Origin: a virus
Taxonomy: Duplodnaviria; Caudoviricetes
DNA: 53,046 bases
Virus record (IMG/VR): IMGVR_UViG_3300032117_001271
Span: 1 to 53,046 of that record
Strand: one strand, 5' to 3'
The notes beneath the pieces are model-generated. The model saw only the letters and a list, made by a program, of their open reading frames with translations, had not been told where the DNA came from and did no database searches. The position numbers were made by a program, and so were the translations under genes. Shown here in pieces: positions 1-53,046 of this stretch (the stretch's first letter is position 1; every line of letters begins with the position of its first letter).

Positions 1-427
1 CTCTTAACATCCAGCTATGCTTTTTATGTGCATCTTGACGGTCGGCTAAGAAATTGCTTAATCCATGATCGCCATTTTGTTCTGCCATTTCAAAAGTAAT
101 ACGGAAAATATTAGCCATTTTTTCGCTATCTTCTAGTAATTCACGCAACATTGTTTGAAAATCTGGAACTTCGTTTTCGTCACGAACATTAGTTAGCATA
201 CTAAACTTTTGTAAACTTGCAGGTGTGTATATTTGTAATGCACGTAATTGTTCTGCAAATGTATCTATGCTTCCGTATACTTCTTCGTATATAGTTCCGA
301 ATAATCCGTGTAGTTGTGTGAACAACGGACCTTCTACGTTCCAGTGGAAGTTATGTGCCTTTAGATAAAAACTAAATTCACTAGCAAATGCTGTTTTAAG
401 AGCTAAATGATACTTGTTATGTTCCAT
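1..427 (-). CDS. dps: Dps/ferritin-like DNA protection protein (3' end runs off the window; not in the ORF track)
   Basis: Manual translation from the ATG at 427: MEHNKYHLALKTAFASEFSFYLKAHNFHWNVEGPLFTQLHGLFGTIYEEVYGSIDTFAEQLRAL...DAHKKHSWMLR. It has the Dps signature HNFHWNVxG..LH..F...Y......D..AE and the C-terminal KHxWML. Confidence 0.92.
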   Translation of the reverse strand, partial: MEHNKYHLALKTAFASEFSFYLKAHNFHWNVEGPLFTQLHGLFGTIYEEVYGSIDTFAEQLRALQIYTPASLQKFSMLTNVRDENEVPDFQTMLRELLEDSEKMANIFRITFEMAEQNGDHGLSNFLADRQDAHKKHSWMLR

Positions 428-897
428 TATATACCGTATTTGTTTCTTTTAGGTTTAGCCACTGGGCTTACTGTATTATTTTGTCCAGGTTCATCGCTAG
501 TAGGAGTTCCTAGTCTATCAACTTTAAGTCCATGTCGTTTAGCCTGTTGTACAACATAGTCGTGTTCTATAGGACTAAATGGCATGATCAGACCTTCTTG
601 ACCTAAACGGTCTTTACCTGGAATATTACGATCGCCTGCCGCAATACTAACACCTAAACGATACATACCGTAAGGGTTATTATCGATTTCAACACCGATC
701 GGTCCTGGCATAGCATTGAACTGTTCTGGATTTAGTTTATCTCGAGCACTTCCGTATTCTGTGTTACCTTCTGAACGGCTGTGAACATCATGCGGATCTC
801 CGTCGTTAGGCACTCCTAACTTTCCGTGAGTGTGATCTTTGGCCTTGTATATAACTTTTTGGCCTTTGTTTTCAGAAATAAATTCTTTTGCTCTCAT
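427..897 (-). CDS. Hypothetical protein, putative virion-internal protein; paralogous to the C-terminal module of 897..4361
   Basis: 156-aa ORF with leader MRAKEFISE. It shares PY..YR.G...A and SPVAK.KRNKYG(I/V) with the upstream protein. Confidence 0.7.
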   Translation of the reverse strand: MRAKEFISENKGQKVIYKAKDHTHGKLGVPNDGDPHDVHSRSEGNTEYGSARDKLNPEQFNAMPGPIGVEIDNNPYGMYRLGVSIAAGDRNIPGKDRLGQEGLIMPFSPIEHDYVVQQAKRHGLKVDRLGTPTSDEPGQNNTVSPVAKPKRNKYGI

Positions 898-3800
898 TAT
901 ACACCATACTTGTTGCGTTTTACTTTTGCAACAGGACTAATTTTATTTGTATCGGCTACTTCTTCGCTACGCATACTGCTTAATTTTTTAATTGGACCAG
1001 CTAGCGTATCTTTAGCGGCCTGTTGGATTATTTCGTATTCTTCATCTGTGAATACTGATAGCAAAGGATCTCCAGCCATAGGTCCTGCTGGAGGAATGTG
1101 GTTAGTGCCTTTACCGTCTGCAACAGCCATAGCAATACCAAAGCGATAACCTTGATAAGGACTTCCGTTAGATTTGTTTTGACTAATGCCTGGTATACTT
1201 AATCCGCCCTTGATAGCGGCAGAAGCGGCATCGGTATCCATCTTTGTAAAGTCAGCGTGTATATCACCCTCGTTAATAAAGTCTCTAGCTCTCATTTTTC
1301 TAATCCAATAATTTGCTTCTTTTATATTTAGCGGTTCTTCGGCAGGCGGATTATGAGCTGGGTGTTTAGGTTTAGCCAGACCTTTAGGACCATAATTGAT
1401 AGCATAGTCGTCATCTTTTGGACTCATATTAGTACGAACTCCGCTAGGAGAAGTGTGCGGTTTAGCAATCCCCATGCCTTTACGTGTTATGTCCATTAAA
1501 TGTAAAATCCATTCGCGACCTAATTTTTTAACATCGAACCCTTTTTCCCATAACGCTAGTTGTTGTTGTGGTGTAGCTTTAGGATCTTTAAGAATATTTC
1601 TTAATTGACTAAAACTCATACCAGTGCCGCGTGGAGTAGCTTCTAAACTAACTTTAACGTGTTCGTAGCCTTGGAATTTATTAACAGATTTCATTAATGC
1701 ATTGGCAATATTCATGCCTGCTTGATCTTCACCGACCATAATAATAATATTATCGTAACGTGGAGGTTTTCCTGGCAACGGATTAATTAATTCATGCTTA
1801 ATCTTTTGCATTAATGTACCGCCTTCGTGCGTAACAGTACTAATCTGTTTTGCATATTGCGGATACATTTTATGCCATGTTTGTACTTTTACACTTGTTG
1901 GTATTGGATCATTTTTACCTTCAGCATTTCCAATAAACAAGTATGGATCACCACCTACTTCTTGTGCTTTTTTAATCGTATAATCAAATAACTGTTCGTG
2001 TCCAATATGTCCAACAAAAGACCCGATGGCTACTACTGCTGTTTTGTTAGAATTTTCGCGAGGACGCTCTTGTCTTGCACTTGCCTTAGCGGCTAGTTTA
2101 GCACTAATAACATCTCGCTGTTCTTGACTAGTAATTTTAATAGGACCTAATCGACTATTAATAACAATACCTTCATAGTCTTTACCTAACAAGTCTTTAC
2201 CAACGATATTTGGATCGTTGATAATTGCTTTTTCTAATTCTAATTTAACAGGAGCTAGTTTTTCTTCAACTTCTTTTCTTAATTGTACACTAGCACGGTC
2301 ACGTTTGCCGTGTGTATCTGAAACAATGCGTTTAAGTTCATCAATATTATCTAGAACATTGATAATTTCAGTTACATCTAAAGGTTTATTTTGTGTAAGT
2401 GAATTACTAATGAACATTACACTTCCTTGCTGTCCAATGCTAGTAATAGTTTTAATAATCTTGCCAGCATCTGGAACATCTTCACCAGTAGTTGCATCTG
2501 CTACACGGAATGGTACTAGTGCTAATTGTACACCTTTAGGAAGTTTGTCGTAGTGTATACCTACAAATTTTAATTTGCCTTCTGGAGTTTCTGTGGCAAA
2601 TGGTAAAAACAATACTTCGCAAGTTACTTGCTTATTCATAAGCAACTCTGGGCCTGCGGCATCGTCGACTAGTTTAACTGCTTTAATCATTTCGTTAAAC
2701 AAGTCGTCAAACATTTTAGCACGGCCTAAGATTTCAGGATCTTGCGTACCTTTAGCTTGATGATATTTTAAAAAACTTGCTTCATATCGAGGAGCAGTAT
2801 TACTAGTACCCATGAAAGGCTTGCCTTCTGAGTCTTTACCAAAACGTCCACCGAATCCGTCTACTTTAACGTTTAACGGAATATTTTTTAAATGGAATTG
2901 TCCGTTACCTTGATGTAATTCGTCTACTAGATCTAAGAAGTCAATAGCTTTTAGATCTTTCATATGAGGCATATTTTTTCTAAGTTGAGCTTTAACTTCT
3001 GCCTCATTAATTTGTTCAGTTGGTTGAGCTGGACTTCTCCAGTCTGGCCACGTACCTGCGGCAATTGCGTCTTTTCTATGCTTGCCGTATTGTAACTTCT
3101 TACCAGCTTGATCTTGTGTTGGCTGATATTCACGTTTGAATTTTTCTAAATCTAAAAATTCGCCTTCATATTCTTTTGCCATTTCAACAGCAATTGGTCT
3201 TAGATTTTGTAATCCAAGTTTTTCTAACATCTGATCAACGGCAGAAAACTTAATTGCGGCATCGCCCTGTGGATCGTCACGTTCAATCATTTGAGCACCT
3301 GGCTCAAATAAAATTTCAAAGAAACGTTGTACTGTTTCTTGTTGTTCTTTTTGATTTAGATATTTTCCTATTAAATCAACAGTACCTAAAAAACTCCATT
3401 GTAATTTTAAATCTTCTGGACTAGGCTCTGCGTTAGGATTGTGTCTTAAAAACAGTTTTTTAAACTGACTTGCTAAATTTTGGTCGTATGCTCGTTCTGG
3501 TGCGGCTACTGGTTGCACCACCGGTAATTGTTGTTGCGGATTTTCTGGATGAGGTAATGTCTGGGGTTCACCAGTTTTTTCGTCATCTGCCGGTCCGTAA
3601 GGTTCGCTTAGACCACCGCCTTGCTTACCTGATACACCAAACGAATATTTTGAAACATGATCTGGTGCTACGTTTGTGACCTTAGCCTTACCACGTCCAG
3701 CAGAAGTTTTAACATGAGCGTGTACTTTAATCGCACCTGCTAATGCTCGATAAAGATATTTGTGAAATACACCTTTGACATTGTTAGTTACATCGCTCCA

Positions 3801-4361
3801 TTCAGAACTGTGACTAAACTTGAACCAATCATTAGGAACTCCGTTTTCGTATCCTCCAAATTCAAAGTCGATTTGAATTTTAATTGGAGGATTAGCAAAC
3901 TGGAATAGACCGTTATATTGTTCGTTACCTGCACCAAACCCTAAAAAAGTTGTATCGCCTATTTTTTTATTTGTATGTTTTGTTAAAAAATCTTTAACTA
4001 ATGGCTCTAAATCTCTATCGCATTGTGTATCGATGTCGCCAACTTTTGGTTTATGTTTAGCAAACTCTTCGTCACTAATACCTTCTGTATTAAAAAAGTG
4101 TAAACTACTTCCGCTTAGGAATTCTTTACTAGATAGTAGTTTAGGTTCCCATAAATTCTTTTTAGTTTGTTTATGGAACGCCGCATTAATGTCGTGTAGC
4201 AACTTATTTAGAAGTCCAACCATGTATGTACGGTTATGTACTTCTAAATTAATTTTATCTGCGTAGTGTACTGGCTCGCCTTTTTCTGCATCGCCGATAC
4301 TTAGGTTGCCGCCTTCATTGATAGCAGATGATTGACGAAAAAATAGCTCTCTTAAAAACAC
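897..4361 (-). CDS. Multidomain protein: pol-beta-like NTase, ligase-like KxDG domain, HIGH-motif (cytidylyltransferase-like) domain and a C-terminal module
   Basis: Motifs LSGSS...GDID (about 4029-4040), NVKVDG (about 2856-2870) with EGIVI (about 2161-2175), and AIGSFVGHIGH (HIGH at 1998-2009) followed by IMVGEDQ and SFSQLR. Confidence 0.7.
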   Translation of the reverse strand: MFLRELFFRQSSAINEGGNLSIGDAEKGEPVHYADKINLEVHNRTYMVGLLNKLLHDINAAFHKQTKKNLWEPKLLSSKEFLSGSSLHFFNTEGISDEEFAKHKPKVGDIDTQCDRDLEPLVKDFLTKHTNKKIGDTTFLGFGAGNEQYNGLFQFANPPIKIQIDFEFGGYENGVPNDWFKFSHSSEWSDVTNNVKGVFHKYLYRALAGAIKVHAHVKTSAGRGKAKVTNVAPDHVSKYSFGVSGKQGGGLSEPYGPADDEKTGEPQTLPHPENPQQQLPVVQPVAAPERAYDQNLASQFKKLFLRHNPNAEPSPEDLKLQWSFLGTVDLIGKYLNQKEQQETVQRFFEILFEPGAQMIERDDPQGDAAIKFSAVDQMLEKLGLQNLRPIAVEMAKEYEGEFLDLEKFKREYQPTQDQAGKKLQYGKHRKDAIAAGTWPDWRSPAQPTEQINEAEVKAQLRKNMPHMKDLKAIDFLDLVDELHQGNGQFHLKNIPLNVKVDGFGGRFGKDSEGKPFMGTSNTAPRYEASFLKYHQAKGTQDPEILGRAKMFDDLFNEMIKAVKLVDDAAGPELLMNKQVTCEVLFLPFATETPEGKLKFVGIHYDKLPKGVQLALVPFRVADATTGEDVPDAGKIIKTITSIGQQGSVMFISNSLTQNKPLDVTEIINVLDNIDELKRIVSDTHGKRDRASVQLRKEVEEKLAPVKLELEKAIINDPNIVGKDLLGKDYEGIVINSRLGPIKITSQEQRDVISAKLAAKASARQERPRENSNKTAVVAIGSFVGHIGHEQLFDYTIKKAQEVGGDPYLFIGNAEGKNDPIPTSVKVQTWHKMYPQYAKQISTVTHEGGTLMQKIKHELINPLPGKPPRYDNIIIMVGEDQAGMNIANALMKSVNKFQGYEHVKVSLEATPRGTGMSFSQLRNILKDPKATPQQQLALWEKGFDVKKLGREWILHLMDITRKGMGIAKPHTSPSGVRTNMSPKDDDYAINYGPKGLAKPKHPAHNPPAEEPLNIKEANYWIRKMRARDFINEGDIHADFTKMDTDAASAAIKGGLSIPGISQNKSNGSPYQGYRFGIAMAVADGKGTNHIPPAGPMAGDPLLSVFTDEEYEIIQQAAKDTLAGPIKKLSSMRSEEVADTNKISPVAKVKRNKYGV

Positions 4362-4363
4362 AT

Positions 4364-4738
4364 TTAGTCCTTATAACGTCCGTTAGAATGATGTGTTGTA
4401 TGTTCGTCATACAATTTTTCACATGCCTGGCTAAGTGTATCTTCGTTTATGTCGTCTGGAAGTTCACGAATAGGAAATTTTTTAATATAAACTTTATAAG
4501 ACTCTTCAACAGCCTTTTTAAAGATTTCGGGTTTAGGATCTTTCTTACCTTCTTTTAAATCTAAAAATTCACTTAAAGCTGGGTACAAATAACGACGATA
4601 GCAATGATCATCGTTTTCCATGAAATGTACTAGGTCTTCTGCAAGGTCATAGTTAATCTCACGGGAGCCATCTTCTCTTGGCATTACAAAGTCAGAATCT
4701 TTAAAAAAAGAACCTTCAAATAGTTCACGTATACGCAT
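4364..4738 (-). CDS. Hypothetical protein with MRIRELFE leader
   Basis: 124-aa ORF preceded by GATAAATA. Confidence 0.7.
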   Translation of the reverse strand: MRIRELFEGSFFKDSDFVMPREDGSREINYDLAEDLVHFMENDDHCYRRYLYPALSEFLDLKEGKKDPKPEIFKKAVEESYKVYIKKFPIRELPDDINEDTLSQACEKLYDEHTTHHSNGRYKD

Positions 4739-4784
4739 TTTTAAGCCCGTTAAAATAAATCAGCAGAAAACTCTGCGGTTAGAG

Positions 4785-4792
4785 TATTTATC
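4785..4792 (-). promoter_or_regulatory. Putative late promoter GATAAATA
   Basis: Intergenic, upstream of 4738. The same core recurs upstream of about 14 genes. Confidence 0.55.
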
Positions 4793-4807
4793 GCTTTTAC
4801 TACGAGT

Positions 4808-5410
4808 TTATTTTTTAACAATGCGCTCTACTTTAGCAATACTGCCGCCCAAGTGCATTTTTGCTAGTAAAAGATTGTTGTTACCTGTGATATAGAAGTG
4901 TTTTCCACCCCATGTGCGCGGTCTTAGCAAGTCCTTAATGCAACTCTTAGTGAGTTTAACTTTAGGATTTGTCTCAGCCCATTCGATAAATGCACTATGT
5001 TCTTGCGTAGTTTTGCCCAATGTAACTCTGAATTCAAAGTCCATCTTAGGCATTAGCACCGTTCCTTCTTCTAAATTACCGGCAGGAACACTGATATATT
5101 TCACATTATCTTCGCTAATCTTTGCTAGTACTTCTGTATCTTTTTTGTTGTTAGTATAGATACTGATCCAAGGACTTTCGACACGAACATCTATGTCTTT
5201 CATTTTGCTTAATGCATTATGTAGTTTAAATGCGTAGTCCAAGTCCTCTTGAGTCTTAATATGGTGAGATTTAGCAGTTAATGTAATCTTTTTTAAGGTA
5301 TCAAGCGCACTATCCAGGTCATTTCTAAAATAACTCGCGCCGGAACATACCAACACAATCTTGTATTGGTATTTTCCTCTAAATAAGCGTGTAGTGGTCT
5401 TATACTCCAT
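4808..5410 (-). CDS. Hypothetical protein
   Basis: 200-aa ORF overlapping the clpA end; no recognised motif. Confidence 0.7.
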   Translation of the reverse strand: MEYKTTTRLFRGKYQYKIVLVCSGASYFRNDLDSALDTLKKITLTAKSHHIKTQEDLDYAFKLHNALSKMKDIDVRVESPWISIYTNNKKDTEVLAKISEDNVKYISVPAGNLEEGTVLMPKMDFEFRVTLGKTTQEHSAFIEWAETNPKVKLTKSCIKDLLRPRTWGGKHFYITGNNNLLLAKMHLGGSIAKVERIVKK

Positions 5411-7688
5411 CTGGCAATGTAACTAGTTCTATAGTTGAATCAACAGTTAATAGCGGAACTTTGGGTTCTTTAGCTTTAGCAACAATAACCAACTTATCGT
5501 TATCAACTGTAATAGTAGCCCAACCACCTGATTTTAAATCGCCGAACAACATGAGTTTAGCAAGGTCACGTTTAATTTCCTTGTCAATAACACGTTGCAA
5601 TGGGCGAGCACCCATTTTGCTATCAAATCCTTTTTCAATTAACCATTCGATAGCATCTTTGTTAATCTTAATACGAATACCTTTATCTTTAACTTGATCT
5701 TTAAGCTCATCAACAAACTTGTTAACAATTTTAACCATTGTATCTTTGCCAAGTTTATTAAATGTAATAACACCGTCTAGACGATTACGGAATTCTGGAG
5801 TTAAAAACTTCTTCAAGTCTGCATCGCTGTAGTCTTTATCTTGTTTACCAAAGCCAATTGCGTTCTTCTCAGCACTTTGAGCACCAGCATTAGTAGTAAG
5901 AATAAGGATAATGTTACGGCAGTCTGCTTTCTTACCATTGCTTCCGGTAATAAAACCATTGTCCATTAATTGTAACAACACAGTCATTACATCTGGATGT
6001 GCTTTTTCAACTTCGTCTAACAACAATACAGCATTAGGAGCTTCTTGAACTTGTGTAATCAACTGTCCAGCATCTTCTTCAAAGCCAACATATCCTGGTG
6101 GGCTACCAATTAACTTACTAATACTGTGTTTCTCTTGATATTCACTCATATCAAAACGCAATAGTTTAACACCCAAGTGTTTAGCAAGCGATTTAGCTGT
6201 CTCAGTCTTACCAGTTCCAGTAGGCCCCATGAATACAAAGCTACCGACTGGTTTATTTTCAGTCTTAAGACCAGCTTGTGCAACCATAATCTTATCAACA
6301 ACTTCAGTCAATGCAAGCTCTTGCCCATAAACTTCCTTGTTTAGATTATCTTGTAGCGAAGACAAGTTGGAACTTTCTGTTTCCATAATCTTTTCTTCGG
6401 GCATGTTAACAATTTTAGAAAGTTCGTATTGAATTTCACGTTCAGTGATAATACGATCCTCTGAAAGTTTCAAATTAAAACGACTGCATGCCAAGTCGAT
6501 TAGGTCAATTGCCTTATCTGGTAACTTTTTATCTGTTTGATACTTAACTGACAATTTAATTGCGGCTTGCAATGCATCGTCTTTAATCTTAGTATTATGG
6601 AATTGTTCATAATACTTCTTAATACCTTTAAGAATTTGTAGTGTTACTTCTTGTGTAGGCTCGTCAACAGTAATGCGTTGGAATCGACGCATCAACGCAC
6701 GATCCTTTTCGAAGTGTTTACGATATTCTTCCCATGTTGTACTAGCAACAACTTTAATATTGCCCTTAGACAACGCAGGCTTCATCATATTAGCAAGGTC
6801 GTTGGCACTATTGCTTGCACTACCAGCACCGCTGATCATGTGTGCTTCATCGATAAACAAGACAGTTTTGCCCTTCTTAGCCAAAGCCTTTAGAACCATT
6901 TTAAATCGTTCTTCAAAGTCTCCACGGTACTTGCTACCTGCTAACATAGCACTGATGTCCAAGTTATAAACAGTATAATCCTTGAGGAAATCTGGAACTG
7001 CGCCCTTAACTATGTTGTATGCTAGACCTTCGGCTATAGCCGTCTTGCCTACACCAGGATCTCCAACAAGGATTACGTTGTTTTTACTACGACGCCCCAT
7101 TGCAAGTGCAATATTTTCTAATTCGTCTACTCGTCCAATCACTGGATCGATTTTATTCTTCTTAACTGCTTCGTTAAGGTTAGTTGTAAACGATGCAAGT
7201 GCTCGTCCACTACCAGCATCTCCCGGTGCTGGATCATTGCTTGCTTCGTCTTCCTCGACTGTATTGTTTAAATAGTCAGCAAACTTATCTTTATCAATGC
7301 CAGCTTGGTGAATATAAAAATATGCCCAACTACGTTTCTCGCCCATCATGGCAATAAACACATCTGTAGGTTCAATACGCTGACGTCCGTTAAACAAAAC
7401 CTGTGTAAATGCACGGTTAAGTACACGTTCGACAGCTTGCGTCTTTTTAGGTTTGATTACAACATCTTGTACAGTAATTTCTGCACATTTATTTTGTAGA
7501 TAATCTTGTAAATTAGTTTTGAGAGCATCTACGTTGCTTCCAAATCCTTTAATAATACCATTAAAATTATCTTCGCCCAACATTGCAAACAATAAATGTT
7601 CAATTGTTAAGTATTCGTGATGTAATTTTTTAGCACTATCGATAGCATTTTCGAAAACTGCTTGTAAGTTATCACTTGGTTCGACCAT
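5400..7688 (-). CDS. clpA: ATP-dependent Clp protease ATPase subunit ClpA
   Basis: Clp N domain (HEYLTIEHLL), two AAA+ modules (GDPGVGKT, FIDEAH; GPTGTGKT, LLDEVEKAH), pore loops KYRG and GYVG, the IGF ClpP-docking loop and GARPL. No ClpB-type M domain. Confidence 0.95.
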   Translation of the reverse strand: MVEPSDNLQAVFENAIDSAKKLHHEYLTIEHLLFAMLGEDNFNGIIKGFGSNVDALKTNLQDYLQNKCAEITVQDVVIKPKKTQAVERVLNRAFTQVLFNGRQRIEPTDVFIAMMGEKRSWAYFYIHQAGIDKDKFADYLNNTVEEDEASNDPAPGDAGSGRALASFTTNLNEAVKKNKIDPVIGRVDELENIALAMGRRSKNNVILVGDPGVGKTAIAEGLAYNIVKGAVPDFLKDYTVYNLDISAMLAGSKYRGDFEERFKMVLKALAKKGKTVLFIDEAHMISGAGSASNSANDLANMMKPALSKGNIKVVASTTWEEYRKHFEKDRALMRRFQRITVDEPTQEVTLQILKGIKKYYEQFHNTKIKDDALQAAIKLSVKYQTDKKLPDKAIDLIDLACSRFNLKLSEDRIITEREIQYELSKIVNMPEEKIMETESSNLSSLQDNLNKEVYGQELALTEVVDKIMVAQAGLKTENKPVGSFVFMGPTGTGKTETAKSLAKHLGVKLLRFDMSEYQEKHSISKLIGSPPGYVGFEEDAGQLITQVQEAPNAVLLLDEVEKAHPDVMTVLLQLMDNGFITGSNGKKADCRNIILILTTNAGAQSAEKNAIGFGKQDKDYSDADLKKFLTPEFRNRLDGVITFNKLGKDTMVKIVNKFVDELKDQVKDKGIRIKINKDAIEWLIEKGFDSKMGARPLQRVIDKEIKRDLAKLMLFGDLKSGGWATITVDNDKLVIVAKAKEPKVPLLTVDSTIELVTLPDGV

Positions 7689-8178
7689 TATAGTTCCTTA
7701 TCTTTTGTTGTTTCTTACGGGCCATTGCTAATTTTAGCATACTTGTTTTTTCTGTAAAACAGATACCATCTAAGTGATCCAGTTCATGTAAAAAGCATCT
7801 AGCTGTAATACCTGTTAATGTCATTTTACACTCTTGTGCATTTTTGTCAAGAAACTCGACATCAATTGTTTTTGGACGATTAACAGTTATGAACAAATCT
7901 GGAAAACTCAAACAGCCTTCTTCGTCTGTTTGTTGTTCTTCGCTGGCTGAAACAACACGAGGATTAAACATTGCCAATCTACGACCGTTTTCTAATTTAA
8001 TAACAAAAACTCTTTTTAGCAAACCAACTTGATTTGCCGCAAGTCCTATTCCGTTATTTGCAATCATAATATCGATCATTTCGTCTTCGACTTGATCGGC
8101 ATTGGCGTCTAAGCCGAAGTCCCAATCTTCGGCACGTTGTTTTAATATGGGATCAGGTTCTTTGACTAATTTTAGCAT
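7672..8178 (-). CDS. def: Peptide deformylase
   Basis: GIGLAANQVG, EGCLS and HELDHLDG motifs. Confidence 0.96.
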   Translation of the reverse strand: MLKLVKEPDPILKQRAEDWDFGLDANADQVEDEMIDIMIANNGIGLAANQVGLLKRVFVIKLENGRRLAMFNPRVVSASEEQQTDEEGCLSFPDLFITVNRPKTIDVEFLDKNAQECKMTLTGITARCFLHELDHLDGICFTEKTSMLKLAMARKKQQKIRNYNGRTK

Positions 8179-9028
8179 CTATATCTTTCAGTTGAGCTAC
8201 GATAACTGGATCAATAACAGGTGTTCCTTTAATTTTCACAGTTGTAACAAACCGTCCTCTGTACCCAGTATTTACATTTGGAAAGCCATTGCCACCGCTT
8301 GCAAATTCAGTTTCATGTTCTATACCTGCTCGTATTTCTAAATCTAACATTTGCCCTGCTAAATTGCTAACTTGTTTTTTACAACCAACCATAGCTTCGA
8401 TTGGAGTAATTTCTACAGCGTGATAAATGTCATCACCTCTACGTTCGTATCTGTGATCTGCTTGAACTAAAACAGTAACATTAAGATTACCGCGAGGTGC
8501 ACCTGGCAAACTATCGTCACCTAGTCCTGGATAACGAATGGTATCTCCGTTATTCACACCTGGCGGAATATTAATAACTACATTCTGGTTCTTTCCACTT
8601 GGTAATCGATAGTTGGCTTCTACTTGTTTACCGTTATAAGAATCTAAAAAACTTATTGTGCATTGAATGTTCAGATCTCTATTACGTTGTGGTTGTCTAA
8701 ATCCGCCCTGACGTCCGAAAATATGTTCAAATGGATGTCCTTGAGGAAATGCTCCGGCAAACGCACCTCCAAACGGATCAAAACCGCCTTGGAATGGATT
8801 CCCTGTATTAAAGTGAAATTGTTGTCCACCATACTGACGTTGATGGTCGTACTCTGCTTTCTTTTGTGCATCGCTTAAAGTTTCGTATGCAACACTAATA
8901 TCTTTGAATTTGGCTTGATCCCCACCTTTGTCGGGGTGATGCTGATTAGCCAATTTTCTATAGGCTTTTTTAATTTCGTCTGGGCTAGCAGTTTCGCTAA
9001 CACCTAGTGTTTGGTAGTAATCAGTCAT
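8153..9028 (-). CDS. dnaJ: DnaJ-class co-chaperone (class B/CbpA-like, no Zn finger)
   Basis: J domain DYYQTLGV...HHPDKGG, a G/F-rich linker and C-terminal DnaJ_C domains. No CxxCxGxG repeats. Confidence 0.92.
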   Translation of the reverse strand: MTDYYQTLGVSETASPDEIKKAYRKLANQHHPDKGGDQAKFKDISVAYETLSDAQKKAEYDHQRQYGGQQFHFNTGNPFQGGFDPFGGAFAGAFPQGHPFEHIFGRQGGFRQPQRNRDLNIQCTISFLDSYNGKQVEANYRLPSGKNQNVVINIPPGVNNGDTIRYPGLGDDSLPGAPRGNLNVTVLVQADHRYERRGDDIYHAVEITPIEAMVGCKKQVSNLAGQMLDLEIRAGIEHETEFASGGNGFPNVNTGYRGRFVTTVKIKGTPVIDPVIVAQLKDIDAKISQRT

Positions 9029-9034
9029 AGTCGT

Positions 9035-9082
9035 AAAAAAGCTCCAAATAATATAGTAATTATACTATCTTAAATGAAGCCT
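9035..9082 (-). terminator. Imperfect hairpin plus U-tract ending the lysis operon, overlapping the dnaJ promoter
   Basis: AGGCTTCA..TAAGATAGTA-TAAT-TACTATATTA..TGGAGCTT followed by TTTT. Confidence 0.5.
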
Positions 9083-9087
9083 GTCAA
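9059..9087 (-). promoter_or_regulatory. Consensus sigma70 promoter for dnaJ-def-clpA
   Basis: TTGACA (9087-9082), 17-nt spacer, TATAAT (9064-9059). Confidence 0.85.
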
Positions 9088-9096
9088 GATTTTGAA

Positions 9097-9270
9097 TTAC
9101 TTTTTCTTTGTCGGAATTGCTTCGCCTTCGAATTTTTTGTGATGTTTAACTTCTTTTTTGGCCGGAGCCTTCTTTGCGGCTACTGGTTTTTTAGCTGGTT
9201 CTGCATGTGCTACTTCGAAACATACAATACTCCAAACTACAATGTTTAACGCAATTAAAAACTTTTTCAT
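9097..9270 (-). CDS. Small secreted Lys-rich protein (57 aa; not in the ORF track)
   Basis: MKKFLIALNIVVWSIVCFEVAHA/EPAKKPVAAKKAPAKKEVKHHKKFEGEAIPTKKK*. It has a Sec signal with an AHA cleavage site and AAGGA upstream. Confidence 0.75.
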   Translation of the reverse strand: MKKFLIALNIVVWSIVCFEVAHAEPAKKPVAAKKAPAKKEVKHHKKFEGEAIPTKKK

Positions 9271-9280
9271 TTCAATTTCC

Positions 9281-9775
9281 TTATAGTGCTGGTTGTGGGC
9301 TTGCTGGGAATACTTTGTGCCCTGTACTACTAAAAGTTGGTGCTGGTACCGAACTAGTTGGTGCAGTTACAGCAGGAGCAGGTGTTGCTACTGGTGTTGG
9401 AGTTACTACAGGAGCAGGAGTTGCTACTGGAGTTATTGGTGCAGGTGGAGTATATGTTGTTCCAGCATTAGTTGGCATACTTAACCCGCCATTGTTAGCG
9501 CCATTTAATTTTTCTTGTGTACGTCCGTATGCACTTACACCAATAATTGCACCCATCGCAACGTGGAATAAACCGGCACCTTGAAGTGTTAACGGTTGCC
9601 ACTGACTATTAACTTGTCCATGCGACATCGCTTGTAACAAACTCCATAGGATTGGAAATCCTACAAAGTCCATAGTACAGACTAGCATATACATCCAGCC
9701 CATCATCGGACGCCATTTACTGTTCATCCAATCTTCTTTTTTCTTTTCGCTTTGACTCATGTGTTCTTCTGACAT
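9281..9775 (-). CDS. Holin (3TM, gene-transfer-agent-type family)
   Basis: W..KWRPMMGW motif, hydrophobic segments, G..AYGRTQEK and a Pro/Thr-rich tail; sits next to the spanins and endolysin. Confidence 0.8.
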   Translation of the reverse strand: MSEEHMSQSEKKKEDWMNSKWRPMMGWMYMLVCTMDFVGFPILWSLLQAMSHGQVNSQWQPLTLQGAGLFHVAMGAIIGVSAYGRTQEKLNGANNGGLSMPTNAGTTYTPPAPITPVATPAPVVTPTPVATPAPAVTAPTSSVPAPTFSSTGHKVFPASPQPAL

Positions 9776-9801
9776 GCTCGCTCCTAATTTTATACTACTA
9801 T

Positions 9802-10071
9802 TTATTTGACGCTATCAAATATCTTTTGTTGGGTACTATACCACTCGATCCATGCATCTATTTTAACTCTGCACTCATTGTAACTTCCATAGTTTTCACT
9901 AATTACTTCAACTGCTTCGCTCAATTTGGTAGTTCCAGGCGGAATTAATTTTATTTCTGGACAATTTTGTTTCATATCTTCTGGTACGTCTGGAAAATGA
10001 CGTTGTACAGGAACGGCCGTACTGCATCCTGCAAGTATAACAATAGACAAAATAATTAATAAACGCTTCAT
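9802..10071 (-). CDS. Putative o-spanin (lipoprotein)
   Basis: Lipobox LAG/C, Pro-rich mature N-terminus and two further Cys; overlaps the i-spanin end. Confidence 0.75.
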   Translation of the reverse strand: MKRLLIILSIVILAGCSTAVPVQRHFPDVPEDMKQNCPEIKLIPPGTTKLSEAVEVISENYGSYNECRVKIDAWIEWYSTQQKIFDSVK

Positions 10072-10541
10072 TTTACATCGCCTATTTTGTTTGATGCGGC
10101 TTCGTTGAGATCTTTAACTGCTTCTGGTGCAAGTTTACATTCTGCATCTATTACTGAAGCATCATGTACAATATGTTCTTTAACAACAACTTGCACATCA
10201 TGGATCACTTTAGTTTTTCCTTTTAATGCATTGTTTAATTGTTCGTTAGCATCTTTACTTTTTTGTTCAGACACGGCTACTTTAGATTCAAGATCAGCCG
10301 CTTTCGCTTTCCATGCCATTTCGACATCATACCCGCCACGTAACCATACGCCTAAAATTACTAATGCAATTCCAATAGGTTTTAATATTCCTGCGTATTT
10401 GCCGTAGAATGGAATTAGTCTTCCAACCCAACTTGCAATCATACCTGTAAGACCTACGGCAATTATAGCCCAGTAGATCCAATTTAAAATCGCATCAGGA
10501 ATAAGACTTAACATCCATTGAAATTGCCACATATTAAGCAC
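10068..10541 (-). CDS. Putative i-spanin (membrane protein with periplasmic coiled coil)
   Basis: N-terminal TM segments, then a coiled coil and a C-terminal Cys; lies between the endolysin and the lipoprotein. Confidence 0.7.
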   Translation of the reverse strand: MLNMWQFQWMLSLIPDAILNWIYWAIIAVGLTGMIASWVGRLIPFYGKYAGILKPIGIALVILGVWLRGGYDVEMAWKAKAADLESKVAVSEQKSKDANEQLNNALKGKTKVIHDVQVVVKEHIVHDASVIDAECKLAPEAVKDLNEAASNKIGDVK

Positions 10542-11166
10542 CTAGTACTTGTAATGCATGTTGTGTATGATTTGTACGTTCTGCTAGACCCAATGTACCA
10601 CCATTAATTTTTTTAGTTAATGCTAGTGTATCATTTGCATCTGCAAGTGCATTTAGGTTGTTAGCTTCCCAGAACCAGCAAGCTGATTGAATAGCACCTT
10701 CAAAAGTGCTTAAAAATTCTGGAACTTGATCTAGCGGTGTATCGATACTTTCGGCAAAACGACTATAATTGTCCTTACCAGTAATCTGAATTAGACCGCG
10801 ACCACAAAACTTCCAACCATCGCCTGACTCTTCAGGACCATTGCCCATACGATTAGCGTATGCTCTGTTAGCAATCTTTTCTGGTTGATGGCCATACTGG
10901 TTAGCTATTTCCATTGTTGGGAAATAGTGAGGCCATACTTTCATTAATGTTTCTGGACGATAGTTTAAATTCTCTTGAATTGCAGTATAGCCCGCTGATT
11001 CAACCATTGTTTGTCCTAAGAAATGTGCTACACGCATCTTGCTTGTAATATCATAATCAGGCAATACTTTGCATAACGCTTCGTGCCAATGATCAGCATA
11101 GGGGTTACGCAATACAATTTCTGAAAATTGTTGTAGTGTAAAATCGAAATCAAATGAATCTGCCAT
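10534..11166 (-). CDS. Glycoside hydrolase family 19 endolysin (likely start MADSF at 11166)
   Basis: AHFLGQTMVES, ENLNY, IANRAYANRMGNG, GRGLIQITGKDNY and TKKINGG motifs. Confidence 0.92.
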   Translation of the reverse strand: MADSFDFDFTLQQFSEIVLRNPYADHWHEALCKVLPDYDITSKMRVAHFLGQTMVESAGYTAIQENLNYRPETLMKVWPHYFPTMEIANQYGHQPEKIANRAYANRMGNGPEESGDGWKFCGRGLIQITGKDNYSRFAESIDTPLDQVPEFLSTFEGAIQSACWFWEANNLNALADANDTLALTKKINGGTLGLAERTNHTQHALQVLGA

Positions 11167-11897
11167 TATTTCCTCTCTAGTGCAACAGCCCAATCGCCGT
11201 TTTCAAATATAAATGTATCTTTGACTTTAACTATGTTATAGTTTCCGATAACTTTTGTTAAGAACATGACTTCTGCCATGTCCTTGCTTTCTAATAAAAC
11301 TGGACCTTTAATTGTGCTATGTATTACTGCTTTAGGTCCGCTTTCTAATATGTTAAATGTTACTTCACCGCTGAATTTTCTTTTAAATGTAATGCTTTCA
11401 TCAAGAACAACAATACTATCTGCAAAACTACGTTTAAAGAATTCGCTAAAATTATTTAAAGGATGTTCTTGGCTTGCTACTTTATAAGAATTTTTATCTT
11501 TAGGAACAGCCGCACTTAAATTTTCAAGGGTAGCTGGTTCGCTTTTAAAGTTTTTAAAATAGCGAAAGCGCATGTCTTCCATGCCTGTTAGTTTTTTAAC
11601 ACCTTCAATTAATTCAAAAATCTGTTTACCAATGTGACGAGTTCTTTCAAGTTCGACATAAACACGATATTTGCCGTCATCCAACTCACCAGGAGTTACA
11701 TCTGAATCTAAAACAAATGGGTAACCCATTTCAAAGAAATTTTCTAAATCTTTGGCAGGTTCTTCTGTGTCAACAGTGAAACTTAAAACACAAATGTCTT
11801 CGTCTTCACCAATTTTACTTTTGTAGGCATCGATGTCAAAAACTTTTTTAACTAAGTTTCTTAAATCACCTGCTCTTAAATTTTCATCTAACTTCAT
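11166..11897 (-). CDS. Hypothetical protein
   Basis: 243-aa ORF coupled to both neighbours. Confidence 0.75.
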   Translation of the reverse strand: MKLDENLRAGDLRNLVKKVFDIDAYKSKIGEDEDICVLSFTVDTEEPAKDLENFFEMGYPFVLDSDVTPGELDDGKYRVYVELERTRHIGKQIFELIEGVKKLTGMEDMRFRYFKNFKSEPATLENLSAAVPKDKNSYKVASQEHPLNNFSEFFKRSFADSIVVLDESITFKRKFSGEVTFNILESGPKAVIHSTIKGPVLLESKDMAEVMFLTKVIGNYNIVKVKDTFIFENGDWAVALERK

Positions 11898-12505
11898 GCC
11901 ACTGCTCCGCCTGGTGCTCCACCTGGAGTTGTTCCGCCTGGTGCTCCACCTGCTGGTGCTCCGCCTGGTGCAGGTGCTCCAGCAGGTGCTGGCGCTGGTG
12001 CTGGAGCCGGTGCTTGTTGTGTTTGAGCGGACTGATGACCTTTATCGTTAGTCAACATCTTGTCATCGCTCTTACCTTTCATCTTATGCATATAACCTTG
12101 ATAAATTTCAAATGCAATATGTTTAGGCATTTGTACTTCAACAATCCAAATAGGCTTGCGATCTAATTTACCCTTCTTACTATTAGGACGTAAATCTTGT
12201 GGGCTCTTAATTTTACGTGGTTCTAACAAATGGCTTTTTTGATATGTTACTTTGCAACCTAATTCCATTAAACGCTTACCTGCAACAGGATTAGGCATCT
12301 TATCTTTAGGCCACATAAAGCCAGCTGTGATCCAATGACGGTCTACTTTAGGGCCATATGCTAATTCACCATCGATCCAGTTTTCATATACGTATACGTC
12401 CATCTCTTCGAAAACACGTTCAAAGTCCTTTAAAACCGCAAGGCTACTGTTGTTTTCGTATAGTTCTTGTATGTTTTTAATAACATCTAATATGTCGTGG
12501 TGCAT
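11894..12505 (-). CDS. Hypothetical protein with a Pro/Ala/Gly low-complexity tail
   Basis: 203-aa ORF with TAAATA at 12532-12537 upstream. Confidence 0.75.
   Translation of the reverse strand: MHHDILDVIKNIQELYENNSSLAVLKDFERVFEEMDVYVYENWIDGELAYGPKVDRHWITAGFMWPKDKMPNPVAGKRLMELGCKVTYQKSHLLEPRKIKSPQDLRPNSKKGKLDRKPIWIVEVQMPKHIAFEIYQGYMHKMKGKSDDKMLTNDKGHQSAQTQQAPAPAPAPAPAGAPAPGGAPAGGAPGGTTPGGAPGGAVA
11897..12015 (-). repeat. Imperfect GC-rich coding tandem repeat (AP/GGAP units)
   Basis: Recurrent ggtgctcc(a/g)cct units encode APAPAPAGAPAPGGAPAGGAPGG. Confidence 0.75.
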
Positions 12506-12584
12506 TTGTCAATCCTAGAGTCTTCTACACTTATTTAGCTGGTTTGAAATCATACAGTATCAGTTTATTATTTTAGGAATACGT

Positions 12585-12668
12585 TAAATAATAGTGTAGG
12601 ACCTCTGTAGTTATCAAAGGCGGTCACTACAAGTCCTACTTTTACAGTAAGAGTAGGAGCACAACTAG
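12585..12668 (+). promoter_or_regulatory. TAAATA promoter and structured phoH leader with mutually exclusive hairpins
   Basis: GTAGGAC 12596-12602 pairs with GTCCTAC 12633-12639. Alternatively TCCTACTTTTA 12634-12644 pairs with TAAGAGTAGGA 12648-12658, covering the SD. Confidence 0.6.
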
Positions 12669-13388
12669 ATGAGTAAACAACGAGTGAAAAAGCGTTTTAC
12701 ATCAGAAGTTAACATTGTCGATTTTCCGCAATACCTTCCCCAAAAGAAGCATCGCGTGAGTTTACACCCACGAAATGCTAATCAAGCAACTTATATCCAG
12801 AAACTACAAGACGATAGTAAAAGCATAGTTTTTGCTATTGGTCCAGCCGGCACGGGTAAAACCATGCTAGCAGTTCAGCACGGTATTAAGATGTACCAAG
12901 ATGGTATCGTTGACAAAATCGTCGTGACAAGACCCGCCGTTTCCGTAGATGAAGATTTAGGATTTTTACCAGGTGACTTAAATGAAAAGATGGCACCATG
13001 GACAAGACCTATATTTGACGTCTTCTTGGATTATTATCAACAAAAAGACATTAACAAAATGCTGGAGGATGGAGTTATTGAGATAAGCCCACTTGCGTAC
13101 ATGCGTGGACGCACATTCAAAAACGCATACATCGTAGCAGATGAAATGCAAAATGCCACAGTAAATCAAATGAAGATGCTACTGACCCGTTTAGGAGAAG
13201 GGTCTAAGATGGTAGTGACAGGCGATTTAGCTCAAGCTGATAGATTAAAAGATAATGGCTTGATTGATTTTTGTAAATTATTAGATGGACATCCTGTACT
13301 AAAACATCTTGACATAGTACAATTTGATGCCAAGGACATTGAACGCCATAACGCAGTGAAGGAGGTGTTAGCTGTGTATGGAGATTGA
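12669..13388 (+). CDS. phoH: PhoH-family ATPase
   Basis: GPAGTGKT, TRPAV, LGFLPG, YMRGRTF, DEMQN and TGDLAQ.D motifs. Confidence 0.96.
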   Translation: MSKQRVKKRFTSEVNIVDFPQYLPQKKHRVSLHPRNANQATYIQKLQDDSKSIVFAIGPAGTGKTMLAVQHGIKMYQDGIVDKIVVTRPAVSVDEDLGFLPGDLNEKMAPWTRPIFDVFLDYYQQKDINKMLEDGVIEISPLAYMRGRTFKNAYIVADEMQNATVNQMKMLLTRLGEGSKMVVTGDLAQADRLKDNGLIDFCKLLDGHPVLKHLDIVQFDAKDIERHNAVKEVLAVYGD

Positions 13389-13409
13389 TAGTTAACTATC
13401 CAGTCCAGT

Positions 13410-13434
13410 AAAAACCGCCTCAAGGGGCGGTTTT
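13410..13434. terminator. Bidirectional intrinsic terminator between convergent genes
   Basis: AAAAACCGCCTCAAGGGGCGGTTTT: a GC-rich stem flanked by A and T tracts. Confidence 0.85.
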
Positions 13435-14105
13435 CATTTTGAGTAATGAGAAAATTGTAAGTAAGGACCAAACCCTGCTGTATCAATCCTAATTTCTAAT
13501 CTACGTTTTGCTATACAAATATAAGTACGACCAAATGTTGGATCTATCATAGGAATAGATACACTACGTCCGGCATGCTGTGTCATTTCTGATAAGAATT
13601 GTGCTTCGTCTAATGGATTAGTTTCTGCTTTTAATAAACCATAATGAACTCCAAGATCATCTTTAGTTCGGACAACAACTAGCAAGTGTAAATTTTTTGT
13701 ATCTTTATGTTTACCTTCTAGTGGATCGACAAAAATCTTTTTAAGAGTAACCCAATCTCTATTAGCCCATGCAGTACTATATCCGTCTGCACCTTTTGCT
13801 AAATTTTGTAAAAAACTTGCCTCTGTAGTTTCCTTACCTAATTTAGAACAACTCAGCCCTTTAACATCCAAGTCTGCCGTGGGTGCCTTAACATCGACAA
13901 CACTATTACCAGAACCTTTCCAATCGGCTCCCGGAATACTATCTGCAACACCATACTCCCAAGTTTCTTTAGCTAGCTGTATTTTACGGTTCTTTTTGAT
14001 GAAAGGAGCATAATACTCCTTCATCTCTATTTCAAAATTTGAATTAAAATCTTTGCCTAATATCGAATCGTGATCCGTAATAGGTACAGGGTAATACTTG
14101 ATCAT
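13434..14105 (-). CDS. Hypothetical protein, possibly a PD-(D/E)XK nuclease
   Basis: 223 aa; ETWE...VVDV...DLDVK spacing resembles the E..D..(D/E)xK catalytic pattern. Confidence 0.45.
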   Translation of the reverse strand: MIKYYPVPITDHDSILGKDFNSNFEIEMKEYYAPFIKKNRKIQLAKETWEYGVADSIPGADWKGSGNSVVDVKAPTADLDVKGLSCSKLGKETTEASFLQNLAKGADGYSTAWANRDWVTLKKIFVDPLEGKHKDTKNLHLLVVVRTKDDLGVHYGLLKAETNPLDEAQFLSEMTQHAGRSVSIPMIDPTFGRTYICIAKRRLEIRIDTAGFGPYLQFSHYSK

Positions 14106-15019
14106 TACAGATGACTTAATCTAACTAGTGTAGCGGCTAGGTTAATTTCTGGATCAATACATAATGTATGATCAGTTGCTCCAGCTTTGATATGCAATAT
14201 GGCTTTTTCTTGTGTAGCATCGTCACCAAAGATTTCGATGTTGTCATACAACCAGCGATAAATTTCTTCCATTTCTTCTGGACGCACTTGACCACAAATT
14301 AGTTTTCTCGCTTCGCTAATCTTGCCTGCCTTAAACAATTCAACCATTTGAATCTTATAATCAGCTTGTCCAGTGTCTCCTTTTTCAGGACTGTGCAATT
14401 TACCATCCATACTATTCATCTGTACGGTATTGATACATTTACGCAAGTCTGGATAAGTTCCTTTGACAAAAGAATCTAGTGTATCTAAATCGAAATCAAT
14501 ATTTTCTTCTACTAGGATAGTAGCAACACGAGCAGTAAACTCTGTAATGTCCACCCTTTCAATATGAAATCCTTGACATCTACTATGTAAGGCAGGAATA
14601 ATACGATTAGGATAGTTGCAAGTAAGAATAAAACGTGCAGTAGTGTGATACTCTTCCATAACTCCACGCAATGCCGCTTGAGCATTTGGAGACAAATAAT
14701 CTGCTTCATCTAGTAAGACAATCTTAAAATCACCAAACGGAATCATTTGGACAAAGTTTACAATTTTATCACGCACATCTTCAACTGAGTTAGTACGACT
14801 TGCGTTAATTTCTAAAATATCTAAATCGTTAATTTCTAATTCATTAAAGAGAATCTTAGCCAAGGTAGTTTTACCAATACCTGCATTACCGCTTAACAAT
14901 AAATGCGGAATGCTTTTATCTTTAATCCACTTTTCAATTTGTTCTTTTTGATGTGCATCTCTAAAAACATAACCGTCTATTGTTTTAGGACGATATTTTT
15001 CTACCCATAATTCTTTCAT
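14105..15019 (-). CDS. Sliding-clamp loader AAA+ subunit (RFC small/T4 gp44-like)
   Basis: LWVEKYRP, GNAGIGKT, EINAS, LLDEAD and SRC motifs. Confidence 0.95.
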   Translation of the reverse strand: MKELWVEKYRPKTIDGYVFRDAHQKEQIEKWIKDKSIPHLLLSGNAGIGKTTLAKILFNELEINDLDILEINASRTNSVEDVRDKIVNFVQMIPFGDFKIVLLDEADYLSPNAQAALRGVMEEYHTTARFILTCNYPNRIIPALHSRCQGFHIERVDITEFTARVATILVEENIDFDLDTLDSFVKGTYPDLRKCINTVQMNSMDGKLHSPEKGDTGQADYKIQMVELFKAGKISEARKLICGQVRPEEMEEIYRWLYDNIEIFGDDATQEKAILHIKAGATDHTLCIDPEINLAATLVRLSHL

Positions 15020-15039
15020 AAGATTCCTTAGTTTTCTTT

Positions 15040-15068
15040 ATTGTACAGGTGAAAACAGGACTAGTCAA
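15040..15068 (-). promoter_or_regulatory. sigma70 promoter for the clamp loader
   Basis: TTGACT (15068-15063), 17-nt spacer, TACAAT (15045-15040). Confidence 0.75.
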
Positions 15069-15076
15069 TAGTCCTG
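15052..15076 (-). terminator. Intrinsic terminator after groES
   Basis: CAGGACTA-TTGAC-TAGTCCTG followed by TTTT (perfect 8-bp stem). Confidence 0.75.
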
Positions 15077-15096
15077 TAATAGTTTGGTGAATTTAA

Positions 15097-15534
15097 TTAA
15101 AACTGCGGACCGGAGAACTGTGCAGGATCCCATTCTTGGTGTTGAACTTTTGAATGAGCACCATATGTATTCATATAGTTCTCGCCGGGCTTTTCATCGC
15201 TAACCATTAGAATGGCATTGATATCTGCACGACGAACAGTAATTTCTGAACCATCTTCTTCAACTACAGTAATACCACGTGTCCAACGACCGTGTTCTAG
15301 TAAGATCCAATCGCCGACTTTAACATCTTTTTGTTCAGGACCGATTGCATAAACACGACCCCAACGATGGCGAACACCTTCGCTCTTACCATCATCGCTT
15401 GGTAATACAAACATACCAAGTTTTCTTTCACCGAATTCCATATCGGTAATAAGAACGTTGTCACGGATTGGGATTAGTTTGCCTGTTACTTTAGGCTTGA
15501 TGCCTTCCCAACCTACACCTTTTGATTCAGCCAT
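15097..15534 (-). CDS. groES: GroES-like co-chaperonin
   Basis: LIPIRDNVLI, GRVYAIGP, DVKVGDWIL and AILMV motifs, with N- and C-terminal extensions. Confidence 0.85.
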   Translation of the reverse strand: MAESKGVGWEGIKPKVTGKLIPIRDNVLITDMEFGERKLGMFVLPSDDGKSEGVRHRWGRVYAIGPEQKDVKVGDWILLEHGRWTRGITVVEEDGSEITVRRADINAILMVSDEKPGENYMNTYGAHSKVQHQEWDPAQFSGPQF

Positions 15535-15824
15535 TACTCATTTCCTTCCGGATCTTGATTTGCAATATTCTTCTTTGTAGAAGCAGGTGCGGGTGTAGGT
15601 GTTGGTTCTGGACGAACGTTTACTTGGTTTGGAATGCCAGAGCCTGCGCCTTCTGCAATAATTTCTTCTCTGCGTTTGACAATTTGTCCGCCTGGGCCTA
15701 GTTTATCGCCACGGGCATTTACTTTTGCATTTCCTACAGCAACGGCCATTTCATTTTGCTTAACAAGTTTAATCATGTCGACTTCCTTGCCTCTTGCTGT
15801 TTTATAAATTTGTTTACTTGCCAT
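15534..15824 (-). CDS. Hypothetical protein
   Basis: 96-aa ORF with GAGGAG SD; contains GNAKVNARGDKLGPGG. Confidence 0.75.
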   Translation of the reverse strand: MASKQIYKTARGKEVDMIKLVKQNEMAVAVGNAKVNARGDKLGPGGQIVKRREEIIAEGAGSGIPNQVNVRPEPTPTPAPASTKKNIANQDPEGNE

Positions 15825-15850
15825 TTTAATCTCCTCGATTATAGTACTAC

Positions 15851-16360
15851 TTATCTCAGGAATTCCTGCCAGTCTAAATTATATTTGACTGAATCTATTT
15901 GATGAACACCCAATAAGAATAATACAAAGCTCGCCACACTAGATCCGCGGCCTACACCCCAAACTATACCATTTTCATTACAAGTATCTACAAAATGTTT
16001 GCACCATTGCAACAACGGAAGCATACCGCGTTCATTATAAGCCGCCATTTCGTCTCGAACACGATTACGTTGCTCGTCTGTAGTACAGCGTTGCAAGCAC
16101 CAATCTTCTACATCAAAATCTCTGTACTCGGCAGGCATAAACCAATCACTTTGAAGTGCTTGATCGAAGTCTGCAATATCGATAGATTCCAACTGCTCGT
16201 TAAATCTTTGGAAAGTAAATCCAGCAGTTTGCTCTAACTGCTCAATATCCTCAGTATAATCTACTGTAAGATCTTTGAGATTGGTTAATTTACCCTGATA
16301 GAGGGCTTTGAATATATCTAATGAATTAAAAATAGGATTACCGAATTTATCTAGGCGCAT
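15851..16360 (-). CDS. dnaE: Short DNA polymerase III alpha (DnaE)-like fragment
   Basis: RVRDEM...GIVWGVGRGSSVASFVLFLLGVHQIDSVKYNLDWQEFLR matches the DnaE GRGS..L.I..IDP..Y.L.FERFL segment. The protein stops before PDID. Confidence 0.8.
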   Translation of the reverse strand: MRLDKFGNPIFNSLDIFKALYQGKLTNLKDLTVDYTEDIEQLEQTAGFTFQRFNEQLESIDIADFDQALQSDWFMPAEYRDFDVEDWCLQRCTTDEQRNRVRDEMAAYNERGMLPLLQWCKHFVDTCNENGIVWGVGRGSSVASFVLFLLGVHQIDSVKYNLDWQEFLR

Positions 16361-16367
16361 AGCCTGT

Positions 16368-16396
16368 AGTTTACTTGACGTTGATTAGTTTGTCAA
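16368..16396 (-). promoter_or_regulatory. sigma70 promoter giving a leaderless dnaE-fragment mRNA
   Basis: TTGACA (16396-16391), 17-nt spacer, TAAACT (16373-16368), then ATG after 7 nt; no SD. Confidence 0.7.
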
Positions 16397-16601
16397 GACT
16401 TTTATCACGGTTAGCCATCATCTTTTCCAAAGCAAGACGTTGACGCTTGCGTTGTTCTTCGCGATATGTCTCCAAAACGCTAACCATTTGAGCTTGGAGA
16501 CCAGGATTCCTAGTCATAAAATATTTTTGAGTAAGATCATTGATCTTAGCATCGATTTCGGAATCCTTCATTTCCTGTAAATCATTAACTAACGGATGCA
16601 T
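16371..16601 (-). CDS. Small coiled-coil hypothetical protein (likely start MHPLV at 16601)
   Basis: TAATG coupling to the upstream gene; 76 aa. Confidence 0.65.
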   Translation of the reverse strand: MHPLVNDLQEMKDSEIDAKINDLTQKYFMTRNPGLQAQMVSVLETYREEQRKRQRLALEKMMANRDKSLDKLINVK

Positions 16602-18196
16602 TAGTATTGTCCCATGTAACGTAGATAAACATTCGCTCCGCCATTGATGGTCCACGCTTGAACCATTTGAGTTTTTAGTTGTGTACCGCTAGTTAAAATA
16701 GCAGTAGCTTGTCCAAGAGTACCACCGCCGCCTGTAACACTAACAGTCGGTGCAACAGAAGTATAGCCATCGCCTGGGTTAGTAACAGTAATTGCACCTA
16801 ATCCGCAATTTACAGCTAGCCTTGCTCCAGAACCAGCACCTGTTAATGTAATAAATGAACGTAGGCCAGACACAGGGGTTGCTAAAGTGCCTGTTGGGAA
16901 TGAACTTAGTGTTCCGATTGGTCCTGTATTGCTAGTGTATGTAACTACAATACTACCAGAACTTGTAATAGTAGCCTGGTTACTCATAATAATCGAACCT
17001 GGGAAGCCTATGTTAATTGTTGAAATAGTAGTATTTGATGGAATACCAACACCATTAATGGCCATACCAGTGACTAAGTTAGTGAAATTGTAAATATTAT
17101 TTAAAGTAGCACTAGAAGATGTGGTTGTTGCTGTGAATGTTGTTGCCAAAGTTTCAACACTAAAGATAACACTAGTATTAGAACTTAATGCAACTAAGTC
17201 ATTGAGGGCATATCCGTTACCAGCAACACCTCCAGATATTGTTCCAGCAACACTTTGACTACCTGCCGCAGTACTAGCATAGCTTACTGAGTTATATGTA
17301 CAAGCAGTAACAATAAATGTACCGTTATAGGTAGTTGGAGTAACACCTGAAACAACAATAGTTTGTCCAACAGCGTATGGTGGTACGTTAGTTGATTGAG
17401 TATTTGCAAATGTCAATGTAGCAGTAGCGCCTGTCCCGCTTGCACCGGTTGTAGCAATAGTAGGACTTAGTGTAGAAGCCGCAGTAAAAATTCCTAAGTT
17501 AGTTGCACTTGCACCAACAACTGTATATGAAGCAGTAGCAGTTGGAGCAATAGCATTAGTTAAAGGACTTCCACCACTAAAACTAATTGTAACTAAACTT
17601 GTGTAGCCTGATCCAGCATTGGATACTGCAACAGACGCCAGACTTTCACCACCAACATTGATACCCGGTGTTCCAGTACTTGGATTAATTGGAAAACTTG
17701 TATCGTAACCAATTGTACCGCCTGTGGTAGCAAAGGTTGGAGTATAAACACCTGTGCCATCGCTTTGAATTAAAATAATTGCACTACTGTAAACTGCTGG
17801 AACACCTGTGTAGTTTGGAAAACCAGTAGTAGAACCAGTAGTTGCAAATGTTAATGTTGTGTTTCCAGACAATGTAAATTTCTGAACAGCACCTTGACTT
17901 AGGTCAATGTTAACTGCACCGCTAACTCCGCTTGCAGTATACATTGTTCCTGAAAACAATTGATATAAACCATTGCTGATAGTGCTTCCAAGTAAGTTAT
18001 TAACAACCGGAGTTGATTGTGTAGCCAAATCAGCTTTTAATAACGCTACAGATTGTAGTGCAGAAATTTCTGAAGCCGCAGTTGTAAAATTGCTAGCGAT
18101 TGCACCAAAATTGGTACGAAATCCTTGGCTTGGATTATCCTGTCCTTCTACTGGAAAGTTTGCTGAAATGGTGTTTGGTGTTATTGCACTTGTCAT
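16601..18196 (-). CDS. Virion structural protein (tail fibre/baseplate-associated)
   Basis: N-terminal FPVEGQDNPSQGFRTNF; T/S/G-rich beta repeats (V.NAGSGYT, ITVTNPGDGYT). Confidence 0.7.
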   Translation of the reverse strand: MTSAITPNTISANFPVEGQDNPSQGFRTNFGAIASNFTTAASEISALQSVALLKADLATQSTPVVNNLLGSTISNGLYQLFSGTMYTASGVSGAVNIDLSQGAVQKFTLSGNTTLTFATTGSTTGFPNYTGVPAVYSSAIILIQSDGTGVYTPTFATTGGTIGYDTSFPINPSTGTPGINVGGESLASVAVSNAGSGYTSLVTISFSGGSPLTNAIAPTATASYTVVGASATNLGIFTAASTLSPTIATTGASGTGATATLTFANTQSTNVPPYAVGQTIVVSGVTPTTYNGTFIVTACTYNSVSYASTAAGSQSVAGTISGGVAGNGYALNDLVALSSNTSVIFSVETLATTFTATTTSSSATLNNIYNFTNLVTGMAINGVGIPSNTTISTINIGFPGSIIMSNQATITSSGSIVVTYTSNTGPIGTLSSFPTGTLATPVSGLRSFITLTGAGSGARLAVNCGLGAITVTNPGDGYTSVAPTVSVTGGGGTLGQATAILTSGTQLKTQMVQAWTINGGANVYLRYMGQY

Positions 18197-20748
18197 ACGG
18201 TTATCCTATCGTCTCTGAATATAAGGTATTTATCGCTTGTGTAACCGGTGACAGCAGAGATTGTAAATCTGTCTACGGTATAATCTAGCGTGTTAAAATT
18301 GAACCCGCTAAATTGGATGTTTGTTAAAATAGTGCTACTTGTACCTGGTTTACAGAAGCAAAGTGGTACACACAGCACATATCCTAGTTGAGCTTTTTCG
18401 CCGGATGGTATACTACGCATCCATAACGGTAAGTAATTGCGTTCAGTTAACCCTACATTACTTAATCTTTCTTGCCAATTAGTAATACTACTTGGGAAAT
18501 ATGTATCGGTATTTGGATTACTAGCTTGGTATCCGCTACTATCTACTGTAATTTCATACAAAGGTCTTGCATTTAGAATACTTTCGTCGACAGTAATCGT
18601 ATCTGATTCGGTACTGTTAGTTTTAAAACTTAAAGGTAAATGTTTGCCGTTTCTTTCTAACGGATCTATCATTTGTACATATACAACTTCGTAGATACTT
18701 TCTCCGGTAACAGGATCAACAGCGGTAGCAGTTTTTAATTCGCCAAATTTAAATTGTTTGCGTTTAAATCCCAATCCCATTGCACCGACATAGGCCGCGG
18801 CCACTTCGGTTTCAATCCCTGCATACACTAACATTGTTAAACTAGTCTGTACTCCAAAATTTGGATCACTAATTCTGTAAACATCACTAGGTGTAAAGAT
18901 AGTTGAATCATTAATAAATGCCTTCCATGCACTACGTTGTGTTGGTGCTAGGAACGGTTGTGTTGTAATGTTGCTATAAGGAACACTATTAGGCGCACTT
19001 AATGAAATTGTAAAAGTCTTTGGTAAAGAACTATACTGATATTGATCACTAGCAGTTACAGTAAAGGTATAAGTTGTATCTACAGTTGTTTCACCGTAGT
19101 CGAATACACACGTACCGCCGTCAAATGTTGTTAATCCTAGTTCGCCAGTACTTGGATTATAATACTGATTAGGTGTTCCTACAATTTCGCCATCTAAACT
19201 TAGTGTTAGTCCTGGAGGTAAACTTCCGCTAGTCAGTGTATAAAGAATAGTGCTGTTAGGCACATTCGTAGTTGCAGTCACACGTAAATTTGAAATGTAT
19301 GCGGCAGGAATAGTTCCTAAATTATTAGGACTAGTCCATGTAATTTGACTGGTAACACTACCAAGAACTGTAATTGTAAATGTTTTATGATTTACAACTT
19401 CGTCGTTGACGTTTGCACTTAATCTTGTAGCAGTGATAGTAAATGTATAAACTTTAGTGATAGCTGGTTGATAAGGAACTGTACCATATACTTCACCGGT
19501 GTTGATATCAAATTGTGTACCTTGGGGTAATTCACTTAGGGTACCAATATAAAATGCTATAAGATCTGGCAAACTAATTGCCAATGGGGTAGAAATTGTT
19601 AATCTATAATAACCATCGTTTAAGTTTGTAACACTGGCAATCTGATATGTTTGACTAGTTGCATTTTCAACGTAGTTATCGAATGTAAAATATTGTCCAA
19701 TACTCGGAGTAGTTGACAAATTTGTAACAGTTACGGTATAACTTCCAGCAATATTATCAGCCAATGACACACGTTTTGTTACAGCATAAACTTCACAGTT
19801 AGTTGTTTCTAAACGAAATAAAACATCTGTGTTGTCATATAGTAATACTGGAACTGTTAGATAATTATTAGCTCTAAAAATACCTAAACTAGTATCGCTT
19901 AACCAAACTGGTGTTCTTAAAAATGTGGAGTCTGCTGTAAAGTTACCTGCAAAGCCGTCATAACTTGTACTGTCTGCACGGAATTGATCACTACCGATAA
20001 CAAATATACTGAATACTCTTTGTGCAAATGCAACGCCATCTGTTACAGTAACTCTAAACTGATAATTTGCATTTAGACTTTTTGGTAATGTACTTGGCAA
20101 ATTGTAATCAAAGAATACATCATCGTATTGATAGCTATCAAAACCATCAGTAGGAATTAAAGCAAAGTCAAATCCAGCATTATCGTAATATGCTTGGTCA
20201 AATTCACCAGTACCTGCTTCTGGGGTTAAGATTAGTTGTGGTTCGACGTATCCGCTAATTAAACCTGTATTGCTTAGTGTAAGTCCTTTTGGCAATGCAC
20301 CGTCGCCAGATGCAATAAAATATTTTAAATTACTACCCAATGCTATGTTAAGATCGAACGCTTCGATTTGATAACTGACGTATGTGCTATCCAATGCATA
20401 TAATTGTTTTGAAGGACCAATTGGAAGTTTTCCAGCACTGGTTAAAAATGTTGGAGGATTTGTTCCATTTATTTTTAAATTAAATGTGCGGTCAGCAAAA
20501 TCCGTACCTTTAGTTGCTCTAATACAAAATTGATAATTTGTTGCACTACTAACTGCAAACGGATTTCCTTTAATATGATTACCGACAATTTGTAATCCGC
20601 CAGGCAAACTACCCGAAATTACAGAGTAAGTTACACCGGTATCATTAACAACCGGTAATGCAATATTCAACGCAACTTGTTCTAAAAATGGTTGCCCATT
20701 ATTACTAAATGTGTATCCAGAAGGTTGAGTCCAGATTGTTAATGGCAT
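18193..20748 (-). CDS. Baseplate-like structural protein with putative Ig (He_PIG-type) repeats
   Basis: Repeated SGSLP.GL.L...G.I.G.P and YTFT(I/V)TA motifs. Confidence 0.75.
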   Translation of the reverse strand: MPLTIWTQPSGYTFSNNGQPFLEQVALNIALPVVNDTGVTYSVISGSLPGGLQIVGNHIKGNPFAVSSATNYQFCIRATKGTDFADRTFNLKINGTNPPTFLTSAGKLPIGPSKQLYALDSTYVSYQIEAFDLNIALGSNLKYFIASGDGALPKGLTLSNTGLISGYVEPQLILTPEAGTGEFDQAYYDNAGFDFALIPTDGFDSYQYDDVFFDYNLPSTLPKSLNANYQFRVTVTDGVAFAQRVFSIFVIGSDQFRADSTSYDGFAGNFTADSTFLRTPVWLSDTSLGIFRANNYLTVPVLLYDNTDVLFRLETTNCEVYAVTKRVSLADNIAGSYTVTVTNLSTTPSIGQYFTFDNYVENATSQTYQIASVTNLNDGYYRLTISTPLAISLPDLIAFYIGTLSELPQGTQFDINTGEVYGTVPYQPAITKVYTFTITATRLSANVNDEVVNHKTFTITVLGSVTSQITWTSPNNLGTIPAAYISNLRVTATTNVPNSTILYTLTSGSLPPGLTLSLDGEIVGTPNQYYNPSTGELGLTTFDGGTCVFDYGETTVDTTYTFTVTASDQYQYSSLPKTFTISLSAPNSVPYSNITTQPFLAPTQRSAWKAFINDSTIFTPSDVYRISDPNFGVQTSLTMLVYAGIETEVAAAYVGAMGLGFKRKQFKFGELKTATAVDPVTGESIYEVVYVQMIDPLERNGKHLPLSFKTNSTESDTITVDESILNARPLYEITVDSSGYQASNPNTDTYFPSSITNWQERLSNVGLTERNYLPLWMRSIPSGEKAQLGYVLCVPLCFCKPGTSSTILTNIQFSGFNFNTLDYTVDRFTISAVTGYTSDKYLIFRDDRITV

Positions 20749-20764
20749 TAATTATGCTCCATTA

Positions 20765-22129
20765 TTAGTTTCTGTACCAAGTAGTTGTACTTGCACGATA
20801 TACATATTGATATACTGTTCCTGATGTCACGTTATTAGTACCTGTAAATGGAGGTATAACTGTTGGACCGGCAGTCATGTTAAGTGTTGATATAGTATTA
20901 GATGCAACGGTAAAGCTACATAGTTGTTGGTCAACTGGACTTGGAGGCATAGTTACAGTTACAGTTAACCCTGTAGCACTTACTACTAGCACATTGTAAC
21001 TGGTTGTAGTACTCACTGCATACGTATTTGTGCTACCAACTGCAATGAAATTAACATTTCTTAATGTTAATCCAGATGTCGATATGTTAGTAAATGCCGC
21101 AGTTCCAGAAAACGATGGTCCATTGTTAAAAACAATATTACCGCTACCAGTTGCACCAGTTAACGTAACACCGCCAATAACAGGACTACCTGTTAACGAT
21201 GGCGAATTTAATGTAGCAGTATTTGAAAATACTAAGTTACCTGTACCAGTTGCGCCAGTACTAGTTATACCTTCTATAGTAGGATGTCCAGTTAACGTAG
21301 GAGCACTAATAGTAGGACTAGTAGCAAAAACAAGACTACCAGTACCGGTAGGATCTGTCATAATGCTGTACAATCCTAAACTAGTAGTATTGGCAAATTG
21401 TCCTAGGCTATTTCCTAAAGATGCAATAGTACCAGTTTGTGGTAATGTTAATTGAGAATTAGCTGAAACAGTTAATGTAAGATTATGGCCACCTGATAGT
21501 GTAAGGTTACCTGTTAACGATAATTGATGATCCTTAGCGTCTTGAATAGGATCGGAGCTAGTGTATGTTCCAAAATTAATCTTATTGTTGATTAAAGAAA
21601 ATCCAGATCCAAAATCCCAGCTATATCCGCCACTACCACCACTTGTGTAAGTAACAACAGGATTAGTTTCGTAACCAGTTGGAGAATTAAATGTACCCAT
21701 ATCAACTGTTAAGTTGTTGGTATCCATTAATAATTCTAATAATACAGTATCAACACGAGGATCATATCCGTATACAGTAGTTTTTGTATCACCGCCAAAT
21801 ATGTAATGATTGTTTAAATTGATATTACCACCAGCAGTTGGGGAAGTATCGTTAGATAATTTTGTACTTGATTCTAAATTAACGGTTGTACTTGTACTAG
21901 TAATTGCAACGCTATTACCAGTACTAGTTAGACTTTTAAATTCTAAGTTTAATAAATTCTTATCGGCCCAAATGCCAACACCTGATCCTACGTTTGTCGC
22001 GCCTGCGATTCCAGAATCAGTTTGTAATAATGCAAAATTGCTGTTAACTTTGTTAAATGCGGTACGTAAGTCATCTCCTGTGCCATCATTTGCATACGAT
22101 CCGATGTTGATTGTTTGAATTGTTGTCAT
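20765..22129 (-). CDS. Tail fibre/baseplate protein with a T4 gp9/gp10-like N-terminus
   Basis: TINIGSYANDGTGDDLRTAFNKVNSNF; repeated TG.G.LVF...P units. Confidence 0.75.
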   Translation of the reverse strand: MTTIQTINIGSYANDGTGDDLRTAFNKVNSNFALLQTDSGIAGATNVGSGVGIWADKNLLNLEFKSLTSTGNSVAITSTSTTVNLESSTKLSNDTSPTAGGNINLNNHYIFGGDTKTTVYGYDPRVDTVLLELLMDTNNLTVDMGTFNSPTGYETNPVVTYTSGGSGGYSWDFGSGFSLINNKINFGTYTSSDPIQDAKDHQLSLTGNLTLSGGHNLTLTVSANSQLTLPQTGTIASLGNSLGQFANTTSLGLYSIMTDPTGTGSLVFATSPTISAPTLTGHPTIEGITSTGATGTGNLVFSNTATLNSPSLTGSPVIGGVTLTGATGSGNIVFNNGPSFSGTAAFTNISTSGLTLRNVNFIAVGSTNTYAVSTTTSYNVLVVSATGLTVTVTMPPSPVDQQLCSFTVASNTISTLNMTAGPTVIPPFTGTNNVTSGTVYQYVYRASTTTWYRN

Positions 22130-22151
22130 ATTTGCCGCTCTCTTTTAGTAT

Positions 22152-22415
22152 TTACCAAGTTCCGCTTGGATATGTTTGTCGCACCCAAATATTAGCTGTT
22201 CCTGTGGTATAAGATGCTGTGCAATAGTAGATATAAGTTCCATCGAACGCCATCATACCAGCAGTATCTCCAGATTTACCTATACTGTGTGTAGGAGGTG
22301 TGGTCTGAGGATACAAATCATTAAAGTTGTTGTTTACTTTACTGAACGCAGTACGTAAAGGATCGCCTTTGCCATCGTTGGCTGTAGTTCCTAAATTGAT
22401 TGTTTGTTGTGCCAT
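22152..22415 (-). CDS. Miniature protein with a gp9/gp10-like anchor
   Basis: TINLGTTANDGKGDPLRTAFSKVNNNFNDLY followed by a domain of about 50 aa. Confidence 0.75.
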   Translation of the reverse strand: MAQQTINLGTTANDGKGDPLRTAFSKVNNNFNDLYPQTTPPTHSIGKSGDTAGMMAFDGTYIYYCTASYTTGTANIWVRQTYPSGTW

Positions 22416-25400
22416 TAATTTCTCCCTACAGCAACTTCAATGATTCCGGCTTCACCGTAATCTTTATCTTCTAGTGCCTTACCAATGATAGCACCTAGTG
22501 TTGGATTTAGTGCTTTAACAGCATAACCAGCTGTAGCACTTGTTGTTAACATGTCGCCTTTCTTAACACGACCAACAACCTTACATGGAACACGTCCGGC
22601 TAGTGCAACGAGATTTTTCAATCCTGGACAATCGCTATACATGACATAGGCCGCTTTTTCTGTGCTACTTACGACACCAGCTAATGCTGTATCATTGATA
22701 GTTGTTGTAGTAGTAATTTCTTTATCACCACCAAAGATAACAACAGTACCAACATCATACTCTGCATCGCCTTCGTAGTATTCTGCCAAGTCAGCTGAGT
22801 ATGTGGCAATCATTGTAGATCCACCAACTAGACTAAACTGTCCTTCGAATGTTGCCTTACCATATACACTACCAGCGTTTCCTGTTCCGCCTGGAGCAAC
22901 AGGGTTACTACTTGGGTTGGCACCACCAGCAACTATTGAGTTAACAAACAAACCACTACTTGATGATGTGTCAATGTAACCACCTGAACCAAGTTGGATA
23001 GTACCACTTGGATTAGATGAACCGCTTACACTCATGTATTGCCAGTTGTATGAACCTGGGGTAGTAAAGAATACACCAGTTGTACCACTTAATGACACAG
23101 TTGGATAACTGTTTAAATTCAAACCAGCAACGTCGATAGTGCCATCGGTACCAGTTTGAACAATACTACTTGCGGCGTGTGGATTAGAACCACCCGACTG
23201 TGTAATATTTGTTGTTGTGTAATGGTTACCTAATCCAGATACTGTCGAACCGTTGAATGTTCCTGTTGAAACACTACTAACAGTCATAATACCTGTTGAA
23301 GTAAACCATTGGTTAGTAACAGCATTACCGTTTGTTACAATATTAGCAAACGAAATTGGTTGTGGATATGTTGGATTTGCATTACCAGCAACACCTGTTA
23401 AATTACCAAGTACTGTACCTGCCGACATGAACTGTAATGCAGTTTGCGGAATACCAGTTTTGTAATTACCTGTGCCATCTCCGTTAGCATTAGAAGCATT
23501 TTGTAAGTTTACCCAACCGTTTGTTTGTGTAAACACCGCACTATTGAAACTTGCTAGGCCGTTTGCGGCCTGTATCTGTTGCGGAGTTCCTGTAGGATAT
23601 GAGCTTAGTGTAGTACCATTACTAATTACAGTTGGACTTGCACTAGCCGCAGTACTTTCAACAGTTGTTGTGTAAGTAGCGCCCGGAACATTTAACAATA
23701 ACTTACTTTGTTGGATATTAGCAGTACTAATAACCATTGAATCAACAATACTATTACTATTAATTTCACTAGTTAACGAACCACCAGCACCGCCATTATA
23801 ACTGATTGAAACACTATTACCAATGATTGTACCGTATGCAGTTAATGAACCACTTGAGTAACTGTTTGCAAATGACACACTACCTGCACTTGCGGCAGTA
23901 ACAGTAAAGATACCATTGTATGTAATTGGTACACAACCAGTTATAACTACAGTTGACCCAATTGGAAATAGTGTTGAACCTGAAGTGTAAGTAATTGTTG
24001 CAGTACCGGCAGTTGTTGAACCGCCAGTAACAGCCGAACTACCAGTACCTTGAGGAACTAAAATATTTCTCCAACGACTTGAAGTCCAAGTAAATCCACC
24101 TGAACCGCCTGTATAGTTTGCAGTAACAGCAAAAGTAGATCCATCTAATGCGGCACTTACTGTGATATTATTACCAGAAATGCCTGTAATATAATAAGTT
24201 CCGTTAGTTACACCACCTTGTGAAGTACCGGCAAATATAATAGTATCACCAACTTCTAATGTTGAAACAGTACTATTTGCACTTGCTACTAAAGTAATTG
24301 TGTTCACACCTGTAGCAGTTGCTGAAACATAACCAGTAGTTGTATCGTAAACAAGAATATTTCCAGGTACTGGATTATTGATGTTTACATCTTTTTGTTG
24401 TGCAAGATAGTTAATTGCATCAACATACTGTTTGTTTGTTGCATCAGTTGCATTGATTGGCAATCCAACGTTGTTAATAGTATTATTACCCAAGTTCAAG
24501 TTTGCACTCATTGGCAAAATACCATTCAACGGTAAGAAACCTGGTTTAATTAAGTTAGCGGCTGATACAGGAGCACCACTTTGTGTTACACCCAAACGAT
24601 AATCGACGTAACTTCGAATTGCACTTTGAACTGGAACAATACTTGTCGAGTTATCGTTCATTGTTGCGTCAGTTGAGAACTGAGTAACAACAACACCTTG
24701 TTTAAATCCTAACCCGGACAAATTACTCAACGCAATTGACGCTGAGAATGTAACAGTACCAGTACCTTGGTCAACTGTAAAGAATCGACCTACACGGAAG
24801 ATACCATTTTCGTCTGTACTTACATAGAATACACGACCCACAGTTTCTTCTAATACTTGGTTAGCAGGGTTAGCAGACAATGAAGGTGGTCCGTAAATTG
24901 TATTTGGATAGTTAGTTGTATTATAACCACCGGTACCGATACCTAAGAAGTCGTGTCCTGTTACACGGCAAGTACTAATATTAACAATAATTTGTCCAGT
25001 AGTACCAGCACTACAACCCACACGAAGTGAATTGTTTGCAGTTAAACTAAATGGTCTACCAATACCTAGTGTTGAACTAGAGCTTGTAGTTGTTTCTAGT
25101 GCTACATAAGCTGTGCCAGTGAATGATCCAGGATTACTTGGATATGTTAAAACAATAGTGTTTACACCAGTGTTAGTTGTGCTAGTACAAGGCCATGTTC
25201 CATTGAACAACGGATTACTGCTACCATAGACACGATAATAAGAACCGTTAACTACATTCATTGATGCAACAGTAAATGTTACAGCGTATGTACTTGTTCC
25301 TGAACCCGATGCACTTGCGGCACTAATTGCAAATGGAGTACCAAATGTAAACGCAGTAGCACTAAAGTTCATAGTACCAGTAGCAGTTCCAGTTGATAAC

Positions 25401-28400
25401 GGACTGAATACTGTGCCGTTTTGTGTTCCACTGATTGTAATAGAACCAACACCTACACTTAAAATGTAGTAAGGTGTTCCTGACACAAGATTACCCAATG
25501 CACTTCCATTTACCGGAGTAGTAAAGATAATTTGGTTGCCAACAGATAATCCAGAAGAACTACTTAATGTAATTACATTGCCGCTTGCCGCAACAGCAGT
25601 TGCAGTTCCAGTAATTGTATTAGATAATGTAGCAGGATATGCAACAGTAACTTGATTTACTGTACTAATTGCATTACCTGTTTCTGCGGTAATTGTCTGA
25701 CTGAATACAGTATTGCTTGATAATACTGCAAGGAATGTAGCAGTACCATAACTTGCTGTAACAGTTGGAACACCAGTATATCCAGTACCACCGTTAATTA
25801 ATGTTAGTAACGGACCGTTAACATAACCATTAGTTACAGTAGCAGTAGCAGTAGCTTGAACACCGCCATTTCCTGGAGACGCAATAGTAATAGTTGGAGC
25901 AGTTGCATATTCACCAGCACCAGCATTGATAACTTGAATACTTGCAACAGTTGTTGGGAATTGAGCAGTAATGTTTCCACCTGATGGAATCCAAACTGCT
26001 GGACTTACAGTAAATGTATAAGTGTCTAAACTTACTGATTGAACAATACAGTTAGGAGGAATAATAGCATTAGGCGTTGTACTAGATACAATCATACCTA
26101 CTGCTAATCCAGCTGTACTTGGAACTTGAATAGTTGTAACGCTAATTGCACCAACTACTTGTACCGGTAAATTAATATTATACGCATTTGTATTATTAAA
26201 TGGAGCAGATGAGCTACCACTAATTGTTAACCAGCTGTCTACGGGAGGTAAGACTGGAGTTGGAGCCGCATTGGTTTGTGTATTAGGTACATTATATGTT
26301 ACAAATTCATAACTAGTTCCATTTACACTTGTTTGTGCTCCTGCAAAAGTTAGAGCCGCAGGAGTTAAACCGTTAGACGCTAAATTAAGTGTTGAGTTTG
26401 GATCAATAATTAAATAAGCATTTGATGCAACAGGCAATCCTGTTACTGAACTTACAACTTGTGAGAAGTAGATAGTACCAGTTTGAGTTCCAGCAATGTT
26501 AGCTGTAGCACTCAATGTAATGGTTGTTTGGCCTGTTAATGAATTGTATACAGGTGTACCAACAACAGTTTGACCAGCAGTATAACCGCCGCTACTATAA
26601 ACTACCATTCCAGCAATAATAGTTCCGCCTACACTAGATACTACCAATGTAGTTGGGCTACCGCTAGTTGATGTACCACCGCTTACATAAGTTGCAGTTG
26701 CAGTTGATAACGGTCCAACATAACCCGTAATTCTGTGAACACGACCACCCCATGTAGTTACATATGATCCGTTATTGATTTGACTGATAGTTGCACTATT
26801 TGCAATAGATGTGATAGCAATCTTATTATCGCCAATAGTTGCACCTTGTGTGTAGTTAGTGAACCAAATTGGAACACCTGCCACTGGAGGTGTTGTAGTG
26901 TTTGCGGCCTTGCTTAAGGTAACAGTATAGTTACCGCCACTTGGTCCAGATACAGTTGCAACAATGTTCCCGTTTAATCCTAAACCACCAACTACTTGGC
27001 CAACAACTGGTGCTGTTGACATTGCTACAACTAATGTATAAGTTGGGCCAGCACTTACAGTATAGCTAACACAAGTGCCTTTTGCATATCCAGAAGAGTA
27101 TGCAGTTGGATCAGCGTTGATAACGTTTGCTGGGTCACTAGATAATTGGAAATAGTTAAATGAACTATCTGTTTGAATAATTGAAGTAGTTAGTGTCTGA
27201 GCTTGGAATGTATATGTTTGTCCAATAGGATTCGATCCAGGCGGACTTGTTAATGTAACTGCATAAGTTGTTCCACTTACTAGTGTTACAGCATAGACAG
27301 TATATGTACCATTTAATCCAGAACCAGTTACTAACTGGCCTATTGCAATAGTTCCAGTAGGGTTAGTTACTTGAATAACAGAACTTGATGTACTACCTGC
27401 AGAAACAACAGCAATGAAAGGAGTTCCTAAACCAACTAAAGTTTCACCTGTTGATTCGCTTAGGTTATAAGTGATAATACGATAGATACTTGCTAAGTTA
27501 CTTGAATATTGTAAACTTGTACTTGGTCGAGTTGGATGAACTGTTGCAACATTCAATACTTTCTGATTTTGAAGTACACGAATAGTTACTTGTTGTCCGT
27601 CGTAAACAGCATATTGTAAACCGGTAGCACTTGACTGACCAGTTGTACTAAATGTCAGTTGTAGTACATCCTGGCTTGTTCCGTTAACTAAAACTTCAAT
27701 GCCAGTATGTTGAATTGATGAAACTAGATATCTTGTAACGCCACCGCCTTGTAACGTATGGTCAATCTCAACTTCCGAATTGTTGTAAGGAGTATATTTG
27801 TAACCAGTTACCCAAATGCTCAATGCAGGAACACTACTAGTTGGGGTCATATAAGACAAAGTAATACCTTGTTTGTAAATTCTAGCAGTTTGCACTTGGT
27901 CATTTGCAAGAGTAACAATGTTTGGCAACTGTGTTAAATCGTAACCAGATGCACGTAAACCATAGTCACCTTGAGCGTTTGAACCAGCTACAGAGCGAAT
28001 TTGAGCACCATTCAATGCCCAATATGCAGTATGGCAATAGTATGTAAATGTTGAAACTTGTTCAGTTAAACCGTTGTTAGTAGCAAGTACACCATAACCC
28101 AAGTCGTTAACTTGTGTAAAGTCGTTAGCCAACATACTACGGTTACCAGCAGTTTCAAAATTGATTAGTAAGTTGCCACCATTAGAAATGTATGTTACAG
28201 TTGGTGTTACTAATGCAGTTGAAGCATTGCCAGTAATAGTTGTAAAGTCGGTGACAAGACCTGATGTTTGACTTGTGTAAGTAGGAACATTTCGAGTTAC
28301 AGAACCCCATGAACCAGAACTTACATAGCTACTCAATTGACTTACTAGTGTAGAAATTCTTGAAACTTCAGTAGAACTTGCCGCAGTTAAGTTTGTAATT

Positions 28401-31400
28401 TGAGCAACGTTATTACCAGCAGTTGGAGTAACTGGTGTGTTTAATAAAATTGCTTGTAGTACTGTGCTTAGACGAGCATAAGAGGCAACACAAATTGACT
28501 GTGTACCAGTTAATAACGATGTACCACTACTATAAAAACTCATAGCAGTATCGTAAGTCATACTGTTACTGTTACCACTTGAGTTATTGTACATGATGTC
28601 ATAAGTCAATGCATCGATGATATAACCAATATCGCGTTGTGATTTTGCGGCACTATAGTATGTGTTTGTACTTACATTGTAGTTTGCATTAATCCAAGCA
28701 GTAATTTCTTGTTGTACGAATGCTTTGTTTGCTTGTAAGATATTTTTAGCATTAACTTGGTAAGCAGTATTATAAGAAGTTGTTACTGGAGATGTCCAAG
28801 TAATAGTAGGAACTGCGGCAACACCATTGTTAAGAATATTAAGGATTGTACTAATATTATTTGCAACAGATGTTTGGCCGTTTGAACTAACACTTGGGCT
28901 AGTCAATCCAGCAATTAATGATCCAGTATAAGATATAGACTGTAACAACAATGCTAATTGTAAACCAGTGTAAGAATACTGAGGTTGTAATAATGTTAGA
29001 GCTTGTTTAACACTTTGATAATTTGTACTAAACACGTTATCATATGCCAATGCATTGATAAGATTGTTTAAAATTGTCTGTAATGTTGAAAAACTTCCAC
29101 CAAACGCAGTTAATGGATAGAATGGAGTTGAATTATCTAATGTAACAGTTACTTGTGGAACACTGAATGTATAAGTTCCAGCGGCTTGTGCAATTAAATT
29201 AGTAGTCAACTGAATTGTTGTACTGCCTGCTGTGTAATTTGGACTTACGTATGTCCAAGCAGGTACTCCAGTACCAGTGACTAATTGACCAGCAACAATG
29301 TTGTTTGCACTTGCAACAACAATAGTACTTGCACCACTTGCACCGCCACTTACATAAGTTGTTGTTGCAACAGTTACACTTTGTGAATAACTTGCAACAT
29401 CGTTAACTTGATAACGAATACCTTGAATAAAGAAACTGCAAGGTACTTGTGGTTTACGAACATCTAAACCAGTGTTAGCTGAACCTTGTACAGTTAAACT
29501 TGTACCGTTAGTACCAGATGCATTGGCACCAATGCTAATAATGTTACCATATAAACGACCAGAGAAACCGTCAATAAACTGTCCACCAGCAAATCTTGGC
29601 TCATTAATACTGCCACTAAAGCTAGCAGATTCTTGAGCATATGGTGATTTGGTCTTAATCTGCCCTTCGGCATCAAGTACCATCATGAATCCACCATGAC
29701 CTTGGCCGGTAATCAACTTAACGCGAGTAGCATCGTTTACCAAGAACATATCGATTTGTTTGTTGTTCAATGGTGTTGAATAGAAGTTACTTGGGTCGGT
29801 CAAGTAATGACGTCCATAAGGTAAACCGTTGTACAAGTGCCATGAACCGCCTGCTAGTACATTTGGACTTACATTAGAATTTGCAAAAGGATAACCCTGT
29901 AATACTGTACAATATAAAATATTACCACTAACGTTAGTAACAACAGCCTTGGCCGCAGTACCATACGGGTCGCTAGTTGCTACCATTAAGATTAAACCAA
30001 TCCAACTTGTTAACGCATTTGTTGTTGACAAGGTAGCTGTAATATAACCTGTTGTTGCACTGATTGTAATCGAATCACTAGATGCATAATCAACACCGCC
30101 GCGATTTAAACTTGGGAAGTTGATTTGTCCAACTAGTAAGTTATCAACAACAACATCTCTGTAGAAGAACGCACTACGCCAGTTACTTTGACTGATACGA
30201 TTTAACGGACGAATAATTGTACGACGGAAGTCATCGCCGCGAATTGTAACGTTTGCTGGAATCTTAATTGGGAAATCTTCGTAGTAAATACCGCTTTCTA
30301 CAAAAATAGTAATATTAAGATTAGCAACTGTTTCGCCAAAGTCTAATGTTTCGTTAGCTACAAAGAAACCAGGCTGTGTCATCTTAACATAGATAGTATC
30401 ATAGCTTTGTGTAGTACCAGGTGTGTATGAAACAATAACACCTTGTGCTCCACTAGTTCCGCCGATTAAAATCTTACCTGGAAGAATGTGTACGTCGCCT
30501 GGAGTACCTTGGTCAACGTAACCGCGACCACCGTTACTAAATTGAATTTGATATAGTCCATCTCCATAATTAGGAGTAGCAGGCGCACTACCATAACCAT
30601 TAGTAATAATACTGTAGAATGTGTTGTAGTTTCCAGTAATGTTTGTTATTGCACCAACTGCCGATGTCTTTGTAGAATCATAAGGTGTTTGTGTGACAGC
30701 TGATTGATAACGTAATGCTTGTGTTTGATTTAACACTTGTAGCATCAATTGAAATGAAAAGTTCAGACCATCTAATGTTTCTACTCGTTGTGTACCAATT
30801 GCAATAGTTTGTGCAGAAGCATTTTTATAATATGCTTTACCAGCGTTTACACTTTGGAAGTTAGCTGTAATACCAGCGTTTGAATCACTAGTAATAGCAT
30901 CAATAACTAATGCATCAACCAAATAGCCAACATCACGATAGCATAGCGATTGGTTGTAGTTAAATCCGCCAGTGTATTTTCCATTTAAGTAACTTACAAC
31001 TGAGCTAGCAATGGTAGCATCGTTTGATTCAATAATTAAGAATGCAGGATAAAATTCAACATTGGTGTAACTTAATACGCTTGGGAGTGCAGGAGTTGTA
31101 CTACCTGAACTGTTAATAATATTTTCAGCAATAGTTAGCAATGCACCAATTTGAGTAGAAGCATTGCTACTACCAGTAGAAGAAGTTTGTGTGTTCGTAT
31201 ATGTATATCCAGGAACTAATCCTAATACACCAGAAATACTTTGACCAGAAGCAATATCAGACACAACGTAAGACATACGATTCTTAATAGTCAAATACAT
31301 GTATGTAGCTTCTGTGCTTCCACTTGTATATAACAATGCTTGTTGTGCCGCAAATACAGTTGCCGCAGTTGAATTAACATTGCTATTTGTATATGTTATA

Positions 31401-34045
31401 TCATAAGCAATCGCTTCTGCAATATACTTCATTGCATTTTGGAATTGTGTTGCACCGATACTAGGTGCACCATATTGACTAACAAAATAGTGCCATGCAT
31501 CTTCTGCAATGAACGCAACATTTAAGTTAATAGCAGTAGCGGCCGCAACATATCCAGTAATTGCACCTAATGGTGTACTCGATAATGTTGGAGTCGGACG
31601 AGATGGGCTTCCTGTAATGGTAGTTCCGTTAGGACCATATGTTAACAATGTATTAAGTGTTGTAAACAATGTATTAAGTGTACTGGTAACGTTGGTATCG
31701 TTAATAACTGTAAAGTTTGGACTTACTAAGTCTGCACTAATTGTTAAACCACTAAATGGAACACTTGAATTTTGACTTATAATTGCATTGTAAGCAAGAA
31801 ATAATTCTGTACCACTGCCTAAGAAACTAATACTTGGGTTTGATAAATTTGCATTGTAGTAAGTTTGTGCAATAGCTTCTGATGAATCACTGATAATTGT
31901 TTGAATAGAAGCAATATTAGCAATAACACTATTAACTAAAGTATCACCAGATGTTACACCAGTTAATGTTTTGTTGATGTATTGTGGAATTGTTGTTTGA
32001 TACAATGTAGTATTAGCTGTAGTACCTAACGGACTATTGATGACAATATTATTAACAAGAGTCTTAAGGTAATTAACCGCATTAATTGTCGCAGTTAATT
32101 CAGTACTTTGAATTTGTAAAGTACCGTTGGTATAGTTGTAACCCCAGTACTGCATACCTGCGTATAAACTTTGGCTATTACCACCGTACATTACATCATA
32201 CACTAAAGACCATACAATGTATTGTACGTCACGTTGGCATGTTGTTTGACTATAAGATAAACTTGAATAGTTAGCTGTTAGATATCCAACAATTTCAGCT
32301 TGAATAAATGAAATATTGTTTAACAATAATTGTTTAATAACAACTTGCTCGGCAGTTGTATTTGAATTAGAAGGATAGGTCGGAGTACTAGCACTAACAC
32401 CACTTACTAAATTCTTAATAAGTGCAATGTTGGCTGTAATCGAATTAGCCGCATCTGGATATGCTGTTGCAAAGTTACTAGAGCCGACGGTGATTGCTAA
32501 AATTCTAGTTTGTAATTTTGTTAATGCATAGGTAATTTCAGCAGTATTCAGACCAGTACCGTAGTGGGCAAAGTTTAAACCAACCATTGTACTTTGGAAG
32601 TTGCTACCGATGGCTAGGTCGTTTTCTAATGCTGTAACAACTTGATTAATATATTTTTGAACTAGGCTACTGCTATAAGAATAAGTTCCAATCTGTGTTT
32701 GAATGTAACCAATAGCATCTGTAATTTGTGCTAATTGATTTTGAATTATGTTTTGGTTAGCAAGTGTTGGATTGAACAATGAGCTAACTTGAGTAATACT
32801 TTGGAAGTTAGAACCTAACAACAAGTCATACCCGACAGCATCGATAATATTTTTAAGAATGCTGTAGTAACCTGTACTACTGAATGTGTTAACGTACTTG
32901 CTATTGATATATGCAATAGTTTCTTGTTGAATAAATGTTCTATTTGATTCTAATAAACTTTGTGCATTAGTGTATACAGTATTGGCACTATTACCGCCAG
33001 TAGCAGTTGCAGATGTCACTAACGACTGAGTCTGACTTTGATTGATAGTATATGTAATTGTTTGGCGATATGGACCTGCTTCTAATTGTGACAAGCTGAT
33101 TAAGTTTTGTGCTTGTAATGCGGCCGCACCAACAGTCTTATAAGCATACTGCCACCCGCGTCCATTACGTCCAGCTGGTACATGAACTTGAGAATCGTCA
33201 CCACTAGTACTTACATACAAGTTTACGTTACTATAATATGTGCTATTATCTACATAATATTTTGTAGCGGCTTGCAAATCACTGCTGGTATTAATAAGTC
33301 CTTGTCCTGACAACGGTGTTGGATGGTCGCTTAGTTCTAACGGACCAGTCATTGTATCGCCGCCTCTGTATACAACATCTTTACGTTGCATAACTTCGGT
33401 AGCTAGGTAGTTACTGGTTAAACTTGAGTTATAATCTGCATCTCCAGTTTGTGGTAAACTAGGTTGAGCTCGAGTTTTCAAAGCGGCTGATACTGTGTAT
33501 GTTCCTGCTTTTGTACTATTAACACCTGATCCAACAGATACTGTTGACAAATTACTTGCTACACCGGCAACGTAATGATTAATACCATAATTAACTGTAA
33601 CTGGAAGTTGGCCAAATGAAGTATTATCAGCAGTGTATAAATTATTAAATGAATTAACAACTGCTGGGCTTGGATCTACAAAGTTACCAACATAGTTGTG
33701 CGCCACGTTCATAGACGCATTTAATGTTGGACTTGTGTCAGAAACTAATTTAGCGGCGGTAGTTGATAAGTTAATACCTGTCGAAGTAAACGCAATATTA
33801 ACAGTTCTGTCATTACTAGTTAATGTTCTTGCACTTAATTTAGTTCCGTCGGTGCTACCTGCAATCAATTGATTAGCAGTATATACTGTACCATCTGACA
33901 AACTTCCAAGAGTTAAAGCACCACCTAGACCGAAAACAGCATAAAGTTCTGTAAAATTCTGGTTAACCTTGATAAAAGATTCGCGGATACTATCGCCGGT
34001 ACCGTCATTTCCTTGGATACCTGTATTAATTACTTTTTGTGTCAT
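22415..34045 (-). CDS. Giant (3876 aa) tail fibre/structural protein with a C-terminal intramolecular-chaperone (peptidase G2-like) domain
   Basis: gp9/10-like N-terminus, DAxTKxYVD fibre motifs, beta-helix-like segments, helical CxRD repeats and C-terminal ADLAEYY...GTVV...LAGRVPCKV...KGDMLTTS...IIGKALE. Confidence 0.85.
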   Translation of the reverse strand: MTQKVINTGIQGNDGTGDSIRESFIKVNQNFTELYAVFGLGGALTLGSLSDGTVYTANQLIAGSTDGTKLSARTLTSNDRTVNIAFTSTGINLSTTAAKLVSDTSPTLNASMNVAHNYVGNFVDPSPAVVNSFNNLYTADNTSFGQLPVTVNYGINHYVAGVASNLSTVSVGSGVNSTKAGTYTVSAALKTRAQPSLPQTGDADYNSSLTSNYLATEVMQRKDVVYRGGDTMTGPLELSDHPTPLSGQGLINTSSDLQAATKYYVDNSTYYSNVNLYVSTSGDDSQVHVPAGRNGRGWQYAYKTVGAAALQAQNLISLSQLEAGPYRQTITYTINQSQTQSLVTSATATGGNSANTVYTNAQSLLESNRTFIQQETIAYINSKYVNTFSSTGYYSILKNIIDAVGYDLLLGSNFQSITQVSSLFNPTLANQNIIQNQLAQITDAIGYIQTQIGTYSYSSSLVQKYINQVVTALENDLAIGSNFQSTMVGLNFAHYGTGLNTAEITYALTKLQTRILAITVGSSNFATAYPDAANSITANIALIKNLVSGVSASTPTYPSNSNTTAEQVVIKQLLLNNISFIQAEIVGYLTANYSSLSYSQTTCQRDVQYIVWSLVYDVMYGGNSQSLYAGMQYWGYNYTNGTLQIQSTELTATINAVNYLKTLVNNIVINSPLGTTANTTLYQTTIPQYINKTLTGVTSGDTLVNSVIANIASIQTIISDSSEAIAQTYYNANLSNPSISFLGSGTELFLAYNAIISQNSSVPFSGLTISADLVSPNFTVINDTNVTSTLNTLFTTLNTLLTYGPNGTTITGSPSRPTPTLSSTPLGAITGYVAAATAINLNVAFIAEDAWHYFVSQYGAPSIGATQFQNAMKYIAEAIAYDITYTNSNVNSTAATVFAAQQALLYTSGSTEATYMYLTIKNRMSYVVSDIASGQSISGVLGLVPGYTYTNTQTSSTGSSNASTQIGALLTIAENIINSSGSTTPALPSVLSYTNVEFYPAFLIIESNDATIASSVVSYLNGKYTGGFNYNQSLCYRDVGYLVDALVIDAITSDSNAGITANFQSVNAGKAYYKNASAQTIAIGTQRVETLDGLNFSFQLMLQVLNQTQALRYQSAVTQTPYDSTKTSAVGAITNITGNYNTFYSIITNGYGSAPATPNYGDGLYQIQFSNGGRGYVDQGTPGDVHILPGKILIGGTSGAQGVIVSYTPGTTQSYDTIYVKMTQPGFFVANETLDFGETVANLNITIFVESGIYYEDFPIKIPANVTIRGDDFRRTIIRPLNRISQSNWRSAFFYRDVVVDNLLVGQINFPSLNRGGVDYASSDSITISATTGYITATLSTTNALTSWIGLILMVATSDPYGTAAKAVVTNVSGNILYCTVLQGYPFANSNVSPNVLAGGSWHLYNGLPYGRHYLTDPSNFYSTPLNNKQIDMFLVNDATRVKLITGQGHGGFMMVLDAEGQIKTKSPYAQESASFSGSINEPRFAGGQFIDGFSGRLYGNIISIGANASGTNGTSLTVQGSANTGLDVRKPQVPCSFFIQGIRYQVNDVASYSQSVTVATTTYVSGGASGASTIVVASANNIVAGQLVTGTGVPAWTYVSPNYTAGSTTIQLTTNLIAQAAGTYTFSVPQVTVTLDNSTPFYPLTAFGGSFSTLQTILNNLINALAYDNVFSTNYQSVKQALTLLQPQYSYTGLQLALLLQSISYTGSLIAGLTSPSVSSNGQTSVANNISTILNILNNGVAAVPTITWTSPVTTSYNTAYQVNAKNILQANKAFVQQEITAWINANYNVSTNTYYSAAKSQRDIGYIIDALTYDIMYNNSSGNSNSMTYDTAMSFYSSGTSLLTGTQSICVASYARLSTVLQAILLNTPVTPTAGNNVAQITNLTAASSTEVSRISTLVSQLSSYVSSGSWGSVTRNVPTYTSQTSGLVTDFTTITGNASTALVTPTVTYISNGGNLLINFETAGNRSMLANDFTQVNDLGYGVLATNNGLTEQVSTFTYYCHTAYWALNGAQIRSVAGSNAQGDYGLRASGYDLTQLPNIVTLANDQVQTARIYKQGITLSYMTPTSSVPALSIWVTGYKYTPYNNSEVEIDHTLQGGGVTRYLVSSIQHTGIEVLVNGTSQDVLQLTFSTTGQSSATGLQYAVYDGQQVTIRVLQNQKVLNVATVHPTRPSTSLQYSSNLASIYRIITYNLSESTGETLVGLGTPFIAVVSAGSTSSSVIQVTNPTGTIAIGQLVTGSGLNGTYTVYAVTLVSGTTYAVTLTSPPGSNPIGQTYTFQAQTLTTSIIQTDSSFNYFQLSSDPANVINADPTAYSSGYAKGTCVSYTVSAGPTYTLVVAMSTAPVVGQVVGGLGLNGNIVATVSGPSGGNYTVTLSKAANTTTPPVAGVPIWFTNYTQGATIGDNKIAITSIANSATISQINNGSYVTTWGGRVHRITGYVGPLSTATATYVSGGTSTSGSPTTLVVSSVGGTIIAGMVVYSSGGYTAGQTVVGTPVYNSLTGQTTITLSATANIAGTQTGTIYFSQVVSSVTGLPVASNAYLIIDPNSTLNLASNGLTPAALTFAGAQTSVNGTSYEFVTYNVPNTQTNAAPTPVLPPVDSWLTISGSSSAPFNNTNAYNINLPVQVVGAISVTTIQVPSTAGLAVGMIVSSTTPNAIIPPNCIVQSVSLDTYTFTVSPAVWIPSGGNITAQFPTTVASIQVINAGAGEYATAPTITIASPGNGGVQATATATVTNGYVNGPLLTLINGGTGYTGVPTVTASYGTATFLAVLSSNTVFSQTITAETGNAISTVNQVTVAYPATLSNTITGTATAVAASGNVITLSSSSGLSVGNQIIFTTPVNGSALGNLVSGTPYYILSVGVGSITISGTQNGTVFSPLSTGTATGTMNFSATAFTFGTPFAISAASASGSGTSTYAVTFTVASMNVVNGSYYRVYGSSNPLFNGTWPCTSTTNTGVNTIVLTYPSNPGSFTGTAYVALETTTSSSSTLGIGRPFSLTANNSLRVGCSAGTTGQIIVNISTCRVTGHDFLGIGTGGYNTTNYPNTIYGPPSLSANPANQVLEETVGRVFYVSTDENGIFRVGRFFTVDQGTGTVTFSASIALSNLSGLGFKQGVVVTQFSTDATMNDNSTSIVPVQSAIRSYVDYRLGVTQSGAPVSAANLIKPGFLPLNGILPMSANLNLGNNTINNVGLPINATDATNKQYVDAINYLAQQKDVNINNPVPGNILVYDTTTGYVSATATGVNTITLVASANSTVSTLEVGDTIIFAGTSQGGVTNGTYYITGISGNNITVSAALDGSTFAVTANYTGGSGGFTWTSSRWRNILVPQGTGSSAVTGGSTTAGTATITYTSGSTLFPIGSTVVITGCVPITYNGIFTVTAASAGSVSFANSYSSGSLTAYGTIIGNSVSISYNGGAGGSLTSEINSNSIVDSMVISTANIQQSKLLLNVPGATYTTTVESTAASASPTVISNGTTLSSYPTGTPQQIQAANGLASFNSAVFTQTNGWVNLQNASNANGDGTGNYKTGIPQTALQFMSAGTVLGNLTGVAGNANPTYPQPISFANIVTNGNAVTNQWFTSTGIMTVSSVSTGTFNGSTVSGLGNHYTTTNITQSGGSNPHAASSIVQTGTDGTIDVAGLNLNSYPTVSLSGTTGVFFTTPGSYNWQYMSVSGSSNPSGTIQLGSGGYIDTSSSSGLFVNSIVAGGANPSSNPVAPGGTGNAGSVYGKATFEGQFSLVGGSTMIATYSADLAEYYEGDAEYDVGTVVIFGGDKEITTTTTINDTALAGVVSSTEKAAYVMYSDCPGLKNLVALAGRVPCKVVGRVKKGDMLTTSATAGYAVKALNPTLGAIIGKALEDKDYGEAGIIEVAVGRN

Positions 34046-34048
34046 TTA

Positions 34049-34372
34049 TTAAACTCCGAAGCTGGAACCACAGCCGCATGTTGTTGTTGCGTTAGGATTC
34101 TTTATAGTAAAACTACTGCCCATTAATTCTTCTTTATAATCTATCTCTGCACCTTGCAGATATTGCATGCTCATACTGTCTACTAGAACGCGAAATTCGT
34201 CTAAAGGAATTTCAAAATCGTCTTCGTTGACTTCTTCGTCAATGGTAAAACCGTAGCTAAATCCGCTACAGCCACCGCCTTGTACAAAAGTACGTAGTGC
34301 TACTTTGGGATTGTTTTCTTCTAGTAGAATATCTTTGATTTTTGTCTTTGCAGATTCGGAAATAGTAATCAT
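34049..34372 (-). CDS. erpA: A-type Fe-S cluster carrier (ErpA/IscA/HesB family; likely start MITIS at 34372)
   Basis: [11 protein letters not shown] and [14 protein letters not shown] motifs. Confidence 0.92.
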
Positions 34373-34431
34373 AATTGCCCTCGATATGATATTTATCAAA
34401 GGTATTTTATAACCTTAATGTAAATACAATT

Positions 34432-34719
34432 ATGTATATTGGTACTGAATTCCGTGAAAACTTCTATGTGCGTACCAGTAAAAAGGGTAACGTACATACA
34501 TATAACCGCAAAAAAAGAGTGGTAATCTTTCGTTGTGATAGTTGCCAGGAAGTGTTTCACCGCGACAAAGGGGCGATGGATCCTAATCGTTTAAACAACA
34601 ATTATTATCATGTTTGTGGGTGCTGTGATGTTAAAAAATTTGCCCAATCAAAGGGCGTAGAATCTCGAAAAGTTTGGGATATGCCAGCAAGCAGTCTTAA
34701 GACACTTGACCAACTTTAG
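34432..34719 (+). CDS. Small Zn-ribbon protein
   Basis: CDSC...CGCC with a basic N-terminus; TAAATA ends 5 nt before the ATG. Confidence 0.7.
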   Translation: MYIGTEFRENFYVRTSKKGNVHTYNRKKRVVIFRCDSCQEVFHRDKGAMDPNRLNNNYYHVCGCCDVKKFAQSKGVESRKVWDMPASSLKTLDQL

Positions 34720-35528
34720 CTTTTATAATCCGGATCGCCCGGATGTATTTGACTATATCCACGCTTCCATTCTTTTCTATATTGATCAGCTGGAATAAGT
34801 CCAGAAAAATCCAATTTCTTAGCAACTCTATCTTTGAGTTGCGGGTAAAGTTTTTGTATATACGCTTTATCTTTACTGCGAGGACCTATCAAGGTATAAC
34901 TTCCCGGCTCAGTTTCATAACCTACAAACCACTCGGTAGGTGCAGTCTTTCTTGGAGGATTACCGCTGGTATATCCGTTGTCATGTATTTGTAATTTTTT
35001 AGGATCTGTATAATCGTTCTGCGGTTGGGGACCAGTATCATCAGTCGATTGAGCTAAGGGATTTTTACCTTCCTTGCGCCACGGTGTAATTTTTACACCT
35101 GTCGCACGAGCATGATCAAAAAAACCTCTGGGGATTTTTAAGTCAGGATCATATTGGATTTCGACTACAAATGGTGATTTTATAGGAATAGGTTTAAATA
35201 CCTGTTCTTCTGTTTCATATTTGTAATGCATCATAGCACCGACTTTAGGAACTACTTTGTAGCCGTGCTTACGTAAAGCATTTTTATCTATAACAAATTG
35301 AGCCACACCATGCCCGTAGGGAAAATGCAAGTATTGATTACGAGTTAGACTTATGCGTGGAATAGATTCTTCACCATTTTCTTGATCCATGTCTTGATCA
35401 AAGTCAAAGGGCTCTTGAGGTTTTAAAGCACCACTTTTTAATATCTTCATCATAGTAGGACCGTCTGGCACTCCGTGATATAAGAATTGATCGTTTACAC
35501 CCTCGTTTAATAGTTCCCAGATTTTCAT
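34716..35528 (-). CDS. Putative ADP-ribosyltransferase-fold protein with MKIWELLNE leader
   Basis: LYHG...ILKSGALKP...ISLTRN...FVID...ETEEQV follows the order of the ART core strands. Confidence 0.5.
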   Translation of the reverse strand: MKIWELLNEGVNDQFLYHGVPDGPTMMKILKSGALKPQEPFDFDQDMDQENGEESIPRISLTRNQYLHFPYGHGVAQFVIDKNALRKHGYKVVPKVGAMMHYKYETEEQVFKPIPIKSPFVVEIQYDPDLKIPRGFFDHARATGVKITPWRKEGKNPLAQSTDDTGPQPQNDYTDPKKLQIHDNGYTSGNPPRKTAPTEWFVGYETEPGSYTLIGPRSKDKAYIQKLYPQLKDRVAKKLDFSGLIPADQYRKEWKRGYSQIHPGDPDYKS

Positions 35529-35536
35529 AGCAATAT

Positions 35537-36103
35537 TTATACGGTTCTAGCTAAACCAATCCTACTTGAGATAATATTCCAGTTCATAATTTTCCACTGG
35601 TTATTGAGATATGATTTTTTGTCACTTCCGTAATCGAATTGAAAAGAATGTTCCCACCAATCAACCAACAGTATAATGTCCATCTTAATTTCGTGATTTT
35701 TAATTGTTTTAATCTTGCCATCACGGGCTAGATATACCCATCCACTACCTTGTATTTTCATAGCTTCTTTTTCAAAAGCCTCTTTAAATCTATCAAAAGT
35801 TTTAAAATGTTTGGTAATAAATTCGCCAGCAGATCCATCCGGAGTGTTGGAAGAGCTAGGTTTCTGAAATTGTGTAAAGTACAAATCGTGTAAGAACGCA
35901 CCTGCTTCATTAAAGTCGGCGTCGCCTTCGCCATCGTTAAATTTATCTACATAGGCTTTGTATAATTTGCCATAATGATAACGTATAGTATCTTCGCTAA
36001 TACTAGGGTCTAAAGCATCTTTAGCATAAGGCAATTTAGTTTGCACCAGGGTTTTAGGTGTTTTGCCTTCATTAAGGGTAATATGCTTGATAAAATTGAA
36101 CAT
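35537..36103 (-). CDS. sod: Fe/Mn superoxide dismutase
   Basis: LPYAKDALDPSIS..TIRYHYGK, FLHDLYF, QGSGW and DWWEH motifs; all four metal ligands are present. Confidence 0.9.
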   Translation of the reverse strand: MFNFIKHITLNEGKTPKTLVQTKLPYAKDALDPSISEDTIRYHYGKLYKAYVDKFNDGEGDADFNEAGAFLHDLYFTQFQKPSSSNTPDGSAGEFITKHFKTFDRFKEAFEKEAMKIQGSGWVYLARDGKIKTIKNHEIKMDIILLVDWWEHSFQFDYGSDKKSYLNNQWKIMNWNIISSRIGLARTV

Positions 36104-36110
36104 AGTGTAT

Positions 36111-37016
36111 TTATCTGTACTTTATTAAGTAGTTTTTTCTATAATCTAAAAAATTAGGATTCAATTGGTAGCTTCTAAGTTTAGAACAAAGCTGTTTATA
36201 CTGATCGTCACTCATGTCTCCCCAACTCCTATGGTTAGCACTTACCCATACATGGGGTGCATGTTCTCCGATAAAATTAAAAAAGCTATCAAAATCTTGA
36301 TTAAATGTATTGCTATCTCGCAAATATGGACTTGCCCATTCTTTAGATTTGTAATGATATCGTTCTAAGCCGCCATTTTTCTCTGCCCATAGCAGGTATA
36401 AAATGAATTCACTTTTACCCGGAATAGTTTTAAACCACTTGGCAAATTCGTATAATCCTCCAAAGTAGTCAATTAACGAATTTACTAGGTTAGTGTTTAG
36501 AAAAATAGGTGTACATATAGCCATGGTATTATCATCAGGCATGCCTATATCAATTCCTAAACATTTAGAATATGTTTCCCAAGTTGATAATGGCATGACA
36601 AATTTTCCGCTGTTGTAAGGAAGTTTCTCTCCCGATACACTACAAGTCCAAGATGAAATTAAGAAATTTTGAGTATCAAGTATAAAGTATCCTATAGATG
36701 AAATGTGATGTGCTATTGCTAATTTTAATATTTGTTGTGTTTCCCATCCGCTAGACCAATGATTAGTAAAACCTGGTCTCCAATCGGACCATGGTGCATC
36801 GAAATCTGATCTATGAAATACATGTAAATTTTGGTATTCGTAATACGGTGCAATTCTATTATCGAATGTTGAATGCCATTCCGAAGGGTCGGCTTCGTTT
36901 ACAACCAGATAAACATCGTGCCCTGGTGTTAAATGTTTGTAAATACTTTGTGCTTGCAGTTCAAGTAGCGCCAAATCCCTACAACATGTGACAGTAACTA
37001 AAGGTATTTTCTGCAT
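36111..37016 (-). CDS. DUF6492-like, probable glycosyltransferase-fold protein
   Basis: VTVTCCRDL, SGWETQQILKL, ILDTQNF and SEFILY motifs. Confidence 0.55.
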   Translation of the reverse strand: MQKIPLVTVTCCRDLALLELQAQSIYKHLTPGHDVYLVVNEADPSEWHSTFDNRIAPYYEYQNLHVFHRSDFDAPWSDWRPGFTNHWSSGWETQQILKLAIAHHISSIGYFILDTQNFLISSWTCSVSGEKLPYNSGKFVMPLSTWETYSKCLGIDIGMPDDNTMAICTPIFLNTNLVNSLIDYFGGLYEFAKWFKTIPGKSEFILYLLWAEKNGGLERYHYKSKEWASPYLRDSNTFNQDFDSFFNFIGEHAPHVWVSANHRSWGDMSDDQYKQLCSKLRSYQLNPNFLDYRKNYLIKYR

Positions 37017-37055
37017 GCATTATATATCGATAAATATCGTCTATGGAGAACTATT

Positions 37056-37337
37056 ATGGTAATCAAACATATTAAAAAACTACTTGGTATTAAACCAGCA
37101 GAAGTAACACCGGAAGCACCTTATAAAGTGGAAGTACCACCGGTACCAGCTGGAACGCCTTTAGTAAATGATGCAGGTAAGGTTGTTGCTATTGCAGACG
37201 GCAAGCCAGCTAAAGGTCCAAAAGTAACCTCAGCTAAAAAGACATCTAAAAAGAAAACAGTTGAAGCGCCAGTGGCAGAAACACCGGCTCCTAAAAAGCC
37301 ACGTGCTCCGAGAAAACCAAAAACAACTAATGAGTGA
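37056..37337 (+). CDS. Lys/Pro/Ala-rich basic protein
   Basis: GATAAATA and a GGAG SD upstream; histone-H1-like tail. Confidence 0.7.
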   Translation: MVIKHIKKLLGIKPAEVTPEAPYKVEVPPVPAGTPLVNDAGKVVAIADGKPAKGPKVTSAKKTSKKKTVEAPVAETPAPKKPRAPRKPKTTNE

Positions 37338-38013
37338 TATCCGAATAGTAGATGATTTTTACGAAGATCCTAATGAGATCCTCGAACTACTAAAAGGCGA
37401 TTATCCTATAACTGGTTGTGGAAGTGGCAAACGTAGCGTCGGGCTACAGGATTTATCTTTGGCTCATTTTTGGAAATTCAGAAAAGCTATCTATAACATG
37501 CATGGTTTAGATGGCAAAAATCTTCACATGTATACTTTCTTCATGCAACACGAATACAACCCTATTGAAGTGTTTAATCATAATTGGGTACACATTGACG
37601 GAAAGAATCCCGATGCTTGTAGATTAACTACAGAAGATTACAAACTAGTTTTATGTGGCCAAGTATTTTTAACACCCGATCCTGACCCGGATTGTGATAT
37701 AGAAATATGCCGTGTAAAACCTGGATTGAATTGGAGCCGTCAAGAATTGATAGATAGAACTATTAATGATTATACGAATCCAAAAGAAGATTTACAAGCA
37801 GGTCGAATTACACAAGAAGAGTTTGAAAAATTGCATGACGAGTATCACGACAATTTTGTAACAACTGAAATAGTTAAAAATAAATTTAACAGACTAGTAA
37901 CTTGGCCAGCAGGTACGTTGCACGGTGCAAGAATGAATAAAAATATGCAACGTCGACTTACACAGTTTTTCTTTATACAAAGTACAGGACCGTTAGACAC
38001 ATGGCCGGAATAA
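37330..38013 (+). CDS. 2OG-Fe(II) oxygenase-like protein (DUF6445-like; likely start MSDIR at 37330)
   Basis: IVDDFYEDP, WVHID, NKFNRLV, LHG and RLTQFFF motifs. Confidence 0.75.
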   Translation: MSDIRIVDDFYEDPNEILELLKGDYPITGCGSGKRSVGLQDLSLAHFWKFRKAIYNMHGLDGKNLHMYTFFMQHEYNPIEVFNHNWVHIDGKNPDACRLTTEDYKLVLCGQVFLTPDPDPDCDIEICRVKPGLNWSRQELIDRTINDYTNPKEDLQAGRITQEEFEKLHDEYHDNFVTTEIVKNKFNRLVTWPAGTLHGARMNKNMQRRLTQFFFIQSTGPLDTWPE

Positions 38014-38501
38014 CTGTAATACCAAATCTTGCAACACCAGAAGAGATCAAGTCTTTAATAGACGATATGCTTCCATTGGCTAGCGAAAACAACATGGTAT
38101 ATTTTGCATCTACTGGTGTGAAGGACGGAATCAAAAAAGTTAATTGTAATGATCATCCTACAGTAACAGTCTTATTAAATCGATTGTCTATAGATAAAAG
38201 CAGTTTAGACATTGCAAACTTTTTATGTTACCCGGCAGGATCTTTTAACCAAGCTCACGCCGATAATTCGATAATGGATAACGGGCAAGTAAAACGCATC
38301 AAGCCGTGGACACATACGGCTATTGTATTTTTAAATAAAGATTTTGCCGGTGGAGAACTAGTTTACCCAAATCAAGGATGTACTTTTACACCCACAGTTG
38401 GTACTTATGTCCTAGCACCGGCAGACATCGACTATGTACATCATGTCAATAAAGTACGTATAGGTGAACGCTATACGCTAGTTCTTAGATTGATTATATA
38501 A
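38001..38501 (+). CDS. 2OG-Fe(II) oxygenase (prolyl-4-hydroxylase-like)
   Basis: HAD, FLNKDFAGGEL, HHVNKV and GERYT motifs. Confidence 0.88.
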   Translation: MAGITVIPNLATPEEIKSLIDDMLPLASENNMVYFASTGVKDGIKKVNCNDHPTVTVLLNRLSIDKSSLDIANFLCYPAGSFNQAHADNSIMDNGQVKRIKPWTHTAIVFLNKDFAGGELVYPNQGCTFTPTVGTYVLAPADIDYVHHVNKVRIGERYTLVLRLII

Positions 38502-39491
38502 TTCGAAGCTAGCAATATTCTTGCCTTTGCTTTCGCACATAATATCAAAATTATCCCAGAACGATAAGGCCCATTTATTCGTTGCTCGATTCCAGTAAAA
38601 GTCTGAATGTGCTCTGAGCTTTTGCTTTTTGTAGCCGTCTAGAATGAGTTGGGCATGAACAGGTGCGGTAGTCCTGTCATGTTCCACGAGATAGTCTTCA
38701 CGAGATACGCTATAATGCATAGTAGGACGAAGACCACGCCAACTGTCAACAACTCGCTTAACACGGTCGTCTCCAGGCTGAATGTACTCTCCTTCACGAA
38801 TCCAATGATGATGTATATCGAGGACAATAGGAATAGTATCTGTAAGAGTGAGACAATCATTTAACCCCCATGCGTTTTCTTCGTTTTCGATAGTAATACA
38901 ATTACGTGCTTCAGGGCTTAATCTCTGGTAGGCATTGAGGATGCCTTGTGGACCTTGTTTACCGCTGATGTGGACGTTGATTTTGAAGTCTTGGAACTTT
39001 TGTCCGTAGCCCATCCATCTTGCCATGTCTGTGTGGTATTCGAACTCTTGAATTGATCTGTCGACAATGCCTGGGTTATCGCTTGCCAAGACTGTAAACT
39101 GGCCAGGGTGCATAGACAACCGAACATTGCTATTGCGAGCAATGTCGCCCACTCTCTTAAAATGGGTTTCGGCGTATGATACAACGTCAGGTTTACGCCA
39201 ATAATCAGCAAAGTCAGCGTGAGTATAAGCAGGGAGAATATCACTGCTAATCCTAACCATCCGAAGAGGAGCATCGAGGGTGCTGACACGTTCAACCAAC
39301 CGCCTTGTTGCTTCGATATTGCCTACCATTAGGTCCCATAACTTTTGCTCCGCGACATCTCTTGACTGTCTATTTAACCAAGAAATAGTAGTTGTGCCTG
39401 TGTTGTATTGTTTGGCATCGTCATCTTTGCCAATACCGTCTGTTTGATGTGGATGATCGATCCATTTACATGCGAAGCCTATACGTTTCAT
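38478..39491 (-). CDS. uvdE: UV-damage endonuclease (likely start MKRIGFAC at 39491)
   Basis: RIGFAC, RISSDILP, RLSMHPGQF, IENEE, LDIHHH, RAHSD and DIMCESKGK motifs. Confidence 0.93.
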   Translation of the reverse strand: MKRIGFACKWIDHPHQTDGIGKDDDAKQYNTGTTTISWLNRQSRDVAEQKLWDLMVGNIEATRRLVERVSTLDAPLRMVRISSDILPAYTHADFADYWRKPDVVSYAETHFKRVGDIARNSNVRLSMHPGQFTVLASDNPGIVDRSIQEFEYHTDMARWMGYGQKFQDFKINVHISGKQGPQGILNAYQRLSPEARNCITIENEENAWGLNDCLTLTDTIPIVLDIHHHWIREGEYIQPGDDRVKRVVDSWRGLRPTMHYSVSREDYLVEHDRTTAPVHAQLILDGYKKQKLRAHSDFYWNRATNKWALSFWDNFDIMCESKGKNIASFELYNQSKN

Positions 39492-39691
39492 TACCAATGC
39501 CTTATGACGCCTAAGATTATAAAAGTGTTTGTAAGTACATATGATAACACAATTAAGGTACGAATGCAAGCAATTCGGTCCGATTCCTTGTCCGTATTGC
39601 CTGCTTTTTCACCTAATGCTTTAGCCCAAAGGCGCCAAAAATAATTAGCCTTCGTACGTAGCCGAGTTTGCACCGTGTTCAAATACTTCAA
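39491..39691 (-). CDS. Small membrane protein
   Basis: WRLWAKALGEK...IRTLIV...GVIRHW with one TM segment; overlaps the queD end, so the start is uncertain. Confidence 0.6.
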   Translation of the reverse strand: MKYLNTVQTRLRTKANYFWRLWAKALGEKAGNTDKESDRIACIRTLIVLSYVLTNTFIILGVIRHW

Positions 39692-40172
39692 CTGATTTGA
39701 CCCTTACTGTTGGGTTGATAGGATAGCGCATATTACCAGACGCTAAAAGTTCAGCCATTTTATCGTATGCCATTTTGGCAAACATTTCACAGCCTACGGC
39801 AGGCACAATTCGTAAATCGCAAACTCCTTGTCTGCGATATGGCTCTACTTGTACACGTTCTGGATTGTTATCATGTTCTGGATTTGAACTCCAACCTGAC
39901 ATTAATTTGAATCGATCTAACATTGGATCATCTTCGGCAATTACCAAAGTGTGATCAAACATATAGTCTGCCCATGTTTTGAATTCTTTGAGTCCGCCAA
40001 AGTCCATGCACCAGTTTTTGTCATCTAGTGTATCACATTCGAAGATTAGTTTAATGCCGATTGAATAACCATGTAATGTCGAGCAGTGGCTATGCGTGGC
40101 ACGCCATTGTCTAAAACAGCATGATAAGCCACGGTCGTTTCCGTAAGTTTTTGTTGAGTAAAATTTTGCCAT
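39645..40172 (-). CDS. queD: 6-pyruvoyl-tetrahydropterin synthase / 6-carboxytetrahydropterin synthase family
   Basis: SHCSTLHGY, MDFGGLK, FDHT, GCE and VEVFE motifs; AGGAG SD. Confidence 0.88.
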   Translation of the reverse strand: MAKFYSTKTYGNDRGLSCCFRQWRATHSHCSTLHGYSIGIKLIFECDTLDDKNWCMDFGGLKEFKTWADYMFDHTLVIAEDDPMLDRFKLMSGWSSNPEHDNNPERVQVEPYRRQGVCDLRIVPAVGCEMFAKMAYDKMAELLASGNMRYPINPTVRVKSVEVFEHGANSATYEG

Positions 40173-40189
40173 TGTCTTCTCCTAAAAGT

Positions 40190-40240
40190 AGCAATGACAC
40201 GCAGAGTTTATAATGCGGGATGAGCGTCTAAGTCCGCAAT
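40190..40240 (-). ncRNA. Candidate cis-regulatory pseudoknot (preQ1-I-like topology) in the queD leader
   Basis: TGCGG-ACTTAGACGCTCATC-CCGCA-TTATAAACTCT-GCGT, beginning at the predicted TSS. Confidence 0.5.
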
Positions 40241-40246
40241 ATAGTT

Positions 40247-40274
40247 ATTATACAGATTTATTTAGCGAAGTCAA
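40247..40274 (-). promoter_or_regulatory. sigma70 promoter for queD-uvdE
   Basis: TTGACT (40274-40269), 16-nt spacer, TATAAT (40252-40247); a TAAATA also lies in the spacer. Confidence 0.7.
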
Positions 40275-40276
40275 AC

Positions 40277-41701
40277 TTAGTGAGCGGCAATTTGTCCAAA
40301 GCCTGCCCATTGACCAGGAGTACCGCTAGCAATACATACCCAACCAATTACACCGCCTGGATTTGGAGCAACGTTCCAGCAAATGTCTCCAATTTGATAA
40401 ACACCAGTAGCAGGAGGCATACCGCCGTTTGTAAAACGCTTGCCGCCAATATTAACATCTCCGTTTACACTAAATTGTAATGTAGGATCTGGATTAACAA
40501 TGTTAACGCTCAATGGGCCAAATACACGAAGTGGATTACTTTGAATAACTGGATCACCGATAGTTATTTGTGTAGTATCAACATCTAGTATTTTTTGAGT
40601 TCCTAGTTTGAATGAGAAGTTGTTTGTACCTAACAATCCACCACTTGTAACTTGTAAAGTTTGTGTGCCGCCTAACTGGTCTGTAAATGTTTGTTTCTTT
40701 AATGTAACGTTAGTTAAACTTGTATCGCCTGCAACTGATAGTTGTCGTAGTGTACCAACTGATTGTAAGTTACTGTTAACAATAGTAGGTCCTAAATCAT
40801 TTGTACTCAATACAGGAAGTCCATTTAGATAGTAGCTACGTCCTGGACCGATATCGATATGCTCGCTTGTCCATAAACGATCTGGATTGCTTTGCATAAT
40901 CAACTGACGTGTTGCACCAGTGCCAGACCATGTTAGTCCTAGACCATAAATTGCATTGTCAGTGCTTGCATTGAACTGTAAAGGACTACTACGAGTAATA
41001 CGTGTATCAGTTTGAATACTTTGTGCATATACTGTACCATATACATTTAATACACCACCGCCGTTAATTGGGTCACCGATATTAACTACACCGGTTGATT
41101 TAACAGTAATGCGTGGCAAGTTGTCTGAAATAATAGCAAAATCGTGACTGGTATATGTTCCAATACTACCAACATTAGTTACTCTACTACCAATATCTAC
41201 TTGCACACCATTTGTTACAACACTGATACTATCTGTAGGTTCAGCAGTATTAACACCAATACGATTTGCGCTGTCATTAACGAAAGCAAATCCGCCAAAA
41301 CTAGCTGAGCCTGCAACTTGCAACGCATGTAATACGCCTAATTGTTGTAAGTTACTCTTTGTAATTGTACTACCTAGTTGGCTAGCACTTAAAACTGGAA
41401 TATTATCAATGCTATAGCTAGACGTTGCTTGCAAATCGATGTTACCATTTGTCCACAAACGTCCGCCAGTACGATAAACTAACTGGGTTAAACCTTCACT
41501 GTAACCCCAACTAAACCCTTTACCGTTCAAATCGGATTCATGTCCATACGCCCATTGCCCTACGGAACTCAATGCTCCGTTAGGTGTAACTAGGTTTTGA
41601 ACATTAAAAGTGTTGGTTGTGATAGTGCCAGTTACGTACAAATTGCTATCAACTTGTACATTACCAGTAACTTCTAGGTTATCATTAATTTCGTAGGCCA
41701 T
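40277..41701 (-). CDS. Tail fibre-like structural protein (likely start MAYEI at 41701)
   Basis: Two internal repeats (GL.W...RLWT...ID...SY.I...PVLS...LG.TI..SNLQ..G.L..L.VAG) and a C-terminal GDICWN..P..GG.IGWVC..GTPG.W..FG. Confidence 0.75.
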   Translation of the reverse strand: MAYEINDNLEVTGNVQVDSNLYVTGTITTNTFNVQNLVTPNGALSSVGQWAYGHESDLNGKGFSWGYSEGLTQLVYRTGGRLWTNGNIDLQATSSYSIDNIPVLSASQLGSTITKSNLQQLGVLHALQVAGSASFGGFAFVNDSANRIGVNTAEPTDSISVVTNGVQVDIGSRVTNVGSIGTYTSHDFAIISDNLPRITVKSTGVVNIGDPINGGGVLNVYGTVYAQSIQTDTRITRSSPLQFNASTDNAIYGLGLTWSGTGATRQLIMQSNPDRLWTSEHIDIGPGRSYYLNGLPVLSTNDLGPTIVNSNLQSVGTLRQLSVAGDTSLTNVTLKKQTFTDQLGGTQTLQVTSGGLLGTNNFSFKLGTQKILDVDTTQITIGDPVIQSNPLRVFGPLSVNIVNPDPTLQFSVNGDVNIGGKRFTNGGMPPATGVYQIGDICWNVAPNPGGVIGWVCIASGTPGQWAGFGQIAAH

Positions 41702-41720
41702 GGATGAACTCTCTTTTAAG

Positions 41721-41751
41721 TATTTATCCTTGCTCAAAATTAAAATAAATA
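41721..41751. promoter_or_regulatory. Divergent pair of TAAATA late-promoter motifs
   Basis: GATAAATA on - (41728-41721) and TAAATA on + (41746-41751), between divergent structural genes. Confidence 0.55.
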
Positions 41752-41768
41752 GTACAAAAGGACAGCAA

Positions 41769-42266
41769 ATGGCACTAGTTATCACCGATGCTTTTAGGAA
41801 TTTCAACGTAAACGGCACTATAATACCGGCTTCACAAACAGTTGATACATTATATGTAAACCCGGGCCCGGGTATGACACTTACAGTATCGGGACAAACT
41901 GTTACTGTAAATGCTGTTCCAACTAGTTCATCTACTACCACTGCATCAAGTTCTGGATATTTAGGCACACCAATCAACACTCAATCGGGCAGTTATACAC
42001 TAGCATACTCTGATCAAGGCGGAACAATTTATTCAAGCGGTAATATTACAATTCCTGCCAACGGAACTACCCCGTTGCCAGTTGGAACAATTATTAATAT
42101 AATAGCTAGTGCAGTCATTACAGTTTCAATAACAAGTGACACACTACAATGGGGCGGACAATCTACAAGCCAAACTGGAACACGCACCCTAGCACAATAC
42201 GCTATGGCTACATTAATTAAAGTAGCTTCTACTACATGGTATATTAGCGGCACTGGAGTTACCTAA
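41769..42266 (+). CDS. Tail-associated structural protein (likely start MALVI at 41769)
   Basis: YTLAYSDQG...ITIP...P.GT.I...TLAQYAMATLIKV..TTWYISG, a typical fibre tip domain. Confidence 0.7.
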   Translation: MALVITDAFRNFNVNGTIIPASQTVDTLYVNPGPGMTLTVSGQTVTVNAVPTSSSTTTASSSGYLGTPINTQSGSYTLAYSDQGGTIYSSGNITIPANGTTPLPVGTIINIIASAVITVSITSDTLQWGGQSTSQTGTRTLAQYAMATLIKVASTTWYISGTGVT

Positions 42267-44365
42267 TGTCCGGCGCTTTATCTTTTATATCCGGTGTGCT
42301 AAATGGTTCCACCGGAGGTGGCGGCGGCGGCGGAAGTGGCACTGGCGGTAGCCTAGTAGTCAATGCATCGACATCTACATATCTAAGCATACCTGCCAAC
42401 TCAGCATTTACTCTTGGTACAAATAATCACACTATTGAATTTTGGATGTATCAAACAGCTCGTGGGCTTTATGATACAGTTTGGAACTACAACTCTACTG
42501 CAAGTACTCATGCTGTAAACCAGTATTATTTTAATACAGGGACTAGTCAGTTTTATGTAATCATTGGTAACGGTGCCGCATTTTTAACAGGTACCAACCT
42601 TGCTTCCTCTCCGCCACCGATGTTTTTCTGGCATCATTATGCTATTGTTCGTAATGGTAGCACTATTACTCTGTACATTGACGGAGTAGCTCAAGCCGGA
42701 CCAATTACAGTAAACTCTCAAAATATTACAGCTCAGAATGGAGCCATGTGGATCAACGGACCTTATAATACTCAAAGTGTATCGGGATATATTACTAATT
42801 TTAGAATTGTTAATGGCACGGCAGTATATACAAGTAATTTTACACCACCGACACAACCATTAACTGCAATTACCAATACTGTATTGCTAATGTCAGAAAC
42901 AACGAGTGGTGGATTATTAACAGACTCGAGTAGTAATAATTGGACTGTAACTAGCAATAGTTCTAGTTCAAGTTTTAATGGCACAAGTTCTTATTGTACA
43001 CTTGCATATTCTACTTCTAAATTCGATTGGTTTACTACCAATTATAATTTTACTATAGAGTGTTGGGTGTATCCGACTTCATTTACAGGCTGGTATTCAG
43101 CTGGCCAAGGTCCTGCACTTGTAGGTAACATGGCCTACAACAGTAACACTCAGTATTGGGGCTTTGGACCAAACGCTAGCGGACAAATCGTATTTTATTA
43201 TATTAGTCAGTCTGCAAATTATGTAACTAGTACTGCTACAATATCTACTGGAAGTTGGAGCCATATTGCTATGACTCGTACTGGTACAACTATAACATTA
43301 TATGTAAACGGTGTTAAAGATACGCAAGCAACTATTAGCGGAACTCCGCAGTCGAGTACTGGTACAACTTTAACTATCGGTGCATACAACAGTAACTACA
43401 TAACAGGTTATGTAAGTAACTTAAGAGTTGTTAATAGTGCAACAGCAGAAAATCCATCTCCTGTTTATGTAAACACATTTACACCGCCGACTGTGCCATT
43501 AATAAGACTAACAAACAATTATAACTATACAACATTGTTGTTGCCTTTCAACTTTAATGCAGGAGGAGTGTATGATACTAGTGCATTCGCTGTCACAGTA
43601 ACTAGTTCGAACATAACCAGCGTATCAAGTACACCGTTCCCAATCAGATACAACAGTCTAACACCGTTTGCTACTACTCCTCCTTCACGTGTAACTACAG
43701 GTTTGCTTTTTAATTTAGACATGCAAAACTATGTATCGGGCAATAACTGGCCTGATACTGGACCTAATAACTATACATTTACATGGTACAACGGAGCGAC
43801 AGCCAACTCGCCGCCTACTGTAACTAACTCGGGAACTAGTACAGCGTATTTTACTACCAGTAGCAATTATTGGGCTTGGTGTAAATCCGGAGCCATAATG
43901 CCTACCGGCAGTTACACTAAGGGAATTGTAATTCGAGGTAACGGATCAACTTCTGCTCCGTTTGGATCTTACTTTTTTGGTAGTGCAGAATCTTATGACA
44001 CATTTTGGGCCAATAACGGCGGCAATATTATAACTGCTGGTAATCATCAAAACGGTTCTGGTAGTTACTGGGACGTAACTCAAACTCAAGGAAACGAAAC
44101 GAACTTGTTGTGGTATTACCTTAGTGTAAGTTGCGATACAGTCAACGGTTGGTCGTTGTATGTAAATGGACAGTTAGTTGGACAAAGCCCACCGACAGCT
44201 AGTAAACCTGCCAGCACTCCGGTAATTGGTGCTACTGGTACGAGTCCTGGCGCTAATGCTAGCATAGCCGCGGCACATACTTACAATATTGTACTAACTC
44301 CTGCACAACATTTACAAAATGCACAGTATTGGTTGAGCCGCTATAGCGGCTCAACTCCTGCTTAG
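42266..44365 (+). CDS. Concanavalin A-like/LamG repeat protein (putative receptor-binding fibre)
   Basis: Two tandem TIE.W.Y...W.H.A..R.G.TITLY..G...GY..N.R.V domains plus a third LamG-like domain; Gly linker. Confidence 0.82.
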   Translation: MSGALSFISGVLNGSTGGGGGGGSGTGGSLVVNASTSTYLSIPANSAFTLGTNNHTIEFWMYQTARGLYDTVWNYNSTASTHAVNQYYFNTGTSQFYVIIGNGAAFLTGTNLASSPPPMFFWHHYAIVRNGSTITLYIDGVAQAGPITVNSQNITAQNGAMWINGPYNTQSVSGYITNFRIVNGTAVYTSNFTPPTQPLTAITNTVLLMSETTSGGLLTDSSSNNWTVTSNSSSSSFNGTSSYCTLAYSTSKFDWFTTNYNFTIECWVYPTSFTGWYSAGQGPALVGNMAYNSNTQYWGFGPNASGQIVFYYISQSANYVTSTATISTGSWSHIAMTRTGTTITLYVNGVKDTQATISGTPQSSTGTTLTIGAYNSNYITGYVSNLRVVNSATAENPSPVYVNTFTPPTVPLIRLTNNYNYTTLLLPFNFNAGGVYDTSAFAVTVTSSNITSVSSTPFPIRYNSLTPFATTPPSRVTTGLLFNLDMQNYVSGNNWPDTGPNNYTFTWYNGATANSPPTVTNSGTSTAYFTTSSNYWAWCKSGAIMPTGSYTKGIVIRGNGSTSAPFGSYFFGSAESYDTFWANNGGNIITAGNHQNGSGSYWDVTQTQGNETNLLWYYLSVSCDTVNGWSLYVNGQLVGQSPPTASKPASTPVIGATGTSPGANASIAAAHTYNIVLTPAQHLQNAQYWLSRYSGSTPA

Positions 44366-45552
44366 GCTACCTTAAGAAGAATAGTTTCTTCGTTAATGCG
44401 TCCATTCATTTTAGTGTCTGTAGCATTAATGTCTTCCAAGAACTTGCGTAGTTGTACTTTGCCTGCGGCTTTGAACTCTTTGAGTTTTTCTTCTGGCTTG
44501 CGAAGTGTTTTACAAATACTTTGATGCTCGTTAAAGCCGGTAATTGTAGTACCCTTAACACCCAAATCGTTAAACTCAGCGGCTACATACTTGCCCAATT
44601 TACGAGTTTTAGTGTTAAACACCCACAACTCTTTTGAGCCAATAATGTCAGCAGGATTAATCGAAACCAATTTCAAAGGCTCGTTTGATTTCATGTACTT
44701 GAGCTTGGCAACCAATTTGTCCTTAGGTACAACTTTGGTTTTACGTGGCTTACGATTAACTTTGGCTTCCTGGGCAAGCATGTCGCAAGCACTCATAATC
44801 TCTTGGTAAAACGCAATCAAATTACGAATTTGCTTTTTGGTACGGTGGCTATAGCCCTCTTTAAGCTGTTCATCTGCTTGTCCGCTAGCTAACTCTTCAA
44901 GTTCAGCTAAATCCCTGCTGTAGAGGGTTTTAATAAGTCTAGCATGTGCGGCTTTGACTTGTTTGCCCTTGAGCAAGTTAAGCACTTTGAACGCTTTTGG
45001 ATCAAAGTTTTCTGGATCATTTTGGAAACCTTCAATGGCATCTTCCAATTCTTCAGTCATACGGTAAGCGGCTTCTTTGACACGATCCTGAATGCTTGGC
45101 TGTACTACTAAGGGTTTAGTTTCTACAACTTCATCTTCGTCTTTGTCGTTTTTGCCAGCTTCAATAACTTCTACAATCTGTTCACGCAACCATGCGGCAG
45201 TGTCTCGACCTTGATTAAAGTCTGCGCGAACTGCGGGCATACCACGCAATAGGCATGACGCAATAGCACCCATTGTAGTGTTGCAACGATTGTCTTTGGT
45301 TTTCTTAAAAGCCGCAATGTCTTCTTTGGTACAGCCAACACTAGTCATCCATTTGACGACTGCGGGCTTCAAATCTTTACCGCTAAATTCCAAACGGTAG
45401 TAAGACATAGCGTTGTGCCAGTGACGCTGAAATTGTTCAGCATCCATTTGTTCCACGTTTTCCCAAACTGGACTGTGATCTTTTACAGCCTTTGTGCGAT
45501 GTGCAATAACTTGCTTTTTGGTTACACGGGTTTTAGTTGCTGTTTTAGCCAA
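44362..45552 (-). CDS. Hypothetical protein (TTG start)
   Basis: 396-aa ORF with AGGAG SD and a consensus promoter. Confidence 0.8.
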   Translation of the reverse strand: MAKTATKTRVTKKQVIAHRTKAVKDHSPVWENVEQMDAEQFQRHWHNAMSYYRLEFSGKDLKPAVVKWMTSVGCTKEDIAAFKKTKDNRCNTTMGAIASCLLRGMPAVRADFNQGRDTAAWLREQIVEVIEAGKNDKDEDEVVETKPLVVQPSIQDRVKEAAYRMTEELEDAIEGFQNDPENFDPKAFKVLNLLKGKQVKAAHARLIKTLYSRDLAELEELASGQADEQLKEGYSHRTKKQIRNLIAFYQEIMSACDMLAQEAKVNRKPRKTKVVPKDKLVAKLKYMKSNEPLKLVSINPADIIGSKELWVFNTKTRKLGKYVAAEFNDLGVKGTTITGFNEHQSICKTLRKPEEKLKEFKAAGKVQLRKFLEDINATDTKMNGRINEETILLKVA

Positions 45553-45583
45553 TTTCTGCTCCTGTTTTGTTTAACATGTATAT

Positions 45584-45612
45584 ATTATAGCGCCAAACTG
45601 GCCGCATGTCAA
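45584..45612 (-). promoter_or_regulatory. Consensus sigma70 promoter
   Basis: TTGACA (45612-45607), 17-nt spacer, TATAAT (45589-45584). Confidence 0.85.
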
Positions 45613-46418
45613 CCAGGTAAGTTAGCTAGTATTTTGGTGTTGCAGTCCAAAATGCCTTTATCAATATACGTTTGATACTGCTTTTTTGTAGTAATTTTAC
45701 TTATATTTCGAGTTTTGAACTGTTTGTAAGTAATATTACTTACATTTTTTTTCAAAATTGCTGTTTCTAATAAGTCAGCTAAAAGTTTTAAATTTGGTAA
45801 AGTTAAATGATTAGCTCTTGGATCTTCTTTGGTAAACTCGATCCAATTGAAATAATCAAAATTGTCACCAACTTCGTCGTGTGAAATCTTATAAAAGTTA
45901 ATTTCAGCTCTCAAAAAATTCTCAGGTGCAGTTCCATTCATAATGTTTGTTTGTGTTTGGAAAGCAGGTAATACTAAAAATGTACAATCGGGTCTAGCTA
46001 ATGCATAATTTTTTATCAGCTGTATGTATGCTTCGTGATTTAATTTTAACAGTTGATCATCACAATTAAGTAACCACCATTCGATATGATGTTTATTATT
46101 CCAATACCATGGATGTTCACCTTCCAAAGTTAAATTTGGATCGTGCAAATAGTTGCTGGCAGTTTCAGGATGATCTTTTTGGTATGTAAAATGTAATCTT
46201 CCAGTATGACTAGGAACATAAATTATAACATCGCCCTTTTTAATAACTCCATTATGTAAATCGGTTGTTAAAGTTTTGATAGCGTATTCGGTACTGCTAC
46301 CTTTTACAGCCTTATTATCCAAATGCATATAAAGCTGATCTGCTAATAATGTAGGCCAAGTCTTTTGATCGACTTCGGGCGCCGCAAAACTATCACCATA
46401 AACTCTTAGGCAAGACAT
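45609..46418 (-). CDS. SGNH/GDSL hydrolase-like protein
   Basis: VYGDSF, TWP..LA, NKAVKGSS and DPRANHL motifs. Confidence 0.6.
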   Translation of the reverse strand: MSCLRVYGDSFAAPEVDQKTWPTLLADQLYMHLDNKAVKGSSTEYAIKTLTTDLHNGVIKKGDVIIYVPSHTGRLHFTYQKDHPETASNYLHDPNLTLEGEHPWYWNNKHHIEWWLLNCDDQLLKLNHEAYIQLIKNYALARPDCTFLVLPAFQTQTNIMNGTAPENFLRAEINFYKISHDEVGDNFDYFNWIEFTKEDPRANHLTLPNLKLLADLLETAILKKNVSNITYKQFKTRNISKITTKKQYQTYIDKGILDCNTKILANLPG

Positions 46419-47779
46419 AGATTATAAAACTCTTTCATATTAGGAAATGTATTAAGGAAATCGGTTCCTCTGCGTTTGTCATGCTCACGCATAAACAATG
46501 CAAAGTCCTTACGCCATACTTCTAATTCTTGAATTGGTTTGTCTAACAAGGATGCGAACAAGTCATAAACTCGTTGCATACGGTCAATTTCGTAGTTTGT
46601 ATAATAACCTTTGTTGTCCCGCATGTACTCTAAACTAGCGAGTGTTATCGGTAAAAAGTCTGCCGTCAGTACTCCAACAGTCATCCATTCTGGATTACGT
46701 AAGTATGGAATATCTATGCCTACCCAACGCTCGGGTGTTACATATTTTTTCTTAATTTCTAAAAAGTCTGATAAAAATTCAGTATAAGAATTAACCGAAA
46801 GTGCATTGTATGTCGACATTACAATTAACCTAGTCTTAGGACTTTCGCTTAATAATAAATTACAATTTTCAATCCATTCGTTGTAATTTAATCCAAAACG
46901 AATATATTCTGCCTGAGAACCTTTAGCTTCGCAACTTGTATAAATGGTTAGGTCTTTAACTGCATTTGTATCATGAATAATTTTTATTTTATTAATAAAT
47001 TCATTAATGAGCTTTTTTGGAACTCCTAAATTACTATTAATGCCAAGTTCTAATTTAGGGTTAGGGTTAGCAATGATATAATCTAATACCTTGAATGTGT
47101 GCTTGGTCATTAAAGGTTCTCCGCCAGTAATGCGGAATGTATGTAAATTTGGATAAAGCTCGGGCCACCATTCCCAAAATGCATCTACATAGGGATTGTC
47201 TTCTCGTTCTGGGATGGGCATCTTACTGTCATCTTCAAACATTTTTAAATGATTATAACTTAGATGGGTTGGATACGCACCGTACTGTTGTATTTCTTCC
47301 ATCCACTTACTGCTAATTTCAGGACTACAATAACTACATTTAAAATTACATCCGTAGCTAAAACTAACTTCCAAATAGCTAGGGGCAATATCTTTTTCCC
47401 ATCCTGCATCTATAACTTCTTTGAAATGAGGTAACGCCCAAGGATCTGCACTTTTATGTATTCTATCACTAAATTCTTTAGTGTTATCTTCTACATTCCA
47501 ACAGTATTGGCATTCTGCGGGACGACCTCCGGTCATCATTTGTTTACGTAAAGTCTTTTTAAATTCTGTGTTATGCAACGCACTAGGATTGCGTTTAATT
47601 TCTTCAATAGGTATTACATGAGTTTTAGGATGATGGCAACTATGAGTATGCCCTGTCGGCAAGTGGACAGTCACTTGTTTCCATTTAGCTAAACACATAC
47701 CCGGACCAAACCTGTCTAACTCGGCCTGAGTATGTATTAGCGTTTTTGTTAAACGATCTACTTTTTTAAATTTAAACAT
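46406..47779 (-). CDS. Radical SAM enzyme with an N-terminal auxiliary Cys cluster (likely start 47779)
   Basis: CNFKCSYC, ITGGEP and INSNL motifs; N-terminal C..KW, SCHH and CQYCW. Confidence 0.88.
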   Translation of the reverse strand: MFKFKKVDRLTKTLIHTQAELDRFGPGMCLAKWKQVTVHLPTGHTHSCHHPKTHVIPIEEIKRNPSALHNTEFKKTLRKQMMTGGRPAECQYCWNVEDNTKEFSDRIHKSADPWALPHFKEVIDAGWEKDIAPSYLEVSFSYGCNFKCSYCSPEISSKWMEEIQQYGAYPTHLSYNHLKMFEDDSKMPIPEREDNPYVDAFWEWWPELYPNLHTFRITGGEPLMTKHTFKVLDYIIANPNPKLELGINSNLGVPKKLINEFINKIKIIHDTNAVKDLTIYTSCEAKGSQAEYIRFGLNYNEWIENCNLLLSESPKTRLIVMSTYNALSVNSYTEFLSDFLEIKKKYVTPERWVGIDIPYLRNPEWMTVGVLTADFLPITLASLEYMRDNKGYYTNYEIDRMQRVYDLFASLLDKPIQELEVWRKDFALFMREHDKRRGTDFLNTFPNMKEFYNLCLA

Positions 47780-48606
47780 TAAGTCCACAAACCTTGACGA
47801 ACTTTGATAAGACGAATCATCATAGCTTCGTCTTCTGCTTCGTAAGCCTCTTCCATCTTGTGCATTTTGTCCATAGCAACCTTGCTCATCTCAGCAAGCT
47901 CGGGACTTTTGTCTTTACTAAAACTTAGTCGACCACCATTGGCTAGACGTGCGGCTTCACAATACGCAGTCCAGCCACTTGCTTCCATTGGCTCAGGACG
48001 ATTGCGATATACAGTAGTCCACCAGAGGTAAAGCTCTTTAATTTCATTAGCAGTATTGGCTTGGAAAGTTGGAACGGCTTCGTGTTTTTTATCATCGTCG
48101 AGAAACTCTGCATTAGTAAGAGTACTGGCCCAATCTAAGTAAGCAAGGCCCGCTTCTGGACTACGCCATGTCCGCCAACGCAACCAACCACTACGGTACC
48201 AGGGAACATTGTACTTCTTCTGTTCTTCGCTGTTCCACATTACATAGTGCCACGCTTGTTCGATTTCAACAAAGTCCACAAGTTCGTTAAAAAGACAAGG
48301 GAGAAACCGATTACCAACGTCACTCCAACGGCCAGGGCGGATATCACGAGGGTGGGCAGTAAGAGCATGACTCTTAGAAACCCAACGATTGTTGATGTAG
48401 TAGCGGACGTCATTTAGTCTCTCCGGTATGTAAAGGAAAAAACCTTGAATAGCATCAAGTAGTTCTTCCGCAATCCAATAGCGCACAGGATTGTATTGTT
48501 CGGCTTCGGTTCGCCAAGCATCCCAATCTTCACTGGTTTTTGCGCCACCCTTAGGTGTACCACGAACCCAGTCTGCAAATTTTGTACATGACCAATAATT
48601 ACGCAT
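47779..48606 (-). CDS. Trp-rich hypothetical protein
   Basis: 275-aa ORF. Confidence 0.75.
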   Translation of the reverse strand: MRNYWSCTKFADWVRGTPKGGAKTSEDWDAWRTEAEQYNPVRYWIAEELLDAIQGFFLYIPERLNDVRYYINNRWVSKSHALTAHPRDIRPGRWSDVGNRFLPCLFNELVDFVEIEQAWHYVMWNSEEQKKYNVPWYRSGWLRWRTWRSPEAGLAYLDWASTLTNAEFLDDDKKHEAVPTFQANTANEIKELYLWWTTVYRNRPEPMEASGWTAYCEAARLANGGRLSFSKDKSPELAEMSKVAMDKMHKMEEAYEAEDEAMMIRLIKVRQGLWT

Positions 48607-48607
48607 T

Positions 48608-49192
48608 TCAATTCCTTAAATAGGCTTTATAGTTAATCCAGCCTGTTATGATATACTTTTCTTCCGTAGGGCTTACTTCGCCTCTATGTGTAAATGTCCA
48701 ATCAGGTGGCCAAATAAGTGTTAGTCCTTTTTCTGCTTTGATCTTTAATCCTTGATACATGAATTCGGTTCCACCACCGTCTTCTACAGTATTTAAGAAT
48801 GTCATAAAAACCAAGTGCCTAGTTACAATGGGCCAATCCAACCCTTGTTTTTCCATGTGCCATACTTTAAATCCTCCACCTGGCGGATAGTATTGTATTT
48901 GAGTTTGCTCCATGATGTCAATAGCATCTACTTTAGCATAGGGATATTTCAGGTAATAGGCATTCAAACATTTGAATAAATGTTTCAAATAGTAGTATGG
49001 AACTTTACCTGTTTCAATCATCAAGTCCATGGAATCTTTTAGATCCTTATGCACACCTTTGTCTACGCCATACATGCCTTCGACAACATCTGGACTGTTT
49101 TTATGCAAATCTATAAGTTTATCACATACTGCTGGATCAATATACCAGCCCATGATAAAGTTATTTTGCGAATTTATATTGTGTTCTTCCAT
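48608..49192 (-). CDS. 2OG-Fe(II) oxygenase
   Basis: IQYYPPGGGFKVWHME, FLNTVEDGGGTEF, THRG and KYIITGW motifs. Confidence 0.88.
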   Translation of the reverse strand: MEEHNINSQNNFIMGWYIDPAVCDKLIDLHKNSPDVVEGMYGVDKGVHKDLKDSMDLMIETGKVPYYYLKHLFKCLNAYYLKYPYAKVDAIDIMEQTQIQYYPPGGGFKVWHMEKQGLDWPIVTRHLVFMTFLNTVEDGGGTEFMYQGLKIKAEKGLTLIWPPDWTFTHRGEVSPTEEKYIITGWINYKAYLRN

Positions 49193-49422
49193 GAATTTAC
49201 TGGTTCCGTTTTAATATCTTCTTCTTCACAACCCACAGGTTTTCCAGAACGATCTAAAAAAGTAGTCCCCCAAACTTTTCCATCATGTTCGAACTCAACA
49301 AACTCTTGTCCATACGCACAGAATTTTCTAGTATGAATGTCGTTGTCACTGGCTAGCCAATAGAACAGGCCTACAAACAATACAACAAAAATCCAAAACT
49401 TATGAATAGTAATTCTTATCAA
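49174..49422 (-). CDS. Small membrane-anchored protein
   Basis: N-terminal TM segment and two Cys. Confidence 0.6.
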   Translation of the reverse strand: MIRITIHKFWIFVVLFVGLFYWLASDNDIHTRKFCAYGQEFVEFEHDGKVWGTTFLDRSGKPVGCEEEDIKTEPVNSWKNTI

Positions 49423-50747
49423 ATCTTTTCCCCAGGAACAAATCCCCTAAAGCCTTTGAATCTTGGGAACCGTAAACTATATGTTCCATCTTGATTCTGT
49501 GTTACTGCATCTGCACGTACTTCTACTATCTGACCAGGTAAACGATCACGTGAGTCCCAAAAGCTAATACGGTCGTTATCAGAAAAACCTGAACCCACGT
49601 TAACTTGTATTTCTTTTCCGTCATCTGTCCCCGAGCATACAATCGCTCCAAGTCGTCCAATATTCTTTCCTGTTCCTTCTTCGACATCCACAACCTCCAA
49701 AGATACTTCGATGAATGGTTTCAACTTCAACCATGCAACACTACGCTTACATTCATACGGAGCCAACGGTTCCTTAATCATAATACCTTCGTAACCGCCA
49801 TCAATTGCTTTTTGGTTAATTGCTTTAAAACGCTTTTGACCTGCTTTAGTATCCAAGTCAACTAGTTCGTTTGCAACATAGGTAACATTGGGCAATAAAG
49901 ACTGATTAGTCTCTACCCAGAACTTAACCATTTGACTACGTGTAGTTTGGTCTTTGTTATAGATACCTTTTTCAAAATCTTCTAAAGGCAACACATCAAA
50001 CAAGTTAAGTATCGCGTCATCGCTTTGTACATCACTCTTACGATGCACTTGTTTCATCAAGTCTTGGAAACTACTAGACATAATTTCTCCGTCTAGTACA
50101 ACATCCATATTCTTGTTTGTCCCTTCTGTCTTAATTACATTACTAATCTGTTCTACAATATGTGGAAAGTTGTTAAGCTCTTTGCCGTTACGACTAAACA
50201 TATCAACACGGCCGTCGGCACGGACAACTGTAATAACTCGTACTCCGTCAAGTTTGACTTCGATAAGTTTCTTTCCAGATACCTTAGTCTCATGATTAGC
50301 GGAATCATGAGCAAGCTGGCACCCAAAAACAGGAATACTATAGTCAGCATACTTCTTCTCCACTACTTTGTTGATTGTTTTTTCGCTTACGCCGCAACGC
50401 AAGTCTTTAATAAGGATGCGACGATACCAGCCATTCCATTCTTTCTTGGTGGCTGATTTCATCATAGTTTCAATCATAGTCCTTGCTGTATTACCGGTGA
50501 CATTGCGAGTAATGAAACCAGTAAGAGCGAGAGTAAAACTGTCCCAAGGTAAGCCAGGGCCGTCTTCATCTGTTTTCTCCGGTATTTGTTTAAGGCCAAA
50601 AGTAATCATTGGATCGAGAGCTAGGCGACAACCTTCGAAGAATTCCTTATTACCCATTTCAGCTTGTGCTAAAATGATAGCTTCTTTGTTCAAACGACTA
50701 GGATGATCTTCCAAAGAACTAATAACGCTGTAGCAAGGATCGCTCAT
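49419..50747 (-). CDS. lig: ATP-dependent DNA ligase
   Basis: EVKLDGVR, SRNGK, LDGE, FDVL, EGIMIK, WLKLK and an OB domain with SLRFPRF. Confidence 0.96.
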   Translation of the reverse strand: MSDPCYSVISSLEDHPSRLNKEAIILAQAEMGNKEFFEGCRLALDPMITFGLKQIPEKTDEDGPGLPWDSFTLALTGFITRNVTGNTARTMIETMMKSATKKEWNGWYRRILIKDLRCGVSEKTINKVVEKKYADYSIPVFGCQLAHDSANHETKVSGKKLIEVKLDGVRVITVVRADGRVDMFSRNGKELNNFPHIVEQISNVIKTEGTNKNMDVVLDGEIMSSSFQDLMKQVHRKSDVQSDDAILNLFDVLPLEDFEKGIYNKDQTTRSQMVKFWVETNQSLLPNVTYVANELVDLDTKAGQKRFKAINQKAIDGGYEGIMIKEPLAPYECKRSVAWLKLKPFIEVSLEVVDVEEGTGKNIGRLGAIVCSGTDDGKEIQVNVGSGFSDNDRISFWDSRDRLPGQIVEVRADAVTQNQDGTYSLRFPRFKGFRGFVPGEKI

Positions 50748-50779
50748 GTTGACTCCAATGATTAACTGTATAAGTGTAT

Positions 50780-50808
50780 ATTATACAGTCTAGTTATCAA
50801 TAAGTCAA
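50780..50808 (-). promoter_or_regulatory. sigma70 promoter for the ligase operon
   Basis: TTGACT (50808-50803), 17-nt spacer, TATAAT (50785-50780). Confidence 0.8.
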
Positions 50809-51522
50809 GTGGTTGTTGGTCTTAAATGGCTTGCCCAAGTAGGCATTTTCGAGTTGTGTAAGAATTTTACGTTTCATTCTTACAATAATTGGATGGTTGT
50901 GATTCCAATTAAAAGTTTTCAAATAGTTATACCACCAGGTATTTTTATGACGCTTACACTCATTTGAGTCCATGTACTTGCCAATTATATTTGGATAGTA
51001 CCCAAAACGATCAAGTAGTTCGCAGGCAGTATTAAATGCAAACGCACCCATCTCATCAGTATCACCGTAATACTCTTGTTCCTTACGGTCCTTGGCTAGT
51101 TCTGCTGTACTTTGATATCCAGGAATGTTTTTAAAGTTTCTAGCACGAAACTGTCGCATGTGTATCATTTCATGTAGCATTACATCTGCAAAACGAATGC
51201 TCATACGTTGCCAGCGATACTTAGTAATCTTAAGTTTTTTATCTGTAGGATTGTAATTGAAGTTGACTTCTATAGCAGGTTTACCTTTTTGGTCTAACTC
51301 ACTATAGTACACCCCGCCCATAAAAATATGTTTTTTAGTAGTCGGAGCATGAATACACTTTCTAATTTTGATAGGCAAGTGTTCTTTTACGTGTGCTGAA
51401 ATATGTTTTTGAATCTGTGTAGGAGTCAATTCTTTGCCCACTAGCTCGGTATTAAGCGAGTAGAACATAGAATACAGGGTACTTCTATCAAGTTCGGACC
51501 AGTTAAATGGTGCTTGGGCCAT
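50797..51522 (-). CDS. Zincin-like (HExxH) protein
   Basis: LHEMIHMRQ followed by YYGDTDEMGAFA (third-ligand Glu). Confidence 0.65.
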   Translation of the reverse strand: MAQAPFNWSELDRSTLYSMFYSLNTELVGKELTPTQIQKHISAHVKEHLPIKIRKCIHAPTTKKHIFMGGVYYSELDQKGKPAIEVNFNYNPTDKKLKITKYRWQRMSIRFADVMLHEMIHMRQFRARNFKNIPGYQSTAELAKDRKEQEYYGDTDEMGAFAFNTACELLDRFGYYPNIIGKYMDSNECKRHKNTWWYNYLKTFNWNHNHPIIVRMKRKILTQLENAYLGKPFKTNNHLTY

Positions 51523-51558
51523 AGTATACTCCTAGACATATCTATTTATAGTATACTA
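51520..51558 (-). promoter_or_regulatory. TATAAATA late promoter nested in an RBS-occluding hairpin
   Basis: TAGTATACT (51558-51550) pairs with AGTATACTA (51530-51522); TATAAATA at 51550-51543. Confidence 0.65.
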
Positions 51559-51581
51559 CGGCTACCAATTATATACGCACT

Positions 51582-52202
51582 TTATGGGCGTTTTTCGATG
51601 ACTTTATCAGCCAGCCCATATTTTACAGCTTCGTCTGCGCTCAAAAATGTATCAAATTTCATATCTGAAAACATTTCATCGTAGGTTTTGCCCGCAGTAT
51701 TGTGCTTAACATACAGTTGAGTTAGGCGCTCATTCAAACGCTGGCTTTCTTCAAAACTACGCTTTGCGTCTTCAAACTGTAATTCTTGCACGTGAACACT
51801 ACCACGTGTGCCTGGAGTACCTGAACTAACACGGTGAATCATTGTACGGCTTTCTGGAAGTACAAATCGTTTACCAGCGGCACCTGCTTGTGCTAGGAAA
51901 CTGCCCATGCTACAGGCTTGACCCATAACATAAGTGGCTACATCAGGCTTGATAAATTGCATGGTGTCGTAAATAGCCAAGCCCGCAGTAACAGAACCGC
52001 CAGGACTATTAATGAAAAAAGTAATGTCCTCATTTCCTTGACTTTCTAAAAATAACAACTGTGCAACAATCAAACTAGATGTATGTTCATTAACATCAGT
52101 GTCTAGCATAACGATGCGATCTTTGAGCAAGCGACTATAAATGTCATATGCACGTTCGCCCTTAGGCTCGTTTTCTACTACCATTGGTACCAAATTAGGC
52201 AT
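51582..52202 (-). CDS. clpP: ATP-dependent Clp protease proteolytic subunit
   Basis: [24 protein letters not shown] (Ser), MIHR (His), FDTFLSA (Asp) and YGLAD motifs. Confidence 0.96.
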
Positions 52203-52341
52203 GTTTTTCCTCTATAAAATCGATCCCGTAGAAACTTTGGAAAGGTGTTTTGTACACTGAATAATCCAATGCATCATGCAATGATTCAAAATACTTTACC
52301 ATTAGTTGTCCGGTTGTTGAATAATATCTTAACTTATACAT
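52195..52341 (-). CDS. Small hypothetical protein (48 aa; not in the ORF track)
   Basis: [48 protein letters not shown]; fills the gap and overlaps both neighbours. Confidence 0.55.
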
Positions 52342-52705
52342 CTTTCTTTGTAAATGGTTCTAAATTTGGCGGAACCCACCCAATTGGCTTCAACACCTTG
52401 CCGTCTTCACGCTTACGCACAAGTCCAGTTCCTTTATCAATCTTAGCAAAGTTGGTGCCCATAACTTCTCGCCAACCACCTTCGCCATCAAAGCCAGCAC
52501 TATGGATAGCACCAATAGTAACGACTAAAATGTCTTCTAATGCATCAAGAGTCTCTACCATATCATTATTATTGATAGCTTCTTTGAGCTCTTTAAATTC
52601 TTCTTCGATTAAATTTACATAAAGTGCAAACTGCTCTTTATTAAAAGTATCTACTGTTTGCCCGCAGGCCTTCATAAATTTTTCTTGATCTCTAAACGGA
52701 TTCAT
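52334..52705 (-). CDS. MazG-like/PRA-PH-family NTP pyrophosphohydrolase
   Basis: LIEEEFKEL...ETLDALED, EV..TN.AK and REDGKVLKP motifs. Confidence 0.85.
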   Translation of the reverse strand: MNPFRDQEKFMKACGQTVDTFNKEQFALYVNLIEEEFKELKEAINNNDMVETLDALEDILVVTIGAIHSAGFDGEGGWREVMGTNFAKIDKGTGLVRKREDGKVLKPIGWVPPNLEPFTKKDV

Positions 52706-52857
52706 TTTGCCAACCTTATATTAACCCAAACGAAAAATGCATTAATTGCCGCCCAAAGATAATCTCTTGTGGTAAGACAATCGATAGTAGCTAAAGCACA
52801 CCACCCTGCAATAAAAAAACTAATTTCGTATTGCCAACGCTTAAACCATTCAAGCAT
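52702..52857 (-). CDS. Small two-TM membrane protein (likely start MLEWF at 52857)
   Basis: GAGGAGG upstream; two hydrophobic segments. Confidence 0.6.
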   Translation of the reverse strand: MLEWFKRWQYEISFFIAGWCALATIDCLTTRDYLWAAINAFFVWVNIRLAK

Positions 52858-53046
52858 TTTCTTCCTCCTCGATGCCTTCATATTGGGCAAGTTGTTTTTG
52901 GAAAGTTTTTAACTGTTCGATCAAATTAGTAATACCGCCATGATTCATAGTAATAGCACTATAGCCCATTTTGAACTCTAGCCTGTTATCACTGTTCATT
53001 CCTAGACTATAATAAGTTACGGCAGGTTTCTTTGGTTCGGGAGTAT
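52850..53046 (-). CDS. Hypothetical protein, 3' part only (start lies outside the window)
   Basis: Open frame ...TPEPKKPAVTYYSLGMNSDNRLEFKMGYSAITMNHGGITNLIEQL...EEEENA*. Confidence 0.6.
   Translation of the reverse strand, partial: TPEPKKPAVTYYSLGMNSDNRLEFKMGYSAITMNHGGITNLIEQLKTFQKQLAQYEGIEEEENA

Follow-up and report, generated by a model that had tools for sequence, protein, structure and literature searches.

The phoH locus and the two folds of its leader

The stretch of DNA analysed here (the window, 53,046 nucleotides) is fragmentary: taken from a virus record, it has an estimated completeness of 14%. It contains a phoH gene on the plus strand whose product matched phrog_170 among the PHROGs (E = 4.1e-77). 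A gap of 163 nucleotides separates the start of phoH from a divergently oriented gene for a virion structural protein, which has a long Pro/Ala/Gly-rich C-terminal tail (window 11894-12010, minus strand). The features of the region, with the strand names used below, are the following.

11894-12505, minus strand: divergent virion structural protein gene (match to phrog_12928)
12532-12537, minus strand: TAAATA box of the divergent virion-protein gene (motif scan)
12544-12571, plus strand: sigma-70-like site TTGAAA-16-TATTAT, a possible second upstream promoter (consensus scan only)
12585-12590, plus strand: TAAATA box, putative T4-late-type promoter core of phoH (conservation in alignment A1)
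12596-12602, plus strand: R1 (GUAGGAC), 5' arm of the outer helix H1, the anti-anti-SD strand (sequence, pair counts, RNAalifold)
12606-12611, plus strand: R2 (UGUAGU), 5' arm of the inner helix H2 (sequence, pair counts, RNAalifold)
12613-12624, plus strand: apical mini-helix, 12613-12615 with 12622-12624 (RNAalifold consensus pairs, columns 56-58 with 66-68)
12622-12631, plus strand: X1 (GGUCACUACA), 3' arm of H2 in the open state and partner of R1 (H3) in the closed state (MFE, pair counts)
12633-12639, plus strand: X2 (GUCCUAC), 3' arm of H1, of which 12634-12639 is the anti-SD strand (sequence, pair counts)
12634-12658, plus strand: H4, SD-sequestering hairpin, 12634-12644 with 12648-12658, loop CAG (MFE, pair counts)
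12653-12659, plus strand: R3/SD strand, the partner of X2 in the closed state
12655-12659, plus strand: Shine-Dalgarno (SD) sequence AGGAG, 9 nucleotides before the ATG
12669-13388, plus strand: phoH, 239 amino acids, PhoH domain alone, without a PIN domain
13411-13434, plus strand: terminator-like hairpin 3' of phoH (scan)

Elsewhere in the window, positions 22415-34045 on the minus strand form one open reading frame of 3,876 codons, and auxiliary genes recognised by PHROG match lie at 7672-8178, 39645-40172, 52334-52705, 38001-38501 and 48608-49192; their products are a peptide deformylase, a QueD-like synthase, a MazG-like pyrophosphohydrolase and two 2OG-Fe(II) oxygenase-like proteins.

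The TAAATA box upstream of phoH agrees with the T4 late promoter core, and this agreement is the basis of the predicted transcript start. T12585 and A12587 were invariant across alignment A1, A12586, T12589 and A12590 were at least 90% conserved, and A12588 was A or G in relatives. There are 33 TAAATA motifs in the window, eight of them within its 2,614 non-coding bases, and all eight sit 11-92 nucleotides 5' of a co-oriented open reading frame; these reading frames include the divergent virion-protein gene and neighbours of head genes. The distance from box to ATG is 84 nucleotides for phoH, 11-52 nucleotides for six of the other seven intergenic boxes and 92 nucleotides for the remaining one. 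By analogy with T4, the phoH transcript probably starts at about G12596, the first base of R1, 5 nucleotides past the TAAATA box. With a late-type start at this position, the transcript would open directly with the two-tier hairpin described below, a coincidence of hairpin and start that had escaped an earlier note on this DNA. R1 begins 4-5 nucleotides past TAAATA in every clade, a spacing consistent with a transcript start on R1. No late sigma factor was found when 30 proteins of the window, an estimated 14% of the genome, were compared with PHROGs.

Support for the sigma-70-like site at 12544-12571 as a working promoter is weak; the consensus scan found six such sites in the region against 5.3 expected. 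The block that holds it is kept in relatives. This intergenic block (12520-12572; consensus in relatives about TCTATACTTATTTAGCTGGTTTAAAATCATAACGTATCAGTTTATTATT) is very conserved and contains both the minus-strand TAAATA and the sigma-70-like site; its conservation exceeds what a bare promoter needs.

The phoH leader comprises 73 nucleotides (12596-12668), with the ATG at 12669. The earlier note had located the TAAATA box, the GTAGGAC/GTCCTAC and TGTAGT/ACTACA pairings, an 11-bp stem and the AGGAG correctly, and its observation that GTAGGA occurs twice (12596 and 12653) against a single TCCTAC (12634) was also borne out. R2 directly repeats the UGUAG of 12595-12599. In the open state, H1 (R1:X2; 12596-12602 with 12633-12639) and H2 (R2:X1; 12606-12611 with 12626-12631) form one long 5' hairpin, and the SD is free. 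In the closed state, R1 pairs with X1 to give H3 (12595-12599 with 12627-12631 plus 12600-12603 with 12622-12625), X2 pairs with R3 to give H4, and the SD is buried. The strands of H4, TCCTACTTTTA (12634-12644) and TAAGAGTAGGA (12648-12658), form 11 base pairs with one G.U around a 3-nucleotide loop and cover the AGGA of the SD AGGAG. As modelled, the open and closed folds are mutually exclusive. The role of X1 (12622-12631) as a second partner of R1, which holds the 5' arm in the hidden-SD state, had been overlooked in the earlier note.

When positions 12594-12680 were folded with ViennaRNA, the MFE came to -24.1 kcal/mol, with a z of -2.36 and as good a fold in 5 of 200 shuffles, so that the folding energy by itself is only mildly unusual. 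The MFE structure combines H4 with H3, and the open hairpin is the next state (-20.6 versus -23.4 kcal/mol). The long 5' hairpin with which the transcript had been said to open is thus present, and is conserved and covarying in relatives as described below, but it comes second to the MFE fold. It is conservation, and not folding energy, that places the element beyond chance.

Conservation and covariation in relatives

Hundreds of IMG/VR contigs encode a PhoH that shares 74-90% identity with that of the window, and from them a sample of 107 distinct leaders, the window included, was obtained. Across 113 relatives, identity to the window was 90.3% in the leader core (R1 to X2), 85.7% at phoH codon positions 1+2, 51.9% at codon position 3 and 69.0% in the 45 nucleotides upstream of the TAAATA box; the leader core is therefore better conserved than phoH codon positions 1+2. 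In one relative (L344, 805-1554, minus strand) the PhoH frame diverges past the AYMRGR motif and is unrelated for at least 100 residues, perhaps because of an intein or other insertion.

The element is specific to phoH. A degenerate motif pattern had matches in at least 120 viral-contig stretches, and each of the 80 loci fetched among them held one match, directly 5' of a phoH-type start; the open-state covariance model found a single site in the 53-kb window. A general late-gene leader was accordingly rejected, given the single model site in the window and a pattern that occurs once per contig and always at phoH. The exact string TAAATA-N5-GTAGGA occurs once in the window, and 13 times with up to two mismatches (8.7 expected). 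A hidden small ORF was rejected as well, since there are stops in all frames of 12592-12668 and indels of 1-2 nucleotides in relatives.

A search of window positions 12300-12900 against Rfam 15, as the earlier note had suggested, returned just three unrelated weak matches (E 3.3-9.2), and in the loci of ten relatives no Rfam family matched at the leader. No phage record carried a PhoH with at least 60% identity, blastn of the window gave short intragenic matches only, and no account of the phoH leader turned up in literature searches on phage phoH RNA motifs and on phoH riboswitches. The leader constitutes a new RNA family whose kind of regulation is already known, and the element belongs to a clade of uncultured lake phages.

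The open hairpin was predicted by RNAalifold on a plain MAFFT alignment. In the 107 leaders, 99.0% of 1,379 cells of H1/H2 were paired, with three pairs changed on both sides in five cells within the window's clade; the sequence of this clade is almost invariant, hence the few compensatory events. More distant phoH genes, reached via two relatives (L343 and L475), show the same plan in other sequences. Alignment A2, fitted to the open-state model with the sister clade included, comprises 64 matches, of which 61 lie at phoH leaders; here 12 of the 13 H1/H2 pairs show both-side changes, with 83 cells affected. Such counts were not attained by any of 500 shuffles, and the slid controls stayed at 17 cells or fewer. 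Because A2 and A3 were both fitted to model structures, counts from either lean towards those structures. The 5'-terminal helix was found in 198 of 207 distinct leaders, with UA, UG and CG pairs at position 2 and AU, GC and GU pairs at position 6, and in the sister clade the sequence of the inner helix is fully replaced. The many G.U pairs assign the structure to the plus-strand RNA. Judged from these sequence comparisons, the H1/H2 hairpin is well supported and is the ancestral, family-wide feature.

For the closed fold, 97.6% of 1,934 H3/H4 cells were paired in the 107 leaders. In H4 (96.8% of cells paired) three pairs were changed on both sides in 11 cells, as UA-to-AU swaps at three stem pairs in nine, one and one sequences; neither this number of cells nor the score was attained in any of 500 shuffles. 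In the model-fitted alignment A3, six of the nine H4 pairs were changed on both sides. For H3, 98.4% of cells were paired; it is broken in three leaders carrying G12600A, and no H3 pair was changed on both sides in alignment A1. As regards the covariation asked for in the earlier note, both exclusive helices pair in relatives with some compensatory changes, and the anti-anti-SD/anti-SD/SD arrangement that the note had read from one sequence is real, conserved and phoH-specific. By the same counts, covariation appears weaker for H4 than for H1/H2.

The two folds also differ in how far they reach. The closed-state model recovered 19 leaders of the clade-1 type; among sister-clade and distant leaders it recovered 11, against 42 by the open-state model. 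Divergent members of clade 1 favour the open model, as in L466 (67.9 versus 50.1 bits). In sister-clade and distant leaders, SD pairing was no stronger than in a spacer-shuffle control (2.24 versus 2.03 kcal/mol), and SD hiding is therefore not family-wide. A few sister-clade leaders, e.g., L483, still fold into a clean closed state. These comparisons suggest that SD hiding by the 3' arm of the hairpin came later and is for the most part peculiar to the window's clade; the hairpin, in turn, is older and better supported than SD hiding, a point absent from the earlier note. In the majority of leaders, a test for a proximal decoy of R1 fell short of significance (a median of 87 of 200 shuffles reached the observed run), and three-way covariation of R1, X2 and the SD region is anecdotal, with three C-G-C cases for it and three U-A-C cases against it at position 2.

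In one phoH subgroup (L457-L461), the leader has just a 9-11 bp 5'-terminal hairpin, the 7th and 8th pairs of which covary, and an A-rich unpaired stretch ahead of the SD, that is, a hairpin without the switch. Pseudomonas phage PA5oct, a cultured jumbo phage, shows the same synteny, a divergent structural-protein gene followed by phoH (L558:320-512), with a TAAATA box and, 5 nucleotides on, an 8-bp hairpin at the position that R1 takes in the clades above; its phoH SD pairs with the start-codon region instead. In its main text, the PA5oct paper names TATAATA and TTGAC motifs and does not mention phoH (PMC7318152).

The energies of the two folds were compared as nearest-neighbour estimates. 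Over the 107 leaders, E(open) minus E(closed) was +0.64 +/- 2.47 kcal/mol; the folds lay within 3 kcal/mol of each other in 86 leaders, and the closed fold was favoured in 74 and the open fold in 32. By these estimates, the open and closed folds of the window's clade are close to equal in energy. The barrier estimated for the window leader was 12.7 kcal/mol from the open and 15.5 kcal/mol from the closed fold, and the means over the 107 leaders were 15.3 and 15.9 kcal/mol, respectively. As the transcript grows, the predicted optimum passes from H3 to the open hairpin (from nucleotide 42) and then to the closed fold (from nucleotide 62), which makes kinetic partitioning plausible.

Proposed control of phoH translation and competing explanations

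We hold it to be probable, with considerable room for doubt, that the leader is a cis-acting, phoH-specific and bistable element in which the 5' hairpin acts as the anti-sequestor controlling phoH translation. The transcript would start at G12596 and its 5' end would fold as H1 and H2; as long as this hairpin stands, the SD would be free and phoH translatable. If the 5' arm switches to 12622-12631 (H3), the strand 12634-12644 would be freed and could pair with 12648-12658 (H4), burying the AGGA of the SD, and the closed fold would be expected to block 30S binding. PhoH yield would then be set by how each transcript partitions between the folds, given that these are exclusive and about equally stable. 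The architecture of the two-state switch proposed in the earlier note is supported, and in the window's clade the two folds are of nearly equal energy, but the hiding of the SD does not extend to the whole family. In this model, mutation of R1 is predicted to lock the leader closed and mutation of X1 (12622-12631) to lock it open.

If partitioning is regulated, the most likely routes are co-transcriptional folding or a protein able to bind or open the 5' hairpin; kinetic partitioning might also go unregulated. PhoH itself is the obvious candidate for such a protein, given that the element occurs nowhere but at phoH, and a small ligand is a less likely trigger. Three other triggers were rejected in silico. 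Promoter choice as in T4 gene e does not fit, since TAAATA lies 5' of all arms, and with 5' extensions of 6-36 nucleotides (back to 12560) the balance kept its direction, at 2.2-3.5 kcal/mol. An RNA thermometer was rejected in silico, with E(open) minus E(closed) at 1.6-2.8 kcal/mol over 4-37 C. An attenuator with an intrinsic terminator was rejected because a scan of 12506-12668 gave no terminator-like site; H4 is followed by GCACAACUAG, with no U-run.

The competing explanation to which we give most weight, though we think it unlikely, is a 5'-terminal stabilising hairpin together with a constitutive damper of translation, without regulated switching: the hairpin would guard against 5'-end-dependent decay, the SD helix would fix a low translation rate and the shared strand would be an economical by-product. 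Such a leader would account for a hairpin at the predicted +1 that is an ancient, family-wide feature and is present also in the L457-L461 group and PA5oct, which have a free SD, and it would fit a search for a trigger that came up empty. It sits poorly, however, with the retention of both exclusive helices in 107 variants, with a conserved second partner of R1 that keeps the closed state stable, and with a balance within 3 kcal/mol in 86 of the 107 leaders, which a fixed damper does not need. A different view of the hairpin, in which PhoH binds or unwinds it in its own message, so that the anti-SD is freed and its own translation is switched off, is a tentative idea that we regard as improbable. 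PhoH is predicted to be an RNA-dependent ATPase. The element is strictly tied to phoH, and unwinding of the hairpin would give the closed state by geometry alone; phage PhoH, however, has no counterpart of the PIN domain of PhoH2. A 2026 preprint, in its available text, places lineage-specific structured RNAs next to bacterial PhoH2 genes, but these RNAs are long and multi-stem, not short leaders (10.64898/2026.10.21.760802). That phage PhoH, as an ATPase opening the hairpin of its own message, has its natural RNA substrate or operator in this leader is likewise a long shot.

The earlier note had also entertained a ligand as regulator, and this has become less likely. The leader does have the SD-sequestor/anti-sequestor expression platform of translational riboswitches, in which, as here, three strands compete, the SD and an upstream anti-sequestor being alternative partners of one strand; the platform thus follows riboswitch logic, and the internal loop and a GGCGGUC stretch are conserved. 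If the 5' hairpin were an aptamer, a ligand (e.g., a nucleotide or a phosphate-related compound) would fix one of the two states. Yet the leader has neither a recognisable aptamer nor an Rfam match, even at E <= 10: it is a single irregular hairpin without a multi-helix junction or an invariant unpaired core, its apical loop varies in length and sequence among relatives, its inner helix is wholly changed in the sister clade, and the conservation of GGCGGUC is partly explained by H3 pairing. A metabolite riboswitch is for these reasons highly improbable in our judgement. The inverted repeats do lie between two divergent promoters, where a palindromic operator or protein site acting as DNA, not RNA, might be expected; such an element is scarcely credible. 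The plus strand has G.U at four pairs in 28, 18, 9 and 49 sequences, which on the other strand would be A.C and meaningless for a DNA palindrome; compensatory changes preserve the pairing while the half-site sequence alters, and the repeats lie downstream of the promoter box. The bistable anti-sequestor remains the reading that we prefer.

In two sister-clade leaders, L483 (1438-1485) and L495, the first 14 nucleotides agree with the E. coli 16S rRNA terminal hairpin (L560:82-95) at 13 and 12 of 14 positions, respectively, with the tetraloop included in L483. Mimicry of 16S rRNA helix 45 was rejected for the leaders at large: the closed-state model finds nothing in the 3' end of E. coli 16S rRNA, and agreement with the 14-mer reaches 12 positions or more in just 2 of the 207 leaders, whereas the bulk of the 207 (116) agree at six. 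Mimicry by the L483 and L495 leaders themselves has a low probability.

Known systems and significance for phage phoH

In the T4 genes e, soc and I-TevI, the ribosome-binding site is occluded in early transcripts and the occlusion is relieved in late ones. The phoH leader resembles these genes in its T4-type late promoter box, its SD-burying hairpin and the translational level of the proposed control; in T4, however, the late promoter lies inside the hairpin and the late transcript lacks the 5' arm, whereas the TAAATA of phoH is upstream of every arm. The leader of the MS2 maturation gene and the hok mRNA are kinetically controlled, with the SD accessible in a transient or alternative fold only. 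They share with the phoH leader an SD exposed in an alternative fold and a high barrier (13-15 kcal/mol as estimated here), but theirs are long-range pairings, and for the phoH leader kinetic control is only plausible. The 5' UTR of ompA forms a 5'-terminal stem-loop that stabilises the message. As in stabilisers of this type, the helix of the phoH leader would lie at or adjoining the first transcribed nucleotide (here a predicted 5' end), with the difference that its 3' arm also serves as the anti-SD. In the available text of the preprint cited above, the bacterial PhoH2-associated RNAs are conserved, structured and lineage-specific in sequence, and are thus, like the phoH leader, conserved structured RNAs beside a PhoH-family gene; they are, however, long multi-stem RNAs (one candidate of 357 nucleotides) next to bacterial PIN-PhoH genes (10.64898/2026.10.21.760802), as opposed to the 73-nucleotide mRNA leader of a PIN-less phage PhoH.

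The leader described here has no Rfam entry and yet is found in hundreds of contigs of uncultured phages. It offers small objects that can be tested: an RNA of 73 nucleotides in which four strands are defined, and mutants predicted to lock it open or closed. The family also illustrates how a simple 5'-terminal hairpin may be turned into a bistable element of translational control.

Few auxiliary genes are as widespread in aquatic phages as phoH, which serves as a marker gene, but to our knowledge the function of phage phoH has not been established. A leader that is strongly selected and phoH-specific implies that for these phages it matters how much PhoH is made or when, and it provides a first experimental handle on the control of phage phoH. 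If PhoH acts on the leader, this would be the first defined RNA target for phage PhoH, and the hairpin would show the type of RNA structure that proteins of the PhoH family act on.
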